Source: Thermodesulfobacteriota bacterium (GTDB taxonomy: Bacteria; Desulfobacterota; Desulfobacteria; Desulfobacterales; B30-G6). From it: a DNA stretch of 64,000 nt. The notes under the pieces were generated by a model that worked only from the letters and a program-made list of their open reading frames with translations, was not told the DNA's origin and ran no database searches. The stretch lies in assembly GCA_039714495.1 (NCBI GenBank), contig JBDLJD010000002.1, forward strand, positions 268 through 64,267, read 5' to 3'. The translations under genes were made by a program, and so were the position numbers. How positions within the stretch are numbered: position 1 is the first letter of the stretch; each line of letters begins with the position of its first letter. Below, piece after piece: positions 1 through 64,000 of the stretch.

Positions 1-283
1 GCTGCAGAAGAAAGTGATGTGCGTCTGTGAAATACAGAAGGCAGTGGGTACAGCCCAGTCGACAGCAAGCAAACACCTGAAAATTTTGGAGGAGGCCGGC
101 CTGATAACATCTTACAAAGACGGGTTGTGGGTGAATTACACCCTGGCTGATGGGCGTCAGAGCCCCTATGCCGCCAGCCTTATCGGCAATATGACGCACT
201 GGCTCGACGATGATAAGGAGATTTCAGACATTCTCGGCAGGCTCAATCAGATTGATCGGTTTGATATTGTCGGGAAGAGCTAA
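1..283 (+). CDS. ArsR/SmtB-family transcriptional regulator (5' end outside window)
   Basis: The frame is open from nt 2. The sequence CVCEIQKAVGTAQSTASKHLKILEEAGLI is a typical ArsR winged HTH with a CVC metal site. Stop TAA is at 281-283. Confidence 0.85.
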   Translation, partial: LQKKVMCVCEIQKAVGTAQSTASKHLKILEEAGLITSYKDGLWVNYTLADGRQSPYAASLIGNMTHWLDDDKEISDILGRLNQIDRFDIVGKS

Positions 284-343
284 TATATTTATATATAGCG
301 ATATATAAAATTCATAACGCTCACTTTAGGAAGGAATAAGTAG

Positions 344-1747
344 GTGGAATCAGCGGTTACAACTATGGACAGCACAATCGAAGGCGCAAACAGGACCGGT
401 CAGGCCCGCAATACGATCGCAGCGGAATCTGCAGCACAACCCAGCCTAGTGGATTGGAAAAGCATCGCCAAGCCCTTGAGTGCTGTTGCCGGGTTGTTCC
501 TGCTCTTTTTTTTCCTGCCTATGGACAGCACCCGGTTCACCGGGGCGGTGATCGAATCCCTGGCCCTGGCCAAATGGTATGCCCGGGAGCATGTACTTCT
601 CTGCCTGGTGCCCGCCTTTTTTATTGCCGGCGCCATGTCGGTATTCATTTCCCAGGCAGCGGTGATGAAGTACCTGGGGGCCGGCGCCATGAAGATCCTT
701 TCCTACGGTGTTGCTTCTGTTTCAGGATCCATACTGGCGGTCTGCTCATGCACGGTGCTGCCCTTGTTTGCCGGAATCTGGCAGCGCGGGGCCGGTCTCG
801 GACCGGCCATGGCCTTCCTCTACTCCGGCCCGGCGGTGAATGTGCTGGCCGTTATCCTGACGGCCCGTATACTGGGCCCTGAAATCGGTGCTGCCCGGGC
901 AATAGGAGCGGTGATATTCAGCATCGTGATCGGGATGATCATGTCTTGGATCTACCGCAAGGAGGAGCAATCCAAAGCAGCCGGCGCTATTTATATGCCC
1001 GACCCTGAAGTGGAAAGACCTCTGTGGCAGAACGTCCTGTACTTTTCCACCATGATTCTGATTCTGGTGTCCGCCACCTGGAGTGGATCTGCGGAAAGCG
1101 GTTTCTGGCACATGATCCATGGGGTCAAGTGGTATCTGTGCGGCCTGTTCAGCCTGATGCTGGGAGCCATGCTGGTTTTCTGGATGAAGGTAAAGGCGTA
1201 CAAGGTGGTGGTCAGCGGGGTCGTCATCCTTGTATTGGCGTTGGCCCTGCCCGGAAAGCCGTTGATTGCCTTTTCCGCCGGAATCATAGCCCTTTCCGTG
1301 CTTTTGACCTCTACCAGGGGTGAAGCCGAATCCTGGTTCCTGGCCACATGGGATTTTTCCAAACAGATTCTGCCTCTGCTGTTGGCCGGGGTTCTGGTGG
1401 CCGGCCTTCTACTGGGCCGGCCGGGGTCTGAAGGGCTGATTCCCTCGGAATGGGTGGCCCGCCTGGTGGGCGGCAATTCCCTGTGGGCTAATTTTTTTGC
1501 TTCCCTGGTGGGTGCGTTCATGTACTTTGCGACCCTCACCGAGGTCCCCATTCTCCAGGGGCTGATTGGCGCCGGTATGGGCAAGGGACCGGCCCTGGCC
1601 CTGCTGCTGGCCGGACCTGCCTTGAGCCTGCCCAACATGCTGGTGATCCGGAATGTGATTGGAACCCGTAAAACAATCGTTTTTGTAGGCCTGGTGGTGG
1701 TCATGTCAACAGCCAGTGGTTTGATTTTTGGTTTTTTATTCAACTAA
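344..1747 (+). CDS. Polytopic membrane permease (UPF0718/ArsP-like family)
   Basis: 467-aa highly hydrophobic ORF. A GTG start lies about 8 nt after AGGAAGGA. The AVCSCTVLPLFAG motif is typical of this permease family. The gene sits directly downstream of arsR. Confidence 0.75.
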   Translation: MESAVTTMDSTIEGANRTGQARNTIAAESAAQPSLVDWKSIAKPLSAVAGLFLLFFFLPMDSTRFTGAVIESLALAKWYAREHVLLCLVPAFFIAGAMSVFISQAAVMKYLGAGAMKILSYGVASVSGSILAVCSCTVLPLFAGIWQRGAGLGPAMAFLYSGPAVNVLAVILTARILGPEIGAARAIGAVIFSIVIGMIMSWIYRKEEQSKAAGAIYMPDPEVERPLWQNVLYFSTMILILVSATWSGSAESGFWHMIHGVKWYLCGLFSLMLGAMLVFWMKVKAYKVVVSGVVILVLALALPGKPLIAFSAGIIALSVLLTSTRGEAESWFLATWDFSKQILPLLLAGVLVAGLLLGRPGSEGLIPSEWVARLVGGNSLWANFFASLVGAFMYFATLTEVPILQGLIGAGMGKGPALALLLAGPALSLPNMLVIRNVIGTRKTIVFVGLVVVMSTASGLIFGFLFN

Positions 1748-1796
1748 CCATTTTGAAAATTATGTAACGGGCACCTTAGATCAAAAGGAGTTATCG

Positions 1797-2036
1797 ATGG
1801 ACATCAAAGTTCTGGGGCCTGGTTGCCCCAAATGTGAGCAGACCGAAAAAAATGTACGGCAGGCCGTTGCAGAAGCAGGTGTGGATGCATCGGTCGAAAA
1901 AATAACCGATACGATGGAGATCGCGGGCTACGGGGTATTTGGTACGCCGGCCGTGGTGGTGGATGGTGAAGTGAAAAGCGTCGGCAAGATACCGCAGCCC
2001 GAAGAGATCCAGCAGTGGATCCAATCAGCAATGTAA
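1797..2036 (+). CDS. Small thioredoxin-fold redox-active disulfide protein (CPKC motif)
   Basis: ATG at 1797 is preceded by AAAAGGAG. The 79-aa product MDIKVLGPGCPKCEQ...GTPAVVVDGE matches the thioredoxin_3-type family usually found beside arsR and this permease. Confidence 0.85.
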   Translation: MDIKVLGPGCPKCEQTEKNVRQAVAEAGVDASVEKITDTMEIAGYGVFGTPAVVVDGEVKSVGKIPQPEEIQQWIQSAM

Positions 2037-2216
2037 CCCTATGCAAGGCAATCAGGATACCGGATAAAATTTGTTATCAATGATAATTTGATGAACATCA
2101 TGCAAACCAGTGATTGGTGTGGATTCAGGCAATTTTCTAACTTGTGTAATGTCAATCCAGCGGGTTATAAGGATAATAGTTCTCTGTGACACATCAAAAT
2201 TCATGCAGGATTAGGT

Positions 2217-3131
2217 ATGAAAAAAACAAAGAAGATTATTGTATTGGTGGTGTTGTCCCTGGCATGTTTTGCCGCCGCCTTTGGAATGTTGGACAAAAGC
2301 ATCGGCTTTTTCGGCATGCAGCACGTGGGGGATGCCAATGATGCCTATCTGCAGGATGCGTTCGACCGCAGTCTGGCCGGTTTTCTAGTCCTTTCCGGGA
2401 TCAAGAGCGGCCTGGCCGTAATCGAAGGGTCAGAGGTGGGCATCGGGTTCAATCTGGAAATCGGCGACATCGTGCAATCGGTTTACGACTATGTGGACAT
2501 CGCCTGGAAGACCGCCCTGGCAGGCGGAACGATCCTCCTCATTACCCGGCTCTCCCTGGAAGCAATCACCACCATCGACCACTGGGCCCTTACGGCGATG
2601 TTCCTGGTGATGGTGGTTTTTCTTGTTTTAGAATGGTTTTTCACCGCCTATACCCGGCTGGCCAATGTGTTTCGGGAAGCCGTGCTTTTTCTGCTGGTGA
2701 TGACCCTGACGCTTTACTATATCCTGCCGCTGGGCATCACCGCTGCATCGTTTGTGTCCAAGAAAATCACCGCTCCCCTGATTCAGTCCTCCCAGGAGGG
2801 ATTTGAGAAGATCAACCAGGAATTTTCACCGGCGCACATCAATAATCAGCTTTTTGCGGAGGACGCCGATGCAGATGATTCCATTTTTTCAGCATTGGAT
2901 TTTACAGCCAAGTATGAAATGACCCGCGAACGGATCCGGCAGATCGGCAAATACTTCAAAGATAAAACAACCCTCATGGCCACCCTGACCATCCAACTGG
3001 TGGCAGGTTACCTGTTCGACTGCATCATCTTTCCGTTGACCTTTTTTGTGATATTGTATGTGCTGACCAAAAGCCTGGTGGCTTTTTTGATCAGATCCGT
3101 TAATTACCCCCCCACCGTTACAAAAGTCTGA
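2217..3131 (+). CDS. Hypothetical membrane protein
   Basis: 304-aa ORF with an N-terminal signal/anchor and several hydrophobic helices. No family was recognised. Confidence 0.6.
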   Translation: MKKTKKIIVLVVLSLACFAAAFGMLDKSIGFFGMQHVGDANDAYLQDAFDRSLAGFLVLSGIKSGLAVIEGSEVGIGFNLEIGDIVQSVYDYVDIAWKTALAGGTILLITRLSLEAITTIDHWALTAMFLVMVVFLVLEWFFTAYTRLANVFREAVLFLLVMTLTLYYILPLGITAASFVSKKITAPLIQSSQEGFEKINQEFSPAHINNQLFAEDADADDSIFSALDFTAKYEMTRERIRQIGKYFKDKTTLMATLTIQLVAGYLFDCIIFPLTFFVILYVLTKSLVAFLIRSVNYPPTVTKV

Positions 3132-3213
3132 GGGCTTCAGAGTCAAAGCGTCAAGGGTGAAGTCGTAGTGGTTTACTTCGAGCCCTTGAGAACACAGAAT
3201 CTGAAGTCCTCAG
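3128..3213. repeat. Nested hairpin element, copy 1 (conserved core inside a 14-bp outer stem)
   Basis: The outer stem pairs CTGAGGGCTTCAGA (3128-3141) with TCTGAAGTCCTCAG (3200-3213). The core AAGGGTGAAGTCGTAGTGGTTTACTTCGAGCCCTT (3151-3189) is nearly identical to 44610-44650. Confidence 0.8.
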
Positions 3214-3336
3214 GCTTTCCCGAGGGGGAAACAACATGACAAAATAGACATTGTCTTTGGAATACACCTGTGGAATTATCCAGGAATTACGCTTTCGCTA
3301 TGACATTTGATATTAGTACGAAATTTTACCTAATCT

Positions 3337-3357
3337 TTACCATGTTGTTTATGTAAC
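3337..3357 (+). promoter_or_regulatory. Dispersed motif B copy 1 (TTACCATGTTGTTTATGTAAC)
   Basis: This 21-mer recurs at 16488-16508 and 42184-42204 with 19-20/21 identity between copies. This copy lies 28 nt upstream of the 3385 start codon. Confidence 0.6.
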
Positions 3358-3384
3358 ACGGGGGTATGAGAGGAGGCCCACAGT

Positions 3385-4173
3385 ATGAGAAGCCATGAAG
3401 TCGATTATGAAATCATCGGGGACGACATCCAGATCGTGGAAATCGAACTCGACCCGGGCGAGACGGTCATTGCCGAGGCCGGGGCCATGAACTACATGGA
3501 AGACGGCATTGCATTTGAAGCCAAAATGGGTGACGGTTCCCAGCCGGAATCCGGCTTTTTCGGCAAGCTTATGAACGCCGGCCAGCGGGCTTTGACCGGC
3601 GAATCCATATTTTTAACCCACTTTACCAATCAGGGCGCCGGGAAGAAGCGGGTCGCCTTTGCCGCTCCTTACCCCGGCAAGATCATCCCCATCGATATGA
3701 CCAAAGTCAACGGGGAACTGATGTGCCAGAAGGATGCTTTTTTGTGCGCGGCATTGGGCACAGAGATAGGGATTGCGTTCAACAAACGCCTGGGAACAGG
3801 GTTCTTTGGCGGGGAAGGTTTTATTATGCAACGCCTGCAAGGGGACGGCAGAGCGTTTGTCCATGCCGGCGGTACGGTGATCAAAAAAAAGCTCAGCAAC
3901 GAAACCCTGCGGGTGGACACTGGCTGCCTGGTGGCTTTCACTGCAGGCATCGATTATGACATCCAGCGTGCAGGCAGCCTTAAATCGATGTTTTTTGGTG
4001 GGGAGGGGCTGTTTCTGGCCACCCTAAGGGGCACTGGCATCGTCCTGCTCCAGAGTCTGCCGTTTTCGCGCATGGCCGACCGCATCCTGCAGCATGCACC
4101 CCGGGCAGGGGGTAGTCAGAAAGGTGAGGGTTCTGTGCTGGGAGGAATCGGAAGGCTGCTCGATGGGAACTAA
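3385..4173 (+). CDS. AIM24/DUF124 (TIGR00266) family protein
   Basis: 262 aa. The sequence [35 protein letters not shown] is characteristic of the family. RBS GAGGAGG is present. Confidence 0.8.
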
Positions 4174-4332
4174 AGCAGCGAACCACAAAGGCACAAAGGG
4201 CACAAAGATTATGATTGTAAATATTTTTTCGTGTTTTCATTTTTTCGTGCTTTCGCGATAATCTTTATGATAATTTCGTAAAGCGACGCTTTGACTATTT
4301 CAAAGATCGGGGAGTTTTAACATAAAACAGGT

Positions 4333-4407
4333 GTCATTCCTGCGCAGGCAGGAATCCAGAAATCGTCGGGCCGAAAGCCTTGGGTGCCCGCCTGCGTGGG
4401 CATGACG
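4333..4407. repeat. REP-like hairpin cluster (GTCATTCCTGCGCAGGCAGGAATCCAG and others)
   Basis: Two GC-rich stem-loops are present. An inverted near-identical copy (20/21) lies at 5260-5280 on the other side of the racemase gene. Confidence 0.7.
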
Positions 4408-4467
4408 TAAAATACACTCCGATGCCTGAACTATTGTGAAATCAAGTTTATAGGGAAGGAAGTTATT

Positions 4468-5163
4468 GTGAAAACCATCGGCATGATCGGCGGCATGAGC
4501 TGGGAATCGACGCTTGAATACTACCGCATCGTCAACCAGGAGGTGAAGGCCAGGCTGGGCGGCCTGCACTCGGCCAAGTGCCTGCTCTACTCGGTTGACT
4601 TCGAGGAAATCGAAAAGTTGCAACATGAAAGCCGTTGGGAAGAGGCAGGAGAGGTGTTGAGCCGTGTTGCGCAAGACCTGGAAAGGGGAGGAGCGGACTT
4701 CATCCTCATCTGCACCAATACCATGCACAAGGTCGCCGCGGAGGTCGAAGAGAGCGTTGCCATTCCTTTGCTGAATATTGCCGATGCCACGGCCGAGAAG
4801 ATCAAAGCCGCCGGCGTGCAGAAAATTGCCCTCTTGGGCACGCGCTTTACCATGGAAGAGAATTTCTACAAGGGGCGGCTTGTGGACATTTTCGGGCTGG
4901 ATGTGCTGGTCCCGAGTGAACCGGAAATGGAAGTCATTCACCGGGTGATCTACGAAGAACTCTGCCTGGGTAAGATTGACAGCAATTCGCGAAGAAAATA
5001 TATCGATGTCATCGATCGTTTGGTTGGTGAGGGAGCGGAAGGCGTCATACTGGGTTGCACGGAGATCGGCCTCCTGGTGAAACAGGAGGATACCGATGTC
5101 CCCCTTTTCGACACTACTGAAATTCATGCCCGGGCGGCGGTTGAGTATGCGCTCACGCCTTAG
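4468..5163 (+). CDS. Aspartate/glutamate racemase family protein
   Basis: 231 aa with a GTG start. IGMIGGMSWEST, ICTNTMH and GCTEIGLL are the conserved Asp/Glu racemase motifs with the two catalytic Cys. Confidence 0.85.
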   Translation: MKTIGMIGGMSWESTLEYYRIVNQEVKARLGGLHSAKCLLYSVDFEEIEKLQHESRWEEAGEVLSRVAQDLERGGADFILICTNTMHKVAAEVEESVAIPLLNIADATAEKIKAAGVQKIALLGTRFTMEENFYKGRLVDIFGLDVLVPSEPEMEVIHRVIYEELCLGKIDSNSRRKYIDVIDRLVGEGAEGVILGCTEIGLLVKQEDTDVPLFDTTEIHARAAVEYALTP

Positions 5164-5195
5164 TTGCATGTCCTACAAATAAGCTAAAAGCTCTC

Positions 5196-5280
5196 GTCAC
5201 TCCCGTGAAGACGGGAGTCCAGGATAATCTCCTGGATAGCGCAAAAGCTTCACTTCGTGTCCTGCCTTCGCAGGAATGAC
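5196..5280. repeat. REP-like hairpin cluster (GTCACTCCCGTGAAGACGGGAGTCCAGG; TCCTGCCTTCGCAGGAATGAC)
   Basis: Same hairpin family as 4333-4407, with the second unit in inverted orientation. Confidence 0.7.
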
Positions 5281-5341
5281 AGATGACTAGCAACCCGTAA
5301 TTTAGTCCCCATAATTAATGGTAGAACTACGATACGAACCT

Positions 5342-5593
5342 CTATTGTTGCGTGCCCACGATTTCCCCGCCACAATGTTCACACCGCTTTATCTTTTCGC
5401 TTTGAACCATCCCGCAACGGGTGCACACGGTTCCCTGGATGGGCAGCCGCACGTCATTGGTATCCACAAAGATGCGCTGCAACCCTTCATCATATAAAAA
5501 TCCAATGCGACACTCCGGGCATTTTTGCCTCCCGGGCCTGGGTTCCACCAGGCCGCTGCAAAACGGGCATTCTATGAATTCTTTCTGAGGCAT
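5342..5593 (-). CDS. Small zinc-ribbon protein (hypothetical)
   Basis: 83 aa with four CxxC pairs (CPFC, CPEC, CTRC, CEHC). No family was recognised. Confidence 0.5.
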   Translation of the reverse strand: MPQKEFIECPFCSGLVEPRPGRQKCPECRIGFLYDEGLQRIFVDTNDVRLPIQGTVCTRCGMVQSEKIKRCEHCGGEIVGTQQ

Positions 5594-5771
5594 GGTGTAT
5601 CTTTATACCGGTTGTCATCCATTTACACAAACAGTCTTTACATCTCCTATAAATCATTCTATAAATTTCCACCTCCGGCACTGGTAAAAAAACGCCTGTG
5701 ACGAGGTGGCGGTGCATGTTTGCCGCTTCATTATGGTGGATATATAAACCTATGAAATATGTTGAGTTCAT

Positions 5772-5797
5772 ACCATTCTTAAAATTTGAAACGCTCA
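5772..5797 (+). promoter_or_regulatory. Dispersed motif A copy 1 (ACCATTCTTAAAATTTGAAACGCTCA)
   Basis: This 26-mer recurs at 11079-11104 and 29711-29736 with 24-25/26 identity between copies (23 positions invariant). All copies have the same orientation as the downstream gene. A partial copy lies at 5654-5670. Confidence 0.65.
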
Positions 5798-5827
5798 GTT
5801 TAAGATAATTTCTCAAGTGAGGGTAAT

Positions 5828-7792
5828 ATGAAAAACAAAGGATACATGGGCAAGGTACTGCATGTTGATTTGACGGCCAATGAATTAACGGAAGAGACCC
5901 TGCCCGACAGTGTGTATGAAAAATACCTGGGCGGGATGGGACTGGGCGCCTATGTAATGCACGAGAAAATCCCGGCCGGTGCCGACCCCCTGGGACCTGA
6001 CAATATCCTAGGGTTTCTCCCGGGGCTTTTGACCGGGACCGGCAGTTTTTTTACCGGCCGCTGGACCGTGGTGGGTAAATCCCCGTTGACGGGCGGATGG
6101 GGGGACGCCAACTGCGGCGGGACCTTTTCGCCGGCCATTAAACGCTGTGGGTATGACGGGATATTTATCAGCGGCATCAGCGAAAAACCGGTCTACCTCT
6201 ATGTGGACGATAACGTCAGAGAGTTGCGGGATGCATCCGATGTATGGGGCATGGATGCCGTGGAGACCGAAGAATATCTCGGAAAAAAAGACGGGAAAAA
6301 GGGCAAGCAACCCAAGGTGGCCTGCATCGGGCCGGCTGGTGAATCCATCTCCCTGATATCTGGAATTTCCACAGACAAGGGCCGCATGGCCGCCCGTTCG
6401 GGACTCGGGGCGGTGATGGGGGCCAAACGGTTGAAGGCGGTGGTTTTGGCCGGGACCAAGCGCATTGTACCCCATGACCGGGAGGAGATCAAAAAGCTCA
6501 GCCAGGCCTGCAACAAGTGGGTTCAGTTTCAGCCGCCGTTTGTCTCCGGTCCCATGACCGCCTTTGTGGGGGCCCTCCTGCGGCTTCTGCCCACGGTCAC
6601 GGCCATGGACGGCATGCTCTATAAAATCATGCTGAAAAAGTGGGGCACGGTGGCCATGAACCAGATGTCGCCCGAGATGGGCGATTCACCCCTTAAAAAC
6701 TGGAAGGGCAGCATCAAGGACTGGGGGATCCGTAAAAGCTACTCGTCCAACCCGGATGTGTTCACCGACTGTGAAAAGGTCAAGTATCACTGCTATTCAT
6801 GTCCTTTGGGGTGCGGCGGCATCTGCACCACCGAGGGGAAATACAGTGAAACCCACAAACCGGAATATGAAACGGTTCTTTCCCTGGGCGGGTTCTGCAT
6901 GAATGAAGATGTGGATGCCATCTTTTACCTGAACGAAGTGCTGAACCGGGCAGGTATGGATACCATTTCAGCCGGCCATGCCATCGCTTTTGCCATGGAG
7001 TGCTATGAGGAGGGGGTGATCACCAAAGAAGACACCGACGGCCTCGACCTGACCTGGGGCAATTCCGAAGCCATCGTGGAACTCGTGGAGAAAATGGTCA
7101 AGCGCGAAGGCTTTGGTCACGTGCTGGCTGATGGCGTAAAGCAGGCGGTTGAAAGAATCGGGAAGAAAGCCGAGCCGTATGCGGTGCTTGCCGGTGGCCA
7201 GGAGCCGGCCATGCATGACTCCAGAAACGACCCGGGATTTGCCCTGCATTACAGTGTGGAGCCGACACCCGGCCGGCATACCCTTGGTTCGCTCCTTTAC
7301 TATGAAATGTTCCAGCTGTGGAAAGTGGTCAAGGGCATTCCCAAGGCCCCAACCATGTACTGGAAAGGCAGCAAATACAACGACCCGGATAAACTGGCTG
7401 AATTCGGTGCGGTCACCAGCAAGTACATGACCATTGTCAATTCAGTGGGGGGGTGCTTGTTCGGGGCTTTTCTCGGCGCCAAGCGCATCCGGTTTTTCGA
7501 TTGGATGAATGCCGCCACCGGCTGGGATTTCACAGCCAATCAATACATGGATAAAGCTGCGGACATTCACACCCTGAAACAGGCGTTCAATGTCAAGCAC
7601 GGTCTTGAACCCAAGAACATCAAGATCAGTGAACGCGCCCTGGGCCGCCCGGTTCAGAAGGAAGGCGCCAATAAAGGGCGCTCCGTTGAAATCGAAGCCA
7701 TGATGAGCCGCTACTGGGAGCAGTTCGGTTGGGATGGCGATACGGGCAAGCCGTCTGCTGAGCACGTGGAGCGCATTGCGGCAGGGGCCTAA
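5828..7792 (+). CDS. aor: Aldehyde:ferredoxin oxidoreductase (tungsten/molybdopterin AOR family)
   Basis: 654 aa with an AOR N-terminal domain (GKVLHVDLT, GGMGLG, GRxTVVGKSPLTGG) and the Cys-containing AOR C-terminal domains. Confidence 0.9.
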   Translation: MKNKGYMGKVLHVDLTANELTEETLPDSVYEKYLGGMGLGAYVMHEKIPAGADPLGPDNILGFLPGLLTGTGSFFTGRWTVVGKSPLTGGWGDANCGGTFSPAIKRCGYDGIFISGISEKPVYLYVDDNVRELRDASDVWGMDAVETEEYLGKKDGKKGKQPKVACIGPAGESISLISGISTDKGRMAARSGLGAVMGAKRLKAVVLAGTKRIVPHDREEIKKLSQACNKWVQFQPPFVSGPMTAFVGALLRLLPTVTAMDGMLYKIMLKKWGTVAMNQMSPEMGDSPLKNWKGSIKDWGIRKSYSSNPDVFTDCEKVKYHCYSCPLGCGGICTTEGKYSETHKPEYETVLSLGGFCMNEDVDAIFYLNEVLNRAGMDTISAGHAIAFAMECYEEGVITKEDTDGLDLTWGNSEAIVELVEKMVKREGFGHVLADGVKQAVERIGKKAEPYAVLAGGQEPAMHDSRNDPGFALHYSVEPTPGRHTLGSLLYYEMFQLWKVVKGIPKAPTMYWKGSKYNDPDKLAEFGAVTSKYMTIVNSVGGCLFGAFLGAKRIRFFDWMNAATGWDFTANQYMDKAADIHTLKQAFNVKHGLEPKNIKISERALGRPVQKEGANKGRSVEIEAMMSRYWEQFGWDGDTGKPSAEHVERIAAGA

Positions 7793-7795
7793 GGG

Positions 7796-7870
7796 CCGGT
7801 AGGCAGTAGGGAGTAAGGAGTAGGGAGTAGGGAGTAGAGGGTCAGGACTCCAGAGGCAAGGACTTCTTAG
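7796..7870 (+). repeat. Purine-rich short-period repeat (GGAGTAGGGAGTAAGG type) between aor and adh
   Basis: GGTAGGCAGTAGGGAGTAAGGAGTAGGGAGTAGGGAGTAGAGGGTCAGGACTCCAGAGGCAAGGAC. Related words occur at 25400-25430 and 29500-29527. Confidence 0.75.
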
Positions 7871-7895
7871 GTATCGTAGGAGGAAGGGAATAAGC

Positions 7896-9578
7896 ATGGC
7901 CTATTTTATAACGGAAAAATGTACCGGGTGCACGGCCTGTGCGCGTATCTGCCCGACAGGCGCGGTATTAGGGGAAAAAGAGGAACGCCACAAGATCGAT
8001 GAGCAAACTTGTATCGAGTGTGATGCCTGCGGAAAAGTGTGCCCGGACAGTGCGGTTCAGGATGCCTCAGGAAACGAGGTGCAGAGGGTAAAACGCAGCG
8101 AGTGGCAGAAACCGTATTTTGATAAGAAAAAATGCAATGGGTGTGCCATCTGCCTGGATGTCTGCCCTACAGACTGTATTTCCCTAGGGGTCCCGGGAGT
8201 CAATGACCCGCATGCCTACCCCGAAGTTGCCAACCCCAAAGCCTGTATCGGCTGCGGATTTTGTGCCCAGGAGTGCCCGGTAGATGCCATCGAGATGGCT
8301 GTCCAGCTTGTAATAGATGATAAAATTGAAGCGCAGAAGGCCAAAGAGGAAAAAAGTGTCAAGTGGTTGCTGAAAAAATTCTTTTTTCGGGCAATTCAAA
8401 AAGTAATGAAAGTTGCAGCCATGGTGTTGCCGTTTCGGGTACCCGTCATTTTGACCGGCCCGGGAAGTGTCAAAACACTGGTGGATAACATCAAGGCCAG
8501 GGGCCTTAACAATATCCTGGTGGTCACTGATAAGGTCCTGATGAATTTGAACCTTCTGGACGGACTGCAGGCAGCGCTGAAAGAGAACGATATTCAATAT
8601 GTCATTTTCGACGATGTCCAGCCCAACCCGACCATTGAAAATGTCGAAGCCGGCCGGGAAATATATAAACAAAACAAATGCAGAGGATTCATTGCTTTCG
8701 GGGGCGGGTCACCCATCGACTGCGCTAAAGCTATCGGTGCGAGAGTCAGAAACCCGTATCTTCCCGTACGCTACATGGGGGGACTCTTCAGGGTTTTGAT
8801 ACCGATCCCGCCTTTTTTCTGCATACCCACCACTGCCGGAACCGGGTCGGAAACAACCATAGCCGCAATTGTGACCAATGCGGAAACCCACGAAAAATTT
8901 GCGATCATGGATCCAAAGCTGATTCCGAAGATCGCTGTGCTGGATCCGGAACTGATGGTCGGCCTTCCACCCTTTATAACCGCCACCACGGGTATGGATG
9001 CCTTGACCCATGCCGTGGAAGCCTACATAAATCAAAATGGCACGGCCTACACCGATGAAAATGCCGAATTGGCGACAAAGCTTATTTTCGAAAACCTGGA
9101 GAAAGCCTATGACGACGGTTCCGACATGGAAGCGCGTAACAATATGGCCCTGGCGTCCTTTTATGCCGGGATTGCCTTCACGAGAGCCTATGTGGGTTAT
9201 GTACATGCCATAGCCCATCGTTTGGGCGGGCTTTATGGCGTGCCCCACGGGCTGGCAAATGCTGTTGTTTTGCCGTATGTCCTGGAGTACAGCCGCAAAG
9301 AAGCGGAGAAAAAGCTTGCCAAGCTGGCCATTGCCGGGGGTATTGGTTCCGAAGGCGAATCAAACGAGGAACTGTCTCATCGATTCATCGAGAAAGTAAA
9401 AGCCATGAATGCGAAGATGCATATCCCGGCCTATATCGAAAAACTCAAGGAAAGTGATATTCCGTTGATCGTCAATCGTGCATTCAATGAGGCGCATCCC
9501 CTCTACCCGGTGCCCAGGATCATGACACCCCAGGATTGTGCAGATCTTGTCAGGAAACTTCTGCCCAAAAAACCTTAA
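7896..9578 (+). CDS. Poly-ferredoxin (4x CxxCxxCxxxCP) fused to iron-containing alcohol dehydrogenase
   Basis: The first 130 aa carry four [4Fe-4S] motifs. The rest is a Fe-ADH fold (GGGSPIDCAKA, HAxxHxLGG with His ligands). Confidence 0.9.
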   Translation: MAYFITEKCTGCTACARICPTGAVLGEKEERHKIDEQTCIECDACGKVCPDSAVQDASGNEVQRVKRSEWQKPYFDKKKCNGCAICLDVCPTDCISLGVPGVNDPHAYPEVANPKACIGCGFCAQECPVDAIEMAVQLVIDDKIEAQKAKEEKSVKWLLKKFFFRAIQKVMKVAAMVLPFRVPVILTGPGSVKTLVDNIKARGLNNILVVTDKVLMNLNLLDGLQAALKENDIQYVIFDDVQPNPTIENVEAGREIYKQNKCRGFIAFGGGSPIDCAKAIGARVRNPYLPVRYMGGLFRVLIPIPPFFCIPTTAGTGSETTIAAIVTNAETHEKFAIMDPKLIPKIAVLDPELMVGLPPFITATTGMDALTHAVEAYINQNGTAYTDENAELATKLIFENLEKAYDDGSDMEARNNMALASFYAGIAFTRAYVGYVHAIAHRLGGLYGVPHGLANAVVLPYVLEYSRKEAEKKLAKLAIAGGIGSEGESNEELSHRFIEKVKAMNAKMHIPAYIEKLKESDIPLIVNRAFNEAHPLYPVPRIMTPQDCADLVRKLLPKKP

Positions 9579-9769
9579 AACTTGAATTTCAGTGTGGCAG
9601 TGGCACCCAATTTCAGCGTTTGCTCCACATAACTCCTGGCTGGATCACCGTAGAAGGCAAGGTCGATGTTGAACCGCTCGAGAACCCAACCCAACCCCAG
9701 ACTTGCCCCGGTGCCAGGCCATGGAATGTCTTCCTTGTATTCGTCCTTAAAAGAAAACCCGAAATCCAT
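9575..9769 (-). pseudogene. Possible C-terminal remnant of an outer-membrane beta-barrel protein
   Basis: 64-aa ORF with alternating hydrophobic residues ending in ...ATLKFKF (C-terminal Phe). There is no signal peptide or N-terminal part. Confidence 0.3.
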
Positions 9770-9771
9770 TT

Positions 9772-10170
9772 TTACTTGTTTGACGATGGCGCCAGCAGGA
9801 AGCCAAAACCGATAAAAATGGATCCGCTTGTACGGTTGACCGCCTTGATCCGATGCATCCCAGTTAGCCAGTTCTTGGCGCTATGAGCCAGCAGGGCATA
9901 GCCCATCAGGAAAAAGAAAGAAAAAGACATCAGGGTAGCAATCAGGATAGTGAACTGGGGAACCAGTGCATGGCCGATACTAATAAACTGCGGAAAGAGA
10001 GCGGTGAGAAAAACGATAGCCTTAGGATTGCTCACAGCTACACCTAAAGCCTGGAGAAAGATCTTTCGGCCCGAGGTATCTGGGACATCAGCCTGGCCGA
10101 CGAATTTTGAAAAATACAACCCTTCTTGGAATATCATTCTCAGGCCTTGGTACACTGTCCAATGGGACAC
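9772..10170 (-). pseudogene. LysE/RhtB-family exporter lacking about 70 N-terminal residues
   Basis: FLQALGVAVSNPKAIVFLTALFPQFI is the LysE signature. The ORF covers only the C-terminal two-thirds, and the upstream DNA is AT-rich and non-coding. Confidence 0.55.
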
Positions 10171-10400
10171 ATATGTATCATTTATTTAAATATGATACAT
10201 GCGCATAGCTTTAAATATTAAATATATCAATTAGTTATGAATGTGCCAGCGTGGCATGCTTCTTGCTCTGTTACTAAGCTATAATAATGGAGTGACATAT
10301 GCGACCGTACCTAAATATAATTTTTCTTTTTGTTGCTATATGTAAAGTGGATTAGGATAAAATCCCAATTCGATCGGTAAATTAATATGAAGAGGGAGAT

Positions 10401-10628
10401 ATGATGAAAAACATAATTTTAATTGGGGCACTGGCATTGCTCCTAATTGGGTGTAGTCATGCTGAAAAGGAATCAGGGTTTTTGGAGCATAAGACTCTAT
10501 ACAAAAATTGGGATCATGCAAAATATAGTTTGTGGGGTTATCGCAACCCAACCCCTGAAGATTTAAAAAAATCTCAGGAACAGGGATGGTGGGGCTCTGA
10601 GGTGTCCATTGAGCCAGCGGAAGATTAG
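10401..10628 (+). CDS. Small lipoprotein (hypothetical)
   Basis: 75 aa with a lipobox (LLLIGC). AGAGGGAG precedes the start. A hairpin at 10664-10690 follows. Confidence 0.5.
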   Translation: MMKNIILIGALALLLIGCSHAEKESGFLEHKTLYKNWDHAKYSLWGYRNPTPEDLKKSQEQGWWGSEVSIEPAED

Positions 10629-10694
10629 TTAAATTGTGAGAATGGCTACAACCAAATTCAAAAGGCAGAGCCACTACGAGACTCTGCCTTAAAC

Positions 10695-10910
10695 TTGATT
10701 CTGAAGGGAGGCACCTTAAAGGACGTACAGGAATTTTTGGGCCACAAGTCCATGGCCATGACGTTGAGATATGCGCACCTTACCCAGGAACACAAACGCA
10801 ACGCCGTAAACCTGCTTAACGATCTTCCCGCCCCGAAACAGTCTGAGAAATCCACCTGTCACAAATCTGTCACAAAAACAAAGCCGAGACAAGTTTCCTC
10901 GGCTAAGTGA
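10695..10910 (+). pseudogene. C-terminal fragment of a tyrosine recombinase/phage integrase
   Basis: LGHKSMAMTLRYAHL carries the catalytic-Tyr box. Only about 70 codons remain, and a stop lies immediately upstream in frame. The fragment is 10 nt from the 3' end of tRNA-Ala. Confidence 0.7.
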
Positions 10911-10919
10911 TTGATTTTA

Positions 10920-10995
10920 TGGTGGAGCTGAGGGGGATCGAACCCCTGACCTCATGACTGCCAGTCATGCGCTCTCCCAGCTGAGCTACAGCCCC
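10920..10995 (-). tRNA. tRNA-Ala (anticodon GGC)
   Basis: The reverse complement GGGGCTGTAGCTCAGCTGGGAGAGCGCATGACTGGCAGTCATGAGGTCAGGGGTTCGATCCCCCTCAGCTCCACCA folds as a cloverleaf. It has the G3:U70 Ala identity pair, anticodon loop CTGGCAG, and an encoded CCA. Confidence 0.93.
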
Positions 10996-11078
10996 ATTGA
11001 GGAGGCGAACGTAGCAAAATCAGGCTGGGGTGTCAATCATTATTTCACATCTGGAGCATTGAAAATAATCATATTCTA

Positions 11079-11104
11079 ACCATTCTATAAATTTGAAACG
11101 TTCA
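11079..11104 (+). promoter_or_regulatory. Dispersed motif A copy 2 (ACCATTCTATAAATTTGAAACGTTCA)
   Basis: See 5772-5797. It is followed by a small hairpin, TTCAC-N6-GTGAA. It lies 177 nt upstream of ppiD. Confidence 0.65.
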
Positions 11105-11280
11105 CTTTTGGTGTGAATAATCGAGGGGGTATTTCTAATGAAGAGTTGACAAAAACAAATCTAAAAAATAGATTCAAACACTTTAAAATCTTGATCTTGT
11201 ACAAGTCAGAGGTTTCACCATAAAACTCGGGGCAAGATTGAGACAAAATATGGGCTAAAAATTAATTGAGGTGAAATCCA

Positions 11281-13167
11281 ATGCTGAGTTTGATGCGTAA
11301 ACATGCAACGAGTTGGTTGATCAAGATTCTGCTGGGCGCCATTGTCGTTGTTTTTGTATTCTGGGGTGTGGGGAGCTTCCGCAGTCGTAAGGCCAGTTCC
11401 GTTGCAAGCGTGAACGGTGTTATTATTACCGCCGAGGAATACAACCAGACCTATAATGCGCTGCTGGAGCAGATGCGGCAGCGCTTTGGCAACAACCTGA
11501 ATGAAGAGATGGTCAAAATGTTGCGCATTGACCAACAGGCCATGGATCAGTTGGTAGATCAGGCCCTTATACTTCAAGAGGCCGCCAAACTGAAACTGAG
11601 GGTCACCGATGAGGAAGTCGTGGATTCCATTACGGGCATTGCCGCCTTTCAGAGCAATGGCCAATTCGACCGCCGCCTGTACCAACGGATACTGGAATTC
11701 AACCGCCTGACGCCCGAGGGGTTTGAAAAAATGCAGAGAGACACGCTGCTCACAGGCAAACTGCGCTCATATGTGGGGAGCAATGTCCAGGTCTCAGTTG
11801 ACGAAGCCAACACATACTATCAATGGCAAAACACAGTTGTGGGTATCGAATATGCGGTATTCAAGCCGGATACCTACAAGGAGATCAGCTTGTCGGAAGA
11901 GGAGATTCAGGCCTACTTTGATGAGAACAAGACAAGCTATAAAACCGATCCTGTGGTCAATGTCCAATATATCAGGTTCAGCTCGGAAGCGTACAAAGAC
12001 AAGGCTGTGGTGACAGAAGAAGAAATACAGGAATATTATACCAGCAACACCCCGGAATTCGACCAGCCCAAGACCGTGGAGGCACGTCACATCCTCATTA
12101 AGGTGGCTCAGGACGCTGCCGAGGAGGAGGTGGCGCTGGCCCGGGCCAGAGCCGTGGAAGTCCTGGACAAGTACAAGGCGGGAACCCCCTTTGCCGAGTT
12201 GGCCCAACAGTACTCGGAGGGCCCATCCAAGAACAACGGCGGGCATCTGGGAACCTTTAAAAAGGAAGACATGGTGGCGCCTTTTGCGGAAAAGGCTTTT
12301 TCCATGGCCGCAGGAGACGTCAGCGAACCGGTAAAGACGCGGTTTGGGTGGCACCTGATTCTGGTGGAAAAAGTAAATGAGGCCTCCACTAAGTCACTGG
12401 AAGAGGCTAGTAGCGATATTAAAAACAAACTGGTCGATGTAAAAGCCGACAACTTTGCCTATGATGCGGCAGAGACCTTTTACGATCAGACCCTGGAAGG
12501 GGATGACCTGGCCGAAACTACCATGGGTACGGGCCTTACAGTGATAAAAACAGGTCAGTTCAACCGGCAGGGAATATCATTGCAGGGGGTTGCGGATCGC
12601 ACCAAATTTATTGCCGCAGCATTTGGCCTGGAGTTGAACCAAATTAGTGAAATTCAAGATTTATCAGATGGTTATTATCTGATGCAGGTGATCGAAACCC
12701 TGCCGGGAAAAATTCCTGAACTCGAAACGGTGAAAAAAGAGGTCAGCGAGGACCTGAAAAAGGTAAAACAAAAGGAGATGGCGCAAAAGGATGCCGATGC
12801 ACTGCTGGAGGCTTTGAGGAACGATCCTGAAGGGGACATGGCAACCAAAGCCGTTTTTTCGGCAACCGGGGATTTTAAACGCAACGCATCCATACCCGAA
12901 ATAGGATATGAGAACGAAATATCGAGCGCCGCGTTCATGCTCACCAAGGAAAAACCGCTTCCTGAAAAGACCTTCAACGCTACCCAGGGGACCTATGTTA
13001 TCCGTCTTAAAAATAGAAAGTTGCCTGATGCCGAAGGATTTGATAAAGAAAAAGATCAGATCAAAGAAACCCTCCTGGTGCGCAAGCAGTCACAGACATT
13101 CAATGCATGGCTGCAACAGATAAAAGACAACAGTGAGATCACGATCAAGGACGGCGTTGTTGAATAA
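11281..13167 (+). CDS. ppiD: Periplasmic chaperone / peptidyl-prolyl isomerase PpiD
   Basis: 628 aa with an N-terminal membrane anchor (SWLIKILLGAIVVVFVFWG), a SurA-N-like domain and a central parvulin domain (ARHILIK...GGHLGTF...GWHLI). Confidence 0.85.
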   Translation: MLSLMRKHATSWLIKILLGAIVVVFVFWGVGSFRSRKASSVASVNGVIITAEEYNQTYNALLEQMRQRFGNNLNEEMVKMLRIDQQAMDQLVDQALILQEAAKLKLRVTDEEVVDSITGIAAFQSNGQFDRRLYQRILEFNRLTPEGFEKMQRDTLLTGKLRSYVGSNVQVSVDEANTYYQWQNTVVGIEYAVFKPDTYKEISLSEEEIQAYFDENKTSYKTDPVVNVQYIRFSSEAYKDKAVVTEEEIQEYYTSNTPEFDQPKTVEARHILIKVAQDAAEEEVALARARAVEVLDKYKAGTPFAELAQQYSEGPSKNNGGHLGTFKKEDMVAPFAEKAFSMAAGDVSEPVKTRFGWHLILVEKVNEASTKSLEEASSDIKNKLVDVKADNFAYDAAETFYDQTLEGDDLAETTMGTGLTVIKTGQFNRQGISLQGVADRTKFIAAAFGLELNQISEIQDLSDGYYLMQVIETLPGKIPELETVKKEVSEDLKKVKQKEMAQKDADALLEALRNDPEGDMATKAVFSATGDFKRNASIPEIGYENEISSAAFMLTKEKPLPEKTFNATQGTYVIRLKNRKLPDAEGFDKEKDQIKETLLVRKQSQTFNAWLQQIKDNSEITIKDGVVE

Positions 13168-13249
13168 CTACCTGGATCTTGCAAATTAAGGGAACGGCAA
13201 CCGTACTGCGTTGCATAAGACCTCATGACGCATCTGAAAAGGCAGGCAC

Positions 13250-13486
13250 ATGAAAACAACAGATGATCTTATCGTTAAAAAGGCACCCCAGGTCAGCAAG
13301 AAATGCCCCAATTGTTATGAGCATATCCCCCTGGATGTAGAAAAATGTCCGTCATGTAAAAAAACAGTTGGGATGGTTGATAAGCACGGAATGGCCACCC
13401 GCAGGGTGGATTGGATGAGCTACCTCATCTGTTTTCTATCATGGCTGGCGTTGGGGTTGTATCTCAAGTTTGCATTTTTTAGCTGA
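13250..13486 (+). CDS. Small zinc-ribbon membrane protein (hypothetical)
   Basis: 78 aa with a CPNC...CPSC ribbon followed by one TM helix. Confidence 0.45.
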   Translation: MKTTDDLIVKKAPQVSKKCPNCYEHIPLDVEKCPSCKKTVGMVDKHGMATRRVDWMSYLICFLSWLALGLYLKFAFFS

Positions 13487-13542
13487 ATCGAGCGTTACAA
13501 ATTTTAAGGATATTGAATTTGTTCTAGTTCAGGTAGAAACCC

Positions 13543-14106
13543 ATGTCCGAACTGACCGCTTCAGATCAGGCCTTCCTTTTAAGCCTGGCCCGCCACGAAA
13601 TTATTGCCATGCTGCAAAGCAAGGCGGATCTTCAAAGGCCTGAATCACTTTCATCCGCAGTATTTGAAAATCGGGGCTGCTTTGTAACCCTGCATCAGAA
13701 CCGGGAACTCAGGGGGTGCATCGGCACCATCGAACCTGAGCGAGCCCTGATCGACAATGTTTCGGAAAATGCGGCCAATGCCGCCTTCCGGGACCCCAGG
13801 TTTTCACCGGTCTCCCTCAAGGAACTCGACTCCATCGATATTGAAATCAGCGTGTTAACGCCGCCAAAGGCGTTGACCTTCGAAGATGGGGAAGACCTCA
13901 AGCGGCAGCTCGAGCCGGGCATACACGGTGTTATCCTTTCAAGGGACTGGCACAGGTCCACCTTTCTCCCCCAGGTCTGGGAGCAGCTGCCCGACAAGGA
14001 GATTTTTCTGGGGCATCTCTGCATGAAGGGGGGCATGGGGGAGGAGTGCTGGAAAAGCACGGATACCAAGGTGGAAGTCTACACGGCCTCCTACTTCTCC
14101 GAGTAA
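13543..14106 (+). CDS. AMMECR1-domain protein
   Basis: 187 aa containing RGCIGTIEP, DPRF and STFLPQVW, the AMMECR1 signatures. Confidence 0.85.
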   Translation: MSELTASDQAFLLSLARHEIIAMLQSKADLQRPESLSSAVFENRGCFVTLHQNRELRGCIGTIEPERALIDNVSENAANAAFRDPRFSPVSLKELDSIDIEISVLTPPKALTFEDGEDLKRQLEPGIHGVILSRDWHRSTFLPQVWEQLPDKEIFLGHLCMKGGMGEECWKSTDTKVEVYTASYFSE

Positions 14107-14167
14107 TTTATTTTGTGTATTCAGGTTGATTATTCAAATAGTCAACCTGAATACACAAAATAAATTA
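14104..14167. repeat. Perfect 26-bp inverted repeat (AT-rich) with a 12-nt loop
   Basis: TAATTTATTTTGTGTATTCAGGTTGA (14104-14129) pairs with TCAACCTGAATACACAAAATAAATTA (14142-14167). It starts at the stop codon of the AMMECR1 gene. Confidence 0.9.
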
Positions 14168-14324
14168 CGTGACGGCCTGCGGCCTATATTACCAATAAGC
14201 TTCAACCCTCATTTTTTCAGTTGTCTATTCAGTTTCTTCATTCGTGATCGAATAGGCGAGACTGGAAAGATGATATTTGAAGACACATATTCAGGGGTTA
14301 TTCATAGCGGCGAAGCCGCGTATA

Positions 14325-14385
14325 CTAACAAATTGGAGCCGATAGCGTACACAATCTGTGTACGCTATCGGCTCCAATTTGTTAG
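14325..14385. repeat. Perfect 29-bp inverted repeat with a 3-nt loop
   Basis: CTAACAAATTGGAGCCGATAGCGTACACA (14325-14353), loop atc, then TGTGTACGCTATCGGCTCCAATTTGTTAG (14357-14385). It overlaps the helicase stop codon at 14382-14384. Confidence 0.9.
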
Positions 14386-16304
14386 AAAGTGTAACGCACT
14401 TCGAGAGCGTCTTCGGCCAGGTGCTCGAGAAACCTCGAAGGCCTATTCAAAATCATGCCCGTGGCACGATCATAGGCCTGGCCGGGACAGATAAAATAGA
14501 GGTTGTCCTCCGCCCGGGTGGCTGCCACGTACATCAGCCGCAATTCCTCTTCGATTTCATCTTCCTTGTTAAGGGACCTGAGCGCCGGAAACCTGCCGTC
14601 GAGAGACCAGATAATGAATATTGTATGCCATTCAAGTCCTTTGGCCGAGTGAATGGTGGAAAGGGTCAGTCGGCTTTCATCAGACGGCTGTGCGGCGGAG
14701 AACGCGCCTTCGATGGTGTTGCTGGGGGGCTCGATGGCCATGTCGGTGAGAAACGCCTCGAGGTCGCTGTAGCGTTCCATGATAGTAAGGAGTTGTTCCA
14801 AATCCCGTTCCCGCTTTGGATAATTGTCGAACCTGTGCCTCAATATGGGCTGATAGTACTGGACGATATGCTCACCCAGGCCGGCGATGGTCATGTTCTC
14901 CGGGTCGAGAGCCGCAAAAAGGGACTTCAGTTTTTCTACGGATTTGGTTATCGTCGGTTTCAGCTTCAGGTGCTCCAGCCCCCTGTATCCGGCGCGCGTG
15001 TCCCTCAGGTCACTGAAAAGCCGGGCAGCTCCCTTGGGCCCTACTTTTTCCAGCAACAGCAGGATGCGGTTCCAACTGACACTGTCGTCGGGGTTGTGGA
15101 TAACCTTCAAATAGGCCAGCACATCCTTGATATGGGCGGAATCCATGAATTTGAACCCGCCCACTTTGACAAAGGGAATACCCTCTCTGCCCAGCTCGAT
15201 TTCGAGATCAAATGAGTGAAAACCGGCCCTGAACAGCACCGCAATCCGGTTGAGGCGGACGCCCTTGAGGGAAAGGTCCCTGATATGGTCGATGATAAAG
15301 CGGGACTGGCTGTTTTCGTCGGGGGTCATAACAAGTCGTGGACAGGAGCCTCCCTTTTTCCTGGAAAAGAGGGTTTTGGTGTATTTGTAGGCGGCCTGGT
15401 CGATGATCTGATTGGTCAGATGGAGGATCGGTTGTACGCTCCGGTAGTTTTCTTCCAGCCGGATCACGGTGGTTCCGGGAAAATGATCAGGAAAGGAGAG
15501 GATGTTTTTGATCTCAGCCCCCCGGAAGGCATAAATGCTCTGGGAATCGTCGCCGACCACCATGACATTATTGCGATCGCCTGCGAGCAGGTAAATAATG
15601 TCCGCCTGAATCTGATTGGTGTCCTGGTATTCATCCACCATGATGTATTCAAATGCGGATGAAATGTGCTGCCGGATGTCGGGGAACTCCTTTAGCAGAC
15701 GGTGGAAAATAATCAGAAGATCATCATAATCCATGAGATTGTGCGTGTTTTTGTGCTGGGTGTAGGCGGCATACAGCTGGCCCAGTGCCTCCATGTGGGC
15801 CGAAAAATGGGGATAATCATCGTAGATGACGTCCTCCAGAGGCATGACTTTGTTGACGCTCCGGCTGAACAGGCTGGCCATGGTGCCTTTTTTAGGAAAC
15901 GAGCGGTCCTTCTCCCCCAGGCCCATCTCCTTTTTGAGCATGACAATCAGGTTTTCCATGTCCACACGATCGATGATCGTAAAACTGCGGTCATACCCCA
16001 GATGGGTCGCGTAGCGCCGCAGCATGGAGTTGGCGAATGAATGGAAGGTGCCGCCGGAAACATTTTCACACCGGTCGTCCAAAAGACGGGATGCCCTTTG
16101 CAGCATTTCCTGGGAGGCCTTGCGGGTGAAGGTCAACAACAGGATGGCGTACGGGGGTATACCAGCTTCTACGAGCCGCGCCACCCTGTAGGTAAGGGTT
16201 CGGGTCTTTCCGCTTCCGGCCCCGGCGATGACCAATAGCGGCCCCTGGTCGAAATTGACGGCTTCGAACTGTGCCTCGTTCAGGTGTTTTTTATAATCGA
16301 TCAT
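14382..16304 (-). CDS. uvrD: UvrD/PcrA/Rep-family ATP-dependent DNA helicase
   Basis: 640 aa containing LNEAQFEAV, AGAGSGKTRTL (Walker A), DEYQDTN and later helicase motifs. Confidence 0.9.
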   Translation of the reverse strand: MIDYKKHLNEAQFEAVNFDQGPLLVIAGAGSGKTRTLTYRVARLVEAGIPPYAILLLTFTRKASQEMLQRASRLLDDRCENVSGGTFHSFANSMLRRYATHLGYDRSFTIIDRVDMENLIVMLKKEMGLGEKDRSFPKKGTMASLFSRSVNKVMPLEDVIYDDYPHFSAHMEALGQLYAAYTQHKNTHNLMDYDDLLIIFHRLLKEFPDIRQHISSAFEYIMVDEYQDTNQIQADIIYLLAGDRNNVMVVGDDSQSIYAFRGAEIKNILSFPDHFPGTTVIRLEENYRSVQPILHLTNQIIDQAAYKYTKTLFSRKKGGSCPRLVMTPDENSQSRFIIDHIRDLSLKGVRLNRIAVLFRAGFHSFDLEIELGREGIPFVKVGGFKFMDSAHIKDVLAYLKVIHNPDDSVSWNRILLLLEKVGPKGAARLFSDLRDTRAGYRGLEHLKLKPTITKSVEKLKSLFAALDPENMTIAGLGEHIVQYYQPILRHRFDNYPKRERDLEQLLTIMERYSDLEAFLTDMAIEPPSNTIEGAFSAAQPSDESRLTLSTIHSAKGLEWHTIFIIWSLDGRFPALRSLNKEDEIEEELRLMYVAATRAEDNLYFICPGQAYDRATGMILNRPSRFLEHLAEDALEVRYTF

Positions 16305-16487
16305 GTATTGTATCGTGTTTGGTGTTATGGTGTTGCTTGTTTTGTGTTGAATGCCTTTAACGCTTAATCCTGAAGGGTAAGCAACATGGTAAAAAAGTTA
16401 TCATCCTTAAAAGACACCAGGGATGATATCCAGTGCATTACCCTATTGTTGTTGTATTAATAGTAATAACAAATCGTTAGCTAATAG

Positions 16488-16508
16488 TTACCATGTTGTT
16501 TATGCAAC
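16488..16508 (+). promoter_or_regulatory. Dispersed motif B copy 2 (TTACCATGTTGTTTATGCAAC)
   Basis: See 3337-3357. It is preceded by CTAAT-N3, as in copy 1. TATAAT lies 16 nt after the internal TTGTTT. It is 98 nt upstream of the M16 peptidase start. Confidence 0.6.
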
Positions 16509-16605
16509 CTTGAGGTTTATAATCGCGGGGGGTGCCCAAAGTCAATCAATAAGGTTTGAAAAAAGCGTGAAGTGCAGGTAAATAAGGAGTTAAGGAGAGG
16601 ATCGA

Positions 16606-19539
16606 ATGATTATAAGGAGATGTGTTCTAAAAAAGAGAAGGCGAACGAGTTTCATAGGATGTCTGCTGCTGTTGGGGGCTGTCCTGACCCTTTTTTCATG
16701 CAGCGCCTACCGGAATCACGACAACGGCAGTTTAAAAGAGACCACCGCCCTTTCGTCCGATCAGGCCACACCCGCGCTGCCTGCCTGGCCCCATGAAAAG
16801 AGCGACCTTGAACCGGACCCCGCCCTGTATTTCGGTCGGCTGGAAAACGGTTTCAGATATGTTTTAATGCAGAATCGCAATCCTGAAAACAGGGTGAGCA
16901 TGCACTTGAATGTCCAGGCCGGGTCGATGCAGGAGCAGGACGGACAGGAAGGTCTGGCCCACTACCTGGAACACATGCTGTTCAATGGCTCCGAACATTT
17001 TGCCCCTGGAGAACTGGTCAAGTATTTTCAGAGCATCGGTATGCAGTTCGGCGCGGACGCCAACGCCCACACGGGCTTTTTTGAAACTGTTTACGACATT
17101 TTTTTGCCGGCAGGGGACCGGGAAAACCTGGAAAAGGGCCTTCTGGTGATGCGTGACTATGCCGGGGGCGCACTGCTGCTGCAGGAGGAAGTCGAGCGGG
17201 AGCGAAAAATCATACTGGCAGAAAAAAGAAGCCGGGATTCTGCAGCGTACCGGACCTTTGTGGCCACCCTCGACTTTGAATTGCCCGAAGCCAGAATAAC
17301 CCGCCGCCTGCCCATCGGCACTGATGAGGTGTTGAACAAGGCCGGGCGGGATGATTTGAAGGATTACTATGATACCTGGTATCGGCCGGACAACATTATC
17401 CTGGTGGCGGTGGGCGATTTTGATATCGTCCTGGCATCCGAGCTGGTGGACGGGGCATTCGGCGGACTTCAGGAACGGGCGCCGGCCAGGCCGCCGGTGG
17501 CATTTGGCTCTATCCGCCATAACGGTATCAAAACCTTCCACCACCATGAAAAAGAGGCCGGGAGCACCACCGTTACCATCGAGGTTCTTGACAAAACCGA
17601 TCCAATGCATGACAGCCGCTCGTTTCAGCTGGAAAGGTTGATGGAGGAGGCGGCCGACCGGATGGTCCAGAACCGACTGGACGCGGATGTCGGGCGTCCG
17701 GACATTCCAGGGACGGATGCCGCCGTTGGGTCCGGCCAGTTCCTGAACCACATCAGTTACGCCATGCTCACCATGGAAGGCAAGCCCGGGGAGTGGGAGG
17801 AGATCCTGGCCTTCCTGGAACAGACACTCAGGGCGGCCCTTGAATACGGATTCACCGAAAATGAGCTGGGGAGGGTAAAAAAGGAACTGACAGCAGAGCT
17901 GGATGTGGCGGTCCGTAAAAAGGACACCCGTGAGAGCAAGGTTTTGGCCCGGCAACTGATCCGTACCCTGAACGCCGACCGTGTATTCCGTTCGCCTGAG
18001 CAGGAACAGGAGATGCTGACCGCTTTTATCCAGGACCTGACCCTCGAAGAGGTACACGCAGCCTTCAAACGGCTGTGGGTACAGGAGCACAGGCTTGTCA
18101 CGGTGACCGGCAACGCCGATCTCTCAGGGATGCCGGGGGGTGCCGAAGCAGCCATCGCAGAGGTTTTCGACCACAGCCGCAACCTGGCCGTCAAACCGCC
18201 GCAGGATAAAACGATTACGACATTTCCCTATCTTTTTCCGCCAGCGGCAGCCGGCCGGATCAATAAGCATACGAAGATGGAAGATCTGGGTATCGTCCAG
18301 GTGGTCTTTGAGAACGGTTTCCGCCTGAATTTGAAAAAAACCGATTTTAAAGATGATGAGGTCGTGGCCAGCCTGGCTTTCGGCATTGGACGGTCGAGTG
18401 AACCCGAGAACCTTGCGGGACTTTCGGAATTGAGTACGGCGGTGGTCAATGAAAGCGCCCTGGGGCGCATCGACAGGGAGGATCTCGAGGCTGCAATGGC
18501 CGGCAGGCACACAGACGTGGTTTTCAACATCGATGCCTCCAGCTTCAGTTTTCAGGGCCAAACAATTTCAAGTGAACTGGAGCTGCTGTTCGGACTGCTG
18601 TATGCTCACCTGATGGACCCGGGGTTCAAACAAGACGCATTCGAGCTATCGCAGAAACGCTTCGAACAGCAGTACAAGGAGTTGTCTCACACTGTAGACG
18701 GCGCCTTGACCCTGTCCGGGTGGCGGTTTCTGGCCGGCGGGGACAGCCGCTTCGGCCTCCCCCCTTACGAAGCATTCTCGCGACTGACCCTGGACCAGGT
18801 GCGTTCCTGGGTTACAAAGGCACTGCATGAGGATCCTCTGGAACTGTCAATGGTGGGTGATTTCGAAGTGGATTCAGCCATCGCGCTGGCCGGCCGGTAC
18901 TTTGGTTCGCTCCCTCCGCGCAATCCACGGCCTGGAAGCGACCTGATGCACGGTCCTGCGGTTCCCAGTGGGAAAAAACGGGCCATCGAAGTGGAGACTG
19001 CAAATCCCAGTGCAATGGTTATGGTGGCGTTTCCCACGGATGACATGTGGGATATTTCCCAGACCAGGCGTTTGGCCGTACTGGCGGACCTCTTTTCGGA
19101 AAGGCTGCGTGTCCAGGTTCGGGAAAAGCTGGGGGAGTCGTACTCGCCCTTTGCCTTCAACCGGGGGAGCCGCGTGTACGAAGGGTATGGCTACCTGGCA
19201 GCCATGGTCGAGACCGACCCCTCCAAAGCGGAGGTGGTCATACAGGAGGTTAAAAATATTGCCGCTGATCTTGCTGAAAACGGGGTGACGGAAGATGAGG
19301 TGCACCGGGTGCTGGAACCGACGCTCAACCGCATAACAGATATGCGCAAAAGGAACGGCTACTGGCTGCAGACCGTTCTGACAGGCTCGACGAAATATCC
19401 CCGCCAGATAGCGTGGAGCCGGACCATCGAAGGGGATTACGCCCGTATCGACGCAAGAGATGCCGCTGACCTGGCAAAGCGCTATCTGGACCACGCCAAA
19501 GCCGCTGTAATCGTGGTGACACCGGTTTTGAAAAACTGA
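16606..19539 (+). CDS. M16 (pitrilysin/insulinase) family zinc peptidase, double-unit, lipoprotein
   Basis: 977 aa with a lipobox (LTLFSC) and the HYLEHMLFNGS (HxxEH) active site. The second half is an inactive M16 repeat. Confidence 0.9.
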   Translation: MIIRRCVLKKRRRTSFIGCLLLLGAVLTLFSCSAYRNHDNGSLKETTALSSDQATPALPAWPHEKSDLEPDPALYFGRLENGFRYVLMQNRNPENRVSMHLNVQAGSMQEQDGQEGLAHYLEHMLFNGSEHFAPGELVKYFQSIGMQFGADANAHTGFFETVYDIFLPAGDRENLEKGLLVMRDYAGGALLLQEEVERERKIILAEKRSRDSAAYRTFVATLDFELPEARITRRLPIGTDEVLNKAGRDDLKDYYDTWYRPDNIILVAVGDFDIVLASELVDGAFGGLQERAPARPPVAFGSIRHNGIKTFHHHEKEAGSTTVTIEVLDKTDPMHDSRSFQLERLMEEAADRMVQNRLDADVGRPDIPGTDAAVGSGQFLNHISYAMLTMEGKPGEWEEILAFLEQTLRAALEYGFTENELGRVKKELTAELDVAVRKKDTRESKVLARQLIRTLNADRVFRSPEQEQEMLTAFIQDLTLEEVHAAFKRLWVQEHRLVTVTGNADLSGMPGGAEAAIAEVFDHSRNLAVKPPQDKTITTFPYLFPPAAAGRINKHTKMEDLGIVQVVFENGFRLNLKKTDFKDDEVVASLAFGIGRSSEPENLAGLSELSTAVVNESALGRIDREDLEAAMAGRHTDVVFNIDASSFSFQGQTISSELELLFGLLYAHLMDPGFKQDAFELSQKRFEQQYKELSHTVDGALTLSGWRFLAGGDSRFGLPPYEAFSRLTLDQVRSWVTKALHEDPLELSMVGDFEVDSAIALAGRYFGSLPPRNPRPGSDLMHGPAVPSGKKRAIEVETANPSAMVMVAFPTDDMWDISQTRRLAVLADLFSERLRVQVREKLGESYSPFAFNRGSRVYEGYGYLAAMVETDPSKAEVVIQEVKNIAADLAENGVTEDEVHRVLEPTLNRITDMRKRNGYWLQTVLTGSTKYPRQIAWSRTIEGDYARIDARDAADLAKRYLDHAKAAVIVVTPVLKN

Positions 19540-19723
19540 TTTTTCCTTGACAAAAAATCGATCTATAGGTAAAAGTCGCAGGTAATTTTCACCCGTTATA
19601 CCACGCATCAGAAACAGTCCGTCGCAACAACCGACAGGATTCAAGCCCGACAGCGGAGGGTAGGGATTCATCTATTGCGGTGGCTGCTCTAATGTAAACG
19701 AACCACAGCTTGACGGAGTATTC

Positions 19724-20386
19724 ATGAGCAAACAAGACGATCAGACACATGCGGTTTCCGAACAGGAGGCCGAGGGTCCCGCCGCACCAATCATCCTCTT
19801 TTTCATCATCGGCTTCGCAGCAAGTCTCGTCCTGGGATGGGGCATTTTCCCCAAACTTTTGTATTCCCAAAAACACCAGCCCATAGATTTCAATCATGCC
19901 ATGCACGTCGAAGAGGTTGATGACGGGTGTGAGAGCTGCCATTTCTTCCGGGAAGATGGGAGTTTTTCAGGCATACCGAAGCTGGAGAACTGCATGGAGT
20001 GCCATGAAGATGTTATCGGCGCCAGCGAAGAAGAGGAAAAATTCGTGGCCGAGTATGTGGTGCCCGAGCGGGAAGTGCCCTGGCTGGTCTATTCACGCCA
20101 GCCGGATTGTGTTTATTTCTCCCATGCACCCCATGTGATTACCGGCAAAATGGAGTGTGTCGAATGCCACGGACACATCGGTGAATCCGAACATTCGCGG
20201 GTTTACGAAGAGAACCGTATTACCGGTTACAGCCGCGATATCTGGGGGAAAAGCATTGCCGGCTTGGCCAAGCACCCCTGGGAGCGGATGAAGATGGACG
20301 ACTGTTCGAAGTGTCACGTCAGGGAGAACGTCAACCAGGGAAGTGTCCAAACCCAGAAGGGCGGCTGTTTCGTATGCCACAAATAA
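19724..20386 (+). CDS. qrcA: Membrane-anchored multihaem cytochrome c (five CxxCH), QrcA-like
   Basis: 220 aa with an N-terminal TM helix and the motifs CESCH, CMECH, CVECH, CSKCH and CFVCH. It is the first gene of a four-gene Qrc-type cluster. Confidence 0.75.
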   Translation: MSKQDDQTHAVSEQEAEGPAAPIILFFIIGFAASLVLGWGIFPKLLYSQKHQPIDFNHAMHVEEVDDGCESCHFFREDGSFSGIPKLENCMECHEDVIGASEEEEKFVAEYVVPEREVPWLVYSRQPDCVYFSHAPHVITGKMECVECHGHIGESEHSRVYEENRITGYSRDIWGKSIAGLAKHPWERMKMDDCSKCHVRENVNQGSVQTQKGGCFVCHK

Positions 20387-20443
20387 CATCTTTTGCGATC
20401 CACAAGAGCTAACAAACTCCTTTTTTAGGTTAGGGGAAAATTT

Positions 20444-22669
20444 ATGAAGATAGACAGACGAAGTTTCTTGGCGCTTACAATTGGCGGTGCTGCCGGTACG
20501 GCGCTTACGCCACTGCCGTGGAAATTGACCGATGACAGTTCCATCTGGTCACAGAACTGGCCGTGGACACCGGTCCCGGCCAAGGGTGAAAACAGTTACG
20601 CCTTCACTTCATGCAATCTGTGCCCCGGCGGATGCGGGCTGATGGTCCGCATGGTGGGTGACAGGGCCGTGAAGATCGAAGGGCTGGAGGGGCATCCCGT
20701 CAACGACGGGGGCGTCTGTGTGCTCGGATTGTCAGGCTTGCAGCTGCTTTATGGCGCCACTAGAGTAAAGAGCCCGATGAAACGGGTCGGTAAAAGGGGT
20801 GCGGGACACTGGAAAAAGATTTCCTGGAAAGCTGCACTCGCCGAGGTCGCTGAAAAACTAGGCAAGCTGAGGGATGACAACCAGTCTCACACGGTAGCCT
20901 GTGTAACGGGGAGCAAGTATGGGACTGTCCCCGCGCTGTTCAAGCGCTTCATGACCGTTTACGGGTCACCCAACGTGATGACCACGCCATCGGTCAGCGA
21001 CACCCTCGAAATGGCGCTGCAGGTGATGCATGGCGTGGAGGCGCAGGTCGGCTACGATGTAGAGAATGCGGATTATATCCTCAGCTTCGGAAGCGGCCTC
21101 ATCGAAGGGTGGGGATCTCCGGTGCGCATGTTCCGGGCCAACAGCGCCTGGCGGGAAAGCGGGGCCAAGGTTGTCCAGGTCGAACCGCGCCTGTCCAATA
21201 CAGCGGCAAAATCCGATCAATGGATTCCCATCAATCCGGGGACGGAAGCTGCCCTGGCCATGGGTATCGCGCACGTCTTGATCAAGGAAGCCCTCTATGA
21301 CGATGATTTTATCCGGAATTACACCGAGGGATTTGCCGGATGGATGCTAATGGTGCTCGAAGAGTACACACCCGAAAAGGTGGCTTCCATCACGGGCATC
21401 GATAAGATGGTAATCGTAAAAGTGGCCCGGGAATTTGCCGGAGCTGGCAAACCACTGGCCCTCTGCGGACGCGCCAATGGAGAAACCCCGGGCAGTCTGG
21501 CAGAAGCCATGGCCGTGCACACCGTGAACGCCCTTGTGGGCAACATCAACCAGGAAGGCGGTGTGGTTGCGGTGCCGGTGCCTGAGTATGCTGCCTGGCC
21601 GGAAATCGGGCTGGACAGCACAGCTCAAAACGGTATGGCCAAAGACAGGGTCGACGGGGCCGGCAGCGATGCCTTTTCCCTGGCTGAATCCCTGCTCAAC
21701 CGGTTTGCCGAGGGCGCGATGAGCGCCAAGGCGTATCCGGTGAATGCGCTGCTGGTTTCGGACGCTAACCCGGTATATACGACGCCGGGTGCAAAGGATT
21801 TTAAAAAGGCCGTGGAAAAGATACCCTTTGTGGTCAGTTTTTCCGCTTACCTGGACGAAACCGCCCAGCAGGCCGATCTTGTTCTTCCCAACCATGTTTA
21901 CCTGGAACGCTACGAAGACATGCCGGTCATGACCGGATTACAGAAACCTATGGTCGGGCTGATACAGCCGGTTGTCTATCCCCTGCACGACACCAAAAAT
22001 GTGGGTGACACGATTATCGAACTGGCCAAGACAATGGGCGGCAGCATCGGCGACGCTTTTCCGTGGGGGAGCTACGAAGCATGCCTCGAGGAGGCCCTCG
22101 GCGACAAGTGGGAGATGCTCAATGAAGACGGACTGTGGCAGGACGAAGCATTTCAACCCGCCGCTTGGGGCGAAGCCTTTGCAACCGCGTCGGGAAAATT
22201 TGAATTTATGAATCCGGCCATGAACCTGATGCCCAGTTATGTCCCCCTGAATCTGGAAGGAAATGCCTCGACATTTCCATTGCTGCTGATGCCTTTTGAC
22301 AGCATGCGGCTGGCAAGCGGGTTCATCAGCAATCCTCCTTTTGTTATCAAGTCGGTGGAAGACACGATGTTGAAGAAAAAGGATGTATGCGTGGAGGTCA
22401 ATCCGGCAACAGCAAAGCCGCTGGGGCTGGCTGACGGCAAGTTGGCCACATTGAGCACGCCCAAGGGCGAGGCCAGGGTGCGCATCTATCACTACGATGG
22501 CATCATGCCCGGGGTGGTTGCCATTCCCAGAGGCCTGGGCCACACGGCAGATGATAAATACATGGCCGGCAAAGGCGTAAACGTCAACGAACTCATCGGA
22601 TCGGTGGAGGATCGTGCGTCCGGTCTGGATACGGCCTGGGGTGTCAGGGCAAAGCTTGCAAAAGCCTAA
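20444..22669 (+). CDS. qrcB: Molybdopterin-oxidoreductase-family subunit with Tat signal, QrcB-like
   Basis: 741 aa with a twin-arginine leader (DRRSFLALTIGGAAG), an N-terminal CxxCxxxC and MopB-family domains. Confidence 0.8.
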   Translation: MKIDRRSFLALTIGGAAGTALTPLPWKLTDDSSIWSQNWPWTPVPAKGENSYAFTSCNLCPGGCGLMVRMVGDRAVKIEGLEGHPVNDGGVCVLGLSGLQLLYGATRVKSPMKRVGKRGAGHWKKISWKAALAEVAEKLGKLRDDNQSHTVACVTGSKYGTVPALFKRFMTVYGSPNVMTTPSVSDTLEMALQVMHGVEAQVGYDVENADYILSFGSGLIEGWGSPVRMFRANSAWRESGAKVVQVEPRLSNTAAKSDQWIPINPGTEAALAMGIAHVLIKEALYDDDFIRNYTEGFAGWMLMVLEEYTPEKVASITGIDKMVIVKVAREFAGAGKPLALCGRANGETPGSLAEAMAVHTVNALVGNINQEGGVVAVPVPEYAAWPEIGLDSTAQNGMAKDRVDGAGSDAFSLAESLLNRFAEGAMSAKAYPVNALLVSDANPVYTTPGAKDFKKAVEKIPFVVSFSAYLDETAQQADLVLPNHVYLERYEDMPVMTGLQKPMVGLIQPVVYPLHDTKNVGDTIIELAKTMGGSIGDAFPWGSYEACLEEALGDKWEMLNEDGLWQDEAFQPAAWGEAFATASGKFEFMNPAMNLMPSYVPLNLEGNASTFPLLLMPFDSMRLASGFISNPPFVIKSVEDTMLKKKDVCVEVNPATAKPLGLADGKLATLSTPKGEARVRIYHYDGIMPGVVAIPRGLGHTADDKYMAGKGVNVNELIGSVEDRASGLDTAWGVRAKLAKA

Positions 22670-22688
22670 TACTTTAAATGAGGTTCGA

Positions 22689-23507
22689 ATGAAAGAAGCA
22701 CAGGGGCACAAAAAAAATAAGAAATTCGGCATGGTGATAGACCTGGACAAGTGTACGGGCTGTGGCGCCTGCATGGTGGCCTGTATGGCGGAAAACAATG
22801 TTCCTTTTCAGGAAGATGAATCCGACAAGCTGCTGGGCACGGCGTGGATGCGGGTGTACAAAATGACCAATGGCAAGCCGTTTCCCGAAACCGATGTCTG
22901 CTATATTCCAAGACCGTGCATGCACTGTGAAGGCCATGCCGGGCATTCTCCCTGCGTGTCGGTTTGTCCGGCAACGGCCACCGATTACGACAACCATACC
23001 GGTGTGGTGAGCCAGATTTACACGCGCTGCTTCGGGTGCCGGTACTGCATGGCCGCCTGCCCTTATCACGCCCGTGTTTTTAACTGGTGGGATCCGGTCT
23101 GGCCGGCTGATATGGAAAAAATGCTCAATCCGGATGTGTCTGTGCGTATGCGGGGTGTGGTGGAAAAATGCAGCTTTTGTTACCACCGTTACCAGCAGGC
23201 CATGGAGAAAGCATATTACGAAGAGCGGCAGGATATCGAGGAAGATGAGTATCAGACGTCGTGCACCCAGGCGTGCCCGGCCGGTGCCATTACCTTCGGG
23301 GACTTGAACAATCCGGACCATGCCGTTCACCAATTGGCCAAACCGGACAACAAGCATGGCGGTCGGCCTAAAAACCCGCATGCCTTCAGGCTGCTGGAGC
23401 GGTTGGGGACCAATCCGAAAGTGTATTACCTTTCCAGTCGCGAATGGGTTATCAGAGCCGGTGACAATTATGTAAAAAACGAAAAAACGGGATCGGGTGG
23501 GCACTAA
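22689..23507 (+). CDS. qrcC: 4Fe-4S ferredoxin subunit, QrcC-like
   Basis: ATG at 22689 follows GAGG. The product has multiple CxxCxxCxxxC motifs (CTGCGACMVAC, CFGCRYCMAACP) and resembles HybA/DmsB. Confidence 0.8.
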   Translation: MKEAQGHKKNKKFGMVIDLDKCTGCGACMVACMAENNVPFQEDESDKLLGTAWMRVYKMTNGKPFPETDVCYIPRPCMHCEGHAGHSPCVSVCPATATDYDNHTGVVSQIYTRCFGCRYCMAACPYHARVFNWWDPVWPADMEKMLNPDVSVRMRGVVEKCSFCYHRYQQAMEKAYYEERQDIEEDEYQTSCTQACPAGAITFGDLNNPDHAVHQLAKPDNKHGGRPKNPHAFRLLERLGTNPKVYYLSSREWVIRAGDNYVKNEKTGSGGH

Positions 23508-23612
23508 ATCGAAATATTGATTCATAGGGAGCAAGAAATTCCGCTCCATAATCAACCGGTCATCCGAAAAAACACACAAGTTCGGCTTACATTATTGAGG
23601 AGCATTTAACGT

Positions 23613-24947
23613 ATGGATTCTGCATTAATACCCAAAGGAGTTAAACGCTGTCCATTGCCGCAGTTCGGGGCTGCGCTAATGATCGTAGGTGCAGTGCTGC
23701 TGTGGGGCGTGTTTGCCTTACTGCTGGTTTGGTTTAAAGGACTCAATCAGACCAACATGAACAATGCCTATGGTTTTGCGCTGTGGATCTGGGCAGATCT
23801 AGGGGTTATAGCCCTGGGCGGTGGTGCATTTTTTACCGGTTTCCTGAAATATATCGTGGGTAAGGATGAACTGAAAAATATCATCAATTTCGCGGTTCTG
23901 ATCGGTTTTATCTGCTACAGTTCCGCCCTGCTCATCCTGGCCATCGACGTCGGTCAACCGCTAAGGAGCTGGTTCATCTTCTGGCATGCCAACGTGCACT
24001 CCATGCTGACCGAAGTGGCTTTCTGTCTCTCCTGCTACTTCGGCGTGCTCACTATCGAATACATACCGCTGATTCTGGAAAACCGGCAGGTCGACAAGGT
24101 CCCCTTCTTTCACAATCTCAGCCATAATATGCACGAAGTCATGGCTATATTTGCTGCAACCGGCGCCTTCCTCTCCTTTTTTCACCAGGGCTCGCTGGGC
24201 GGCGTGGCCGGCGTCATGTTCGGGCGGCCGTTCGGGTTCAGGGAGCACATCCTGATCTGGCCCTATTCATTTTTTCTATTCACCTGGTCGGCCGCAGCAT
24301 GCGGACCGTGCTTTACCATTTTTGTGACCAAGCTGACGGAAAAGATCGCCGGGAAAAAGCTGGTCAAAGACAATGTGATAGAGCTTCTGGCAAAAATTTC
24401 AGGTTGGATGCTGTTCACCTACATCATCGCCAAGAGCATCGACACCATCTACTGGGCCAATGTTACCGTGCCTTCCATGGGCCACACCCTGATGGATTTC
24501 TACTCCAACAACCCGGGCTCGGTCTACGGTATATGGATGCTGATCGCCGAGATCGGGGTCTGCGGCCTGCTGCCGGCCGTTATTCTCATTACCGAAAAGG
24601 GTCGGAAAACGCCGGCATTGCTGTGGACCGCCGTTATTTTGGCCTCCATCGGTGTGCTGCTCAACAGATGGGTCATGGTCCTGCAGGTAATGGCGGTTCC
24701 CGTGCTGCCTTTTGAGACCTGGAATAGGTATTTTCCCAGTTGGCAGGAGATCGCAACAACCATACTTCCCGTGGCTTACGGCGTTATCCTGTTGATGATA
24801 TCATATAGATATTTGCCGATTTTTCCCCAAGAGGCCGAGCTCAATCCCATCGAAGAGCCTGATCCGGCGCCGGCGATGGAAGCAGAGGGGGATGCGGAAG
24901 CCGTTGAAATAGCACAGGACGCCGAACTTGCTCCGGCAAAAGGATAG
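23613..24947 (+). CDS. qrcD: NrfD/PsrC-family integral membrane quinone-interacting subunit, QrcD-like
   Basis: 444 aa with about 10 predicted TM helices. It occupies the NrfD-like position after the FeS subunit. Confidence 0.8.
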   Translation: MDSALIPKGVKRCPLPQFGAALMIVGAVLLWGVFALLLVWFKGLNQTNMNNAYGFALWIWADLGVIALGGGAFFTGFLKYIVGKDELKNIINFAVLIGFICYSSALLILAIDVGQPLRSWFIFWHANVHSMLTEVAFCLSCYFGVLTIEYIPLILENRQVDKVPFFHNLSHNMHEVMAIFAATGAFLSFFHQGSLGGVAGVMFGRPFGFREHILIWPYSFFLFTWSAAACGPCFTIFVTKLTEKIAGKKLVKDNVIELLAKISGWMLFTYIIAKSIDTIYWANVTVPSMGHTLMDFYSNNPGSVYGIWMLIAEIGVCGLLPAVILITEKGRKTPALLWTAVILASIGVLLNRWVMVLQVMAVPVLPFETWNRYFPSWQEIATTILPVAYGVILLMISYRYLPIFPQEAELNPIEEPDPAPAMEAEGDAEAVEIAQDAELAPAKG

Positions 24948-24956
24948 GAGGATAAG

Positions 24957-25112
24957 ATGTTACCTTTTAGTTTCGAATGGGTGTGGGACACGGTCCATCT
25001 GGTTTTTCACGGCGGCCTGTGGTATGCGCTGTCCGTCCTCGGCATGGGTATGACCTATTGCATTATCAAAGCAGCTGTCGACACCTATCAGGGAAAGGGC
25101 GGCCATCACTGA
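24957..25112 (+). CDS. Unlisted 51-aa single-TM ORF immediately after qrcD
   Basis: ATG at 24957 lies 6 nt after AGGAGG and 10 nt after the qrcD stop. The product is MLPFSFEWVWDTVHLVFHGGLWYALSVLGMGMTYCIIKAAVDTYQGKGGHH, with stop TGA at 25110-25112. It falls below the ORF-track length cutoff. Confidence 0.45.
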   Translation: MLPFSFEWVWDTVHLVFHGGLWYALSVLGMGMTYCIIKAAVDTYQGKGGHH

Positions 25113-25230
25113 TCCCTGCCCGACAAATTTTCATGCTTGACTGCGCACAACCAAACATGAAACATGATTGAACATTTTACGTCACAGCGAGCCTCTAACT
25201 CTTAGAACAGGAAGATTTGATAAACCCTGA

Positions 25231-25275
25231 AAAGCGCCTGTCCTGAACAATAACAGCGGGGAGGCGCTTTCTTAT
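25231..25275 (+). terminator. Putative terminator of the qrc operon
   Basis: The stem AAAGCGCCT / AGGCGCTTT is followed by CTTATT. The loop is large (about 22 nt), so confidence is moderate. Confidence 0.45.
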
Positions 25276-25288
25276 TGCATGGAATGCT

Positions 25289-25650
25289 GGAGTATTGGAA
25301 TGGTGGAATAACGGGGGAGGACAAGACAGATTGCCAGGGGCCAGGGGCAGAGCCACAGAAACCAGAGCTACAGAGGTCAGAAGTCGGAAGCCGGACGCAA
25401 GGAGTAGGGAGTAAGTAGTAGGGAGAGAAGACGGAAGTCGGGATAAAAAATGAATCACGAAAACACGAAATCCAAAAAGCACGAAATTTTCAGAATTATT
25501 TTTCGTGGTTTCATTCTTTCGTGATTTCGTGATGAAAAAGAAAACATCGAACATCCAACGTCCAACATCGAATTTCGAACTTTTTGCTGACCACCAGAGG
25601 TTAACCTGACACCCGAAACCCAATATTCCGTTACTCCAGTACTCCATTTG
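25289..25650. repeat. Composite repeat-rich intergenic block
   Basis: It contains GGGCAGAGCCACAGAA (25345-25360, identical to 32136-32151). It contains GTAAGTAGTAGGGAGAGAA (25411-25429, identical to 29509-29527). It contains an imperfect 33-bp inverted repeat of CACGAAA units (25454-25486 / 25501-25533). GGAGTA-type words occur in inverted orientation at both ends. Confidence 0.8.
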
Positions 25651-25752
25651 TGAATTTTTATTACTGGTTAACGCTTTTTTGGGATAGCGCTGAATAAATT
25701 TCAAAACAAAGAGAGCAAATTTCCAATAAAAAAAACCGGAGGCTTTTAAATT

Positions 25753-27006
25753 TTGGACAAAATCGTGGTCAGAGGCGGTAAACGCCTCGAGGGTGAAGTC
25801 ACGGTGAGCGGTGCGAAAAATGCCGCATTGCCCATCCTGGTGTCATCGCTGCTGGCGGACGGGTGGAACACCTATCACAATGTGCCCCGGCTCATGGATA
25901 TCGAGAGCACCAAGGCCCTTTTGTCCAACCTCGGGGCCGACATCGAGTCCGATGGTCATGAGGTACGTATCAACGCCCAGGGGTTCAACAACCACGAGGC
26001 CCCGTATGACCTGGTCCGCAAGATGCGGGCCTCCATATTGGTGCTGGGGCCCATCCTGGCAAGACTGAAGAAAGCCCGGGTATCCCTTCCGGGGGGGTGC
26101 GCCATCGGCGCCAGGCCCATCAATCTCCACCTCAAAGGGCTGGCCAGACTGGGGGCCAAGATCGACCTGAAGCATGGCTATGTAGAAGCCGAGGCATCGC
26201 GGTTGAAGGGCAACGAGATCTATCTGGATGTCGCCACCGTGACCGGAACGGAAAACCTGATGATGGCGGCCGTTCTGGCCGAGGGGACCACCGTGCTCCG
26301 CAATGCCGCCTGTGAACCGGAGGTGAAAGCCCTGGCAGACGTACTGGTGCAGATGGGGGCTGATATCAGCGGCGCCGGTACGTCCATTATGGTTATAAAA
26401 GGGGTGCCCGAACTCAAGCCCGTGTCTATCAGTATTCTGCCTGACCGCATCGAAACCGGAACCTTGATGGTTGCCGCGGCCCTGACGCAAGGTGACGTTA
26501 CCCTCCATGGCTGCGAGCCCGGCCATCTGGAAGCGGTCATCCATAAACTGCGGCTGGCAGGTGTTGACGTGGTTACCCATGGTTCGCGCATAAGGGTTCG
26601 CGGTCCATCCGAGATAGCCAGCGTGGATGTCAAAACCCTTGCGTATCCGGGGTTTCCCACTGATATGCAGGCCCAGTTCATGGTGCTGATGTCCGTGGCC
26701 AAAGGTCTCAGCATGATTTCGGAAACCATTTTCGAAAACCGGTTCATTCATGTGAGTGAGCTGAAGCGCATAGGGGCCGACATCAACATATCCGGGAACA
26801 CGGCGCTCATCAAGGGCGTCCCCCAACTCAGCGGGGCACCGGTCATGGCCACTGATCTAAGGGCTAGTGCCTCCCTGGTGCTGGCGGGACTGGCAGCCAG
26901 GGGAACAACCGAAGTTCGCAGGGTTTACCATCTGGACCGCGGCTATGAATTTCTCGAAAAAAAGCTTGCCCTTCTGGGTGCCGACATTCATCGCGAAGAG
27001 GAGTGA
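25753..27006 (+). CDS. murA: UDP-N-acetylglucosamine 1-carboxyvinyltransferase
   Basis: 417 aa with a TTG start after [34 protein letters not shown] and the rest match MurA end to end. Confidence 0.95.
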
Positions 27007-29491
27007 CCAGGGATCGTATTACCGTCCATTCATTGCTCTTAGCGCTGCATTTTTACCTGGTGTGGCGGCGGGGGCTGCTTTTCCGGGTTACCTTTACTGT
27101 GCCGGTGTATTTCTGCTGGCAAGTGCCATCCTGGTTGCCGTATTCCTGAAACAGAACAGACCTGCTACCTGGCTGCCGTTGGCGCTTTTTTTCATCCTTG
27201 GATATCTTTCCATACAGCCCTGGGCCAACCCCCATTTTCCTGACAATCACATTACCCGCTATGCCGGCAAAACCGTTTACACCCTGACCGGCGTCGTTGC
27301 TGAAATGCCCAGGGTGTCCGGAAAAAGAACCCGGTTCATCCTCAGGGCCGACACGATCGAGACCAACGGGCCGGTCACTTCCGTTACCGGAAAAATTCGG
27401 ATATCCTGTTATGGTGCTCCCGAACAGCTGCGCAAAGGCGATGCTGTTATCCTGAAAACCCGCATCCGGTCCATTCGCAATTTCAACAACCCGGGCGGGT
27501 TCGATTACGAGCGCTATATGGCCTATCAAAAGGTCTGGGTGTCCGGGTATGCCCGCGGCCATGGGGTCCGGCTGGAAGGGGAGACCCCGGTTCATCGGGA
27601 AGTGCCTCTCCTTTTGCGTTTACGCAAGTACGTCTCCGGCTTGATTGATGGGATGCCTTTTGCGGTTTCCGAGGGTGGCATGCCGGTCAGGCCGGTAATG
27701 AAGGCGCTGCTCGTGGGTGATAAAACCGGATTGACGCCTTCCTTGCGAGATGTTTTCAGCCGCTCCGGCACCAGCCATCTGCTGGCCATTTCAGGCCTCC
27801 ACGTGGGCATTGTTGCCAGCCTCTCCTTTTTTATCTGCAGGTGGATGCTCTCTTTTGCCACACCGCTATTATGGTCAGGTAAGGTGAAAGCCGCTGCCGC
27901 TGTTATGTCCGTTTTTCCGGTGGTGGCATACGGGCTCGTGGCCGGTATGTCACCATCGACCCAACGGGCGGTCATCATGGTAGCCATATTTTTGATGACA
28001 TTTCTAGCCGGGAGGGACCACGACCTGATCAACACCCTGGCCGTGGCAGCTCTGGCCATTGTTGTGGTCGATCCGCCGACCCTGTTTTCCATTTCCTTTC
28101 AGCTGTCGTTTGCAGCGGTGTTTTTCATTGTCTACGGCGTTGCCAAACTGATGCCGTCCCGGACCGGGCAAGGAAACCTGTTAGCAAGGATCGCCACACT
28201 CTTTATGGTTTCAGTATTCGCGACCCTCGGAACCCTGCCCATCGTCATGCACTATTTTAACCAGGTTTCCCTGGTGGGCGTTTTTGTCAATGTCATTGCC
28301 GTGCCAATGGTGGGCTTTGTTGTGGTACCCCTTGGCCTTGTATCGGTGCTGGCGGCGCTTGTCTTTCCAGCGGCCGGCGTCTGGGGCTTTGCAATATGTG
28401 CCCATGTGCTGTCATTTGCCATGCAGATTATCGGTTTTTTTTCCGGGTTGCCGTGGGCTGCAGTAAAAACGGTGACACCAGGGGCATTGGAAATCGGGTG
28501 CTATTATGTCATACTGTGGGGACTTTTTACCCTGGTGCCAGAGGGCAGCGCCTCTCTTAAAAGCAGTAGCGCCCGCAGATGGGTTCTGGCCGGGGTCCTG
28601 ATCACGACGGTCGTGCTGGCGGGTGATGTTCTGTATTGGATTCATGCCCGGTTTCTGTCAAAGGACCTGCGGGTGACTGTGTTCGACGTGGGCCAGGGAA
28701 GTTCCGCCCTCCTGGAACTGCCCCGGGGATACAACATACTGGTGGATGGCGGCGGTTTTTCGGACAACAGCGCCTTCGACGTGGGGGCCCGCATCGTGGC
28801 GCCCTATTTATGGAACCGCAAGATACGAACCATCCACAGCATTGTTTTGTCACATCCCAACAGTGATCATCTGAATGGGTTGACCTATATCGCCGAACAT
28901 TTTAATGTGAAAAACGCCTGGACCAATGGCGAAACATCCCCCAGCAAAGGGTACGGCGAATTTTCCAAGACCTTGGAACGAAATAATGTGTTCCACCCCC
29001 GGTATGCGGCTCTGGAACGCAAGCGCTCCATCCAAGGGGTTTCCCTGGAATTTCTTTACCCGGAAAATGATTTTCTGGAGCGCCGGGATAAGGAGCCATG
29101 GCGCAACTCCAACAACAACTCCCTGGTTTTAAAGGTGAGCTACGGGAAGCATGCCTTTCTTTTTCCAGGGGACCTCATGGCCGAGGGTGAGGCGGATATC
29201 GGGCGACTTGCACCGGATGCACTTGAAAGTTCGGTCCTCATTGCACCTCACCACGGCAGCAGATCGTCAAGTACGGAAGGGTTCATTGACCATGTGAACC
29301 CGGAAATCGTGGTTGCCTCAGCCGGGTGGATGAATCGTTTCAGGTTCCCCCATGCCGAGGTCCTGGAAAGGTATGCCCGCCGGGGAAGCAGCATTTTTCG
29401 CACCGACTTTGACGGCGCGATCCGCTTGATATGTGATGGGGAAACCCTCAAAGTGATGCCGACCATTTTGCGGAACACGGAAGACCAGTAA
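26945..29491 (+). CDS. comEC: DNA internalization competence protein ComEC/Rec2 (with metallo-beta-lactamase domain)
   Basis: The product has polytopic competence domains ([12 protein letters not shown]) and a C-terminal MBL domain ([25 protein letters not shown]). The start is uncertain: ATG 26945 overlaps murA by 62 nt, and an in-frame GTG at 27062 is the alternative. Confidence 0.85.
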
Positions 29492-29710
29492 GGCGTTTGG
29501 AGTAAGCAGTAAGTAGTAGGGAGAGAATCAGAGGACGGAGTGCCAGAGGTCAGAAGCATGCAGGGCTGAAGCCCTGGCCTACATGCCCATTTATCGAATC
29601 AACCATGTAGCGCAGGGATTTATCCCTGCTGGGGCTGAATGCAATAAGCTGATAAACCCCATTCGACATTGGGTGTTGGGCGTTGAATGTTCGATGTTCA
29701 TTTTTAAATC
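29492..29710. repeat. Mosaic hairpin/short-period repeat block
   Basis: It contains the 19-mer shared with 25411-25429. It contains GCGCAGGGATTTATCCCTGC (29610-29629, identical to 39984-40003). It contains the CAGGGCTGAAGCCCTG hairpin and CGATGTTC-type words related to 25541-25580 (inverted). Confidence 0.8.
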
Positions 29711-29736
29711 ACCATTCTCAAAATTTGAAACGCTCA
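29711..29736 (+). promoter_or_regulatory. Dispersed motif A copy 3 (ACCATTCTCAAAATTTGAAACGCTCA)
   Basis: See 5772-5797. It is followed by the hairpin TCAAC-TTAG-GTTGA. It lies 39 nt upstream of the 29775 start. Confidence 0.65.
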
Positions 29737-29774
29737 ACTTAGGTTGAAGTGATATCTACCATAGAAAGGTCGCC

Positions 29775-31208
29775 ATGAACAACATTGCCGAGACGGTCCG
29801 CCAGATCGAGGCGCTTTTCCATCCCGAATCCGTTGCCATCGTAGGCGTCCCCAGAGGGTTGAAGACAGGCCGGCTATTTCTGATGGCACTTCAAGACCAG
29901 AAATTTCCCGGCCGGATTTATCCGATCAACCCGAACATCGAGGAGATTGACGGGCTCAAGGTCTATCCGGATATCACGTCTATCCCCTGCAAGGTGGACC
30001 TTGCCATCGTTCTGGTCCCAAGCCGTCACACGCTTTCCGTTGTCGAGGCCTGTGCCCAGAAGGGGGTGAAGGGCGCGGTGCTTTTCACTTCGGGATATGG
30101 TGAACTCGGGGAAGAGGGCCTTCAACTGCAGCAGGAGATTGTCCGGGTTGCCCGGTCCGGCGGTGTGCGTCTCATCGGGCCCAACGGCATGGGGCTGTAT
30201 GCTCCGGCATCGGGCTTGTCGTTTTTTCCGGAGTTGTCCCGGCAGGCAGGCAATGTGGGCCTTGTTTCCCATAGTGGATCCCTGGCCAATATACTGGGGC
30301 GCATGGCGTCCGGGAAAGGGCTTTACTTCAGCAAGGCGGTAAGCATTGGTAACGAATGCGACCTGTCCTGTCCGGACTTCTTCAACTACTTTGCCCAGGA
30401 TCCAACCGTCGGGGTAATCGGTGCCTACATCGAAGGGGTCAAGAACGGCCAGGCATTTTTAGAGGCCATCCGTAATGCGTCCCTTTCCAAACCGGTCATC
30501 ATCTGGAAAATGGGACTCACCAGGGAAGGGGCCCGGGCCGCTGCCTCCCATACGGGTGCGTTGGCGGGTTCTGCCGAGATATGGGATGCCGTGGCCCGGC
30601 AGACAGGGGTTGTGGGGGTCAACGGGTTCGAAGCATTTCTCGACGCGCTGATGGCGTTTTCACTGATAAGCGAACCGGTCGGACGGCGCATGGCCATCAT
30701 CTCCGGTCCGGGCGGCCTGGCTGTTGCGGCGGCTGAAGCATGCAGCGCGGCCGGCCTTTTAATGGCCAATCTGGCCCCTGAAACAAAGGCTGAACTTGCG
30801 GAACTGATGCCGCCCACGGGAACGAGTACGGCCAACCCCGTCGATGTGGGCCTGACCGCGTCTCTGGACATCGATATCTATATCGAAACCGCCCGCAGAA
30901 CCGCCATGGACCCCGGGGTGGATGCTGTGGTGGTCATCGGCATCGGGCTGGATGACGAAACCAATGAAAAATATGTTAGCGGCATATTGGAGGTACAGAA
31001 AACCTCCCGGAAGCCGTTCATTATGGTGGGTATTCCCGGCTTTGGTGCGGACAATATCAGCCGCTTCTGCAACGCAGGGGTTCCCTTTTTCGATTCAGCG
31101 GAAAGGGCCATGCAGACCTATGCCCAGGTGTGCCGCTACCAGGACTGGCAATGCAGAATGGGGGCATACGCAGAATCCGATGCCGATCATTCCAGAGTGG
31201 TGCAATGA
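29775..31208 (+). CDS. CoA-binding protein resembling the alpha part of ADP-forming acetyl-CoA synthetase / succinyl-CoA ligase
   Basis: 477 aa with an N-terminal CoA-binding Rossmann domain (SVAIVGVPRG), a ligase-CoA domain (SHSGSLA, ASHTGALAG) and no ATP-grasp beta part. Confidence 0.75.
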   Translation: MNNIAETVRQIEALFHPESVAIVGVPRGLKTGRLFLMALQDQKFPGRIYPINPNIEEIDGLKVYPDITSIPCKVDLAIVLVPSRHTLSVVEACAQKGVKGAVLFTSGYGELGEEGLQLQQEIVRVARSGGVRLIGPNGMGLYAPASGLSFFPELSRQAGNVGLVSHSGSLANILGRMASGKGLYFSKAVSIGNECDLSCPDFFNYFAQDPTVGVIGAYIEGVKNGQAFLEAIRNASLSKPVIIWKMGLTREGARAAASHTGALAGSAEIWDAVARQTGVVGVNGFEAFLDALMAFSLISEPVGRRMAIISGPGGLAVAAAEACSAAGLLMANLAPETKAELAELMPPTGTSTANPVDVGLTASLDIDIYIETARRTAMDPGVDAVVVIGIGLDDETNEKYVSGILEVQKTSRKPFIMVGIPGFGADNISRFCNAGVPFFDSAERAMQTYAQVCRYQDWQCRMGAYAESDADHSRVVQ

Positions 31209-32107
31209 AAGAAATCTGGGCCATAGGTGGCGGTAAAGGCGGTATCGGAAAGAGCTTTATCATCAGTTCCGTGGGGAACTACCTCGCCAGGCAGGGCAAA
31301 AAGGTCATTCTGGTGGATGCCGACCTGGGTGCGGCCAACCTGCACACTTTTCTGGGCATGGGGAAACCCGAAAAGTCGCTTACGGATTTTTTTGAAAGCA
31401 GGGCGCCGCTGGCATCCCTCCTGGTCGAAACCGAAATAGACAATCTGACGCTTCTGGCAGGCGCCATTCACTCCATGGTTCCCGAAGACATCAAATATAC
31501 CCAGAAGCTTAAATTTTTTCGGCACATCAAAAAACTGGAGGCGGATTTCGTTCTCATAGATCTGGGAGCAGGCGTTCATTTCAACACCATCGACACCTTT
31601 TTGCTGGCCGACAGAAAGATTGTCGTTATTGTGCCGGAGATAACAGCCATTGAAAACATGTACGGGTTTATTAAAATCGTTTTTTTCAGACATATTATGA
31701 ACACCCTGAGCCGCAACGGTTTCAAGGACGAGTTCAAGGAGGCCTGGGGGCAGCGGCAGACGCATGGCTTTACAACGCTGAAGCAGTTCGTGGATTATCT
31801 GAAGAGCCAATCAGAATCTGTGGGCCGCATCATTGACAGGGAACTGGCCGGATTCCGGGTGGACATTGTCCTCAATCAGATCAAGCGCAAACGCGAGAAA
31901 CGTATCGGTAATTCCGTCAAGAGCATATGCCTCAAGTATTTCGGGCTGGATGCACGTTTTGCAGGGTTCATAGAGACCGACGATTTTATCACCCGCACCC
32001 TGAACAACCGCCAGCCCTATATACAGACCTATCCGGAATCCAAATGCGCCCGTGAGGTAGCGGCCATCGTGCATAGTCTCATCAGCAATGGGCAGGTGAG
32101 ACTATAG
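31205..32107 (+). CDS. MinD/ParA/FlhG-type P-loop ATPase
   Basis: It has the deviant Walker A GGGKGGIGKS and the VDADLGAANL motif. Its ATG overlaps the upstream stop (ATGA at 31205-31208). Confidence 0.8.
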   Translation: MKEIWAIGGGKGGIGKSFIISSVGNYLARQGKKVILVDADLGAANLHTFLGMGKPEKSLTDFFESRAPLASLLVETEIDNLTLLAGAIHSMVPEDIKYTQKLKFFRHIKKLEADFVLIDLGAGVHFNTIDTFLLADRKIVVIVPEITAIENMYGFIKIVFFRHIMNTLSRNGFKDEFKEAWGQRQTHGFTTLKQFVDYLKSQSESVGRIIDRELAGFRVDIVLNQIKRKREKRIGNSVKSICLKYFGLDARFAGFIETDDFITRTLNNRQPYIQTYPESKCAREVAAIVHSLISNGQVRL

Positions 32108-32235
32108 GTTTCAGGGGGCGGGGCAGAACTACAGTGGGCAGAGCCACAGAAGACGGATGCCAGAGACCAGAACTACAGAGCACCAGAACCTTGGAAATTG
32201 GCTATTCGCTATTGGCTATTGGATATTTGCCTTTT
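32108..32235 (+). repeat. Short-period repeat block (CAGAA/CCAGA words; ATTGGCTATT units)
   Basis: It shares GGGCAGAGCCACAGAA with 25345-25360. ATTGGCTATTCGCTATTGGCTATTGGATATT is related to 40055-40078. Confidence 0.75.
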
Positions 32236-32269
32236 TTCACAATGCTTTGGGAGACGCAGTGACGTAATT

Positions 32270-32866
32270 ATGAACGACGACCTGTACACAAAATGTTGCG
32301 AGACACTTGAAGTATCCCCGGATGCCTCCATGGGGGAAATCAAGCGCTCCTATCTCTATTTAAAGGAATTCTACTCGGTGGATTCCATCGCGTCCATGGC
32401 GCTCGATGATGAATTTTCCGCATCCGACAAGAAGGAAATTCTGGGGGAGATTGAGCAGGCGTATCACACCTTGACGGCCCTGGTTAAACAAGAGCGGGAT
32501 TTGCCCGACAGTGATGGAGGGGAACCCTGTGATGACAACGCTGTGGCGGCAGCTATCTCCGGAATCGATCTGTTCGACGGGCCGGCCCTCAAACAAATCA
32601 GAAAAAAAATGGGTGTGGCTCTGGACGACATTGCCATGGCCACCAGAATTCAGGTCCAGCATCTGACGTGCCTGGAAGATGAAAATTTTGATGGGCTCCC
32701 CGCGGAAGTATACACGCGCGGGTTTATTTCCAGCTATGCCGAGTTCCTCTCCCTGGATGTGCAAAAGGTGGTGGCGGATTACATGACGCGCTACCGTAAA
32801 TGGAAATCGGACAACCACCCGGGCGGAACCCTCGCCACCCTTTTTTCCATATTCAAGCACAGGTAA
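32270..32866 (+). CDS. Degenerate J-like domain plus RodZ-type HTH domain protein
   Basis: The N-terminus resembles a DnaJ J-domain (LEVSPDASMGEIKRSYLYLKEFY...EIEQAYHTL) but lacks HPD. The C-terminal part, LKQIRKKMGVALDDIAMATRIQVQHLTCLEDENF...YTRGFISSYAEFL, is a RodZ/HTH_25-type domain. Confidence 0.6.
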   Translation: MNDDLYTKCCETLEVSPDASMGEIKRSYLYLKEFYSVDSIASMALDDEFSASDKKEILGEIEQAYHTLTALVKQERDLPDSDGGEPCDDNAVAAAISGIDLFDGPALKQIRKKMGVALDDIAMATRIQVQHLTCLEDENFDGLPAEVYTRGFISSYAEFLSLDVQKVVADYMTRYRKWKSDNHPGGTLATLFSIFKHR

Positions 32867-33125
32867 TGGACTGCTCTCCAATTATGAAACCATATGTATG
32901 CCAGATCGGGCCAAAAGGCGGCGGCCCGTGCAGAAGCACAAAAACTCCTCAAACTTGTGTCCAATTTTTCTGTTGAGGTCTGGGGCCAGAGAAACCCGAG
33001 TACCAATCAGGAACAGATTGAAAAGGGTATGGCCGCGTTAGGGAGCGCTGGGTTGATTTGATCAGCCGGGGTTGCTTTGGGATGGTTCAAGGGGAAAACA
33101 CCTGAGCCCGCGGCCAGGTGTCGTT

Positions 33126-33431
33126 TCAGGCGACATCCGGGGGATCGGGTATGGTGGGGTTATTTTCTCCCGGCCGGCATTCTTTTTCTTCCAGATCATT
33201 TTTCAGATAATCATAAAGGCTGCCGGTATAAGCACACTGGATCACTTCCCGGATTTTCTCGAGCAGGTAATCGCGGATGGCGACTTCCCCATCCACCCTT
33301 AGCCTGAAGGCAATCAGGCGCTGCAGATTGACGTCACTTTTGTCCTTTTCCGGCACCATGCGCATGACACGCTTTAGAATGTCCAGAAGGGGGCCTTCCT
33401 TTTTTTCGATGTGGATGATATCGCCGGGCAT
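33126..33431 (-). CDS. Hypothetical protein
   Basis: A 101-aa version starting at ATG 33431 is preceded by AAGGAG. No family was recognised. Confidence 0.45.
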   Translation of the reverse strand: MPGDIIHIEKKEGPLLDILKRVMRMVPEKDKSDVNLQRLIAFRLRVDGEVAIRDYLLEKIREVIQCAYTGSLYDYLKNDLEEKECRPGENNPTIPDPPDVA

Positions 33432-33665
33432 GGTGCTCCTTTCATTAGAAACAGTCATTCACATTAAAGAATAGCATTTCAGTTCCCCAAAAAGGGATAT
33501 GAAACCCAATGCGTTCTGATGCATGTTTCTAATGTGTAATATCATAAGGATGTTCCAGGTGAAAATCAACAGACGGTTTTTTTTAAAGTTCTTCTTGGCG
33601 GTCTTTGCGTCTTGCGGTTATAGGTCTTTGTCTTGACCTTGAACTGCTTGCCTCCGTCTTTTGCA

Positions 33666-33713
33666 AACATAGAAAGAACCCGGGCGCAGCCTGCACGTTG
33701 CAAACTGCGCCCG
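33666..33713 (-). terminator. Putative hsp20 terminator
   Basis: The stem CGGGCGCAG / CTGCGCCCG is followed on the minus strand by GGTTCTTTCTATGTTT. Confidence 0.5.
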
Positions 33714-33738
33714 TTATTATGGGGTGTAATGGTGTAGT

Positions 33739-34179
33739 TTAATGAACGGTAATCTGCTTTGGTTTGATTTCTTCCGGTCTGGGGATGCCCACCTTCAGGA
33801 TACCATCCTTGTAATCGGCAGTGATTTTCTCGGGATCCACGTTGTCGGGAAGATTGAAACGCCTTTCAAAACTGCCGAAGGTGCGTTCACGGCGATAATA
33901 GTTCTCTTCCTCAACTTCGCTGTCGGATGATCGTTCGCCTTTGAGGGTCAAAACCCCGTCCTTAAAATCCACGACAATGTTGTCTTTTTCAACACCCGGG
34001 AGTTCTGCCTTCAAAACGATGGCATTTTCTTCTTCGTAAATGTCCACCCGGGGGTTCCAGCCCCACTCTTTGGATGGGTGCCCTTCACGTGAAGGATAGA
34101 AAAAATCATTGAAAAATCGATCGGCCCGGCTGTTAAGGCTGAGCATATCTCGCATGGGATTCCAATTTACAAGCTGCAT
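33739..34179 (-). CDS. Hsp20/alpha-crystallin small heat-shock protein
   Basis: 146 aa with an alpha-crystallin domain (VDIYEEENAIVLKAELPGVEKDNIVVDFKDGVLTLKGER...FERRFNLP). Confidence 0.9.
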   Translation of the reverse strand: MQLVNWNPMRDMLSLNSRADRFFNDFFYPSREGHPSKEWGWNPRVDIYEEENAIVLKAELPGVEKDNIVVDFKDGVLTLKGERSSDSEVEEENYYRRERTFGSFERRFNLPDNVDPEKITADYKDGILKVGIPRPEEIKPKQITVH

Positions 34180-34530
34180 TTCAGTTCCTCCTTTGGTTTG
34201 AAATTTATTCTTGCCATCAAGTTAATTACCAATAAGAATATGTCAATATATATTACATTACTTTTTCAGATAAAATTATTTAAGTAATAATACACTGCTG
34301 CTGATGGGCATAATATCCTGGATTAATTATTATTTGTAATTAGGATGAGGTGAGATCTTGACATGCCCTGCAAAGCAGGATACCCATAAATCTTCATGGT
34401 CGCATCACCTGAAGGCAAATAAAATCATGAATTTTTTGATAACCCCTGCTGAATGACAAATATGGGTGCATGAAGATTTATTGATAAAATTTCATGAGTT
34501 AAAACGGATAATAAATTTAGGAATAATGCA

Positions 34531-36141
34531 ATGACAGAATTTCAATATCAGGAAATGTTTCCACTGGAAGGCGATACAACCGCATACAGACTGCTCAGCG
34601 ATGATTTTATCCAAACCACATCGTTTGACGGGCATGACATCGTAAAGATAGATCCGCAGGCGTTGACCCTCTTGGCGGAGGAGGCTTTCCGGGATGTCTC
34701 TCATCTGCTGCGACCTGCCCACCTTGAGAAAGTCGCCGCCATATTGAACGATCCCGAGGCATCGGAAAACGATCGCCTGGTGGCGCTGGAGATGCTGAAA
34801 AATGCCGCCATTGCCGCGGAAGGCGAGTTTCCTATGTGCCAGGATACCGGAACGGCCATTATTGTCGGTAAAAAAGGGCAGCAGGTCTGGACCGGGGATG
34901 AGGATGAAGCAGCCCTGTCCAAAGGGGTTTACCAGGCATATCAGCACAACAATCTGCGCTACTCCCAGAACGCCCCTTTGAGTATGTACGAGGAAAAAAA
35001 CACCGGCAGCAACCTTCCTGCGCAGATCGAACTCTACGCTACCAAAGGCGATGCCTATCATTTCCTGTTCATCGCCAAGGGCGGAGGGTCGGCCAATAAG
35101 TCCTATCTGTTTCAGGAGACCAAGGCGCTGTTGAATCCCGACACCCTGATTGCCTTCATTCGTGATAAAATGAAGATGCTGGGGACCGCTGCCTGCCCGC
35201 CGTACCATCTGGCCTTTGTCATCGGTGGTACATCAGCGGAATTCAACCTCAAAACCGTCAAGCTGGCGTCGGCCGGTTACCTCGATGGCTTGCCGGTCAA
35301 GGGCAGCCCTGGCGGGCACGCCTTCCGGGATGTCGAGCTGGAGGAAAAGATACTGGCGATATCGCGGGGATTGGGCATCGGCGCTCAGTTCGGGGGCAAA
35401 TATTTTGCGCTGGATGTGCGCATCATCCGTTTGCCGCGTCATGGGGCGTCCTGCCCGGTGGGGATGGGCGTGAGCTGCAGTGCGGACCGCAATATCAAGG
35501 CCAAAATTACCAGGGAGGGGATTTTTTTGGAAAGGCTGGAGACAGATCCCGGGCGATTCATCCCCACTGTCCAGGCTTCCAACGAGAAAGCAGTGGCCGT
35601 GGACCTGGACCGGCCCATGGACGAGATCCGGGCAACCCTGACCCAATTCCAGATCAAAACACCGCTGCTTTTGACCGGTAAAATTGTCGTGGCCCGGGAC
35701 ATTGCCCATGCCAAGCTGAAAGAGCGCATGGATCGCGGCCAGGGGCTTCCTGATTATTTTAAAAATCACATCATATATTACGCGGGCCCGGCTAAAACCC
35801 CTGAAGGGTATCCTTCTGGATCTTTTGGCCCGACCACGGCTGCCCGGATGGACTCCTATGTTCCTCTTTTTCAAGAGCAGGGGGGCTCTCTGGTGATGCT
35901 GGCCAAAGGCAACCGGTCGCGCATGGTCACCGATGCATGTAAAAAATTCGGCGGTTTCTATCTGGGGTCCATTGGCGGACCGGCAGCCCGCTTAGGGAAA
36001 GAATGCATTACCCATGTCGAGGTGCTGGAATATGCCGAACTGGGCATGGAGGCTATTTTTGCCATCACGGTAAAGGACTTTCCCGCTTTCATTCTTGTGG
36101 ATGACAAGGGCAATGATTTTTTCGCGACCCTCCTCAACTAA
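34531..36141 (+). CDS. Class I (Fe-S) fumarate hydratase, fused alpha/beta type
   Basis: 536 aa containing [17 protein letters not shown] and a C-terminal beta domain ([18 protein letters not shown]...GPTTAARMD). Confidence 0.9.
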
Positions 36142-36162
36142 TTGTTGTTGCACAACAATTAG
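36138..36162 (+). terminator. Perfect 11-bp hairpin overlapping the fumarase stop codon
   Basis: CTAATTGTTGT-TGC-ACAACAATTAG. There is no clear T-tract, so a terminator role is tentative. Confidence 0.35.
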
Positions 36163-36300
36163 ATAACGCGACTTCGTCGCTATAAGAGCTTTACAAATAG
36201 AAAAGGCTCATATAAACTACTCCTTTTGAGCTGTACTAAAGTATAAATTAAGGTTTATGAATAAATAAAACTAATCATTAGAAACAGTTATTCGTACTGA

Positions 36301-39921
<3,621 letters not shown>

Positions 39922-39924
39922 GGT

Positions 39925-40080
39925 TTTAAGTTTCAGCAGGGCTGAATCCCTGAGCTACATGGCATAAAGCAGACCGCTTTGCAGCGCAGGGATTTATCCC
40001 TGCCAACGCATGTACCAAATTCCGAATGCTTTATGCTGATTTGGACATTGATCGTTCGTTATTGGATATTGGTTATTCGT
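39925..40080. repeat. Mosaic hairpin repeat block downstream of por
   Basis: CAGGGCTGAATCCCTG and GCGCAGGGATTTATCCCTGC (39984-40003) are shared with 29561-29629. TATTGGATATTGGTTATTCG units are shared with 32198-32230. Confidence 0.8.
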
Positions 40081-40085
40081 TTTTG

Positions 40086-40122
40086 AAAAAGCCCCGTATG
40101 GGAAACCATGCGGGGCTTTATT
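40086..40122. terminator. Rho-independent (bidirectional-looking) terminator
   Basis: AAAAA-GCCCCGTATGG-GAAA-CCATGCGGGGC-TTTATT: an 11-bp stem, a GAAA tetraloop and flanking A/T runs. Confidence 0.75.
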
Positions 40123-40252
40123 GTGGTAAAAATGAATACGACTTTACATTTGTCACGCCGGATGATTTGAAAAAGAAAGAAAGAGTTCCTTTGTGCCCTT
40201 TGTGGTTTTGTTTTATCGAGACCAGGACAATCCAAGATATGAGGAGATCAAG

Positions 40253-40918
40253 TTGACAACCAAGACGGCTCATAATATCTGCATCCGTTGCGGGGCCTGC
40301 TGCGAAAAAGGGGGGCCAGCATTTCATATAGAGGATCGCAGCCTTATCGATAAGGGGTTTATCCACACCCGGCACCTCTACACCATTCGCAAAGGGGAAA
40401 TGGTGCATGACAACGTGCGCGGCCTGGTAATGCCCGGCACCCATGAAATGATCAAGATCAAAGGTGTGGAGGAATCGTGGCAGTGCACGTTCTATCAGGT
40501 GGAGGAGAAAGCATGCAGCATCTATAAGCACCGTCCGCAAGAGTGCCGGATCCTGAAGTGCTGGGACCCGGTAGAGTTGTCGGCCATGTACGATAAAAAC
40601 AGGCTAACGCGCAGGGAACTACTGGCCAACATTGCCGGCCTCTGGGATTTGGTGGAGGCGCACGAACAGCAGTGCAGCTATGCCGGGTTGAAGCAGTGCC
40701 TGGAGGATCTGGGCAGCAGCTCTGAGCGGGCTGCCATCCAGGCCGCTATAACCATGGTTCGTTACGACCAGGAGGTAAGACGCCTGGTGGTCTCCCGTGG
40801 GGGAATGGCGCCTGATATGACGGATTTCCTTTTCGGCCGTCCCCTGGAAAAAACCATGGAGATGTTCGGCTACAAGGTCAGAGACAGAGAAGGGAAATTT
40901 TCGCTGGTCCGCATATGA
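40253..40918 (+). CDS. YkgJ-family (CxxCxxCC) zinc/iron-chelating domain protein
   Basis: TTG at 40253 lies 6 nt after GAGGAG. It contains CIRCGACCEKGGP and a later ...C...CxxxKHRPxxCRxLKC pattern typical of UPF0153/YkgJ. Confidence 0.7.
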   Translation: MTTKTAHNICIRCGACCEKGGPAFHIEDRSLIDKGFIHTRHLYTIRKGEMVHDNVRGLVMPGTHEMIKIKGVEESWQCTFYQVEEKACSIYKHRPQECRILKCWDPVELSAMYDKNRLTRRELLANIAGLWDLVEAHEQQCSYAGLKQCLEDLGSSSERAAIQAAITMVRYDQEVRRLVVSRGGMAPDMTDFLFGRPLEKTMEMFGYKVRDREGKFSLVRI

Positions 40919-41192
40919 AGAACAGAGGCCAAGTCTATGTTGCGAGTTACGGGTTATGTGTTGCGATTTGCATGATCACAGACTATACGTCTCTTCACCG
41001 ACTTACCCTTTTTTGTGTTAAAGGGTCTGAGACCTCCAGCTTCCGATGCTGGTTGCAGGATGCTTGAAACCAAATGCTTGAAGCGAATCACGCGAACCCG
41101 GAACTTGCAGCCCGTAACCTGTGACCCTAAACAATTTTCGCTATTTTTTCCTAACGGCTCGGGATATTATCTCAATAATGAGGCGGCCATGG

Positions 41193-42089
41193 CTATTTGT
41201 CCAGCAGTCCGGCTGTTTTCAGAATCTGTTTCATTCCCTCACGGGCCGTTTCATCAAGGGGCAGGAGGGGGGGGCGCGGCTCTCCGCCGTCGTAACCCAG
41301 CATGTCCATAGCGGCCTTGAGCCCGGCGATGCCGAAGGTGGCGGTCACGGCCCGGTTTACAGGCAGCATTTTGAGCTGCAGGTCCCTGGCTCTTTCTATA
41401 TCGCCTTCATTCAAAAGTGTCATTATCTGGACACATTCTCTGGGAGCCACGTTGGCCAGCGCCAGGATGCCTCCCGGACACCCCAGGGTCAGCGCGGCCA
41501 GCAAAGCGCCGGCGGTTCCCACCAGCACCTGAAAACCGTCGTCCACACGGGAAAGGAGCTCACCCATCTGGGCCACGTTGCCTGAGCTGTCCTTGATGCC
41601 GGCAATGTTGGGGTGGCCAGAGAGTTTCAGGATGGTGGCAAGATCGATGTTGATGTTGGTGAACTTGGGGACATTGTACAGCAGAATTGGAATGTCGGCA
41701 TGGTCGGCCACCTGCACGAAGTGGTCTTCCAAGGCGGCCGGGGTCATTTTGCCGCCGTAATAGCAGGGGGTGACCACCAGAGCCGCGTGGGCGCCCATCG
41801 CGGCGCAGTCATTGGTAAGGTGGATGGTTTCCCGGGTTGATTCGCAGCCGGACCCCACCATCACGACCATGTCGTCAGGCGTTGCCGCCACCACTGTTTT
41901 TACGGCCTCTCTTTTTTCAGCTTCGGAAAGATAAGGGTATTCCCCATTGGACCCGAGCACGAGCACCCCTCTGATACCGGTTTGCGACAACCGGGCAACA
42001 TTGCGGGCCAGCGCCCCATGGTCGATATTCCCCTTTTCATCAAATGGTGTGGCAATGGGCGGTATGATGCCGGTCAGATCTATTTTCAT
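41193..42089 (-). CDS. Dihydrodipicolinate synthase/N-acetylneuraminate lyase family protein
   Basis: 298 aa with the DapA-family pattern (IATPF, GVLVLGSNGEYPYLS, VMVGSG, active-site Lys in GIKDSSG). Confidence 0.8.
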   Translation of the reverse strand: MKIDLTGIIPPIATPFDEKGNIDHGALARNVARLSQTGIRGVLVLGSNGEYPYLSEAEKREAVKTVVAATPDDMVVMVGSGCESTRETIHLTNDCAAMGAHAALVVTPCYYGGKMTPAALEDHFVQVADHADIPILLYNVPKFTNINIDLATILKLSGHPNIAGIKDSSGNVAQMGELLSRVDDGFQVLVGTAGALLAALTLGCPGGILALANVAPRECVQIMTLLNEGDIERARDLQLKMLPVNRAVTATFGIAGLKAAMDMLGYDGGEPRPPLLPLDETAREGMKQILKTAGLLDK

Positions 42090-42183
42090 GATTTAGTATC
42101 CGTATATTCCAATAAGAAGTTGAAAGAATCATTGCTGGTTGGAATAAAAACAATATTTTATTCTTGTGCAATATATCAATCTC

Positions 42184-42204
42184 TTGCCATGTTGTTTATG
42201 CAAC
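42184..42204 (+). promoter_or_regulatory. Dispersed motif B copy 3 (TTGCCATGTTGTTTATGCAAC)
   Basis: See 3337-3357. It lies in the AT-rich region between the dapA-like gene and the DUF86 remnant. Confidence 0.55.
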
Positions 42205-42380
42205 TTTCGGGTTCAATAACGTGTTGATGCACAAATATCTTTTTGACATATTTATTTATGGAAAAGCAAGATTCCTATCTTCTCTTGATAATTAAGTCAA
42301 GAAATTAGTATATTGTATAAAATATTAAGTGGTTATCTACTGATAGTTTTGATGGTGCCAAGGCAATCGAACGAACTCAT

Positions 42381-42545
42381 TTGGAAAGATTAAAAATCCT
42401 GTCGGCTTCACTACCCTCATTTGAAGGATACCAGGCATCGGTTGATTCAAAAGATATAGCAGAAAGAAATATTCAGGTGGCAATCGAAACATGCCTGGAT
42501 ATCGGTAAAATAATTATTTCAAGTGAAAGACTTAACGAGCGGCGC
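42381..42545 (+). pseudogene. Remnant of a DUF86 (HepT-like toxin) gene
   Basis: Only about 55 codons look like DUF86 (DIAERNIQVAIETCLDIGKIIIS). The rest of the 112-aa ORF is read-through antisense to the nitrilase gene. No cognate nucleotidyltransferase gene is present. Confidence 0.4.
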
Positions 42546-42578
42546 AGCCGCGTCACACATAAATCTGCGTCAGCAGAT

Positions 42579-43385
42579 TTATGTATAGAGCTCGGGCCGC
42601 CTGTTAGGCAGAAAGAAGTGCATCCGGTTGTCGCGCACCCGCTGAAATTCATCGGCTTTCAGATCGAAGGTGTGCAGGGCCTCCTCACCGGTGGTCCACT
42701 CTTCCAGGATGTGCCCTGAGGGGCCGATGACCACGGCGTTTCCGGGAAAACACAACCCCTTTTCATTATCGCCCGTCTGATTGCAGGCAATGACAAACAG
42801 ACTGTTGTCGTAGGCCCTGGCCGGCAGATGGCGCATCCATGAGCGGTGTTTGTCGATGGCCCTGCCCCGGGGGGAGGCATGGGGCACGAATATCACTTCC
42901 GCACCCTGCATGGCCATGCGGGTGGAGAGTTCCGGGAAATGAGCGTCGTAGCACAACTGAATGCCGAACGTCATCCCCTGAAATTCAAACACGGGAATAT
43001 CTGCACCAGCGGTGTACATGGCCTGTTCCGTGGGGGCGATGTGGAGTTTGCGGTATATGCCCAGCAGCCCGTCGGGTGAAATGGCGACATGGGCGGCATG
43101 GACGCACCCGTTTTTCCCCTTTTCGGCAAGGCCGGCCAGGATAAGCATATTTTCATTTTTCGAGAGGGCCGCGAGTTCGTTGACCGAAGGGCCGGGGATG
43201 GGTTCTGCCGCATGGGCGATATCCGGATGGTTGCTGTAGCCGGTAATGTTCATTTCCGGAAAGCAGATCACTTCAGCCCCTGCGGCAGCGGCATTTTTCA
43301 CGCAACCAGAGGCTTTGTCCAGGTTACCGCGGGTGTTGCCGACGCTGGCATTGAAAACGGCTATGGCTATTGTTATATCTCGCAT
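42579..43385 (-). CDS. Carbon-nitrogen hydrolase (nitrilase superfamily)
   Basis: It has the Glu-Lys-Cys triad context (CFPEMNITGY, YRKLHI, GIQLCYDAHFPE). ATG 43385 is preferred over TTG 43415, which lies inside a repeat. A 12-bp hairpin overlaps the stop. Confidence 0.8.
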   Translation of the reverse strand: MRDITIAIAVFNASVGNTRGNLDKASGCVKNAAAAGAEVICFPEMNITGYSNHPDIAHAAEPIPGPSVNELAALSKNENMLILAGLAEKGKNGCVHAAHVAISPDGLLGIYRKLHIAPTEQAMYTAGADIPVFEFQGMTFGIQLCYDAHFPELSTRMAMQGAEVIFVPHASPRGRAIDKHRSWMRHLPARAYDNSLFVIACNQTGDNEKGLCFPGNAVVIGPSGHILEEWTTGEEALHTFDLKADEFQRVRDNRMHFFLPNRRPELYT

Positions 43386-43394
43386 TTTAAAAGG

Positions 43395-43545
43395 GGTCCA
43401 GGAGTCGAGGGTCAAGGGGCCAAGGGTTATAAAGGCAGGTCATAGCTGTTAGCTCGTAGCTCATAGCCGGCTATCAGCTACAAGCTATGAGCTAATTGCC
43501 CACTTGACCCTTGGAACCCTTGACTCCTTGAATCCTCATGGATTA
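43395..43545. repeat. Hairpin-forming short-period repeat block
   Basis: GGAGTCGAGGGTCAAGGGGCCAAGGGTT and its imperfect inverse CTTGACCCTTGGAACCCTTGACTCC flank AGCTxxxAGCT units (CATAGCTGTTAGCTCGTAGCTCATAGCCGGCTATCAGCTACAAGCTATGAGCT). Confidence 0.75.
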
Positions 43546-43591
43546 CGCTTTATATAAAAGAAATTTATTATTTAGTTTTTTCCCATATCAA

Positions 43592-44041
43592 CTAAAGTGT
43601 AAATTGTGCTTTTATTTTATACACCCGGGTTGCCGGCAGATTTAGGATTCTTGCAACACCGGTCTGGCGTGAGATGTCCTTCAGGTTTTCTTCGATAATG
43701 CTGCGCGAGGGCGCGATAAAGGTGAACCATACGTTGAAATGGTTTTCTCGCCGGTAGTTGTGGGTCACGCCGGTGTAGCTGTTGACCACCTTCTTGAACA
43801 GTGCGAGTTTGTCGTCAGGCACGCTGGCGGCGCACAAGGTGCTGACATACCCCAGTTTTTCCGGAACGAAATTGCCGCCGATTCTGCGGATGATCCCGGC
43901 TTTTCTCAATCGGGCAACCCGTTGGAGCACGTCTTCCTCTTCAAGGCCCAGGTCCCGGGCGATGGTATGGTAGGGCCTTGCCGTGATGGGGAAGTCGGAC
44001 TGAATCCGGTTGATTATGCGTTTGTCAATGTTGTCGATCAT
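43592..44041 (-). CDS. AsnC/Lrp-like protein of the siroheme decarboxylase (AhbA/AhbB, NirDLGH) type
   Basis: 149 aa. IDKRIINRIQSDFPITARPYHTIARDLGLEEEDVLQRVARLRKAGIIRRIG...THNYRR matches the alternative haem biosynthesis decarboxylase subunits rather than classical Lrp. Confidence 0.65.
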   Translation of the reverse strand: MIDNIDKRIINRIQSDFPITARPYHTIARDLGLEEEDVLQRVARLRKAGIIRRIGGNFVPEKLGYVSTLCAASVPDDKLALFKKVVNSYTGVTHNYRRENHFNVWFTFIAPSRSIIEENLKDISRQTGVARILNLPATRVYKIKAQFTL

Positions 44042-44071
44042 CGGTAATATTGTGTTTCATTGAAAGGCTAA

Positions 44072-44461
44072 TTAACTCAGGATTGTCACATTGACTTTCC
44101 TGGTCCGGGGCCCGTCGAACTCACAGAAAAACACCCCCTGCCAGGTTCCCAGAACAAGGCGCCCCTTTTCAACGGCAATCAGTTCCGACGCCCCCACCAG
44201 GGTGGATTTTATATGGGCCGGCGAGTTGCCCTCCATATGCCGGTACCCGGCTTCCCACGGGACGACCTGGTTGATCACTTTCAGCATGTCCGACTTGACG
44301 CTGGGGTCGGCGCTTTCATTGATGGTCACCGCGGCGGTTGTGTGGGGAATAAACACAAAGCAGAGCCCCTCTTCCAGGCCGCTTTTTTGGATCGCATCCT
44401 GAACGGAGGCGGTAATGTCAATCATTTCAGTCTGTGATCGGGTTTTTACGGTGAGCTGCAT
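44072..44461 (-). CDS. YjbQ/UPF0047 family protein
   Basis: 129 aa. The sequences ...IDITASVQ..., FIPHTTAAVTINE and MEGNSPAHIKS are family signatures. Confidence 0.85.
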   Translation of the reverse strand: MQLTVKTRSQTEMIDITASVQDAIQKSGLEEGLCFVFIPHTTAAVTINESADPSVKSDMLKVINQVVPWEAGYRHMEGNSPAHIKSTLVGASELIAVEKGRLVLGTWQGVFFCEFDGPRTRKVNVTILS

Positions 44462-44585
44462 GGTTTCTCCATTAAGGCATTCTATCTTTTGTGAAGTCGG
44501 GCGAATATCCCTGAATCTTGCACGCGTTGGAGGCTTTCATCAAATTCCATGCATGATTCAAATATTACCTGGATCTTGCGCGGGT

Positions 44586-44674
44586 CGGAGGCTTCCATAG
44601 GCAAGGCATCTAAGGGTGAAGTCGTAGTGTGGTTTACTTCGAACCCTTAGTAACGCTGCATATGGGAGCCTCCG
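44586..44674. repeat. Nested hairpin element, copy 2
   Basis: The outer stem pairs CGGAGGCTTCCATA (44586-44599) with TATGGGAGCCTCCG (44661-44674). The core at 44610-44650 is nearly identical to 3151-3189. The outer stems differ in sequence but keep their pairing. Confidence 0.8.
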
Positions 44675-44764
44675 GCTCGCCCGAAGGGTGGAATTGGATG
44701 GTCAAATAGACTAACATCAACACTGAGCTTTAATAAAAGACCATCAAATTCCATGCATGATTCA

Positions 44765-44796
44765 GAAAAAAAGGCCCTGCTGAATAGCAGGGCCTT
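44765..44796 (-). terminator. Rho-independent terminator of dsrC
   Basis: On the minus strand the stem AGGCCCTGC-TATTCA-GCAGGGCCT is followed by TTTTTTT. It lies 41 nt after the dsrC stop. Confidence 0.8.
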
Positions 44797-44836
44797 TATC
44801 GTCTTTAGATCCAGTAACTGAACACTGTTGTGCGGA

Positions 44837-45154
44837 TTACACACATCCGGTCGGTTTCGGAAGACCGGCCATCTTACAGGCTCCCTTGCCCGGGCCTGAG
44901 GGGAACAGCTCATAGATGTGTTTCAGTTTGAAACCGGTAACCTTGGAAAGAACGCGAACCATAGGTGCGATACCATTCTTTTCGTAGTACTCTCTCAGAA
45001 CGGTAATAACTTTCTGATGCTCGTCGTTCAATTCTTCAATACCTTCTTCCTTTTTGACCAACTGAACCCATTCTTGGCTCCAGTTTTCATAGGAATCGAT
45101 AAATCCATCTTCATCAACACTGAAAGTTTTTCCCTGAAATTCTACTTCTGGCAT
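44837..45154 (-). CDS. dsrC: DsrC (dissimilatory sulfite reductase-associated protein; TusE/DsrC family with both C-terminal Cys)
   Basis: 105 aa ending ...GKGACKMAGLPKPTGCV, with the penultimate Cys and the Cys 11 residues upstream. Strong RBS AAAGGAGGG. Confidence 0.9.
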   Translation of the reverse strand: MPEVEFQGKTFSVDEDGFIDSYENWSQEWVQLVKKEEGIEELNDEHQKVITVLREYYEKNGIAPMVRVLSKVTGFKLKHIYELFPSGPGKGACKMAGLPKPTGCV

Positions 45155-45427
45155 TTAATAACCCTCCTTTAATATGATTATTCCTTCTGTGGCCTTTTGA
45201 GCCTTGACTTCGATTGTAAAAATATAACTAATAGTTGATATGATACCTATTGTCAACACGAAAAAATGTGTCCCCTATGCCGGGCTTTACTATAAAATAT
45301 TGTAATAATATTAGTATGTTAAAATAAGACTCTCTTTATTTGCCTTAAAATATAAGCACGAAAACACCAAACGTCAAAATCATAATTACTTAAATGGGTT
45401 CAGCTCAGTTTCCTGCTGTCGGGCAGC

Positions 45428-46282
45428 CTAATATTCCTTGGGTGTCTTATTGATCTGGTCCAGGGTGAAAACAGGGCCGTCTTTACACACCAGCTCTTTG
45501 CCGATACCGCAGCGGCCGCACATGCCGAACCCGCACTTCATTCTGTTTTCCAGGGACATGATGATGTGGTCATGGGCATATCCCAGTTTTTCCAGAACCG
45601 GAAGGGTGAATTTGATCATGATCGGCGGACCGCAGACAATGGCATAGGTATCGTCGTCACCCTGGGGCGCCTTCTGCTCGGTGATCGGGGGGGTGAACCC
45701 CACGTTGTATTCCCACCCTTCGGACGGGGCGTCGATGGTCAGGTGCATGTTGATGTCATCCCGTTTTTCCCATGCGACCAGTTCATCCTTGTACAGCAGC
45801 ATACCCGGTGTCCGGGCACCGTACACCACATCGATATCCCCGAACCTGGAACGATTTTCCGGATCGAGCATGTAAACGATGGAGGAGCGCAGGGTGGTAA
45901 AGGCAAATCCGCCGCCGACGATGAGGATGTTCTTGCCCTCGAGAAGGTCCCAGGGATACCAGTTGCCCATGGGGCCCCGGATGCCCATGATATCGCCCTC
46001 TTGCATGTTGTGAAGGTGGGAGGTGACGACACCTGCCTTGAAAACGGTGAATTTGACAAAGCCTTTTTCCACGGGCGAAGAGGCAATGCCGATGGGGATT
46101 TCGCCGATGCCGGGAACAGAGAGTTCGGCGAACTGACCGGCCTCATAAGCAAACTTCTCTTCGTCACCATCGTTCAGGAAGACAAATTTAAATGTTTTAA
46201 GACTTTTATCCTCTGTTGCCACCTCGATGTCATCGATGCGAACCGGATAAGGTACATAGGGGTTTAACACGTGATCCTCCAT
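45428..46282 (-). CDS. FAD/NAD(P)-binding, [2Fe-2S] oxidoreductase subunit (AsrB / PyrK / sulfhydrogenase-gamma-like)
   Basis: 284 aa with a ferredoxin-reductase-type FAD and NAD fold (ILIVGGGFAFT) and a C-terminal CGFGMCGRCGIGKELVCKDGP cluster motif. Confidence 0.8.
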   Translation of the reverse strand: MEDHVLNPYVPYPVRIDDIEVATEDKSLKTFKFVFLNDGDEEKFAYEAGQFAELSVPGIGEIPIGIASSPVEKGFVKFTVFKAGVVTSHLHNMQEGDIMGIRGPMGNWYPWDLLEGKNILIVGGGFAFTTLRSSIVYMLDPENRSRFGDIDVVYGARTPGMLLYKDELVAWEKRDDINMHLTIDAPSEGWEYNVGFTPPITEQKAPQGDDDTYAIVCGPPIMIKFTLPVLEKLGYAHDHIIMSLENRMKCGFGMCGRCGIGKELVCKDGPVFTLDQINKTPKEY

Positions 46283-46286
46283 CTAC

Positions 46287-47351
46287 TTATTCATTTACCG
46301 CGCAGGTCGCCTCTGCGGCATTGTAACTGTTCATCAGGTTGCAGACCCTGCGAATGTCGATGTTGACCGGGCATTGACTGACGCAGCGGCCGCACCCGAC
46401 ACACATGATGCCTTTATCGTATTTGTCCACAAAATATTTCAATTTATGCATGAAGCGTTGCCGCACCCGCTGGGTCTTGGTGCCTCTGGGATTGTGTCCG
46501 GTGGTGTGCACAGTGAACAAGGGGAACATGCAGCTGTCCCAGTTTTTCATTCTTTTGCCCGCTTTGCCGTGCACTTCGTCCTGAAGGTCGAAGCACCAGC
46601 AGGTGGGGCAGGTGTAGGTGCATGTACCGCAGTTGAGACAGGCAAAGGCAACATCTTCCCAAAAGGAGGCGCCGTGCAGCTCCATCAGGTCCTGGTTTTT
46701 CAGGTTGTCCATTTCAACGGTGGAGGTGATCTTGGCCTCGGCTGCCTCTTTTCTGGTTTCAATCTCTGCAGCGTCCCCGGCGGGGGTGTCCCAGCCGGCA
46801 GCTTCGGTTAAAGCCTTTCCTTTGTCAGTCAGCACCTTGGCCAGATAGTGGTCGCCGCCCTCTATCAGGAGTACGTCCAGCCCCTCTTCGTTGTAGGGTC
46901 CGCATCCCGTGGAGGTGCAAAAACAGGTGTTTCTGGGTTCGTCGCAGGCCAGTCCGACAAATGTCGTGGCTTCCAGGGCCTTAACCCAGTACGGGTCCTG
47001 GTATTCAGACGTATCGAAGTTCAGGTTCACCAAGGTGACTGCTTTGGCATCACAAGGCCGTATCCCCAGAACCGCCCGGGGAGAGCTGTCCTTCTCAACG
47101 GGTTTCATGATGTGGTGGTCTTCATCATTCTCATCCAGGCTGTATTCGATGATGGTGTCGGATTGCGGGAAAAGAATCGCTTTGGGGGAAAGCCGGGAGT
47201 TGGCAAAACCGAGCTCCGGTTGCTCCCCGGCATCCAGGGATGTAAAGCTGTAGTAATCCTTCTCCTTTGCCGGCCCGAACAGATGGTAGGCTTTCTGGAG
47301 TGCCTCCAGCCCTTTGTCCCACTGCTTTTTGTCGATTTTTACTAACGTCAT
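46287..47351 (-). CDS. 4Fe-4S dicluster subunit (AsrA / sulfhydrogenase-beta-like)
   Basis: 354 aa containing CLNCGTCTYTCPTCWCFD and CVGCGRCVSQCP. It lies 4 nt upstream of the AsrB-like gene. Confidence 0.75.
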   Translation of the reverse strand: MTLVKIDKKQWDKGLEALQKAYHLFGPAKEKDYYSFTSLDAGEQPELGFANSRLSPKAILFPQSDTIIEYSLDENDEDHHIMKPVEKDSSPRAVLGIRPCDAKAVTLVNLNFDTSEYQDPYWVKALEATTFVGLACDEPRNTCFCTSTGCGPYNEEGLDVLLIEGGDHYLAKVLTDKGKALTEAAGWDTPAGDAAEIETRKEAAEAKITSTVEMDNLKNQDLMELHGASFWEDVAFACLNCGTCTYTCPTCWCFDLQDEVHGKAGKRMKNWDSCMFPLFTVHTTGHNPRGTKTQRVRQRFMHKLKYFVDKYDKGIMCVGCGRCVSQCPVNIDIRRVCNLMNSYNAAEATCAVNE

Positions 47352-47370
47352 AATAAGTATGCCTTTTTAA

Positions 47371-48318
47371 TTAACGTATAAAATCATCCGGATCGTCTGG
47401 ACGGTATGTATCCAGAGGCGGCCTTACATCCAGGGTCAGGCCGGCTTCCCAACCGAACTGTTCAAAACTGTCTTTCTCAAGTTTTTGGGTGAACACCCGC
47501 ATGTTGATGCCCACCGGGCAGGCGCGCTCGCATGCGCCGCAGTCCGTGCACCGTCCTGCACAGTGAAAGGCCCTTAGAAAATGGAAGGTTCTGACATCGG
47601 TCGGGTCCTGCCCTTTGCCGACCCACTGGGGTTTGGATTCGTCCACAAAGCAGGTAGGGCAGTAGCAGAGGGGACAGGCATTCTTGCAGGCATAGCAGCG
47701 GATGCACGGAGAAAGGAGTTCCTCGAAGAAGTTCCACTTATCTTCAGGGTTCAGGGCCTCGATTTTCCGGACATCCTCGTAGCGGTCCACGTCCTTTTGT
47801 TCCTCCACCGGGTCGGTCACCATTTCGTCGAAAATGACCGGGTTGCGGTGGATGCAAACCGCACAGTTTTTCTGCAGGACATCGGCTTTGTCAAGTTCGT
47901 TCGCTTTACCGTCGACAGTTACCGTAATTTTCTGACCGCTTTCGGCCACATCCTGAATCTCACCGTCGAACATGGCATTGATCTTGTGCTTGTCGATCAT
48001 GCCCTGGCAGGGAACACCGATAATGTAAAGCTGTTCCCGGCTGATTTTGTTCTCGATGATATGGGTGACGATGTTGCGCGTATCGCACCCCTTGGCGATG
48101 ATGCCGATCTTTTCCGCGCGGTTGGTCAGGTAATTGGCCAGGTTGATACCGCAGTTGCTGTCCCAGACGAGCTGCGCTGTATCTTCCGCATTGTTGATGA
48201 AGCAGGGTTCGTTCATCATGGGCATGCTCCCCTTGCGGAACCCGATGACCATGTCCACCTGGCACTCCTTGAGCAGCCGGGCGGATATCTCTTTAATCTT
48301 ATCGTTGTATTCTGACAT
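47371..48318 (-). CDS. FrhB/FdhB-like iron-sulfur flavoprotein-type subunit
   Basis: 315 aa with an N-terminal FrhB-like region and C-terminal CIRCYACKNACPLCYCPTC plus CTDCGACERACP. Confidence 0.65.
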   Translation of the reverse strand: MSEYNDKIKEISARLLKECQVDMVIGFRKGSMPMMNEPCFINNAEDTAQLVWDSNCGINLANYLTNRAEKIGIIAKGCDTRNIVTHIIENKISREQLYIIGVPCQGMIDKHKINAMFDGEIQDVAESGQKITVTVDGKANELDKADVLQKNCAVCIHRNPVIFDEMVTDPVEEQKDVDRYEDVRKIEALNPEDKWNFFEELLSPCIRCYACKNACPLCYCPTCFVDESKPQWVGKGQDPTDVRTFHFLRAFHCAGRCTDCGACERACPVGINMRVFTQKLEKDSFEQFGWEAGLTLDVRPPLDTYRPDDPDDFIR

Positions 48319-48319
48319 G

Positions 48320-48751
48320 TTATGCTACCTTGGCCTCGTGCTTGGCAAAATGCGTGTTCGGTCCCAGGGCTCTAACCTTTTCCGTAACTTCCTTGACCAC
48401 CTCCACAAATTTAGTGGATTCGGCCGAAGAGATCCACGAGTAGTGAATCCGGTCCGGTTCGATGCCCATGTGTTCCATGAGGTTTTTAAACAGCGAGAAT
48501 TTCCGACGAGCGTAGTAATTACCTTCCAGGTAATGGCATTCGCCGGGATGTCACCCGGACACCCAGACGCCGTCGGCGCCTTCCCTGAGAGCGGCCATGG
48601 CGAACTTGGGGCTCATGCGGCCGCTGCAGGGGATCCGGATGACCCGGATGTTGGAGGGGTACTCCATCCGGCTGACGCCTGCCAGGTCGGCAGCGCCGTA
48701 GCTGCACCAGTTACAAAGGAAACTGACGATTTTCGGTTCCCATTCTGACAT
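48320..48751 (-). CDS. mvhD: MvhD-type (methyl-viologen-reducing hydrogenase delta / FlpD) protein with in-frame UGA (selenocysteine)
   Basis: [25 protein letters not shown]...[12 protein letters not shown](48551-48553)[18 protein letters not shown]...HEAKVA. The reading frame and family similarity continue for 76 codons after the TGA, which replaces the first Cys of the GGCHxGDCHY motif. The start at 48751 follows AAGGAG; 48775 is an alternative. Confidence 0.8.
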
Positions 48752-48913
48752 TGTTGTAATCTCCTTCTCTGACATTTGATCTGTTTCCGCTGCCGTCCAG
48801 CCGATTGGATCAAACCATTTTATTTACAAAGTCCGAGGATTCTATGATTAGAGTGTTGGTAGCCGATGCGTTTTACTTGAAACCTTGGCCCCGCGACCCC
48901 TTGAATCCTGTAA

Positions 48914-51900
48914 TTAGACCGCTTCGTTCATGGCAAAAATCTGTGCAAAAATCTGGTCGTTGTCAAATCCCTTCAGCTTGATGGCGCCGGAGCGGCAGGA
49001 AGCCACGCAAAGGCCGCAGCCTTTGCACAGGACCGGGTTGATCTTAGCCTTGCCTGTGAATGGACCTTCCTCGATAAATGCCGGTGCCGAATAGGGGCAG
49101 ATGGAAACACACACCGCACATGAGCTGCAGTTCATGGGCACGGTTTCGGCAATGGTTCCGCTGGTGTGGATCGTTTCACGCGCCAGCAGCGTGACCGCTC
49201 TGGATGCCGCCGCTCTTCCCTGGACCACGGACTCGTCTATGGGTTTGGGGTAGTGGGCCAGGCCGCACAGGAACACACCATCGGTGGCAAATTCCGAAGG
49301 ACCGAGCTTGGCGTGCTTTTCCACGAAAAAGCCGTCATCATTCAGTGACACCTTGAAAAAGTTGGCCAGAGCCTCGTCCTTGTTGGGCACCACGGCCGAG
49401 GCCAGGGTAACAAGGTCGGTTGCGATTTCCAACGGCCGCCCCAGCACATGGTCGGTCACCGTAATTTTAATCTCACCGTTGTCCAGGTCAAGCACCGGTT
49501 TATTGTCGACGGCGTAGCGGACAAAAATGATGCCTTTTTCACGGGCTTCCCGGTAGATATACTCGCGTTCACCGTAGGTGCGGATGTCCCGGTATAGAAT
49601 GTAAACGCTCATTTCCGGGTTGGTTTTTTTCAGTTCCAGGGCGTTGTCAATGGAATGCGTGCAGCAGACCTTGGAGCAGTATGGCCGTTCCGGTTCCCTT
49701 GATCCCACGCACTGGATAAAGACTGCCGACTTTAGCTCTTTCAGGGCAGGATCCTTGTCCATGAATTTGCGATCAAGTTCCAGGCTGGTCAGGATACGCG
49801 GGTCGTCTCCATAGTGATACTCCCGGGGCTTGAGAGCTGAGGCACCGGTGGCCACGACAGCCACGCCGTGTTCCAGTTCCGTTTCCTTACCGTCAGCAGC
49901 CAGCGTAGCCTTGAAGCTGCCCACAAAGCCTTCAACGTTTTTAAGCTCAGTACTCAGGTGCACATGGATATTTTCATTCTGGTCGACATCGGCGATGAGA
50001 TGGGACAGTTTTTCCTGAACATCGTCGCCCGAAATCGTTCTGAACAGGTTGAGGGCCTGACCACCCAGTGCATCGCTTTTTTCCACGATGTGGGTTTCAT
50101 ACCCATGTTGGGCCAGGGTCGAGGCCGCACTCATGCCGGCGATGCCGCCGCCGATGATCATGGCGGTTTGGTTGACTTGCAGTTCCGCTTCCTCCAAGGG
50201 CTGCATGAGCGCCACCTTGGAGACGGCCATACGTACCAGGTCTTTGGCTTTTTCCGTGGCCATGTCTGGGTTGTTTTTGTGGACCCAGGAGTCTTGGTTA
50301 CGGATGTTGCACATCTCGAAAAGGTATTTGTTGAGCCCTGCATTGATCAAGGTTTCCTGAAACAAAGGTTCGTGGGTTTTCGGTGTACAAGCCGCCACCA
50401 CCACCCGGTTCAGGTTTTTCTGCTTGATGATCTGGGTCATGGTCTCCTGGGTGTCCTGGGCACAGGAGTATAGATTGTCCGAAAAATATTCCACATAGGG
50501 CAGGGTTGCTGCATAATCACGGACGGCCGGTACATCCACCACACCGGCGATGTTGATGCCGCAGCGGCAGACGAACACGCCGATACGGGGGCGTTCGCCG
50601 AAAACGTTGGTTTCCGGAACAACTTCGGGGGTCAGGGTTCGGGTGTTGCGGGCCGCGCTCAGCACTGCGCCTGCGCTGCCGGCTGCTGCACTGGCGTCGA
50701 TGACCGATTGGGGGATATCCTTGGGGCCCTGAAAGGCGCCGCAAACATAGATACCCTTTTGGGATGTTTCCACCGGCTCGAAGGTCTCTGTTTTACAGAA
50801 ATTGCCCTCGGTCAGCTCAATGTCCAGCTTTTTGGCCAGGGCTACGGTTTCAGGGTTGGTCTGCAGGCCGATGGAGAGGACGACCTGGTCGAATGTTTCG
50901 TTTTGCAGTTCGCCCGACTCCGTGACATAGCGTACCGACAGGTCATCGGATCCGGCTACCGGGTCAATGGTGTGCACCCGGCTGCGCACGAAGCGCACGC
51001 CCTTTTCCTGGGCATTGTTGTAGAAGCGTTCAAAATCTTTGCCATGGGTGCGCATGTCCATGTAAAATATGGTACACTCCAGATCATCGCCGGCATGTTC
51101 CTTGGCGATGACGGATTCCTTAATGGCATACATGCAGCAGACCGAAGAACAATAGGAATTGTCGCACCGGTTGAGATCCCGGGAGCCCACGCATTGAAAC
51201 CAGGCGATCTTTTTGGGTTCCTTGTGATCGGATGGGCGCACCAGATGACCCCCTGTAGGGCCTGATGCCGACAGGATCCGCTCCATCTCCATGGAGGTGA
51301 TCACGTTCGGGTGGTTGGCATAGTTGTAGGAATCGAATTTGGACGGGTCAAAGGGCTCAAATCCGGGGGCCAGAATGATGGATCCCACTTCGAGCTCCAC
51401 AATCTCGTCTTCCATGGTGTGGTCAATGGCGTCAACCCCGCAGAATTCCGTACAGACCTTGCAGCCGCCTGTTTTGAAATGCACACAGACATCCCGGTCA
51501 ATGGCCGGGGTGTTGGGCACGGCCTGGGCATAGGGCACATAAACCGGCTTTCTGCCATTGAGGCCCATGTCGTATTCGCTGGGAATCGGCTGGACATCCT
51601 TGTGGCGGGTGATTATTTCGTTGATCTTTTCAAGGGTGATGTGACCGGTGGGGCAGACCGAGGCGCAGGCGCCGCAGGCCATGCAGACATCGCTCTGGAG
51701 GTGATAAGGCGTGTCCACCTTCATCTCCACCCCCCTGCCGGTGAGGCTGATGGCGCTGTTGCCCATGCGTTCGCACATGCGTACGCACAGTCCACAAAGA
51801 ATGCAGTCGTCGCCCTCGGTTTTGAAGCGCGGTTTTTCTATGCCGTACTCTTTAGCAAGCTTTTTCAGCATGGGGACGTCGGGGCACCTCGCCAGGAGCA

Positions 51901-52171
51901 GTTCCACGATCAGCTTGCGCCCCTGGTGAACCGCTTCGGAATCGGTGGTGATCTCCATACCCTCCCAGATGGGGTAGTTGCAGGCGGTTACGAACCGGCT
52001 CCTGCGGCCGTCAAAAAGCTCTACCGTGCAGAGGCGGCACATACCGGCCGGCTCCAGTGCCTTGTGGTGGCACATGGTCGGGATATCGACACCGTATTTT
52101 TCAGCGACCTGAAGGATGTATTGCCCTTCTTCGCCTTGAACTGTTTTGCCGTTGAGCTTAAACGTGATCAT
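48914..52171 (-). CDS. 1085-aa fusion of three parts: a NuoG/FdhA-type N-terminus ([2Fe-2S] + 2x[4Fe-4S]), the C-terminal part of an HdrA FAD domain, and a complete second HdrA-like unit
   Basis: Residues 1-190 are MITFKLNGK...CHHKALEPAGMCRLC...CILCGLCVRMC...CMACGACASVCP. Then come the HdrA-like GSIILAPGF...WFQCVGSRD...YCSSVCCMYAIKE...CGAFQGPKDI. The second unit is IGVFVCRCGINIAG...IIGGGIAGMSAA...FIQCVGSRE...CSKVCCTHS...CSSCAVCVSICP...CKGCGLCVASC. Confidence 0.85.
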   Translation of the reverse strand: MITFKLNGKTVQGEEGQYILQVAEKYGVDIPTMCHHKALEPAGMCRLCTVELFDGRRSRFVTACNYPIWEGMEITTDSEAVHQGRKLIVELLLARCPDVPMLKKLAKEYGIEKPRFKTEGDDCILCGLCVRMCERMGNSAISLTGRGVEMKVDTPYHLQSDVCMACGACASVCPTGHITLEKINEIITRHKDVQPIPSEYDMGLNGRKPVYVPYAQAVPNTPAIDRDVCVHFKTGGCKVCTEFCGVDAIDHTMEDEIVELEVGSIILAPGFEPFDPSKFDSYNYANHPNVITSMEMERILSASGPTGGHLVRPSDHKEPKKIAWFQCVGSRDLNRCDNSYCSSVCCMYAIKESVIAKEHAGDDLECTIFYMDMRTHGKDFERFYNNAQEKGVRFVRSRVHTIDPVAGSDDLSVRYVTESGELQNETFDQVVLSIGLQTNPETVALAKKLDIELTEGNFCKTETFEPVETSQKGIYVCGAFQGPKDIPQSVIDASAAAGSAGAVLSAARNTRTLTPEVVPETNVFGERPRIGVFVCRCGINIAGVVDVPAVRDYAATLPYVEYFSDNLYSCAQDTQETMTQIIKQKNLNRVVVAACTPKTHEPLFQETLINAGLNKYLFEMCNIRNQDSWVHKNNPDMATEKAKDLVRMAVSKVALMQPLEEAELQVNQTAMIIGGGIAGMSAASTLAQHGYETHIVEKSDALGGQALNLFRTISGDDVQEKLSHLIADVDQNENIHVHLSTELKNVEGFVGSFKATLAADGKETELEHGVAVVATGASALKPREYHYGDDPRILTSLELDRKFMDKDPALKELKSAVFIQCVGSREPERPYCSKVCCTHSIDNALELKKTNPEMSVYILYRDIRTYGEREYIYREAREKGIIFVRYAVDNKPVLDLDNGEIKITVTDHVLGRPLEIATDLVTLASAVVPNKDEALANFFKVSLNDDGFFVEKHAKLGPSEFATDGVFLCGLAHYPKPIDESVVQGRAAASRAVTLLARETIHTSGTIAETVPMNCSSCAVCVSICPYSAPAFIEEGPFTGKAKINPVLCKGCGLCVASCRSGAIKLKGFDNDQIFAQIFAMNEAV

Positions 52172-52192
52172 TTTTTATTCCTTCATGAAAAT

Positions 52193-54124
52193 TTAGCAAA
52201 TAGCAATTGCATTGAATTTACACGCGTCGTAGCAGATGCTGCACTTGATGCAGAGTTCCTGGTCCAGGGTGTGCGGCTTTTTCTTGTCGCCGCTGATGGC
52301 GTCCTGCGGGCATTTGCGGGCACAGACGTGACAGCCGTTACAGGCTTCGGCATCGATTTCATAATGGAAAAGGGCCTTGCAGACGCCTGCCGGACATTTT
52401 TTGTCCCTGATGTGCGCTTCATACTCGTCCCGAAAATAAAGAATCGTTGTCAGGACCGGATTCGGAGCTGAGGTTCCCAGACCGCACAGGGAGAACTTCT
52501 GAATCATACTGCCCAACTCTTCCAGAAGTTCGATGTCCCCTTCCTTACCGTTGCCGGCGCAGATATCGGTCAGGATATCCAGAACCTGCTTTATGCCTTC
52601 ACGGCAGGGGTTGCACTGCCCGCAGGACTCCTCCTTGAGGAAATCCATGAAGTAGCGGGCCACATCCACCATGCAAGTATCCTGGTCCATGGCAATCATG
52701 CCACCGGAGCCCATGATGGAACCTACTTCGGCCAGTTTCTGATAGTCCACCGGCAGGTCCATGAAGCGTTCGGGGATGCACCCGCCCGACGGGCCGCCGG
52801 TCTGAATCGCCTTGAATCGTTTCTTTTTGGGAATACCTCCGCCGATGGTGAATGCGATTTCCTTCAGGGAAATGCCCATGGGTACTTCCACCAAGCCGGT
52901 GTTCTTGATCTTGCCCACCAGGCTGAAGACCTTGGTGCCCTTGCTGTGGTCCGTGCCCATGCCGGCATACCACTCGGCGCCTTGGAGCACGATGGCGGGA
53001 ACGTTGGCATAGGTTTCCACATTGTTGAGGTTCGTGGGGCCTTCGCGGAACCCTTTTTCCACAGTGTGCACGTACTTGGCTCTGGGGCGGCCGACATTGC
53101 CTTCCAGGGAGGCCATCAAAGCGGTGGATTCACCGCAGACAAAAGCTCCGGCCCCGGTGGAAATCTTGATGTTGAAACTGTAGTCCGTACCGGCGATGTT
53201 GTCTCCCAAAAGGCCGCAGGCTTCGGCCTGCTTTATGGCGGTTACCAGCCGTTTGACCGCCAGGGGATACTCGTTGCGCACATAAATGTAACCCTGGCGG
53301 GAACCGATGGCATAGCCGGCGATCAGCATGCCCTCCAGCACGCTGTGCGGGTCTCCTTCCAGGATGCTCCTGTCCATGTAGGCGCCCGGGTCCCCTTCAT
53401 CCGCGTTGCAGATGATGTACCGGTCGCCGTCGTGTTTGGCACAGGTAGCCCACTTGATGCCGGTGGGGAACCCGCCGCCGCCCCGGCCCCTCAAGCCCGA
53501 TGCCTTGATGGTTTCCAGGATTTTTCCCGGTTCCGAGTGCTCGAGCATCTGTAGCAACGCCCGGTAGCCCTTTTTGGCAATGTATTCTTCGATGCAGTCC
53601 GGGTCGATATACCCGCAGTTGCGCAAGGCGATTTTTACCTGACCTTTATAAAAAGGTATGTCTTCCAAGAATGGGATGGCTTCAAAGGGTTCGACCTTGC
53701 CCATAGGATTGTCAATCTCCGCTTCCAGAATGGACCGGGGATCGCGCATTTGGCCGAGGATCCATTTTTTCTTGGAGAGGCCGTTTTGGTAGTCGTCAAC
53801 CGCGTCCAGAATTTTGTCCGGAGTAATGTTTTTATACATCACCCTGGGGCGGCCGTTGGTCAGGATTTCGACCAGGGGCTCCATTTCGCAGTATCCGATG
53901 CATCCCGTCTGGCTGACCTGGATCGCCCTGTCCGCTGCGAAAGCTTCAGCAGCGGTTTTGAATGCCGCTTCGGCGCCGGCGGCAATACCACAGGAGGCCA
54001 TGCCGATGTTCACTTTTATGGAATCCGGGTAGTAAAGGCTGGTGCTGTATTCCCGGGTAATCTTTTCTAAGTCTTTTACAGACTGGATTTTCATGATTTT
54101 AGCCTCTTCAACGTCTTTATTCAT
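52193..54124 (-). CDS. NuoF/HydB/HndC-like NAD(P)H-binding FMN iron-sulfur flavoprotein
   Basis: 643 aa. It has an N-terminal thioredoxin-like [2Fe-2S] region, the NuoF core (GRGGGGFPTGIKW, NADEGDPGA, ESCGQCNPCREG) and a C-terminal 2x[4Fe-4S]. Confidence 0.9.
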   Translation of the reverse strand: MNKDVEEAKIMKIQSVKDLEKITREYSTSLYYPDSIKVNIGMASCGIAAGAEAAFKTAAEAFAADRAIQVSQTGCIGYCEMEPLVEILTNGRPRVMYKNITPDKILDAVDDYQNGLSKKKWILGQMRDPRSILEAEIDNPMGKVEPFEAIPFLEDIPFYKGQVKIALRNCGYIDPDCIEEYIAKKGYRALLQMLEHSEPGKILETIKASGLRGRGGGGFPTGIKWATCAKHDGDRYIICNADEGDPGAYMDRSILEGDPHSVLEGMLIAGYAIGSRQGYIYVRNEYPLAVKRLVTAIKQAEACGLLGDNIAGTDYSFNIKISTGAGAFVCGESTALMASLEGNVGRPRAKYVHTVEKGFREGPTNLNNVETYANVPAIVLQGAEWYAGMGTDHSKGTKVFSLVGKIKNTGLVEVPMGISLKEIAFTIGGGIPKKKRFKAIQTGGPSGGCIPERFMDLPVDYQKLAEVGSIMGSGGMIAMDQDTCMVDVARYFMDFLKEESCGQCNPCREGIKQVLDILTDICAGNGKEGDIELLEELGSMIQKFSLCGLGTSAPNPVLTTILYFRDEYEAHIRDKKCPAGVCKALFHYEIDAEACNGCHVCARKCPQDAISGDKKKPHTLDQELCIKCSICYDACKFNAIAIC

Positions 54125-54620
54125 ATTGGTCTAAAATGCGGTCTATTTCGTCGGATGCGATGCGGCCGTGCATGTCTTCGTTGATTTTCACGACCGGCCC
54201 CAGGCTGCAGCAGCCGATACAGCGCACGGATTCCAGGGTGAAGCGCTGGTCTTCCGTGGTCTGGCCATCGTTGATCTCCAGGTTTTCCTGGATGCGTTCC
54301 CGTACCCTCTCGCCGCCGCGCACGTGGCAGGCGGTGCCGAGGCAGATGGAAATGATGTTGCGCCCCCTGGGTTCCAGGCTGAAGGTGCTGTAGAAGGTGG
54401 CCACACCGTATATTTTGCTGTAGGGAATGCCGATTTTGGCGGAAAGATAGTTCAGCGCCGGTTGGGGTAGATAATTGTACTTGCGCTGTATGGCCTGAAG
54501 GATCATGATCAGATTTTCTTTGTTGTTGCCGAATTCATCCTCGATAATGGTGTCGAGTTCCATAAAATCGACTTCTGTTTCAATATGTTGATCGCTTTCC
54601 AGCGGAATAGCTTGGTTCAT
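54117..54620 (-). CDS. NuoE/HndA-like thioredoxin-fold [2Fe-2S] subunit
   Basis: 167 aa containing ICLGTACHVRGG and VRCIGCCSLGPVV. It overlaps the NuoF-like start by 8 nt. Confidence 0.9.
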   Translation of the reverse strand: MNQAIPLESDQHIETEVDFMELDTIIEDEFGNNKENLIMILQAIQRKYNYLPQPALNYLSAKIGIPYSKIYGVATFYSTFSLEPRGRNIISICLGTACHVRGGERVRERIQENLEINDGQTTEDQRFTLESVRCIGCCSLGPVVKINEDMHGRIASDEIDRILDQYE

Positions 54621-54676
54621 GGGACCATCTCCGAATCAAATCATGTGAATTTTGGTTGTATGTCTTAAAAGGCTGC

Positions 54677-55063
54677 TCAGCAATTTGCGGGCAATTGCAC
54701 CACAGGGCAGTTCTCCACGCAGGCGCCGCATCCGGTGCAGAGATCCATGTTGATGCTTCGGGCGCGCTTTTTAACTTTTACTTTAAAATTGCCTGATTCG
54801 CCTTCGACAGATTCAAGATCTGCATATGTGATAAGCTCGATGTTCAGATGCCGGCCGACCTCGACCAGTACAGGGGAAATAATTCACATCGCGCAGTCAT
54901 TGGTGGGAAAGGTCTTGTCCAGTTGCGACATGACGCCACCTATGGAGGGGGATTTCTCAAGAAGGTAAACATAGTACCCGGAATTTGCCAGGTCGAGCGC
55001 GGACTGCATTCCGGCGATACCACCACCGACAACCAGTACCGAACCGATTACATCCTTTGCCAT
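54677..55063 (-). CDS. 128-aa stand-alone HdrA N-terminal fragment with in-frame UGA (selenocysteine)
   Basis: ATG at 55063 follows AGGAGA. The product is [62 protein letters not shown](54884-54886)[68 protein letters not shown]. Stop TGA is at 54677-54679. I translated the 68 post-UGA codons by hand and found no other stop. Confidence 0.75.
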
Positions 55064-55147
55064 TGTGTTTCTCCTGATAAAAATTATGTAAAAACAAATA
55101 GATAAATTGATTTCCATTTGCAGGCCCTGTCGAAGGACCAAGGAATG

Positions 55148-55176
55148 TATGTATATGGTGAAAAAATACTTGTCAA
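55148..55176 (-). promoter_or_regulatory. Possible sigma70-type promoter for the hdrA'-nuoEF operon
   Basis: The minus strand reads TTGACA (55176-55171), a 17-nt spacer, then TACATA (55153-55148). It lies between the upstream terminator and the 55063 start. Confidence 0.35.
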
Positions 55177-55225
55177 TAGAATTTGGCGAGAAATGAATGC
55201 GAATTCATTTGTTTTTTCTTATGGA

Positions 55226-55269
55226 AAAACTAGAACAGCCTGACCGGTTGGTCAGGCTGTTCTAGTTTT
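55226..55269 (-). terminator. Strong rho-independent terminator after the double-receiver gene
   Basis: Perfect 20-bp stem AAAACTAGAACAGCCTGACC-GGTT-GGTCAGGCTGTTCTAGTTTT with T-runs on both strands. Confidence 0.8.
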
Positions 55270-55290
55270 CACCCATTGCGAAAAAGGGAA

Positions 55291-56955
55291 TTAAGCAGCT
55301 AAGTGGAGCGCCTTCTCCGTGGCATTGCGAATTTCATCCGGCGTAAACGGCTTGGGCAGGTAATCGACGGCGCCCATGCGCGTGGCCTCCACAGCAGTCT
55401 CGATACTGGCGTAGCCGGTGATCATGATGACCTTGGCTTCGGGATTGTTGTCCCGGATGGCCTGGAGGAGTTCAAGCCCTTGCACCCCCGGTATCTTGAG
55501 ATCCAGCAGGATCAGCTTGTAGGGATGGGCCGCGATTCTTTCGAGGGCTTCTTCCTTGGTCACGGCCTGGTCCACCTGATAGTCATTTTTAACCAGAATT
55601 TTACGGATATTGTTGTTGACCGCCACCTCGTCATCGATGACCAGAATGTTTTTGTGCACTGATTCCTTGGGGAATTCGTAAACATGGGCAGTGGGGGCGT
55701 CCTGCTCGGCCATCATGCGGGCGACATTCTGCTTCAGGGTTTCATAAGGGACCTGCACGATACCGTCATAAACCAGGTTTTCCACATAGGCAGTGCCGGT
55801 CACGGCCATAACTTCTTCGTAATTAAAGGGTTGGTCGATACCGATCAGCTTTTTGACATCATGGGTTTTTTGGGCCTTGGCCGCACGCTTTTTCTTAGCC
55901 AGTTGGGGGCACTTCTGGGTCTTGGTTCCAGCCTTGCAGGTGGCGCCCAGTTTTTTGAAGATGTCGCATACCATACTGCCCATCTCGCAGAAGCCTTCCA
56001 ACTGTTCCGATGCAGTGATTTCGATTACGGGCATGTCGGAGGACCCCAGGCTCTTGGCGTATTCTTCTCCGGTTACCTCGGCCACTTCATCACGGTCAAA
56101 GGGGATGTCCACGTCAATGGGTTTGCTTTCCAGAAAGCCGGCCACATTCTTTTTCAATTCCTCGTAGGGTATGTAGGACACGCCTTCATTCTGCATGGCG
56201 TAAACGTACTCGGGGCCGGTCACGGCCGCAACTTCCTCGTAATCAAAGGGCTGGTCAATGCCCACCAGCTTCTTGACGTCCGGCGTCTTCTTGGCCTTGG
56301 CAGCTCTTTTTTTCTTGGCCAGTTGGGGGCACTTCTGGGTCTTGTTGCCGGCCTTGCAGGTGGCGCCCAGCTTTTTGAAGATGTCGCACACCATGCTGCC
56401 CATTTCGCAGAAGCCTTCCAGGGGTTCCAAGGCCTTGACCTCGATGATGGGCATGCCGGAGGGCCCCAGGCTTTTGGCGTATTCCTCGCCGGTTACTTCG
56501 GCCACTTCGTCGGCATCAAAGGGCAGGTCAATGTCGATGGCGTTGATAGCTTCCCGCTCCTCTTTGCTAGTGGGGGCCTCATTGAGCTCGCCGTCCAGCG
56601 CCTTTTCTACCGTGTTGCGCAACTCATCCGGGGTAAACGGTTTTGGGATATAATCCAGGGCGCCCATCTTGATTGCCTTGACGGCCGTGTCCGTGGAGGC
56701 ATAGGCGGTCATCATCACAGCTTTGGTCAGGGGCCACTGCTCTTTGACCAGTTTGAGAAGTTCGAGCCCGTTTTTCCCGGGCATGACAATGTCTGAGATC
56801 AGCAGGGAAAAGGAATCCAAGGCCATTTTTTCCAGGGCCTCGTCTGCGCTCTCCGCGTGTACCACCTCATAGTTGCCTTTCTTGAGGATTTTTTCCACGT
56901 TGCTGCAGATGCTCTTTTCATCATCGACCACGATAATTTTCTGGGCTGCTTCCAT
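55291..56955 (-). CDS. Double receiver-domain protein with a central tandem 140-aa Cys4/Lys-rich repeat
   Basis: 554 aa. REC domains lie at both ends (IIVVDDE...ISDIVMPG...MMTAY...KPF and ILVIDDE...LLDLKIPG...MITGY...KPF). Between them are two about 85%-identical copies of IDxDxPFDxDEVAEVTGEEYAKSLG...EGFCEMGSMVCDIFKKLGATCKAGxKTQKCPQLAKKKRAAKAxKT...IDQPFxYEEVxAVTG. The DNA period is 420 nt (for example 55901 versus 56321). Confidence 0.85.
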   Translation of the reverse strand: MEAAQKIIVVDDEKSICSNVEKILKKGNYEVVHAESADEALEKMALDSFSLLISDIVMPGKNGLELLKLVKEQWPLTKAVMMTAYASTDTAVKAIKMGALDYIPKPFTPDELRNTVEKALDGELNEAPTSKEEREAINAIDIDLPFDADEVAEVTGEEYAKSLGPSGMPIIEVKALEPLEGFCEMGSMVCDIFKKLGATCKAGNKTQKCPQLAKKKRAAKAKKTPDVKKLVGIDQPFDYEEVAAVTGPEYVYAMQNEGVSYIPYEELKKNVAGFLESKPIDVDIPFDRDEVAEVTGEEYAKSLGSSDMPVIEITASEQLEGFCEMGSMVCDIFKKLGATCKAGTKTQKCPQLAKKKRAAKAQKTHDVKKLIGIDQPFNYEEVMAVTGTAYVENLVYDGIVQVPYETLKQNVARMMAEQDAPTAHVYEFPKESVHKNILVIDDEVAVNNNIRKILVKNDYQVDQAVTKEEALERIAAHPYKLILLDLKIPGVQGLELLQAIRDNNPEAKVIMITGYASIETAVEATRMGAVDYLPKPFTPDEIRNATEKALHLAA

Positions 56956-57015
56956 AATTTACCTCCGTTGTGCAAGAAAGGGATTTACAATTTCAAATGT
57001 TGTATTTGTAAGAAC

Positions 57016-57031
57016 TGCACGAGTTGTGCCA
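57016..57031 (-). promoter_or_regulatory. Sigma54 (-24/-12) promoter upstream of the double-receiver gene
   Basis: The minus strand reads TGGCACAACTCGTGCA, with GG and GC at the canonical spacing of TGGCACG-N4-TTGCW. It lies 61-76 nt upstream of the ATG at 56955, which has a GGAGGT RBS. Confidence 0.7.
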
Positions 57032-57106
57032 AGAAAAGATAAATTATATAACATGTTGATTTATAAACTGAAAAAGAAATTTAATCGCTTGTGTTAAGGC
57101 TTGTGG

Positions 57107-57125
57107 TGTATAATTAAATAATACA
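57107..57125. promoter_or_regulatory. Palindromic candidate enhancer-binding site TGTAT-N9-ATACA (proximal)
   Basis: TGTATAATTAAATAATACA lies about 80-95 nt upstream of the sigma54 promoter. It has the same half-sites and spacing as 57270-57288. Confidence 0.5.
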
Positions 57126-57269
57126 TTTTTTGGGGGTGGATTGTTATCACAATATCAGTCTGGTTGGTCTGTTGACAGCTCCGATGAGAAACTTATGGAA
57201 AACAACTAATTGGAATTAAAAGAAAAAAATTCAAAGAGGTGATCAGGGCAGGTGGCTTGACCGGGATTA

Positions 57270-57288
57270 TGTATAAAATAAATATACA
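57270..57288. promoter_or_regulatory. Palindromic candidate enhancer-binding site TGTAT-N9-ATACA (distal)
   Basis: TGTATAAAATAAATATACA lies about 240 nt upstream of the sigma54 promoter, just downstream of the activator gene. Confidence 0.5.
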
Positions 57289-57331
57289 TGTATCAAGTGA
57301 AAAATCGCAGTGGTTTGCCGCGGTGATATTT

Positions 57332-58759
57332 TCATTTGTTGGGCAGGCGGATGCCGTGCTTTTTCATGAGGCTTTGAAAATTGGTACGCTGCAGGCCTGT
57401 CTTTTCGGCGGCGTGGGTCACGTTCCAATCGTTTTTGATCAGGGCATTGAGCAGAAAGTTCTTTTCCACCTTCTGAACGGCTTTCCGGCGAATATCCTTT
57501 TTAACCTGTTTGAGCTCTGCATTGGTCGCGGGCGTTGCCTCCACAAGGTTATCCAGATCGCCAATTTCTCCCAGCAGGGGGAGGTCCTGGGTGTCGATGG
57601 TGTCCTGATCGCAAAGAATGACAGCGCGTTCGATGACATTACGCAGTTGCCTGACGTTTCCCGGCCAGTCAAAGGAAAGCAGGCGTCCGGCAGCACTGTC
57701 CACTATGCCGGTTATCGATTTGTCCATGTCGCGGCTGAACTGCTTGATAAAATGGTAGGCAATGGGCAGAATATCCATTCTACGTTCACGCAGGGGTGGC
57801 AGCATGATGGGATAGACAAAGATGCGGTAATAGAAATCCTGACGGAAGGAGCCTTCGTTGACCATGGTTTCCAGATTGGTATTGGTGGCGAAGATCAGGC
57901 GCAGGTCCACCTTTTTAGGGGACGTGCCGCCCAGAGGCAGAAACTCACGCGTCTCCAGGAATCTGAGAAGTTTGCCCTGGACCGCCAGGCTGATATTGCT
58001 GATTTCGTCTAAAAACACCGTACCGCTGTCGGCCAGGGACAATATGCCTTCCTTGCTTTTATGTGCACTGGTAAACGCGCCTTTAACATGGCCGAACAGT
58101 TCGCTTTCCAACCGGTTTCCTGCGAGTGTGCCGCAATCAACGGCAAAAAAGACATTCGTGTTGCGCCGACTGTTGGCATGCACGGCTCTGGCGATGAGTT
58201 CCTTGCCGGTGCCGCTTTCACCGTACACCAGAACGGTGGAGTCGGTGGGGGCCACTTTTCCCACCATGGAGATGACTTTCTGAATCTTGGGGCTGCTTCC
58301 GATGAGCTGATGCGATGTCGTTCTTTTTGGGGTGGGACGGGACATCAGCTCCTGGTTCTGCCGCTGCATCTCTTTTTCGCTTAGCGCCTGGAAAACCACG
58401 GCGCGCAATTCATGGGGAGTAAAGGGTTTGGGCAGGTAGTCAAAGGCGCCCATCTTCATTACTTCCACGGCCGAGGCGACACTGGCATAACCGGTAATAA
58501 CCACTACGCGCGTGTCAGGGTAGGTGTCTTTTACCCGGCTCAAAAGTTCCATGCCGCCCAGGCGGCTCATCTTGAGGTCGGTGACAATGACGTCGGACGG
58601 ATCATCCTCCATCAGCTTCAGGGCATCGTACCCATTGAGGGCGTAACGGACGTCGTAATCTTGTTTGGAAAGAATCTTGACGCAACTCTGGCAGATGTTG
58701 TGCTCATCGTCCACAACGAGGACTTTAGGTACACGCTTTACATTGGGCTCAGGCGTCAT
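57332..58759 (-). CDS. NtrC-family sigma54-dependent response regulator (REC + AAA+ + Fis-type HTH)
   Basis: The start is taken at ATG 58759 (MTPEPNVKRVPKVLVVDDE). The product has GESGTGKE, the GAFTSA (GAFTGA-like) sigma54 contact loop, and a C-terminal HTH (WNVTHAAEKTGLQRTNFQSLMKKHGI). The longer ORF back to 59050 runs inside the kinase gene. Confidence 0.9.
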   Translation of the reverse strand: MTPEPNVKRVPKVLVVDDEHNICQSCVKILSKQDYDVRYALNGYDALKLMEDDPSDVIVTDLKMSRLGGMELLSRVKDTYPDTRVVVITGYASVASAVEVMKMGAFDYLPKPFTPHELRAVVFQALSEKEMQRQNQELMSRPTPKRTTSHQLIGSSPKIQKVISMVGKVAPTDSTVLVYGESGTGKELIARAVHANSRRNTNVFFAVDCGTLAGNRLESELFGHVKGAFTSAHKSKEGILSLADSGTVFLDEISNISLAVQGKLLRFLETREFLPLGGTSPKKVDLRLIFATNTNLETMVNEGSFRQDFYYRIFVYPIMLPPLRERRMDILPIAYHFIKQFSRDMDKSITGIVDSAAGRLLSFDWPGNVRQLRNVIERAVILCDQDTIDTQDLPLLGEIGDLDNLVEATPATNAELKQVKKDIRRKAVQKVEKNFLLNALIKNDWNVTHAAEKTGLQRTNFQSLMKKHGIRLPNK

Positions 58760-60188
58760 TTGTTTTAGCCGTTTCCAATGGTATCTTGATAATGAAGGAC
58801 GTTCCCTGGTGTTCCCTTCTTGTTGCCTTGATGGTCCCGCCGTGCTGCTCGATGATGCCGTGGGTGATGGCAAGGCCCAGCCCGGTACCCTCTTCCTTGG
58901 TGGTAAAGAAAGGGTCGAATATCTTGTCAAAGATTTCTTCTGGAACGCCTTCTCCGTTGTCACTGACGGAAATTTCCACCGCGCGGCGGCGGGCGCCCAA
59001 GGATGTACGCAGGACGATGCTGCCCCCGGCCTGGGTGGATTCGATGGCATTGAGGATGAGATTGATCAGGACCTGCTGTATCTGGCCTTTGTCCAGGTGC
59101 AGCGGCGGCAGGTTTGAGGTCAGGTCCTTGCGGACGTCTATATCCTTGAAGGCTGCCTGCTTCTGGGTCAGAAGGACGCTTGCGATGATGATGGCGTTGA
59201 TGTCATTGGCCTTTTTATTGGGCCTGGTCTGCCGGGCGAAATCCAGAAGGCTGGTGACGATTTTCCTGCAGCGCAGGGTTTCCTTGGCAATGGTTTCCAG
59301 CTCCGCATGCATAGGGTCATCCGGATCGATGTCTTCCTGCAGAAGCATGGAGGTTGTCAGGATTGTGGTGAGGGGGTTGTTGATTTCATGGGCCACCCCG
59401 GCGGAAAGCCGGCCTACGGAAGCCAGCTTTTCCTGCTGCATCATTGTCTTCTGGATATTGATTTCATCGGAGATGTCCCGGGATATTTCCACGACGCCGA
59501 CAATGTCACCCCCTTCGATCAGGGGATAGGTGGAAATGGAATAGTAAATCTCATTATCGTCCTGGTCCAGATGAACATGGGTTGTCTGGGACGGTTGGAT
59601 GGTCTCCAGGGTCTTTATGAGAGGGCAGGGATGTTTTTCACCGGTGCAGGGAAAAGACTGGCGGTGGGTTATTTCGTAGCAATACCGGCCGACCACTTCC
59701 TCCTTTTTTAGGCCCAGATTGTTCAACACAGTGTTGTTGACATCGATGATGCGATAGTCGTGGCCGATGACCAGCACTTCTTCCTGAATGAGCTCGTTGA
59801 TCATGGTTTTGTAAAGTGCCTTGGCTTCCTGGAGCTCCTGGCTGGTCTTCTTCTGCTTGGTGGACACCCGGGCGAATTCCCAGAACAACTGGGCGGTCTT
59901 GGTGGATATGGCCCTTACGCTGGGCTTCTTTTTCTTAAGGATGTCGTTGTAGACGTCCATACTGCTGGTGAGTTCGATGATCAAGTCGATGCCGGCCATG
60001 GAGAAGAAATCATTGTAATTGGGGGTGGTGAAAATGCCCTTTTCCTTGGCCATCACAAAACCGGGCGCCTTTTTATTGATATCTGCGACCGCAACGATCT
60101 TCGGATGGATTTCCTTAAACGTGTGCTGCGGGATAAGGAGCAGCAGTTGGGTACAGCGGGTGCCCCCACCGACGACAGCGATATTCAT
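58749..60188 (-). CDS. Cytoplasmic sensor histidine kinase: Rossmann-like N-domain + Cys-rich PAS + HisKA/HATPase
   Basis: 479 aa with no TM segments. The N-terminus is MNIAVVGGGTRCTQLL...KIVAVADIN. The PAS region has CYEITHRQSFPCTGEKHPCP. The H-box is SAGVAHEINNP, and the N and G boxes are LNAIEST and GTGLGL. It overlaps the regulator start by 11 nt. Confidence 0.85.
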   Translation of the reverse strand: MNIAVVGGGTRCTQLLLLIPQHTFKEIHPKIVAVADINKKAPGFVMAKEKGIFTTPNYNDFFSMAGIDLIIELTSSMDVYNDILKKKKPSVRAISTKTAQLFWEFARVSTKQKKTSQELQEAKALYKTMINELIQEEVLVIGHDYRIIDVNNTVLNNLGLKKEEVVGRYCYEITHRQSFPCTGEKHPCPLIKTLETIQPSQTTHVHLDQDDNEIYYSISTYPLIEGGDIVGVVEISRDISDEINIQKTMMQQEKLASVGRLSAGVAHEINNPLTTILTTSMLLQEDIDPDDPMHAELETIAKETLRCRKIVTSLLDFARQTRPNKKANDINAIIIASVLLTQKQAAFKDIDVRKDLTSNLPPLHLDKGQIQQVLINLILNAIESTQAGGSIVLRTSLGARRRAVEISVSDNGEGVPEEIFDKIFDPFFTTKEEGTGLGLAITHGIIEQHGGTIKATRREHQGTSFIIKIPLETAKTNDA

Positions 60189-60368
60189 GCTAAATTCTCC
60201 CTGGATGGTATTGGCGAAGCAAAAATGAACGTATGAACCATAATAGGCCTGTTCGGCGCATTAAATTTTATGTATACTATTAATCTGAACAAATTCCAAA
60301 TGGTATATTGTCAGCCAACATCGACTAATATGGATGAACCGGGTTGAAAAACGGATAATATATTATTG

Positions 60369-61313
60369 ATGAACAGCATTCAGAACATCGACCTCCCGCC
60401 GGCAGTTGTCATCTGCGGCCCCACGGGCATCGGCAAGACATCTTTTGCCATCGATCTGGCCCGGCGCTTCGAAGGTAAAATCATCGGTGCGGATTCGATG
60501 CAGCTTTACCGGCACATGGACATCGGCACGGCCAAACCCACACCCGAAGAGCAGGCGGCCGTTACGCATTACATGGTGAATATCGTTGATCCGGACAAAC
60601 ATTTCGATGCGGAGATGTATGCCGACATGGCCTATGCAAAAGTGTTGGCGCTTACCGAAAAAAGGATCCTGCCCTTTATCGTAGGGGGGACCGGGCTTTA
60701 CATAAAGGCGCTGATCCACGGTCTTTTCGAAAGCGTCAAAGTAGATGCAGGCGTCAGGAAAAGGCTGAAAAAAGAGGCTGAAGAACTGGGGGGACCGTAC
60801 CTGCACGCCAGGCTGAAAGCGGTCGATCCCGCTGCAGCGGGGCGTATCCATACCAACGACACCTACCGCATTGTGCGGGCCCTGGAGATTTTTGAAACCA
60901 CGGGCCGGCCCATATCCGACACCCAGGAGCAGCACCGCTTTGAACCGCAGCGTTTGCAGACCGTCAAAATCGGTCTGCACATGGACCGTGAAGCCCTCTA
61001 CCAACGCATCGACCAGCGGGTTGACATCATGCTGGACCAGGGGCTTCTGGCCGAGGTGAAAGGGCTTCTTGAAAAAGAGTATTCACCGGATTTGAAGTCC
61101 ATGAAATCATTGGGTTACCGTCACATGGCCGCCTTTTTGAAAAATGAAGTCGACTGGGAGGAGACCGTCAGGACCCTGAAGCGGGACACCCGCCGCTACG
61201 CCAAGCGGCAGATGACCTGGTTCAAGGCAGACCCCGAGATCGTCTGGATGGGGCCGGACGAATTGGAGGGGGCAGCGGCCATGATAGCGGCCTTTAAGGC
61301 CCGATGCGGGTGA
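60369..61313 (+). CDS. miaA: tRNA dimethylallyltransferase
   Basis: VVICGPTGIGKTS, and GADSMQLYRHMDIGTAKPT match MiaA throughout. Confidence 0.9.
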   Translation: MNSIQNIDLPPAVVICGPTGIGKTSFAIDLARRFEGKIIGADSMQLYRHMDIGTAKPTPEEQAAVTHYMVNIVDPDKHFDAEMYADMAYAKVLALTEKRILPFIVGGTGLYIKALIHGLFESVKVDAGVRKRLKKEAEELGGPYLHARLKAVDPAAAGRIHTNDTYRIVRALEIFETTGRPISDTQEQHRFEPQRLQTVKIGLHMDREALYQRIDQRVDIMLDQGLLAEVKGLLEKEYSPDLKSMKSLGYRHMAAFLKNEVDWEETVRTLKRDTRRYAKRQMTWFKADPEIVWMGPDELEGAAAMIAAFKARCG

Positions 61314-61396
61314 GGGACCAGTTACCGGGTATTTTGTGGGGTTAAACTTGCTGACGCCTTGTTTATCGCAGGTAAGAAGACAGTTTGTCTAAATCC

Positions 61397-61630
61397 TTAT
61401 TCGACAATTTCAAGTATTGTACGCGATTTTCCGGCTGTTGCCGATGCCGCTGTTAAAATTGTGCGAATAGCGTTTACGTTGCGTCCGCGTTTCCCGATCA
61501 CCTTTCCGAGATCTTCTTTTGCCACTTTTAGTTCAAATACGGTGGTATTGCCGCCCTTTATTTCATTAACCTCAACCTGTTCCGTATTGTCAACCAAAGC
61601 CTTCACGATATGTAGAACCAGCTCTTTCAT
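61397..61630 (-). CDS. KH-domain RNA-binding protein (UPF0109/YlqC family)
   Basis: ATG at 61630 follows GGAGGTG. The 77-aa product MKELVLHIVKALVDNTEQVEV...LGKVIGKRGRNVNAIRTIL carries the GxxG KH motif. Confidence 0.85.
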   Translation of the reverse strand: MKELVLHIVKALVDNTEQVEVNEIKGGNTTVFELKVAKEDLGKVIGKRGRNVNAIRTILTAASATAGKSRTILEIVE

Positions 61631-62128
61631 AGGGGCACCTCCGCTCTGCAGAAAAGGGTTTTGCGAGATAGACCAGTGGGAGTGCTGATATTGAATTTTA
61701 CAACAGTTCCTCACTTTTTGGCAACACTTAAATTGCACAGGGAAAAATCATTGTTTTGGTTGAACCTGTACCCCCGAGCGTATAAGCTTTATAGCGTTTG
61801 GTAAAATACCGTTCCGAAATTAAATCTGCCGTAGGTCATATTTTACATTTAATGACTTCAAAGGCATTCAACCCCAAACGCTATTCAAATTGCGTTTAGA
61901 TTTGAGTTACTTGGCTATGATGAAAACATGTAGATTTAACTACCTATTATTTCATTAAATAGGGATATATTGGATTCAGTTTTGAGGTTTTCCGTGGAAA
62001 ATCTGTTGAATAGCGGTTGTCATCTTCCTGGATAATTTGACTGCTTAGACAAACTATTTCTGATGTGCAACGTAGTTTGTATCGGAACATATTTATGACA
62101 ACCGGTATAGTGAAAGGAATGAATACCC

Positions 62129-62944
62129 ATGCATGACGATTTTCTGTATAAGGAGGTGCCCGCCCTTGGGCGGCGCGTATTCAGACTCGGTCTTGCAACC
62201 AACTACGGTGTAGATGCCGGGGATGTGGAGTGGGCCCTGGACCAGGGGGTCAACTATTTTTTCTGGACCTCCAAGGCACAAAAGGTGGTGCCGGCGCTTA
62301 AAAAGGCCATGAACCGTGACCGTGAATCGCTCATCATCGCCACCGGCCCGACAACGGGGTTCTACGGCGGCGGGATTAAACGCGGCTGTGACCGGCTGTT
62401 GAAAAAGCTCGGCACGGACTACATCGACATCCTGCAGATTTTCTGGCTCGGCCGAACCGCGGCCTGGACACCGTCGACCATCGATGCCCTGGTGTCCCTT
62501 AAGGAATCGGGCAAGGTCCGGGCCATCGGCATCAGCATTCACGACAGGAAACGGGCCGGCCGGCTTGCTGCGGATTCCCCGCTGGATATGCTCATGGTGC
62601 GCTACAATGCCGCCCACATAGGCGCTGAAAAGGATATTTTTCCCAGCCTGGCCAAACGCCAGCCCGCCATCGTGGCCTATACGGCCACGCGGTGGCGCGG
62701 TCTCCTCAAACGCCCCAAGGGTTGGGAAGGCCCGGTCATGACCGCAGCTGACTGCTATCGGTTTTGCCTGTCCAACCCCCATGTGGATCTGGTGCTCACC
62801 GGCCCCAAGAACCGACAGGAGCTGGAAGAAAATGTAAACGAACTGCGCGATAAAGGTCCATTATCAGAGGAAGAAACCAAATGGATCAGGAAATACGGTA
62901 AAATTGTTCACCAGAACAGTTCACGATTTACTTTCGGGTTTTAA
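62129..62944 (+). CDS. Aldo/keto reductase family oxidoreductase
   Basis: 271 aa with an AKR-like pattern (LGLATNYG, DYIDILQIFWLG, AIGISIHD). Confidence 0.7.
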   Translation: MHDDFLYKEVPALGRRVFRLGLATNYGVDAGDVEWALDQGVNYFFWTSKAQKVVPALKKAMNRDRESLIIATGPTTGFYGGGIKRGCDRLLKKLGTDYIDILQIFWLGRTAAWTPSTIDALVSLKESGKVRAIGISIHDRKRAGRLAADSPLDMLMVRYNAAHIGAEKDIFPSLAKRQPAIVAYTATRWRGLLKRPKGWEGPVMTAADCYRFCLSNPHVDLVLTGPKNRQELEENVNELRDKGPLSEEETKWIRKYGKIVHQNSSRFTFGF

Positions 62945-62971
62945 TCAAAGATTTCTGTCTAAGGAAAGAAA

Positions 62972-63352
62972 ATGAACAGTCTTAAAATTTCCATTAAAGC
63001 ATCGGATATGTCTGTTGCTGCAGTGCTTTTGCAAACACCTACAGCCCATGCAATCTACGAAGCCCTGCCCCTTGACGGAACGGCCAATGTGTGGGGGGAT
63101 GAAATCTATTTTGACATTCCGCTGCAGCTCGAATTGGAAGAAGACGCCCGCGAGGAGGTGGCGGTCGGCGATCTGGCATACTGGCCCTCGGGTCCGGCCT
63201 TTTGCATTTTTTTCGGGCCGACGCCGGTGAGCCGCGATGAGACACCCAGAGCATACAGCCCGGTCAACGTGTTCGGCCGCGTGCAAGGCGATGCCACGGT
63301 TTTCAATACTGTGGCAGACGGCGCTACCATCCGGGTCGAGAAAACCGGGTAG
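62972..63352 (+). CDS. Cyclophilin-like fold (TM1367-type) protein
   Basis: 126 aa. The pattern ...A.L...P.A..I...LP......WGDEIYF.....L........V..GDLAYWP.G.AFCIFFG matches the Cyclophil_like family. Confidence 0.65.
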   Translation: MNSLKISIKASDMSVAAVLLQTPTAHAIYEALPLDGTANVWGDEIYFDIPLQLELEEDAREEVAVGDLAYWPSGPAFCIFFGPTPVSRDETPRAYSPVNVFGRVQGDATVFNTVADGATIRVEKTG

Positions 63353-63398
63353 TATGTTTTCTAAAATACCGATCTGAATGCCCTAAGCGGCGGATGCT

Positions 63399-64000
63399 TT
63401 ATTTCTCCGGCGTCCTGGGTATTTTGACAGTGAAGGTAGAGCCATGGCCCGGTTTAGAGGCAACGTGAATCGTGCCGCCGTGTTCCGAGATGATCTTGTT
63501 GGCAATAAACAAGCCCAAACCGGTGCCTTTGCGTCCCTTGGAAGAGTAGAACAGGGAGAAGAGTTTTTTGCGGACCTTCTCGTCCATCCCGATGCCATTG
63601 TCCTCGATGGTAAACACGACATGCCGCCGGTCGGTCTGCATGCCAAAGCTTATCCGTTTGTCAGTTTCTCCGGTCTTCTTCACACAGGCATCGATGGCGT
63701 TGTCCAGGATATTGATCAGCGCGGTGTTGACATACTCCGCATCCATCTCGCATGTGCCGGCATGGGCATCGAATGCGCGAATGAGGGCGATGCCCTGCTT
63801 TTCCACTTTTAGGGACATCATTTGCGCGAGCTCGTCCACAAAGGGCAACAAGTCGATGGATTTTTTTTCCAGTTTTCTCTGTTTGGTTTGCAAAAGGATG
63901 TCCCCCGCCATGGTACGGATGCGGTCGATCATGATCTGCATGACCTCCCACCCCTCCCGTACCCTTTCCATATCCTTTTTCTCGATGCCGGCATTGACCA
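63399..64000 (-). CDS. Sensor histidine kinase, C-terminal part (5' end outside window)
   Basis: HATPase_c N and G boxes (INILDNAIDAC, GTGLGLFIA, HGGTI) are present. The frame stays open upstream of Met 63971 to the window edge. Confidence 0.85.
   Translation of the reverse strand, partial: VNAGIEKKDMERVREGWEVMQIMIDRIRTMAGDILLQTKQRKLEKKSIDLLPFVDELAQMMSLKVEKQGIALIRAFDAHAGTCEMDAEYVNTALINILDNAIDACVKKTGETDKRISFGMQTDRRHVVFTIEDNGIGMDEKVRKKLFSLFYSSKGRKGTGLGLFIANKIISEHGGTIHVASKPGHGSTFTVKIPRTPEK

Follow-up and report, generated by a model that had tools for sequence, protein, structure and literature searches.

What kind of enzyme is encoded where NuoEF-like, HdrA-like, MvhD-like and AsrA/AsrB-like genes stand together beside dsrC? 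The question is raised by an operon of eight co-directional minus-strand genes (45428-55063) from an uncultured sulfate-reducing member of the Desulfobacterales, analysed within a 64-kb stretch of DNA (the window). The eight genes and dsrC lie where the initial annotation had placed them, and the labels it gave to all eight agree with those assigned through Pfam, NCBIfam and PDB homologue comparisons. The gaps it described as ‘from -8 to about 160 nt’, followed by 273 nt to dsrC, match the measured spacings (5′ to 3′: 56, -8, 21, 162, 1, 19 and 4 nt, then 273 nt). The operon has no gene for a CCG-domain protein (HdrB/HdrD), for the large subunit of a hydrogenase or for an Fdh catalytic subunit, as the initial annotation had stated for HdrB/HdrC, hydrogenase and formate dehydrogenase. 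That annotation made no mention of selenocysteine (Sec) TGAs, of one HdrA split over two genes or of a true Bfu core. Judged by its domains, the operon would encode a large soluble flavin/iron-sulfur enzyme uniting three known electron-handling modules, and it is related to known Flx-Hdr and Bam-type Bfu/HdrA systems.

Two of the frames, hdrA′ (54677-55063, minus strand) and mvhD (48320-48751, minus strand), each contain one in-frame TGA, at codons 60 and 67, respectively, and are open only if TGA is selenocysteine. In hdrA′ this codon (54884-54886, minus strand) is TGA in 59 of 59 homologous loci and TGT or TGC (Cys) in all distant relatives aligned. Sec60 occupies the position equivalent to HdrA Cys197, a ligand of the N-terminal [4Fe-4S] cluster of the partner unit (PMC9012536). 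A SECIS-like hairpin (54851-54868, minus strand; stem CUGGUCG/CGGCCGG, loop AGGU) begins 19 nt from the U of the UGA. Its block, ACTGGTCGAGGTCGGCCGG, is nucleotide-invariant across 58 distinct sequences, with variation at flanking wobble positions; the fold computed from the single sequence alone is not significant. The mvhD codon (48551-48553, minus strand; context VSG-U-HPGECHY) is TGA in 66 of 68 loci and TGC in two, and among the MvhD copies aligned from distant loci 10 of 11 have Cys, with a TGA in a Dehalococcoidia locus. Here the SECIS-like hairpin (48518-48534, minus strand; stem AUUACC/GGUAAU, loop UGGAA), CATTACCTGGAAGGTAAT, is invariant in every TGA-bearing locus and degenerate in both TGC loci (L052 and L054). 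By these sequence patterns, both in-frame TGAs encode selenocysteine.

The 128-aa product of hdrA′, whose ATG is preceded by AGGAG 8 nt 5′, is the N-terminal fragment of a first HdrA unit. It holds the FAD GxGxxG motif and, from the inserted ferredoxin domain, the first CxxCxxCxxxCP motif, and it matches residues 145-258 of 5odc_A (E 1e-42), residues 142-256 of 8rvv_A and positions 138-256 of the HdrA2 profile NF040770. The remainder of this unit is found in the product of the 1085-aa fusion gene (48914-52171, minus strand), in which HdrA-type sequence follows a BfuA/NuoG/HydA-like N-terminus with [2Fe-2S] and 2x[4Fe-4S] sites (residues 1-190). This N-terminus matches HydA N-termini and, most closely, the 247-aa NuoG-like chain 9mqx_A (1.5e-41). 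Residues ~195-525 supply the second half of the inserted ferredoxin domain and a thioredoxin-reductase-like domain, without an N-terminal or C-terminal ferredoxin domain. Residues ~526-1085 make up HdrA unit 2, with an N-terminal cluster domain, an FAD site and a C-terminal ferredoxin domain, lacking the Cys197 motif and the inserted ferredoxin domain. PDB alignment to 5odc_A pairs fusion residues 195-400 with 259-458, 526-758 with 2-235 and 893-1081 with 461-649, and the gene break in unit 1 falls exactly between HdrA residues 258 and 259. Both of the HdrA-type flavin units originally annotated are present, but they are not two complete HdrAs, as unit 1 is divided between two genes; nuoE, nuoF and the NuoG/HydA-like N-terminus sit inside the inserted ferredoxin domain of the split HdrA.

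The domain losses of the two units are complementary, as in a pseudo-heterodimer, and the complementary Cys197/N-terminal-domain pattern matches the heterodimer logic of fused or tandem HdrAs (PMC9012536). All 36 cluster-ligand cysteines of the fusion protein are invariant in 48 diverse and 120 close sequences, with the HdrA units keeping all of theirs. An AlphaFold model of the protein (pLDDT 81, pTM 0.73; unreliable over junction residues 126-248) has HdrA as its best Foldseek matches. Unsplit double HdrAs of ~1000 aa carry the 128-aa segment at their N-terminus (P0124, 59% identity). HdrA′ is often fused to NuoE in other phyla, and all full-length members seen have the BfuA N-terminus joined to HdrA; tethering of both inserted-ferredoxin halves to Bfu subunits argues for hard-wired contact.

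The NuoEF-like pair passes the sequence tests for a bifurcating-type Bfu core. The NuoE-like [2Fe-2S] subunit (BfuC; 54117-54620, minus strand) matches PF01257 (E 4e-49) and the NuoE/HoxE NCBIfam models. The NuoF-like FMN/NADH subunit (BfuB; 52193-54124, minus strand), recognized by Pfam and PDB matches, comprises N-terminal thioredoxin-like, FMN, NuoF [4Fe-4S] and C-terminal 2x[4Fe-4S] domains. Its top PDB matches are all Bfu B subunits (7t2r_B, 3e-215; 9bov_B, 7e-213; 8oh5_B; 7q4v_B; 9n5u_B). Bifurcating BfuB proteins are distinguished by the C-terminal 2x[4Fe-4S] domain and five B2-cluster ligands that include a diagnostic His (PMC9304861). All five are present, with C484, C522, H571, C577 and C582 aligning with C438, C476, H525, C531 and C536 of 7t2r_B.

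The last four genes are arranged as in flxDCBA. MvhD is an MvhD/FlxD-like [2Fe-2S] adaptor (PF02662, E 1.6e-54; VhuD model NF045873). The Fe-S protein in the FlxC position (47371-48318, minus strand; 315 aa) is distantly FdhB/FrhB-like, matching FdhB 7bkb_E (E 5e-24) over residues 15-112 and 193-305 only (the FdhB N- and C-terminal parts), and has a C-terminal dicluster domain of HdrC/Fer4_8 type. Pfam FrhB models do not match it, Fer4 families alone being hit; proteins at the same position in L085, L088, L089 and L091 match PF04432 FrhB_FdhB_C. In the FlxB position is an AsrA/sulfhydrogenase-beta-like Fe-S protein (46287-47351, minus strand; 354 aa; PF17179, E 7e-33), which matches HydB/ShyB/AsrA NCBIfam models and 9nez_B across its full length (E 1e-37). 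The FlxA-position FAD/NAD(P)H [2Fe-2S] protein (45428-46282, minus strand; 284 aa; PF00970, PF00175, PF10418) is AsrB/PyrK/sulfhydrogenase-gamma-like (9nez_C, E 5.5e-51). The nearest counterparts of this AsrA/AsrB-like pair are the beta and gamma subunits, NADP(H)-linked, of sulfhydrogenase I from P. furiosus.

At the upstream end, a long perfect hairpin with a T run at its end (55226-55269, minus strand), read from the sequence, sits just 3′ of the stop codon of a 554-aa double-receiver gene; it is likely a terminator that would set the 5′ limit of the transcription unit. A consensus terminator scan misses this hairpin because its stem includes the T run. Inside the operon, neighbouring genes overlap or are closely spaced, and the scan found no coding-strand terminator there. 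The 162-nt gap upstream of mvhD, which spans ~20 to ~640 nt in homologues, could have room for an internal promoter.

Downstream, dsrC (44837-45154, minus strand; 105 aa; PF04358, E 5e-36; TIGR03342) encodes both redox-active C-terminal cysteines, C93 and C104 (C-x10-C), as annotated. It adjoins the operon in 41 of the 43 Desulfobacterales loci that extend far enough to reveal a dsrC downstream; the two exceptions, L075 and L079 (the latter labelled Desulfatiglandaceae), belong to the most divergent of the 43. The scan found no terminator between flxA and dsrC. Their AT-rich spacer (34% GC) contains a sigma-70-type promoter (45228-45256, minus strand) with -35 TTGACA (45256-45251), a 17-nt spacer, -10 TATTAG (45233-45228) and a T-rich stretch upstream; across 42 homologous spacers the -35 box and the T tract show conservation of at least 80%. 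The gene also has its own 5′UTR, a strong RBS and a 3′ intrinsic terminator (44770-44797, minus strand; 12-bp stem, then T run). Unrelated flanking genes (two-component system, UPF0047, AhbA/B-like) are syntenic too, and the dsrC linkage is absent from 12 of 12 distant loci. dsrC is probably an operon neighbour in a separate transcription unit.

Relatives of the 1085-aa protein occur in at least 587 GTDB species representatives. Where a homologous locus extends far enough to reveal gene order, that order is nearly always kept, and the eight-gene arrangement is far beyond chance. In the neighbourhood survey of these homologues the whole operon is kept as a unit across Desulfobacterales, and the core hdrA′-nuoE-nuoF-fusion-mvhD is also found in at least 10 other lineages. 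In almost all lineages the fusion gene is followed by mvhD, irrespective of which donor module is present. Among 12 distant contexts, hdrCB is present in eight, so a thiol branch is common in the family; five include an Mvh hydrogenase, and others have Flx-like genes. One locus (L091) carries hdrC-hdrB and then exactly this operon's gene set, while another (L090) has DsrE and TusA sulfur-carrier genes directly after mvhD. Versions with Mvh hydrogenase and without HdrCB (L081, L084) suggest that a donor, NAD and ferredoxin can be enough for the core to function. Four loci (L007, L017, L026, L056) have the hdrA′-nuoEF-fusion core without flx genes. A search of the window and of the flanks of 80 homologous loci, reaching at most 10 kb on either side, turned up no HdrB homologue. 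The initial annotation took constant linkage to a hydrogenase, Fdh or hdrBC elsewhere as evidence against its model; such linkage largely prevails outside Desulfobacterales, but not inside. The family-wide modular pattern is observed directly, as are gene structure, domain and cofactor-motif content, Sec recoding and conservation.

Several known systems share parts of this architecture. FlxABCD-HdrABC, an NADH dehydrogenase/heterodisulfide reductase of Desulfovibrio vulgaris and other anaerobes, has by order and domain type the same hdrA-flxD(mvhD)-flxC-flxB-flxA series, comprising a flavin HdrA, an MvhD adaptor, two Fe-S subunits and a [2Fe-2S] subunit of FlxA type that binds FAD and NAD(P)H. 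In D. vulgaris the gene order, reportedly described by Ramos et al. in 2015, is hdrCBA-flxDCBA. The hdrC and hdrB of that system, however, are found neither here nor in the 80 Desulfobacterales neighbourhoods examined, whereas the present operon has a split-plus-fused HdrA pseudo-heterodimer, a Bfu (NuoE/NuoF/BfuA) inserted at the ferredoxin-interacting domain, and two predicted selenoproteins. BamDEFGHI of class II benzoyl-CoA reductase (‘Bam-Bfu’), proposed by Schut et al. to run two bifurcation modules in series (PMC9304861), shares the Bfu core (BamGHI), an HdrA-type Sec protein (BamE) and an MvhD-like BamF. Unlike Bam, the operon has BfuA fused to HdrA and HdrA split, and in place of the tungsten enzyme BamB/BamC and the CCG-domain BamD it has an AsrA/AsrB/FdhB-like NAD(P)H module.

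HdrL, a large HdrA of sulfate reducers and syntrophs, and HdrA9-11 of ANME-1 carry a pyridine-nucleotide module at the same point (PMC9012536, PMC5947623), after the first Cys motif of the HdrA inserted ferredoxin domain (as in P0123, HdrL-type). The HdrL insert is one GltD/NfnB-like domain within one polypeptide, whereas here a three-part Bfu is encoded by separate genes and hdrA is broken in two. BfuB and BfuC are close homologues of subunits of NfnABC/StnABC (Nfn-Bfu) and HydABC-type hydrogenases, in which a third-substrate module feeds BfuBC via BfuA clusters; here that module is remote and, instead of being a BfuA domain, is linked to the core by MvhD and two HdrA flavin units. [quoted passage not shown] Their unit order differs, and it is the Cys197-bearing unit that is split, Sec-carrying and Bfu-interrupted here.

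The reading tentatively preferred, at somewhat less than even odds, is that one soluble cytoplasmic multi-flavin, multi-[Fe-S] oxidoreductase is built from three modules and catalyses an Nfn-like NAD(P)H/NAD+/ferredoxin reaction. A Flx-type NAD(P)H dehydrogenase (AsrB-like, AsrA-like and FdhB-like subunits with MvhD) would be joined to the HdrA pseudo-heterodimer, whose unit 1 would contribute the inserted ferredoxin domain and a Sec in place of Cys197, and to a Bfu NADH/ferredoxin core consisting of BfuC, BfuB and the BfuA N-terminus attached to the second inserted-ferredoxin half. Electrons from NAD(P)H at FlxA would pass through FlxB and FlxC clusters to MvhD, then via the C-terminal ferredoxin domain of unit 2 to HdrA FAD. 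From there they would reach the N-terminal cluster, with Sec60 of the small subunit as ligand, and continue over the inserted ferredoxin domain, which is shared by two polypeptides, and the clusters of BfuA to the BfuBC core, which holds FMN and the sites for NAD(H) and ferredoxin. The encoded parts would suffice for a reversible NAD(P)H/NAD+/ferredoxin reaction, a ‘Flx-Bfu’ analogue of NfnABC/StnABC, and in Mvh-carrying relatives the hydrogenase would take the position of the Flx-like module. We infer that all products form a single complex, as well as the route and direction of electron flow and the identity of the substrates. Coupling of NAD(P)H, NADH and ferredoxin appears well supported by the parts present; the earlier proposal of a soluble NAD(P)H/ferredoxin-coupled bifurcating or confurcating complex gains support from the BfuB ligands, the HdrA cysteines, the AsrA/AsrB-like pair and conservation.

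Other considerations weigh against this Nfn-like reaction. Should NADH be the substrate of the FlxA-like subunit, a reaction among the three substrates would run uphill or serve no thermodynamic purpose, and two full HdrA flavin sites seem elaborate for mere electron conduction. In Hdr, the thioredoxin-reductase-domain [4Fe-4S] cluster of HdrA feeds HdrC; both units retain it, which is more in keeping with a preserved high-potential outlet than with a plain electron wire. NfnAB, moreover, is already present in many Desulfobacterales (D. multivorans, PMC5109826). The retained cluster is consistent with a DsrC-linked bifurcating or confurcating reductase, in which NAD(P)H, or NADH plus reduced ferredoxin, would be coupled at HdrA flavin to oxidized DsrC (trisulfide/disulfide), with thiol chemistry performed by a CCG-domain protein encoded elsewhere (HdrBC, HdrD, DsrK-type) or directly by the complex. 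The near-constant, terminator-free dsrC adjacency, the hdrCB of the wider family, the DsrE/TusA locus and the Flx-Hdr gene order point the same way, as does a DsrC-FlxABCD-HdrABC interaction reported in D. vulgaris (Ferreira 2023, as cited in PMC10504309 and PMC10553843). Possible but doubtful, this reading is opposed by the conserved dsrC promoter with its 5′UTR and RBS, the synteny of unrelated neighbours, and the missing linkage in L079, L075 and the distant loci. DsrC as the thiol-side partner, which the initial annotation had suggested and which corresponds to the NADH/ferredoxin/DsrC coupling proposed for FlxABCD-HdrABC, is not supported by that promoter or by the 80 neighbourhoods, which lack a CCG subunit, as do the operon and the window.

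It is unlikely that the operon is an electron input/output module for a catalytic partner encoded elsewhere, as BamDEFGHI serves the tungsten enzyme BamBC, with Bfu and HdrA in series making, or disposing of, very-low-potential electrons. The parallels are BamE (HdrA-like, Sec), BamF (MvhD-like, Sec) and BamGHI (NuoEFG-like) (PMC9304861; BamE Sec in D. multivorans, PMC5109826), together with the NuoG-like 9mqx_A match, the many HdrA paralogues in Desulfobacterales (PMC5109826) and the four loci without flx genes. Yet no AOR/BamB, BamC or BamD gene is linked in the 80 loci, the AOR of the window is 37 kb off and paired with Fe-ADH, and the conserved partner is an NAD(P)H module, itself a substrate site. 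Loci with the first four genes only, and the 162-nt fusion-mvhD gap, would also suit two separate enzymes on a shared transcript, a Bfu-HdrA and an MvhD-Flx NAD(P)H oxidoreductase made by the first and last four genes. [quoted passage not shown]

Taken with its distant relatives, the operon is best described as a Desulfobacterales-specific derivative of a widespread hdrCB / hdrA′-nuoE-nuoF-bfuA::hdrA / mvhD / donor-module family. By gene content, the HdrCB thiol-reducing branch has been lost from the locus in Desulfobacterales, and any coupling to thiols or to DsrC in these organisms would therefore need a CCG-domain protein encoded elsewhere.

The eight reading frames that the initial annotation assigned to the operon are present as consecutive minus-strand genes running from 55063 to 45428 in the window sequence. 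In gene order they are separated by 56, -8, 21, 162, 1, 19 and 4 nt, and 273 nt lie between the last of them and dsrC (45154-44837, minus strand). Searches against Pfam, NCBIfam and PDB sequences bear out the gene labels, the FrhB-like one in part. The products are, in order, an HdrA N-terminal fragment (128 aa, encoded by hdrA'), a NuoE-like protein, a NuoF-like protein, a 1085-aa [2Fe-2S]/[4Fe-4S]/HdrA fusion and MvhD, followed at the Flx positions by an FdhB/FrhB-like Fe-S protein, an AsrA/sulfhydrogenase-beta-like protein and an AsrB/sulfhydrogenase-gamma-like FAD/NAD protein. A long hairpin with a T run (55269-55226, minus strand) lies 3' of the gene upstream of the operon and a strong terminator (44797-44770, minus strand) lies 3' of dsrC; no terminator-like site was found on the coding strand among the eight genes or between flxA and dsrC. 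A consensus scan 5' of hdrA' gave no qualifying promoter, and a TTGACA at 55176-55171 was dropped for its poor -10 box. A sigma-54 promoter for the operon was ruled out, as no -24/-12 element precedes hdrA'. The sole good sigma-54-like match (57016-57031) precedes the double-receiver gene rather than the operon, and such matches are no more frequent across the window than expected by chance. An Rfam scan of 43-57 kb returned just two sub-threshold chance matches.

The operon is widespread. A GTDB scan recovered at least 599 stretches, at least 587 of which encode relatives of the fusion protein, and places the operon in at least several hundred species-level genomes with the fusion protein at 70-93% identity. 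Neighbourhoods were compared in the best 80 of the at least 587 loci, almost all from Desulfobacterales and including Desulfosarcina, Desulfatitalea, Desulfonema, Desulfobacula, Desulfotignum, Desulfobacter and strain N47. The initial annotation had treated the eight genes as a unit, and they keep the same order and orientation in nearly all sufficiently long loci among these 80. The flanks are largely syntenic too, with UPF0047 and AhbA/B-like genes downstream and a regulatory set upstream (55291-60188, minus strand) made up of genes for a 479-aa PAS histidine kinase, a response regulator of the sigma-54 type (572-aa ORF) and a double-receiver protein (554 aa). The double-receiver gene lies immediately 5' of hdrA' in 32 of the 44 loci with room for it. 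The annotated start of the response-regulator ORF overlaps the kinase by ~300 nt, so the true start is probably further downstream. Four loci (L007, L017, L026 and L056) have the fusion gene but no mvhD or flx genes and may be paralogous copies with a different partner; three of the four show hdrA', nuoE and nuoF upstream, while L056 starts too near the fusion gene to do so. In L017 and L026, an ORF of ~1470 aa lies downstream on the opposite strand.

Several other redox genes share the window. At 19724-24947, three genes specify a 220-aa multihaem cytochrome c, a 741-aa molybdopterin-family protein with a TAT signal and an NrfD-type membrane protein of 444 aa; the set is Qrc-like and consistent with the quinone reductase complex of a sulfate reducer. 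An aldehyde:ferredoxin oxidoreductase (AOR, 654 aa) is encoded at 5828-9578 beside a fusion of polyferredoxin and iron-type alcohol dehydrogenase (560 aa), and a pyruvate:ferredoxin oxidoreductase of 1185 aa, ferredoxin-linked like the AOR, is encoded at 36364-39921.

Under the standard code two of the eight frames are interrupted, at codon 60 of hdrA' (frame 54677-55063; TGA at 54884-54886, minus strand) and at codon 67 of mvhD (frame 48320-48751; TGA at 48551-48553, minus strand). The description of the operon in the initial annotation left these codons unmentioned. Codon 60 is TGA in 59/59 homologous loci, and codon 67 is TGA in 66/68 and TGC in the other 2; in distant phyla both positions are occupied by Cys codons, with the exception of one Dehalococcoidia MvhD. 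A 19-nt block 3' of the HdrA' TGA, ACTGGTCGAGGTCGGCCGG, is invariant in 58 distinct sequences while adjoining wobble positions vary freely, and the block 3' of the MvhD TGA, CATTACCTGGAAGGTAAT, is invariant in all TGA-bearing loci and degraded in exactly the two loci with a Cys codon. Each block forms a short hairpin with G/U in its loop, at a SECIS-like distance from the TGA (54851-54868 for HdrA' and 48518-48534 for MvhD, minus strand). Single-sequence folding downstream of the two TGAs gave no significant signal (z = +1.0 and -1.0), and the evidence for SECIS elements therefore rests on nucleotide-level conservation and the other comparative data. The features expected of bacterial selenoproteins, a conserved in-frame UGA, a constrained hairpin and Cys homologues, are thus found for both HdrA' and MvhD, and together mark both in-frame TGAs as selenocysteine codons. 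HdrA and MvhD are known selenoprotein families of deltaproteobacteria, as in D. multivorans (PMC5109826), so that the recoding is expected biology. The window itself holds no tRNA-Sec or sel gene. The stop codon of hdrA' (54677-54679) is likewise TGA; it is taken as a true stop because read-through would add only 3 residues before a TAA.

Alignment to the solved HdrA 5odc_A resolves the HdrA sequences of the operon into two complementary units. The first consists of the 128-aa protein, which corresponds to HdrA 145-258 and carries the FAD motif, the Cys197 position (Sec60 here) and the first CxxCxxCxxxCP of the inserted ferredoxin domain, together with fusion residues 195-400, which correspond to HdrA 259-458 and supply the second half of that domain and the thioredoxin-reductase-like domain. 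The second lies wholly within the fusion protein: residues 526-758 match HdrA 2-235, with the N-terminal cluster domain and an FAD motif and with a 12-letter HdrA stretch swapped for Cys-free sequence, and residues 893-1081 match the C-terminal ferredoxin domain (HdrA 461-649). Unit 1 lacks the N-terminal and C-terminal ferredoxin domains, and unit 2 lacks Cys197 and the inserted ferredoxin domain. The N-terminal cluster domain, Cys197 and the inserted and C-terminal ferredoxin domains are thus present once per pair. Each unit retains its own FAD-binding GxGxxG, in the 128-aa protein and at fusion 674-679, and the cluster cysteines of the thioredoxin-reductase domains (C327/341/345/346 and C821/832/836/837 of the fusion) are invariant. 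The same holds for every one of the 36 cysteines predicted to ligate clusters in the fusion, both across 48 sequences drawn from many phyla and across 120 close homologues. Chadwick et al. read complementary domain loss of this kind as the mark of an obligate asymmetric HdrA pair (PMC9012536). In the HdrA of M. wolfeii, the N-terminal cluster of each protomer takes Cys197 of its partner as a ligand, and this cluster is part of the low-potential route towards the inserted ferredoxin domain (PMC9012536).

The AlphaFold model of the fusion, built on the alignment of these homologues, is confident overall (pLDDT 81, pTM 0.73), and its best Foldseek matches are HdrA chains (target-normalised TM-scores 0.75-0.79). 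It is uninformative at the BfuA-HdrA junction (residues 126-248, pLDDT <50), where the junction cluster domains depend in part, for folding, on the small subunit missing from the model.

The gene order places nuoE, nuoF and the NuoG/HydA-like N-terminus of the fusion between residues 258 and 259 of HdrA. A search of 1.8 billion representative proteins recovered three related architectures: the ~1085-aa fusion; unsplit double-HdrA proteins of ~950-1025 aa, whose N-terminal ~130 residues correspond to the 128-aa protein (59% identity in one example, P0124); and HdrL-type proteins of ~1320-1530 aa, which carry a GltD/NfnB-like NAD(P)H domain as an insert where the split falls. In P0123, an HdrL-type protein, residues 1-121 are 68% identical to the 128-aa protein, Fer4_20 and Pyr_redox_2 domains follow, and the HdrA sequence resumes at the equivalent of fusion residue 235. 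In other phyla, HdrA' often forms the N-terminal part of a fusion with NuoE (284-310 aa), so that in some lineage or other both halves of the inserted ferredoxin domain are covalently tethered to Bfu subunits. This tethering across lineages is good indirect evidence that the Bfu module would dock where free ferredoxin docks on canonical HdrA.

The NuoE/NuoF-like pair has the features of the electron-bifurcating BfuABC family. The best solved homologues of the 643-aa NuoF-like protein are all B subunits of bifurcating enzymes (E 1e-215 to 1e-177), among them those of A. mobile NiFe-HydB, C. saccharolyticus NfnABC, S. ovata StnABC and several HydB proteins, and it aligns over its full length to 7t2r_B. 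According to PMC9304861, bifurcating BfuB proteins have FMN/NADH (Complex1_51K), SLBB and NuoF [4Fe-4S] domains and an extra C-terminal 2x[4Fe-4S] domain lacking in non-bifurcating NuoF homologues. The NuoF-like protein has this extra domain too, and its matches are PF01512, PF10589, a weak PF10531 and two Fer4 motifs at 588-640. The same source gives C438, C476/T, H525, C531 and C536 as ligands of the B2 [2Fe-2S] cluster in A. mobile HydB, with the His reported absent from non-bifurcating homologues by Schut et al. (PMC9304861); all five have equivalents here (C484, C522, H571, C577 and C582, aligned with C438, C476, H525, C531 and C536). The NuoE-like protein carries PF01257 (E 4e-49), as expected of BfuC, and fusion residues 1-186 contain the Fer2_4 and two Fer4 motifs of BfuA with invariant ligand cysteines, the nearest relatives of this N-terminus being the 247-aa 'NuoG-like' chain 9mqx_A and the N-termini of HydA. 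Judged by these signatures, the pair is a predicted Bfu core of the bifurcating type. In the classification of Schut et al., Bam-Bfu combines Bfu with an HdrA module, and the two are proposed to act in series; the covered parts of that classification contain no Flx- or Hdr-linked class (PMC9304861).

Two alternative NuoE/NuoF cassettes occupy this position (52193-54620 in the window), one in 22 loci and the other in 41, the smaller group including L002, L003, L007, L020, L021, L028, L029, L031 and L035. Type A NuoE is ~70-80% identical to the window protein and type B 42-51%, and the N-terminal [2Fe-2S] motif of NuoF reads CAGSGC...GCHGFC in type B versus SCGIAAG...GCIGYC. Among loci with closely related fusion proteins the two types occur intermixed, which suggests that cassettes were replaced or recombined with a paralogue. 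No correlation was found among the homologous loci between cassette type and the presence or absence of flx genes.

The last four genes, encoding MvhD and the FdhB-like, AsrA-like and AsrB-like proteins, follow the order flxD-flxC-flxB-flxA, and their domain content fits. Ramos et al. are said to have described, in 2015, the order hdrCBA-flxDCBA in D. vulgaris. The placement of flxDCBA after hdrA is common to FlxABCD-HdrABC and the operon, whereas the hdrCB of the former is absent from the latter. Among solved structures, the AsrA- and AsrB-like proteins come closest to two subunits of P. furiosus sulfhydrogenase I, beta and gamma, which make up the NADP(H)-linked diaphorase part of that enzyme. 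The 315-aa protein matches FdhB solely in its N-terminal (~100 aa) and C-terminal Fe-S parts; the label 'FrhB-like' is therefore accurate just in part.

The dsrC gene encodes both C-terminal cysteines, as had been proposed: the protein matches PF04358 (E 5e-36) and TIGR03342, has the C-x10-C spacing (CysB-x10-CysA) and ends in ...GACKMAGLPKPTGCV. Of the 43 loci that extend far enough, 41 have dsrC after flxA; the two exceptions, L079 (labelled Desulfatiglandaceae) and L075, rank with the most divergent. Since unrelated flanking genes are syntenic as well, synteny inertia within one order suffices to explain the adjacency. The flxA-dsrC spacer is 111-322 nt long (median 172) with 34% GC, and 42 aligned spacers share a tract rich in T, a perfect TTGACA followed after 17 nt by a TA-rich hexamer resembling a -10 box, a short GC hairpin and an AAGGAGG ribosome-binding site. 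On the strength of this conserved array, dsrC therefore appears to have its own promoter (-35 at 45256-45251, -10 at 45233-45228, minus strand, with a leader down to 45155), and read-through from the operon is possible without being required. DsrC is a very abundant protein, for which a promoter of its own is expected.

Fusion homologues of the same architecture (44-50% identity) occur in Aminicenantes, Actinobacteria (Ca. Hydromicrobium), Phycisphaerae and other Planctomycetes, Bacteroidales, Dehalococcoidia and other Chloroflexota, WOR-3, Acidobacteria, Chitinispirillaceae and one Thermoplasmata archaeon. In 12 distant neighbourhoods checked by tblastn (L081-L092), the hdrA' fragment, nuoE, nuoF, the fusion gene and mvhD are kept in 10. 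Adjoining hdrC and hdrB genes, the latter with the CCG domain, are found in 8/12, an Mvh-type [NiFe] hydrogenase in 5/12 (3' of mvhD in L082-L084 and L092, upstream in L081) and an FrhB-like gene 3' of mvhD in 4/12; dsrC is found in 0/12. In L091 the order is hdrC, hdrB, hdrA'::nuoE, nuoF, fusion, mvhD, FrhB-like, AsrA-like and AsrB-like, that is, the window operon preceded by hdrCB. The initial annotation had noted that the operon contains neither HdrB nor hydrogenase, and this held: five HdrB queries gave no tblastn match in the window or the 80 homologous loci, ruling out an HdrB merely a few kb away, the window has no ORF with a CCG motif, and MvhA/MvhG are absent next to mvhD. The family thus comprises a constant core (the HdrA pair, Bfu and MvhD), a swappable donor (Mvh hydrogenase or Flx-like) and an optional thiol branch, HdrCB, and the Desulfobacterales form is Flx-type without HdrCB.

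Two further features were seen in the distant loci. In a Chitinispirillaceae locus (L090:9898-10509), sulfur-carrier genes of the DsrE and TusA families and a second mvhD follow the core complex, and sulfur-relay proteins may accordingly partner with the enzyme family in some lineages. In Aminicenantes (L081:5006-8872) and Phycisphaerae (L083:3102-6179), the NuoF-like protein and a GltD/NfnB-like NAD(P)H domain share one polypeptide (1288 and 1025 aa), and the core complex thereby gains a further pyridine-nucleotide site.

Composition, cofactor motifs, selenocysteine recoding, split/fusion topology and the modular pattern of the family can be regarded as established at the level of sequence. 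All products of the operon would form one complex with three substrate sites: FlxA supplies the one for NAD(P)H, and BfuB the other two, for NAD(H) at its FMN and for ferredoxin. Provided that FlxA uses NADPH, a reversible Nfn-like reaction could run among these substrates. HdrCB-less, Mvh-linked relatives would be a parallel case and could run a HydABC-like reaction. Such a stand-alone, Nfn-like three-substrate enzyme is ranked first, if tentatively, because everything it needs is encoded in the operon. That the operon instead yields two separate enzymes is improbable.

The initial annotation had proposed DsrC as a possible thiol-side partner. That hdrCB is usual in the wider family, that the clusters facing HdrC are kept and that dsrC is adjacent all lend this some support, as does a DsrC-Flx-Hdr interaction reported in D. 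vulgaris (cited in PMC10504309 and PMC10553843); it requires, however, a CCG protein encoded in trans, and is possible but rather unlikely. It is distinctly doubtful that the operon supplies a Bam-like electron module to an unlinked catalytic enzyme, given that the tungsten AOR-type BamB, BamC and the CCG-domain protein BamD are encoded neither in the operon nor in the flanks of the 80 loci, and that the AOR gene of the window (5828-7792) lies 37 kb off beside the Fe-ADH fusion gene. An improbable elaboration would be a hard-wired two-stage bifurcation or confurcation, with the low-potential branch of the selenocysteine-containing HdrA flavin linked directly to Bfu through the two-polypeptide ferredoxin domain. 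The high-potential branch would reduce DsrC although the operon encodes no HdrBC, by means of a trans-acting CCG protein or of new chemistry. If true, it would give Desulfobacterales a soluble NAD(P)H/ferredoxin route to sulfite reduction with an adjustable ferredoxin yield.

Taken singly, Flx-Hdr, HdrL, Bam-Bfu, fused HdrA heterodimers and selenocysteine-containing HdrA and MvhD are already well known. Units of nuoEFG-mvhD-hdrA were noted in the Desulfotignum genome (PMC4046663), and 'Flx-Hdr' operons in Seep-SRB1 (Murali et al., 2023, PMC10553843); the operons of S11 Fig in the latter article may be the same cluster. The 'Hdr/Flox' cluster of S. fumaroxidans (Sfum_1969-1977), with HdrD, Flox and two hdrA genes (PMC5947623), may have the same architecture plus HdrD. 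No description of an hdrA split by Bfu insertion was found in the open-access literature, an earlier account being possible because key reviews fall outside that coverage, nor was one found there of the insertion point common with HdrL or of the hdrCB-less form beside dsrC. To specialists the operon will be unsurprising in kind, yet it encodes a very widespread uncharacterised enzyme with testable predictions.

To our knowledge, the path by which NADH, NADPH and reduced ferredoxin from complete substrate oxidation reach the enzymes of sulfate reduction is poorly defined. The operon unites two kinds of bifurcating module, HdrA-type FAD and Bfu-type FMN/cluster, a pairing for which Bam benzoyl-CoA reductase is the single studied case cited, and in which bifurcation could not be demonstrated. 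It also constrains the wiring: HdrA is split exactly at the ferredoxin-docking domain, the split point also takes the NfnB-like insert in HdrL, the donor can be swapped between Mvh hydrogenase and Flx-like proteins, and the presence of hdrCB depends on lineage. Desulfobacterales are described as key sulfate reducers of marine sediments (PMC5109826). If DsrC is the partner, the enzyme would provide them with a soluble electron route to sulfite reduction; if it is not, the operon would encode a new Nfn-like hub that balances the pyridine-nucleotide and ferredoxin pools.

What the first reader, a model, noticed from the sequence alone, without database searches (positions are those of the whole stretch)
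48914..52171. 1085-aa three-part fusion protein (NuoG-type FeS N-terminus + partial HdrA + complete HdrA)
Seen: one uninterrupted ORF combines three parts. (i) A [2Fe-2S] plus two [4Fe-4S] motif block like the N-terminus of NuoG, FdhA or [FeFe]-hydrogenases. (ii) An HdrA flavin-domain segment lacking its own dinucleotide-binding start. (iii) A second HdrA-like unit with its N-terminal CxCGxNI domain, GGGIAGM FAD site and C-terminal 2x[4Fe-4S]. The second unit lacks the TNDCxMC motif of the first. This would wire the NuoEF-like NAD(P)H dehydrogenase directly to two HdrA-type flavins in a single polypeptide.
Basis: partly seen in the sequence, partly recalled or inferred. Interest (0 to 1): 0.6.

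Follow-up and report, generated by a model that had tools for sequence, protein, structure and literature searches.

The report
BfuA fused to HdrA-dimer flavoprotein
The 1085-residue protein is real and widespread: it joins the iron-sulfur entry domain of an NADH/ferredoxin bifurcating module (Bfu) to a BamE-type "fused HdrA dimer", and its catalytic first flavin domain is completed by a separate 128-residue selenoprotein, so two kinds of electron-bifurcating machinery are hard-wired together in a compact cassette that has not been characterised.

Summary

What it is:
- Residues 1-180 are a type-2 BfuA/BamI-like block: one [2Fe-2S], two [4Fe-4S], no His-ligated cluster.
- Residues 196-1085 are colinear with BamE-type "fused HdrA dimers", shown by cryo-EM in a 2026 preprint. 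The same genome encodes an unsplit BamE-like paralogue (45% identity).
- The missing N-terminal FAD motif, the TNDCxxC/U pair and the first Cys motif of the inserted ferredoxin domain lie in a 128-aa Sec-containing ORF upstream of nuoE/nuoF. In ten loci from other phyla that piece is fused in frame to NuoE.
- So a whole Bfu module sits inside an HdrA-dimer gene.

Which unit matters: the "partial" unit keeps the bifurcating-flavin lysine (K351, 38/38 sequences). The "complete" unit does not (D842, variable position).

Spread: about 29% of sampled genomes of the order carry the fusion, and it also occurs in Planctomycetota, Acidobacteriota, Spirochaetes, Bacteroidota and archaeal MAGs. It is not an artefact.

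Partners: the module next to MvhD is exchangeable. Here it is an NAD(P)H-binding AsrAB/HydBG-like set followed by dsrC; elsewhere it is an MvhAG hydrogenase.

Verdict: a new variant of a known kind. Substrates and electron path are inferred only.

The parts
51632..52171 (-). Residues 1-180 of the fusion: BfuA/BamI-like FeS domain. A1 [2Fe-2S] uses C34, C45, C48, C64. Two [4Fe-4S] clusters (A2/A4) use C123/126/129/133 and C163/166/169/173. There is no His-ligated A3 motif.
   Evidence: Pfam Fer2_4 and Fer4_7. NCBIfam HoxU, NuoG and FeFe-A6 N-termini. 9mqx_A WorA E 1.5e-41. All these Cys are conserved in the 24 fused sequences. Residues 82-115 contain no HxxxCxxC motif (sequence).
51587..51631 (-). 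Residues 181-195: linker between the BfuA-like domain and the HdrA part.
   Evidence: It is not homologous to either BfuA or BamE-like proteins. AF2 confidence is low over 125-194.
50612..51586 (-). Residues 196-520: second half of the inserted ferredoxin domain (C229, C237, C240, C244) plus TrxR1 part 2. It carries the [4Fe-4S] E4-type site (C327, C341, C345, C346), the flavin-N5 lysine K351 and the C-terminal FAD motif GIYVCGAFQGPKD.
   Evidence: Aligns to HdrA 5odc 259-458 and is colinear with the own-genome BamE-like protein. K351 is conserved in 38/38 sequences.
50207..50596 (-). Residues 526-655: HdrA N-terminal-type domain (CRCGINI) with an E3-type [4Fe-4S] site (C535, C537, C570, C595).
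   Evidence: Aligns to HdrA 5odc 2-130. The Cys are invariant. pLDDT is about 80-93.
49157..50179 (-). Residues 665-1005: TrxR2 with its own GGGIAGM FAD motif and an E7-type [4Fe-4S] site (C821, C832, C836, C837). It has no TNDCxxC, no inserted ferredoxin domain, and D842 at the lysine position.
   Evidence: pLDDT is about 85-97. Foldseek matches sHdrA 6tjr with TMt 0.85.
48917..49156 (-). Residues 1006-1085: C-terminal 2x[4Fe-4S] ferredoxin domain (E1/E2 type; C1015..C1025 and C1049..C1059).
   Evidence: Aligns to HdrA 5odc 568-649. Pfam Fer4_6. The Cys are conserved.
54677..55063 (-). 128-aa ORF with an in-frame UGA (Sec60). It holds TrxR1 part 1 (GGGIAGM, TNDCAMU) and the first CxxCxxCxxxCP of the inserted ferredoxin domain. 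This is the piece that the fusion's first HdrA unit lacks.
   Evidence: Translation. It is 63% identical to residues 24-138 of the own-genome BamE-like protein and 71% identical to HdrL-like 10-128. It is conserved upstream of nuoE in 26 loci and is one ORF with NuoE in 10 distant loci. selB is present in the genome.
54117..54620 (-). NuoE/BfuC-like [2Fe-2S] subunit (167 aa).
   Evidence: Pfam 2Fe-2S_thioredx E 4e-49. NCBIfam NuoE and HoxE.
52193..54124 (-). NuoF/BfuB-like subunit (643 aa). It has an N-terminal thioredoxin-like 2Fe-2S domain, the FMN/NADH core, an NADH_4Fe-4S domain and a C-terminal 2x[4Fe-4S].
   Evidence: Pfam. The best solved relatives are all Bfu/HydB-type: 7t2r_B (E 3e-215), 9bov_B, 8oh5_B, 7q4v_B, 9n5u_B and 9mqx_B.
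48320..48775 (-). MvhD-type [2Fe-2S] adaptor of 151 aa with an in-frame UGA (Sec75, GU-HPGECHY).
   Evidence: Translation. 5odc_D E 8.9e-50. A hairpin lies downstream of the UGA, z -2.1. It is conserved directly after the fusion in all loci with enough flank.
47371..48318 (-). 315-aa FeS protein. Its C-terminal half resembles the FdhB ferredoxin domain of Fdh-Hdr complexes.
   Evidence: 7bkb_E E 5.4e-24 over 193-305. Pfam Fer4 families.
46287..47351 (-). 354-aa AsrA / sulfhydrogenase-beta (HydB)-like FeS protein.
   Evidence: Pfam Fer4_22. NCBIfam HydB, ShyB and AsrA. 9nez_B E 1e-37.
45428..46282 (-). 284-aa AsrB / sulfhydrogenase-gamma (HydG)-like FAD + NAD(P)H + [2Fe-2S] protein.
   Evidence: Pfam FAD_binding_6, NAD_binding_1 and DHODB_Fe-S_bind. 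NCBIfam PRK08345, ShyC, HydG and AsrB.
44837..45154 (-). DsrC (105 aa, C-terminal ...CKMAGLPKPTGCV), directly downstream. It is a candidate partner only.
   Evidence: Translation. Pfam DsrC is recorded at the same position in L001 and L002. It is present downstream in 11 Desulfobacterales loci with enough flank.

Best explanation
P0001 is the large subunit of a tandem electron-bifurcation complex. Its gene arose when a Bfu module (BfuC/NuoE-like, BfuB/NuoF-like, BfuA/NuoG-N-terminus-like) came to lie inside the gene of a BamE-type fused HdrA dimer, at the inserted ferredoxin domain of the first thioredoxin-reductase-like unit (TrxR1).

Shown here:
- Residues 1-180 are a type-2 BfuA domain with A1, A2 and A4 clusters.
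- Residues 196-1085 are colinear with unsplit BamE-like and HdrL-like proteins.
- The 128-aa Sec-protein supplies TrxR1's FAD beta-alpha-beta, the Cys57/Sec60 pair and ferredoxin motif 1.
- In other phyla that piece is fused in frame to NuoE.

Inferred assembly: the fragment and the fusion together build TrxR1 and a two-chain 2x[4Fe-4S] inserted ferredoxin domain. TrxR1 (K351) holds the bifurcating FAD. TrxR2 (D842) holds a non-bifurcating, mainly structural FAD, as in BamE.

Inferred wiring, about 50% likely:
1. A mid-potential donor module docks on MvhD. In this genome it is the NAD(P)H-binding AsrB/HydG-like, AsrA/HydB-like and FdhB-C-terminus-like proteins. In other phyla it is an MvhAG [NiFe]-hydrogenase.
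2. MvhD feeds the TrxR1 FAD.
3. The low-potential branch leaves through the split inserted ferredoxin domain straight into the covalently attached BfuA clusters, and on to the BfuBC core, which exchanges electrons with NAD(H) and ferredoxin.
4. The high-potential branch leaves through the E4-type cluster (C327/341/345/346). Its acceptor is not encoded as an HdrBC or HdrD subunit. In Desulfobacterales the adjacent DsrC is a candidate.

The complex may run in either direction.
For: Domain identities.

Colinearity with unsplit paralogues of the same genome:
- The fragment is 63% identical to BamE-like residues 24-138.
- P0001 residues about 196-1080 are 45% identical to BamE-like 140-1027.
- HdrL-like proteins have a GltD-like insert of about 470 aa at the same point, between ferredoxin motifs 1 and 2.

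The BamE architecture and its wiring (fused HdrA dimer, B-FAD Lys280, NB-FAD in TrxR2, Cys59-Cys62 pair, E1-E7 clusters, MvhD-like BamF, HydBC-type BamGH, BamI I1-I3) come from bioRxiv 10.64898/2026.04.10.717634.

Conservation: K351 is invariant in 38/38 sequences, the TrxR2 equivalent varies, and all Cys ligands are conserved.

Synteny:
- The cassette fragment-NuoE-NuoF-fusion-MvhD is conserved in 26 loci from Desulfobacterales and from at least 8 other lineages.
- Fragment and NuoE form a single ORF in 10 of 10 distant loci.
- Exchangeable MvhD-side partners: MvhG/MvhA/HycI in L085, L075, L078, L061 and L062, against P4-P6 here.
- P0004's C-terminus resembles FdhB, the subunit that contacts MvhD in Fdh-Hdr.
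- MvhD here is of ordinary methanogen size and similarity.

Structure: the AF2 model is confident except for the FeS N-domain, the linker and the half ferredoxin domain, as expected for parts that need a partner chain and clusters.
Against: - No biochemical data exist for any member, and no complex prediction could be run, so trans-completion of TrxR1 is inferred from colinearity and fusion patterns only.
- In the only solved relative (BCRII), the BamI clusters feed the C-terminal ferredoxin domain (E1/E2) and then MvhD-like BamF, not the inserted ferredoxin domain. The 15-20-residue linker here does not exclude that geometry.
- No HdrBC, HdrD or BamD-type subunit is encoded in the operon, so the high-potential branch has no identified acceptor. 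The FAD may not bifurcate at all.
- The hairpin downstream of the fragment's UGA folds no better than shuffled sequence (z +0.9).
- One locus (L045) shows neither fragment nor NuoE upstream of NuoF.
- DsrC adjacency is confined to Desulfobacterales and could be coincidental.
Confidence: 0.7

Rival explanations
1. BCRII-like wiring. The Bfu module is the input: NADH plus reduced ferredoxin are confurcated. Its BfuA-like clusters pass electrons to the C-terminal ferredoxin domain (E1/E2), then MvhD, then the TrxR1 FAD. The AsrAB/HydBG-like module (NAD(P)+) and/or DsrC are outputs of the HdrA-type bifurcation. The fusion point next to the inserted ferredoxin domain is only a topological accident.
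For: This is the path seen in the only solved homologous system: BamI I3 to E1/E2 to BamF to B-FAD. All corresponding clusters are conserved here. The linker 176-195 is flexible and of low confidence.
Against: - In relatives with MvhAG hydrogenase, the MvhD path is already taken by the hydrogenase, as in methanogens.
- MvhD here is short and methanogen-like. It lacks the extra 100 or more residues that let BamF bridge BamGHI.
- Both junctions of the Bfu module are tethered to the two halves of the inserted ferredoxin domain.
- HdrL places another NAD(P)H module at the same site.
Confidence: 0.2
2. No HdrA-type bifurcation takes place. The HdrA-dimer part is only an FeS/flavin relay, or a one-/two-electron converter, between a third-substrate module and the Bfu core. 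The enzyme is then simply another Bfu family member. Here it would be an NAD(P)H:NAD+/ferredoxin transhydrogenase like NfnABC/StnABC. In other phyla it would be an H2:NAD+/ferredoxin hydrogenase.
For: - No HdrBC- or HdrD-like high-potential output subunit is in the operon.
- In Planctomycetota and Bacteroidota loci the cassette plus MvhAG appears self-contained.
- Bfu enzymes already accomplish these reactions without HdrA (PMC9304861).
Against: K351, the Cys/Sec pair and the E4-type cluster are strictly conserved. These are the features tied to bifurcation in HdrA and BamE. Keeping an extra module of about 900 residues only as a wire seems costly.
Confidence: 0.25
3. The first HdrA unit of the fusion is a degenerate, FAD-less remnant. 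The 128-aa ORF is an unrelated leftover or pseudogene. Only TrxR2 is a working flavin site.
For: P0001 itself has no GxGxxG before residue 195. The hairpin after the fragment's UGA is not significant.
Against: - The fragment is conserved at 77-94% protein identity across the UGA in Desulfobacterales.
- It keeps all motifs, and it is fused in frame to NuoE in ten distant loci.
- K351, the C-terminal FAD motif and the E4 Cys of unit 1 are invariant, whereas the TrxR2 position is relaxed.
- selB is present.
Confidence: 0.04
4. The long ORF is an assembly or gene-calling artefact that joins separate nuoG-like and hdrA genes.
For: None found.
Against: - More than 120 full-length homologues of 1082-1123 aa come from independent assemblies.
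- Frames spanning the junction occur in about 58 of 201 genomes of the order, in a complete 2.97-Mb contig and in other phyla.
- Composition is even across the junctions.
Confidence: 0.01

Closest known systems
BamE + BamI (with BamF, BamG, BamH) of class II benzoyl-CoA reductase, Geobacter metallireducens (cryo-EM, bioRxiv 10.64898/2026.04.10.717634)
   Same: - Fused HdrA dimer with the same order: TrxR1, inserted ferredoxin domain, N-domain, TrxR2, C-terminal ferredoxin domain.
- Seven [4Fe-4S] sites.
- The flavin-N5 lysine occurs only in TrxR1.
- A Cys-x-x-Cys/Sec pair near the start.
- An MvhD-type selenoprotein adaptor.
- A HydBC/Bfu-type NuoE/NuoF pair.
- A small NuoG-like subunit with one [2Fe-2S] and two [4Fe-4S].
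- An unsplit BamE-like paralogue in this same genome is 45% identical.
   Different: - Here the BamI-like domain is covalently fused to the BamE-like protein.
- The first ~125 residues of the BamE-like protein are a separate gene, fused to NuoE in other phyla.
- The gene order is fragment-G-H-(I::E)-F instead of E-F-G-H-I.
- No BamB/BamC tungsten enzyme and no BamD (HdrD-like) subunit is present.
- MvhD is of normal length.
- The partner genes are AsrAB/HydBG-like proteins and dsrC.
HdrA of methanogens (HdrABC-MvhAGD; PDB 5ODC, 8RVU, 7BKB)
   Same: The fold and all domain types match (Foldseek TMt 0.75-0.77, 35-36% identity; phmmer E 3e-157). The MvhD partner is shared. In some relatives the MvhAG hydrogenase is shared too.
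   Different: - HdrA is a homodimer of 650-aa chains. Here the two protomers are fused and have diverged.
- One lacks the inserted ferredoxin domain and the Cys pair; the other lacks the N- and C-terminal domains.
- There is no HdrBC.
- NCBIfam HdrA and HdrA2 scores (609 and 801 bits) are below their cut-offs (1400 and 1100).
BfuABC family (HydABC, NiFe-HydABCSL, NfnABC/StnABC, WorABCSL); Schut et al. 2022, PMC9304861
   Same: The NuoF-like subunit has the full BfuB domain set and the NuoE-like subunit is BfuC-like. The N-terminus of the fusion is most like the type-2 BfuA WorA: A1, A2 and A4 present, A3 absent.
   Different: The 'third-substrate' part attached to BfuA is itself a second bifurcating flavoprotein. 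An HdrA-fused BfuA was not found in the parts of that survey's main text I searched by keyword; only Bam-Bfu with a separate HdrA-type subunit appeared. Its supplementary tables were not checked.
HdrL of Desulfobacterium autotrophicum (Strittmatter et al. 2009, PMC2702500)
   Same: It has the same fused-HdrA-dimer backbone and the same Sec-containing N-terminus (71% identical to the fragment). An NAD(P)H-linked module is inserted at the same point of the inserted ferredoxin domain, and it is followed by MvhD.
   Different: The HdrL insert is a single GltD-like domain fused in frame on both sides, giving one ~1480-aa chain. Here the insert is three Bfu genes. HdrL loci of this genome carry an HdrD-like gene; this operon does not.
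FlxABCD-HdrABC of Desulfovibrio vulgaris (Ramos et al. 2015; cited in PMC10553843)
   Same: It has an AsrB-like NAD(P)H flavoprotein, AsrA-like FeS proteins and an MvhD-type subunit next to an HdrA. A link to DsrC is proposed (own knowledge for the subunit descriptions).
   Different: Flx-Hdr has an ordinary HdrA with HdrBC and no NuoEF/Bfu module.

Membership tests
BamE-type fused HdrA dimer | Colinear order: TrxR1 (with inserted ferredoxin domain), HdrA N-domain, TrxR2, C-terminal ferredoxin domain, all in one gene product | tested here: inconclusive
   The order is met for residues 196-1085 (45% identity to the own-genome BamE-like protein). The first ~125 residues lie on a separate polypeptide.
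BamE-type fused HdrA dimer | Seven [4Fe-4S] sites (E1-E7) | tested here: met
   Cys sets for E1/E2, E3, E4 and E7 are present and invariant. E5/E6 need motif 1 from the fragment.
BamE-type fused HdrA dimer | Lysine at the flavin N5 in TrxR1 only | tested here: met
   K351 is conserved in 38/38 sequences. The TrxR2 position is D842 here and varies among D/K/E/Q/L/R.
BamE-type fused HdrA dimer | Association with BamB/BamC (tungsten enzyme) and BamD (HdrD-like) | tested here: not met
   None is in the operon or in 26 related loci. The genome has them at a different locus, contig C68.
HdrA (methanogen type) | Score above the curated NCBIfam cut-off | tested here: not met
   NF041778 scores 609 bits against a 1400 cut-off. 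NF040770 (HdrA2) scores 801 against 1100.
HdrA (methanogen type) | Single chain with N-domain, GxGxxG, TNDCxxC, inserted 2x[4Fe-4S] domain, flavin lysine and C-terminal ferredoxin domain | tested here: not met
   The features are spread over two fused units and a separate fragment. No single unit has them all.
HdrA (methanogen type) | HdrBC partner (CCG-domain subunit) | tested here: not met
   There is no CCG, HdrB or HdrD hit among the operon proteins.
BfuABC family | BfuB with N-terminal 2Fe-2S Trx-like domain, FMN/NADH core, NADH_4Fe-4S domain and C-terminal 2x[4Fe-4S] | tested here: met
   The Pfam domains of P0002 match (the Trx-like hit is weak, E 5e-4). The top solved relatives are all BfuB/HydB.
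BfuABC family | BfuC (NuoE-like [2Fe-2S]) | tested here: met
   P0003 hits 2Fe-2S_thioredx with E 4e-49.
BfuABC family | BfuA N-terminal domain with A1 [2Fe-2S] and A2/A4 [4Fe-4S]; type 2 lacks A3/A5 | tested here: met
   Residues 1-180 carry the Cys motifs. No HxxxCxxC motif is present. 9mqx_A E 1.5e-41.
BfuABC family | Bifurcating activity with NAD(H) and ferredoxin | not testable with these tools
   This needs enzyme assays.
FlxABCD-HdrABC | FlxA-D plus HdrA, HdrB and HdrC | tested here: not met
   AsrB-like, AsrA-like, FeS and MvhD proteins are present. HdrBC is absent and a Bfu module is added.

The most novel reading that the evidence does not exclude
The five-gene core is (HdrA N-fragment, free or fused to NuoE), NuoE, NuoF, BfuA::HdrA-dimer and MvhD. 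It may be a widespread, self-contained 'double bifurcation hub' in which the low-potential arm of an HdrA-type flavin is hard-wired into a Bfu FMN/FeS bifurcation site. Exchangeable donors would plug in at MvhD: MvhAG hydrogenase, an NAD(P)H module or FrhB/FdhB-like proteins. A thiol/selenol-based high-potential outlet at the Cys/Sec pair would serve DsrC in sulfate reducers. That would make tandem bifurcation a general strategy across more than ten phyla, not a speciality of benzoyl-CoA reductase. It would also give complete-oxidising sulfate reducers a soluble route from NAD(P)H to DsrC, ferredoxin and NADH.
Probability: 0.3. Interest if true: 0.85.

Novelty: new variant of a known kind. Interest (0 to 1): 0.62.

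Why it matters
The 2026 cryo-EM work on class II benzoyl-CoA reductase described the coexistence of a Bfu-type and an HdrA-type bifurcation module in one complex as unprecedented.

This locus shows the same pairing in a much more compact form that is fused at the gene level:
- It occurs in roughly three in ten sampled Desulfobacterales species and in several unrelated phyla.
- It has no tungsten enzyme.
- Its donor modules are interchangeable.

It offers a small, tractable system for asking how two bifurcation sites are coupled. A natural split of the flavin domain and of a ferredoxin domain across two chains marks the interface.

For sulfate reducers it is a candidate for the poorly understood soluble link between NAD(P)H, ferredoxin and DsrC.

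It also corrects database annotation. These proteins are filed as 'FAD-dependent oxidoreductase' or 'heterodisulfide reductase subunit A', and the Sec-containing fragment is usually truncated or missed.

Tried and rejected
- **AF2 with a shallow alignment.** A run with 23 close homologues gave an unusable model (pLDDT 52). A 38-sequence alignment that included distant loci gave pLDDT 79.
- **Model coordinates.** They were not available to scripts, so inter-domain distances could not be measured.
- **Complex prediction.** The fragment, fusion, NuoE/F and MvhD could not be predicted together; the tool takes single chains only.
- **Literature searches.**
  - Searches for an HdrA-NuoG fusion found only general mentions of nuoEFG-mvhD-hdrA clusters (PMC4046663) and HdrL.
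  - The Appel et al. 2021 HdrA review and Pereira et al. 2011 are not held, so an earlier description there cannot be excluded.
- **HdrL identity rejected.** HdrL has a GltD-like insert, not a NuoG-like N-terminus.
- **C163-C173 as ferredoxin motif 1 rejected.** The idea that this motif doubles as motif 1 of the inserted ferredoxin domain was suggested by phmmer and MAFFT alignments. Both 4-Cys motifs align to WorA/BfuA, and the fragment carries its own motif 1.
- **Quick ML tree.**
  - It placed the NuoG-fused sequences at three positions, among BamE- and HdrL-type sequences.
  - I do not take this as evidence for independent fusions. The architecture labels were crude, many forks were weak, and all fused forms share the same cassette.
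- **SECIS-like hairpin after the fragment's UGA.** It folds no better than shuffles.

Full report
**The observation**

The minus strand carries one ATG-to-stop ORF at 48914..52171 encoding 1085 residues. Base composition is even across it.

Domain searches support each of the three parts.
- Pfam finds a [2Fe-2S] Fer2_4 domain at 1-78 and a 4Fe-4S dicluster region at 120-180.
- NCBIfam matches the N-termini of NADH-dependent [FeFe]-hydrogenase A6, HoxU and NuoG, and it matches HdrA/HdrA2 in three stretches.
- Against solved structures, residues 526-758 align to HdrA (5odc_A) 2-235, residues 195-400 to HdrA 259-458, and residues 893-1081 to HdrA 461-649, with an overall E of 3e-157.
- An internal alignment shows residues 224-519 are homologous to 731-1012.
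- A 38-sequence alignment gave an AlphaFold model with pLDDT 79 and pTM 0.72. Its best structural matches are HdrA chains (TM 0.75-0.77 per target, about 650 columns, 35-36% identity). WorA (9mqx_A) matches the N-terminus.

The one correction is that the second unit is not a complete HdrA. It has no inserted ferredoxin domain, no TNDCxxC pair, and Asp842 where HdrA has the flavin-N5 lysine.

**Not an artefact**

- The word-indexed protein search returned more than 120 full-length homologues of 1082-1123 aa at 77-93% identity, from independent assemblies.
- In an even sample of 201 genomes of the same order, about 58 have a match spanning residues 1-300, which crosses the BfuA/HdrA junction, in open frames of about 1083-1114 aa.
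- Full-length matches at 45-49% identity occur in MAGs labelled Spirochaetes, Pirellulales, Phycisphaerae, Planctomycetota, Acidobacteriaceae, Thermoanaerobaculia, Cloacimonadota, Bacteroides, Stahlbacteria and Altiarchaeales, and in an uncultured archaeon.
It is no longer needed.

**The surroundings**

The operon on the minus strand reads, in order:
1. a 128-aa ORF (54677-55063) with an in-frame UGA;
2. a NuoE-like gene;
3. a 643-aa NuoF-like gene;
4. the fusion;
5. an MvhD gene with an in-frame UGA (GU-HPGECHY);
6. a 315-aa FeS protein whose C-terminus resembles FdhB of Fdh-Hdr complexes;
7. an AsrA/HydB-like FeS protein;
8. an AsrB/HydG-like FAD/NAD(P)H protein;
9. then dsrC.

The NuoF-like protein has the extra N-terminal Trx-like 2Fe-2S domain and the C-terminal 2x[4Fe-4S] domain. 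Its nearest solved relatives are all bifurcating HydB/BfuB subunits. The NuoE/NuoF pair is therefore a Bfu core as defined by Schut et al. 2022 (PMC9304861).

The N-terminus of the fusion has one [2Fe-2S] and two [4Fe-4S] motifs but no His-ligated cluster motif. This matches type-2 BfuA subunits such as WorA (PMC12318220).

**The key to the 'partial' unit**

The 128-aa ORF reads [19 protein letters not shown]...[17 protein letters not shown]...FKVKVKK...[15 protein letters not shown]. It contains the FAD beta-alpha-beta, the Cys/Sec pair and the first Cys motif of the inserted ferredoxin domain. These are exactly what residues 196-520 of the fusion lack.

The same genome encodes unsplit relatives.
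- A BamE-like protein of about 1045 aa lies on contig C68, beside an aldehyde-oxidoreductase-family gene and HdrD-like, NuoF-like and small NuoG-like genes.
- Two HdrL-like proteins of about 1480 aa lie on contigs C25 and C80.

The identities are as follows.

| Piece | Unsplit relative | Region matched | Identity |
|---|---|---|---|
| Fragment | BamE-like | 24-138 | 63% |
| Fragment | HdrL-like | 10-128 | 71% |
| P0001 ~196-1080 | BamE-like | ~140-1027 | 45% |
| P0001 237-1085 | HdrL-like | 637-1483 | 51% |

In HdrL a GltD-like insert of about 470 residues lies between ferredoxin motifs 1 and 2. That is the position at which nuoE, nuoF and the BfuA-like domain lie here.

**What is known about that backbone**

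A bioRxiv preprint of April 2026 (10.64898/2026.04.10.717634) gives the cryo-EM structure of class II benzoyl-CoA reductase. It reports the following.
- BamE is 'a fused HdrA dimer' with domain permutation.
- TrxR1 holds the bifurcating FAD (Lys280 at N5). TrxR2 holds a non-bifurcating, probably structural FAD.
- A Cys59-Cys62 pair acts near cluster E3.
- E5/E6 in the inserted ferredoxin domain are the low-potential exit, and E4 is the high-potential exit to BamD.
- HydBC-type BamGH plus BamI (I1-I3) feed E1/E2 and the MvhD-like selenoprotein BamF.

The mapping to this locus is one to one.
- Fragment Cys57/Sec60 corresponds to Cys59/Cys62.
- K351 (CCMYAIK, equal to HdrA Lys409) corresponds to Lys280.
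- The Cys sets for E1-E7 are all present.
- The BfuA-like N-terminus corresponds to BamI.

In an alignment of 38 fused and BamE-like sequences, K351 is invariant. The equivalent TrxR2 position varies among D, K, E, Q, L and R. Every cluster ligand is conserved. The 'partial' unit is therefore the likely catalytic one.

**Evidence that the fragment belongs to the complex**

- The cassette fragment-NuoE-NuoF-fusion-MvhD is conserved in 26 of the 33 related loci examined. In six of the other seven the upstream flank was too short or the contig ended. L045, with ample upstream sequence, shows neither fragment nor NuoE.
- In all ten distant loci with enough flank, the fragment and NuoE are one uninterrupted ORF of 263-285 aa, with Cys instead of Sec.
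- In eleven Desulfobacterales loci the fragment is separate, with TGA at codon 60. In a twelfth (L034) it is also separate, but no TGA shows in the matched stretch. The true stop lies near codon 118-132 in all twelve.
- The Bfu module is thus tethered on both sides to the two halves of the inserted ferredoxin domain.
- The genome has selB above the curated cut-off.
- The hairpin after the fragment's UGA is not statistically notable, whereas the one after the MvhD UGA is.

**Size of the family**

The exhaustive search of 1.84 billion representatives gave 2846 hits below 1e-30. The best 150 sort as follows.

| Type | Count |
|---|---|
| Canonical unsplit BamE order | 76 |
| GltD-like (HdrL-type) insert | 33 |
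| NuoG-like N-terminus | 3 |
| Truncated or variant orders | 38 |

The fusion is a minority branch of a very large family. A quick tree did not recover the fused forms as one clade. I regard that result as inconclusive.

**Partners and likely wiring**

- In Planctomycetota, Bacteroidota and other loci, the gene after MvhD (directly, or after one small response-regulator gene in L061 and L062) encodes an MvhG-like small subunit. Where the flank reaches further (L085, L075 tested; L078 by ORF size only), an MvhA-like [NiFe] large subunit and its maturation protease follow (5odc_F E 8e-122).
- In Desulfobacterales and one Spirochaetales locus, the same position is taken by the three NAD(P)H-module genes.
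- An archaeal locus has an FrhB/FdhB-like protein there.
- MvhD here is of ordinary size and is very similar to methanogen MvhD. P0004's C-terminus resembles the FdhB domain of the Fdh-Hdr complex 7BKB; that this domain is the one contacting MvhD there is from my own knowledge.

I therefore favour, at about 50%, the following path:
1. the donor module passes electrons to MvhD;
2. MvhD passes them to the TrxR1 FAD;
3. the low-potential branch runs through the split inserted ferredoxin domain to the attached BfuA clusters and the BfuBC core (NAD(H), ferredoxin);
4. the high-potential branch runs through the E4-type cluster to an acceptor that is not identified.

No HdrBC, HdrD or BamD subunit is encoded. 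dsrC follows the operon in 11 Desulfobacterales loci, so DsrC is a candidate. It may be served through the Cys/Sec pair. This last step is speculation.

The BCRII-like wiring (BfuA to E1/E2 to MvhD) and a non-bifurcating relay role remain live rivals.

**Novelty**

All the building blocks are known. The fused HdrA dimer and the coupling of Bfu and HdrA modules were described in 2026 for one tungsten enzyme.

I did not find the following described in the literature I could search:
- the covalent BfuA::HdrA-dimer fusion;
- the split of TrxR1 and of a ferredoxin domain across two chains;
- the compact cassette without a tungsten enzyme;
- its exchangeable MvhD-side partners;
- its breadth across phyla.

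Two relevant reviews are not held. I re-derived it here from the unsplit paralogues and the NuoE fusions. I classify the finding as a new variant of a known kind.

Noticed in passing
window 48320-48775 (-): The MvhD-type gene has an in-frame UGA (Sec75 in GU-HPGECHY). ORF callers split it into 74-aa and 52-aa pieces, both here and in related loci, where it is annotated as two FlpD fragments. A hairpin after the UGA folds better than shuffles (z -2.1).
   Followed up: partly
window 54677-55063 (-): 128-aa HdrA N-fragment with Sec60 in TNDCAMU. Most gene calls stop at 59 aa. In Spirochaetes, Planctomycetota, Acidobacteriota, Bacteroidota and archaeal loci the same piece is fused in frame to NuoE and has Cys instead of Sec.
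   Followed up: yes
window 44837-45154 (-): dsrC lies directly downstream of the operon. The arrangement is conserved in 11 Desulfobacterales loci. It is followed by YjbQ-like and AsnC/NirDL-like genes.
   Followed up: partly
own genome contig C68 (locus L014, 8854-11991 -, and neighbours): A canonical Bam-like cluster sits in the same genome. It has an AOR-family 653-aa gene, an HdrD-like gene, an unsplit Sec-containing BamE-like gene (~1045 aa), a 644-aa NuoF-like gene, a small NuoG-like gene and an ETF-alpha-like gene.
   Followed up: partly
own genome contigs C25 (L016 3275-7729 +) and C80 (L015 ~7410-11850 -): Two HdrL-like selenoproteins of ~1480 aa carry a GltD-like NAD(P)H module inserted between the two Cys motifs of the inserted ferredoxin domain. 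Each is followed by an HdrD-like gene. This is the same insertion point as the Bfu genes in the window.
   Followed up: partly
L034 6001-9231 (Desulfobacteraceae Eth-SRB2 MAG): The orthologous fusion has a TGA at the position of Cys537 (FVCH*GINI against FVCRCGINI). This may be a selenocysteine at or next to a ligand of the N-domain [4Fe-4S] cluster.
   Followed up: no
L078 3100-6000, and similarly L061, L062, L065, L069, L075, L085: In several non-Desulfobacterales loci about 2.8 kb lies between nuoF and the fusion. In L078, judged from the ORF translations alone (no domain search run), it appears to encode CBS/DRTGG-like, histidine-kinase-like ATPase and PHP-like proteins, the kind of regulatory genes often found inside hydABC-type clusters.
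   Followed up: no
L085 9963-12906, L075 10082-13005, L061 10623-11579: MvhG-like and MvhA-like [NiFe]-hydrogenase genes plus a HycI protease lie downstream of the MvhD gene of the cassette (directly in L085 and L075; after a small response-regulator gene in L061). This points to an Mvh-HdrA-dimer-Bfu hydrogenase in Planctomycetota, Bacteroidota and other MAGs.
   Followed up: partly
L053 9478-12429 and L033 10141-13348: In two Desulfobacterales loci a second, unsplit BamE-like gene follows: directly after the fusion in L053, before MvhD, and after the fusion's MvhD in L033, with a second MvhD behind it. This gives tandem HdrA-dimer genes in one operon.
   Followed up: no

Follow-up and report, generated by a model that had tools for sequence, protein, structure and literature searches.

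In the analysed stretch of 64,000 nucleotides (the window), a small open reading frame (ORF) containing an in-frame UGA very probably encodes a functional selenocysteine (Sec) subunit that provides the first ~120 residues of module 1 of a 'pseudo-dimeric' HdrA, the rest of this module being contained in residues ~191-520 of a 1085-aa protein, and the two parts having been separated by a bfuC-bfuB-bfuA cassette within an ancestral tandem hdrA/hdrL-type gene. The hdrA gene is split because this cassette (nuoE-nuoF-nuoG-N) sits in the inserted ferredoxin domain. The arrangement of a split HdrA around a Bfu module is conserved in many anaerobes and seems to be undescribed; a literature search yielded no description of the split. 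The small ORF and the elements in and around it are as follows:

54677..55063, minus strand: small selenoprotein gene, 128 codons plus stop, predicted N-terminal segment of the TrxR-like module 1 of HdrA
55070..55075, minus strand: Shine-Dalgarno-like AGGAGA, 6 nt 5' of the ATG at 55063, read from the sequence
55010..55027, minus strand: GGGIAG dinucleotide-binding motif, small-ORF residues 13-18, the sole such motif available to HdrA module 1
54884..54886, minus strand: in-frame TGA, putative Sec codon 60, followed by 68 sense codons and equivalent to Cys197 of methanogen HdrA
54851..54868, minus strand: SECIS-type hairpin CUGGUCG-AGGU-CGGCCGG, beginning 15 nt 3' of the UGA, with a 7-bp stem and an AGGU loop
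54704..54739, minus strand: first CxxCxxCxxxCP of the inserted ferredoxin domain, small-ORF residues 109-120, with the stop 8 residues further
55226..55269, minus strand: 20-bp inverted repeat, perfect, 4-nt loop, followed by a T-run, likely terminator of the regulator gene upstream

Residues 8-122 of the small ORF corresponded to residues 145-258 of HdrA in 5odc_A and to 142-256 in 8rvv_A (E 1e-42 to 6e-47 with solved HdrA chains) and comprised the FAD-binding beta-alpha-beta unit, the Cys57/Sec60 pair, a beta-meander and the inserted ferredoxin domain's first half. In the alignment, FPTNDC57-A-M-U60 was equivalent to the Cys194/Cys197 pair of methanogen HdrA. The initial annotation had described an HdrA FAD-binding start and an end just past one CxxCxxCxxxCP motif, and both were found as described. 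The inverted repeat likely marks the start of a separate transcription unit. A promoter and terminator scan gave no convincing sigma-70 site 5' of the small ORF, where TTGACA-N15/17-TATACA/TACATA could be seen by eye, and a sigma-54 site (GG-N10-GC) was not found there by eye. Sigma-54 activators are encoded near the operon.

The 1085-aa protein was divided into the following parts:

48914..52171, minus strand: 1085-aa ORF, a [2Fe-2S] domain and two 4Fe-4S motifs (C123-C133, C163-P174), then two HdrA modules
51617..52171, minus strand: minimal BfuA/NuoG-N domain, residues 1-185, with Fer2_4 and Fer4_7; match to 9mqx_A (WorA/BfuA) at residues 17-179, 1.5e-41
50612..51601, minus strand: remainder of HdrA module 1, residues 191-520, of which residues 195-400 correspond to 259-458 of 5odc_A, 9e-57
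48914..50611, minus strand: second HdrA module, residues 521-1085, of which residues 526-758 correspond to HdrA 2-235 and residues 893-1081 to HdrA 461-649

The protein matched solved HdrA chains with an E value of 3e-157; for both ORFs the similarity is much too strong to be due to chance. After the NuoG-like N-terminus and its CxxCxxCxxxCP motif the HdrA sequence resumes, reading IPSEYDMGLNGRKPVYVPYAQAVP from residue 196, as had been noted at the outset. When both pieces were aligned with HdrA they complemented each other and abutted at HdrA 258/259, which upholds the original claim that hdrA is divided between the small ORF (N-terminal piece) and the 1085-aa protein (rest). The remainder of module 1 contains the inserted ferredoxin domain's second Cys motif (C229-x7-C237-x2-C240-x3-C244), the cluster motif of the TrxR domain (C327...CC346), THGKD at residues 375-379 and GAFQGPKD at 478-485. 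THGKD aligned with a Lys-containing stretch of 5odc_A, and its Lys may be the Lys near flavin N5, by analogy with the description of Lys280 in BamE (bioRxiv 10.64898/2026.04.10.717634). Module 2 has no Cys pair and no inserted ferredoxin domain; it shows its own GGGIAG (674-679), and it alone contains an N-terminal cluster domain (residues 526-660, with RIGVFVCRCG at 529-538) and a C-terminal 2x[4Fe-4S] ferredoxin domain (residues 1015-1059). Since the GGGIAG of module 2 is the only GxGxxG in the 1085-aa protein, module 1 is without an FAD-binding start of its own, and the small ORF alone supplies it. Likewise, the first Cys motif (C109-C119) is encoded in the small ORF and the second in the large protein, so that the inserted ferredoxin domain is placed on two chains. 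The FAD domain, the Cys194/Cys197 pair, the inserted ferredoxin domain and the N- and C-terminal cluster domains were all recognised, indicating membership in the HdrA family as judged from sequence, but they do not lie on one polypeptide, being distributed over two genes with nuoE and nuoF between them, as in 80 of 80 related loci. The predicted split HdrA would be placed, by its sequence, in a class known for flavin-based electron bifurcation.

The remaining genes of the operon are:

54117..54620, minus strand: nuoE-like gene, BfuC/HydC-type [2Fe-2S] subunit, 167 aa, PF01257; best match 7t2r_C (NiFe-Bfu subunit C), 4e-44
52193..54124, minus strand: nuoF-like gene, BfuB/HydB-type FMN/NAD(H) subunit, 643 aa; match to 7t2r_B over residues 47-641, 3e-215
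48320..48775, minus strand: mvhD/flxD-like gene with its own in-frame TGA (48553-48551; GVWVSG-U-HPGECHY); VhuD model, 1.8e-43
47371..48318, minus strand: 315-aa Fe-S protein in FlxC-like position, kept in the operon across loci
46287..47351, minus strand: 354-aa Fe-S protein, sulfhydrogenase beta/AsrA/FlxB-like; 9nez_B, 1e-37
45428..46282, minus strand: 284-aa FAD/NAD(P)H/[2Fe-2S] protein, sulfhydrogenase gamma/AsrB/FlxA-like; 9nez_C, 5.5e-51; last gene of the operon

The nuoE-like protein also matched 8a6t_C (7e-43). The nuoF-like protein showed the N-terminal Trx-like part and the C-terminal 2x[4Fe-4S] domain (Pfam) characteristic of BfuB, whereas complex I NuoF matched its core only (1e-107), the score of 7t2r_B being about twice as high. 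Residues 1-180 of the 1085-aa protein also matched the HydA N-terminus and carry the [2Fe-2S] and two [4Fe-4S] sites of BfuA (A1, A2, A4). The Bfu-type module is predicted to couple NAD(H) and ferredoxin. Two types of nuoE, ~45% and ~75% identical, were observed in otherwise orthologous operons.

By domain composition, the operon tail mvhD, p315, p354 and p284 may correspond to FlxD, FlxC, FlxB and FlxA. The FlxABCD-HdrABC system of Desulfovibrio (Ramos et al. 2015, cited in PMC4759654) reportedly consists of FlxA, with FAD/NAD(P)H and [2Fe-2S] domains, two Fe-S proteins and the MvhD-like FlxD, in addition to HdrABC. In contrast to that system, the operon is without HdrB and HdrC, a Bfu module is added, and HdrA is both tandem and split. 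None of the eight operon genes encodes a CCG-domain (HdrB/HdrC) protein, and no high-potential acceptor module is encoded in the operon; CCG-domain genes adjoin the related system in locus L170. An assignment of the operon to Bam (benzoyl-CoA reductase) was considered and rejected, because BamB (AOR-type tungsten subunit), BamC and BamD (HdrBC-like) are absent from its genes.

Conservation was assessed in the 80 closest loci, taken from a collection with one genome per species. In all 80, the TGA was kept and the frame was open through it, with a total length of 126-138 codons. pN/pS was 0.057 before the TGA and 0.143 after it, at a pS of ~0.7, which points to strong purifying selection on both sides; as judged from this selection, the small ORF is probably expressed. 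The gene order small ORF, nuoE, nuoF, fusion gene, mvhD and three Flx-like genes was present in all loci with enough downstream DNA, and stand-alone homologues of 120-150 aa formed more than 120 clusters with 70-89% identity. Cultured carriers include Desulfonema limicola, Desulfocicer vacuolatum DSM 3385, Desulfobacterium sp. N47 and Desulfatibacillum/Desulfosarcina strains. The short length of the small ORF, its interruption by a stop codon and its detachment from the rest of hdrA, together with the decayed nuoE/nuoF region of the related locus L101, would be in keeping with a decaying remnant of a rearrangement (a pseudogene) or with an assembly artefact. We give this explanation virtually no credence, as the small ORF is intact, at the same position and under purifying selection in 80 independent assemblies of different species, and as thousands of fusion-type relatives in other phyla speak against a remnant. 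The initial annotation had taken the AGGAGA and the 68-codon frame past the UGA as signs that the fragment is expressed rather than decayed; both are present in the sequence, and the conservation data, together with the Cys found in homologues and the invariant hairpin, bear out that it has not decayed.

At the Sec column, homologues of the small ORF contained Cys, or W from mistranslated UGA. Codons +6 to +11 after the UGA were nucleotide-invariant, with one codon each in 80/80 species, whereas other degenerate codons varied freely. These six codons make up the SECIS-type hairpin, which has a folding energy of -10.2 kcal/mol and was present in nearly all loci; since its nucleotides never vary, covariation within it is impossible. 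An Rfam scan of the window at gathering thresholds returned one tRNA alone and no RNA family at the UGA site, and thus no independent SECIS family call. Neither tRNA-Sec nor genes of the Sec machinery were found within the 64,000-nt window; selB adjoins the related loci L004 and L088 of other organisms. Given these negative results, and with UGA being a stop codon by default, translation might be thought to end there, giving a 59-residue peptide or none and leaving the 68 downstream codons as non-protein sequence. This is highly improbable, since 60 codons past the UGA are free of stops in all 80 loci and show the low pN/pS given above (0.14), the Cys of homologues falls on the known Sec/Cys197 site of HdrA, the invariant hairpin begins at the stated distance, and the same operon has a second in-frame TGA, located where MvhD is known to carry Sec. 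Some methanogens have Sec in place of Cys197. By UGA/Cys interchange and the hairpin, the small ORF is predicted to be a bacterial selenoprotein.

Relatives in which the parts are joined differently were informative on the origin of the split. Fusions of the fragment with NuoE, 292-303 aa in length, were found in loci L119, L121, L170 and L171. In L170 and L171, a BfuA-HdrA fusion protein of 1081-1083 aa without the fragment is encoded downstream, and in L165 the HdrA N-domain, the fragment and NuoE form one ORF, followed by NuoF and then by BfuA fused to the rest of HdrA. In these last three loci, both cut ends of HdrA are fused in frame to the cassette, in the order HdrA(N)-NuoE, NuoF, NuoG-N-HdrA(C). 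The in-frame fusions, with their fragment-less partners, support both a physical association of the two pieces and an origin by insertion of the cassette. L119 and L121 at first appeared to be without an HdrA partner for the fragment-NuoE fusion, but the longer flanks of the related contigs L170 and L171 show the partner 3-5 kb downstream. Locus L089 was considered as a three-way split (532 + 533 aa); what looked like a stop is a TGA in frame at the position of a conserved Cys (VFVCH-TGA-GINIGG), and the locus encodes one Sec-containing fusion protein.

HdrL and tandem HdrA were the unsplit relatives; their N-termini share 59-67% identity with the small ORF and continue directly into the rest of the protein. 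The nearest was HdrL (L006), with 67%, 62% and 66% identity over the three parts and with the same tail mvhD-p315-p354-p284. These data support a tandem (double) HdrA/HdrL-type gene, and not a simple hdrA, as the putative ancestor. The search in related genomes thus recovered split (80 loci), NuoE-fused and unsplit versions, with no degeneration of the small ORF among the 80 loci. The initial proposal, a nuoE-nuoF-nuoG(N) cassette inserted into the ferredoxin domain of an ancestral hdrA, holds as regards the insertion, which agrees with the unsplit relatives and with the fusions at both ends; it has to be amended as regards the ancestor, which was of tandem type, and the genes, which are of HydBC/Bfu and not of complex I type.

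Homologues that share 75-76% identity and the C-terminal end point with the small ORF were also found directly 5' of tandem hdrA genes that are complete without them (L004/L005, L006, L088 and probably L104). Such a position would suit a small protein that acts as an autonomous Fe-S/flavin-binding or redox (Cys/Sec) subunit with a task of its own and folds independently of residues 191-520 of the large protein. We consider this quite unlikely. In this operon and in all 80 Sec-type loci, the neighbouring protein is missing precisely this segment and offers module 1 no GxGxxG; in the fusion lineages, the fragment-less partner was always present once enough DNA was read. The fragment, made up of half of an FAD domain of Rossmann type and half of a 2x[4Fe-4S] ferredoxin fold, would hardly be stable alone, and few of the loci that were retrieved when such a protein served as query showed the context of an extra copy. 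The few fragment genes beside a complete tandem hdrA nevertheless speak against the split-HdrA reading.

Methanogen HdrA (HdrABC-MvhAGD; PDB 5ODC, 8RVU/8RVV, 7BKB) shares with the split HdrA the FAD domain, the Cys194/Cys197 pair, the inserted ferredoxin domain, the TrxR-domain cluster, the N-terminal cluster domain and the ferredoxin domain at the C-terminus, with roughly 50-60% identical positions in the aligned stretches, as estimated from the alignments. The split HdrA differs in consisting of two polypeptides and two non-identical modules instead of a homodimer, and in having no HdrBC in the operon. In HdrA, Cys197 of one protomer serves as a ligand to the N-domain cluster in the other protomer, and complementary loss of Cys197 and of the N-domain is seen in tandem HdrAs (ANME HdrA3/4, Moorella thermoacetica HdrA; PMC9012536). 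Like the split HdrA, tandem HdrAs (PMC9012536; L004/L006/L088) have one module with the Cys pair and inserted ferredoxin domain and without the N-domain, and another with the N-domain and C-terminal ferredoxin domain and without the Cys pair. They are, however, single chains, whereas in the split HdrA the Bfu cassette interrupts module 1 behind the first Cys motif of its inserted ferredoxin domain. ANME HdrA3/4 are described with the N-domain module first (PMC9012536), opposite to the order in the 1085-aa protein; the tandem HdrAs of L004, L006 and L088 have the same order as the latter. HdrL of Desulfobacterium autotrophicum (PMC2702500) and ANME-1 HdrA9-11, with an NfnB-like insertion (PMC9012536), are tandem HdrAs that likewise carry an NAD(P)H-handling module within their inserted ferredoxin domain. 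The HdrL insert is a GltD/NfnB-like domain located ~30 residues further on and inserted in frame, so that the HdrL gene is whole, whereas the insert in the split HdrA comprises three Bfu components, two of them as separate genes.

Class II benzoyl-CoA reductase, BamBCDEFGHI (PMC9304861; bioRxiv 10.64898/2026.04.10.717634), resembles the operon in combining a Bfu (HydBC-type) module, a tandem HdrA and a Sec-containing MvhD-like adaptor (BamF). BamE is a fused HdrA dimer linked to the BamGHI (Bfu) module (bioRxiv 10.64898/2026.04.10.717634). Like the split HdrA, it has a Cys pair (Cys59/Cys62) beside an N-domain-type cluster, its equivalence to Cys57/Sec60 of the small ORF being one of position only, without alignment. 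In its published description, BamE is one subunit with the first TrxR module at its N-terminus, and no split is mentioned. BamI, a subunit of its own, feeds BamF and the ferredoxin domain at the C-terminus, whereas here BfuA is covalently fused beside the inserted ferredoxin domain; the operon encodes no counterpart of the tungsten enzyme BamB/C or of the HdrBC-like BamD. Within the Bfu family (BfuABC/HydABC; NiFe-Bfu 7T2R, WorABCSL 9MQX, NfnABC/Stn 8OH5; PMC9304861, PMC12318220), the nuoF- and nuoE-like proteins match BfuB and BfuC over their full length, and the large protein matches WorA, a minimal BfuA, at its N-terminus. Among the types in the main text of the 2022 Bfu classification, none combines BfuA fused to the remainder of HdrA with a BfuC that follows, or is joined to, a fragment of HdrA.

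In the mechanism proposed for the split HdrA, the small and the large chain would fold jointly into one FAD domain, and both [4Fe-4S] clusters of the inserted ferredoxin domain would each be ligated by cysteines from both chains. Through this domain, the Bfu module (NADH and ferredoxin) may be wired to the HdrA flavin. The proposed path from Bfu to the inserted ferredoxin domain was derived from the position of the fusion only, and is unlike that of BCRII, the one solved Bfu-HdrA complex. Bifurcation or confurcation coupled to NAD(P)H, NADH and ferredoxin is our best guess for the net reaction, and a guess because the operon encodes no HdrBC-type acceptor. On a wider interpretation we are evenly divided: nesting of bfuC-bfuB-bfuA in the inserted ferredoxin domain of a tandem hdrA might cause one FAD site and two [4Fe-4S] clusters to straddle the interface between subunits, with Sec in the small subunit, and might hard-wire two bifurcating machineries via the low-potential arm of HdrA. 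The result could be a cross-phylum chassis in which the fragment is free and contains Sec in Desulfobacterota and is fused to NuoE in Planctomycetota/Bipolaricaulota, with Flx-like proteins, HdrBC or NiFe hydrogenase as interchangeable partners.

The HdrA type and the Bfu (HydBC) type are two of the four known routes for splitting electron pairs to very low potentials. To our knowledge, class II benzoyl-CoA reductase is the sole studied enzyme that combines them. The locus would represent a second, apparently undescribed join of HdrA and Bfu, at a different point of HdrA, which is conserved in many sulfate reducers and occurs in fused form in other phyla. It would also be a natural case of two polypeptides that share a flavin domain and a ferredoxin domain between them. 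Gene callers end the small gene at its UGA or annotate it as 'FAD-dependent oxidoreductase' or 'HdrA family'. In genome papers, to judge from the clusters in PMC4046663, the large protein was probably taken for NuoG. It is therefore easy to overlook the complex when the metabolism of Desulfobacterota is reconstructed. The split-HdrA reading predicts a selenoprotein subunit of ~14 kDa, inter-subunit clusters, and entry or exit of electrons via the inserted ferredoxin domain.

The small ORF encoding an N-terminal HdrA segment is followed by seven further genes in the same orientation, which overlap or lie close together; positions and features are listed below (residue numbers are those of the small ORF).

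55063-54677, minus strand: small ORF, 128 codons plus stop by translation, with an in-frame TGA at codon 60 (54886-54884)
6 nt upstream of its ATG, minus strand: AGGAGA, read from the sequence
Residues 13-18: GGGIAG, by motif scan
Residues 57 and 60: Cys57/Sec60 in the sequence FPTNDC57-A-M-U60
Residues 109-120: CxxCxxCxxxCP motif; the ORF ends 8 residues beyond it
54620-54117, minus strand: nuoE-like gene
54124-52193, minus strand: nuoF-like gene
52171-48914, minus strand: 1085-aa ORF
48775-48320, minus strand: mvhD/flxD-like gene, with its own in-frame TGA at 48553-48551 (GVWVSG-U-HPGECHY)
After the mvhD-like gene, minus strand: three genes of 315, 354 and 284 aa

Ribosome-binding site, TGA, ORF length, motifs and gene order were all read from the sequence, and the layout given in the initial annotation was accurate in every detail. 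The mvhD/flxD-like gene is broken into ORFs of 74 and 52 aa by gene callers; its TGA lies at the selenocysteine site of VhuD/MvhD, and its product is the second selenoprotein of the operon. Between the small ORF and the regulator gene upstream of it lies a likely bidirectional terminator (55269-55226), a perfect inverted repeat of 20 bp that encloses a 4-nt loop and is flanked by A/T runs. Immediately upstream of the operon, a 554-aa protein (55291-56955, minus strand) carries a receiver domain at both ends and, in its middle, a Cys- and Lys-rich internal tandem duplication of about 170 residues (…EGFCEMGSMVCDIFKKLGATCKAG.KTQKCPQLAKKKRAAKA…), for which no Pfam match was obtained. Neighbouring genes encode a sigma-54 activator (57332-59050) and, at 58749-60188, a PAS histidine kinase.

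A search against solved structures aligned residues 8-122 of the small ORF with residues 145-258 of HdrA from Methanothermococcus thermolithotrophicus (5odc_A, E 1e-42) and with 8rvv_A 142-256 (E 6e-47). In the 1085-aa protein, residues 195-400 correspond to 259-458 of 5odc_A, 526-758 to 2-235 and 893-1081 to 461-649; module 1 of this protein (191-520) thus begins where the small ORF ends, and the two pieces are complementary in sequence, as had been proposed. The first 180 residues match WorA, a minimal BfuA subunit (9mqx_A, 1.5e-41), and HydA/NuoG N-termini. In a motif scan of the entire 1085-aa protein, GxGxxG occurred once, in the second module (674-679). Module 1 has no dinucleotide-binding start; it retains the following motifs.

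C229-x7-C237-x2-C240-x3-C244: second Cys motif of the inserted ferredoxin domain
C327...CC346: cluster motif of the TrxR domain
375-379: THGKD
478-485: GAFQGPKD, C-terminal FAD motif

The dinucleotide-binding start for module 1 is supplied by the small ORF only. The two proteins match the complementary module pattern of tandem HdrAs, in which Cys197 from one module is a ligand of the partner module's N-domain cluster (PMC9012536); here that Cys197 is Sec60. In position, not by alignment, Sec60 also resembles Cys62 of the BamE Cys59/Cys62 pair, which adjoins cluster E3 (bioRxiv 10.64898/2026.04.10.717634).

The match of the NuoF-like protein to the BfuB/HydB type spans its entire length and takes in the C-terminal 2x[4Fe-4S] domain (7t2r_B, 3e-215), whereas complex I NuoF matches only the core, with about half the score; the best match of the NuoE-like protein is BfuC/HydC. 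Since these and the N-terminal matches of the 1085-aa protein are of the Bfu type, the three 'nuo' parts form a BfuCBA module in the sense of PMC9304861. The three-part cassette of the initial annotation was therefore present, but its naming as nuoE-nuoF-nuoG(N) had to be revised.

Its origin by insertion into the inserted ferredoxin domain of an ancestral hdrA, here of the tandem type and not a simple hdrA, is supported by unsplit relatives and by in-frame fusions at both cut ends. Unsplit tandem HdrAs of about 1015-1033 aa (loci L004, L006 and L088) are about 42-55% identical over the two HdrA parts, and their N-termini are 59-66% identical to the small ORF. A closer unsplit relative is HdrL (L006, 1478 aa), with 67% identity to the small ORF in its residues 1-126 and 62% and 66% identity in the two later parts; downstream of it lie mvhD-p316-p346-p280, the same gene set as the operon tail. 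HdrL differs in that a GltD/NfnB-like NAD(P)H module is inserted in frame into this ferredoxin domain, some 30 residues further along (PMC2702500, PMC9012536).

A metagenome scan revealed the fragment fused in frame to NuoE in L119 (4968-5879), L121 (4971-5855), L134, L147 and L163. In L165, one 432-aa ORF (397-1695) comprises an HdrA N-terminal domain, the fragment up to its first Cys motif and NuoE, and is followed by NuoF, beyond which tblastn picked up the BfuA domain and the beginning of the HdrA remainder. The fragment~NuoE family gave 3798 matches at E<=1e-40; its members, about 290-300 aa long, are annotated as NuoE in Planctomycetota, Bipolaricaulota and others. Two further loci, L170 (fusion at 10001-10882) and L171 (10001-10879), were read with 10-kb flanks. 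In both, the fusion is followed in turn by a 127-aa protein, NuoF, small regulators and a protein of 1083 or 1081 aa, which has a BfuA N-terminus and the HdrA continuation ('RPILSEFDAELTGRPSIYIAYQQAIP...') without the fragment. Because of the fusions in L165, L170 and L171, both hdrA cut ends can be covalently joined to cassette ends. The fusions are the strongest evidence for the cassette-insertion origin, and they argue that the fragment associates physically with the complex and that the cassette was inserted into the domain. The partner modules vary with the lineage: Flx-like NAD(P)H proteins in the window, HdrC/HdrB in L170, and MvhD with a NiFe hydrogenase in L171. L170 also has Rnf neighbours.

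Stand-alone homologues of 120-150 aa, 70-89% identical to the small ORF, made up more than 120 clusters in a protein search; those inspected have Cys at the Sec column, or in a few cases W, which is UGA mistranslated by the gene caller. A one-genome-per-species scan yielded 473 relatives, of which the 80 best loci were retained (from Desulfobacterales, Desulfatiglandales, Desulfonema limicola, Desulfocicer vacuolatum, Desulfobacterium sp. N47, Desulfatitalea, Desulfosarcina and Desulfatibacillum), the closest being L007 from a Desulfobacterales MAG (98% identical), which puts the window in the Desulfobacterales. All 80 have TGA at the same codon with an open frame beyond it, a length of 126-138 codons and an end 5-18 residues past the CP motif, and none has a stop within 60 codons after the TGA. 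The order small-nuoE-nuoF-[BfuA~HdrA~HdrA]-mvhD-p315-p354-p284 was found in every one of these loci with enough downstream DNA. Nei-Gojobori comparison of 600 random pairs from these loci gave pS 0.70 and pN 0.040 before the TGA, and pS 0.67 and pN 0.096 after it. Codons +6 to +11 past the TGA (L V E V G R) each use one codon in 80/80 species, against about 1-2.4 bits of synonymous entropy at all other degenerate codons. Their invariant bases build a hairpin 15 nt past the UGA (CUGGUCG-AGGU-CGGCCGG, 54868-54851, minus strand), whose position and loop fit a bacterial SECIS element. By these signatures the small ORF appears to be a conserved, translated selenoprotein gene, in agreement with the proposal that the fragment is expressed rather than decayed.

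Several variants were observed among related operons. The nuoE genes fall into two classes, about 45% (L009, L012, L015, L021, L022, L025 and others) versus about 75% (L008, L010, L013) identical, in otherwise orthologous operons with about 90% identity to the window in the small ORF and about 75-90% in the fusion; in the 45% class, nuoF matches begin mostly at residues ~41-70 and in a few cases near residue 8-12. The bfuC/bfuB genes thus seem to have been exchanged within the operon. L101 (4986-5814, JGI2171J19970_10000397) is a deletion variant, in which an intact Sec-type small ORF is followed by no more than a nuoE-start remnant and the last ~100 residues of nuoF, and then by the fusion gene; either decay of this copy or a fault in the assembly may account for it. 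In the Cys-type orthologous operon L089 (JGI Ga0307929_1000966), the small subunit has Cys at the '197' site and the fusion protein has an in-frame TGA (10442-10444) within the N-terminal-domain cluster motif (VFVCH-TGA-GINIGG; normally CxCG), for which gene callers reported two proteins of ~530 aa. Selenocysteine seems to move between residues around one and the same cluster.

One context does not fit. In L004/L005, L006 and L088, and probably in L104, a complete tandem hdrA gene is preceded at a distance of 33-96 nt by a Cys-type fragment gene (~128-132 aa, 75-76% identical), whose product ends at the same C-terminal point.

L004, 10001-10387: fragment-type gene, within a metVF/hdr cluster
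L006, 10001-10399: fragment-type gene
L088, 6001-6390: fragment-type gene
L104, ~3241: fragment-type gene

These tandem hdrA neighbours already have the segment and so require no complement. When such a protein served as query, few of the 80 loci retrieved showed this context, and the extra genes may be duplicates or have partners encoded elsewhere.

Beyond the observed composition, complementarity, conservation, Sec decoding signals and fusions, a mechanism can be inferred from the published HdrA and BamE structures. The small subunit and residues 191-520 of the 1085-aa protein would fold as one FAD domain. By the usual 2x[4Fe-4S] ferredoxin ligand pattern, C109/C112/C115 of the small and C244 of the large protein would hold one cluster, and C229/C237/C240 of the large and C119 of the small protein the other; as each takes cysteines from both proteins, both inserted-ferredoxin clusters would bridge two chains. 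Cys57/Sec60 would adjoin the N-domain cluster of module 2. Between the end of BfuA and the HdrA continuation lie about 20 residues; because of this spacing, and because the NAD(P)H module of HdrL sits in the same domain, the Bfu module (NADH and ferredoxin) may exchange electrons with the HdrA flavin via the inserted ferredoxin domain. Such wiring is a prediction and not a result; class II benzoyl-CoA reductase is wired differently, with BamI feeding the C-terminal ferredoxin domain. The p284, p354 and p315 proteins are sulfhydrogenase gamma/beta- or Flx-like (cf. PMC4759654), and no HdrBC-type acceptor is encoded in the operon.

All parts of the operon come from known families (HdrA, Bfu, MvhD and Flx/sulfhydrogenase beta-gamma). 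Tandem HdrAs (PMC9012536), HdrL with its NAD(P)H module inside HdrA (PMC2702500), the combination of a Bfu module with tandem HdrA in BCRII (PMC9304861; bioRxiv 10.64898/2026.04.10.717634) and, for Desulfotignum phosphitoxidans, the grouping of nuoEFG in one cluster with mvhD/hdrA (PMC4046663) have been published. A full-text literature search, whose coverage did not extend to the review by Appel et al. 2021, returned no description of an HdrA module 1 split by a nested bfuCBA, and none of either the free fragment with Sec or the family of fragment~NuoE fusions. The arrangement is relevant to electron bifurcation and to the energy metabolism of sulfate reducers.
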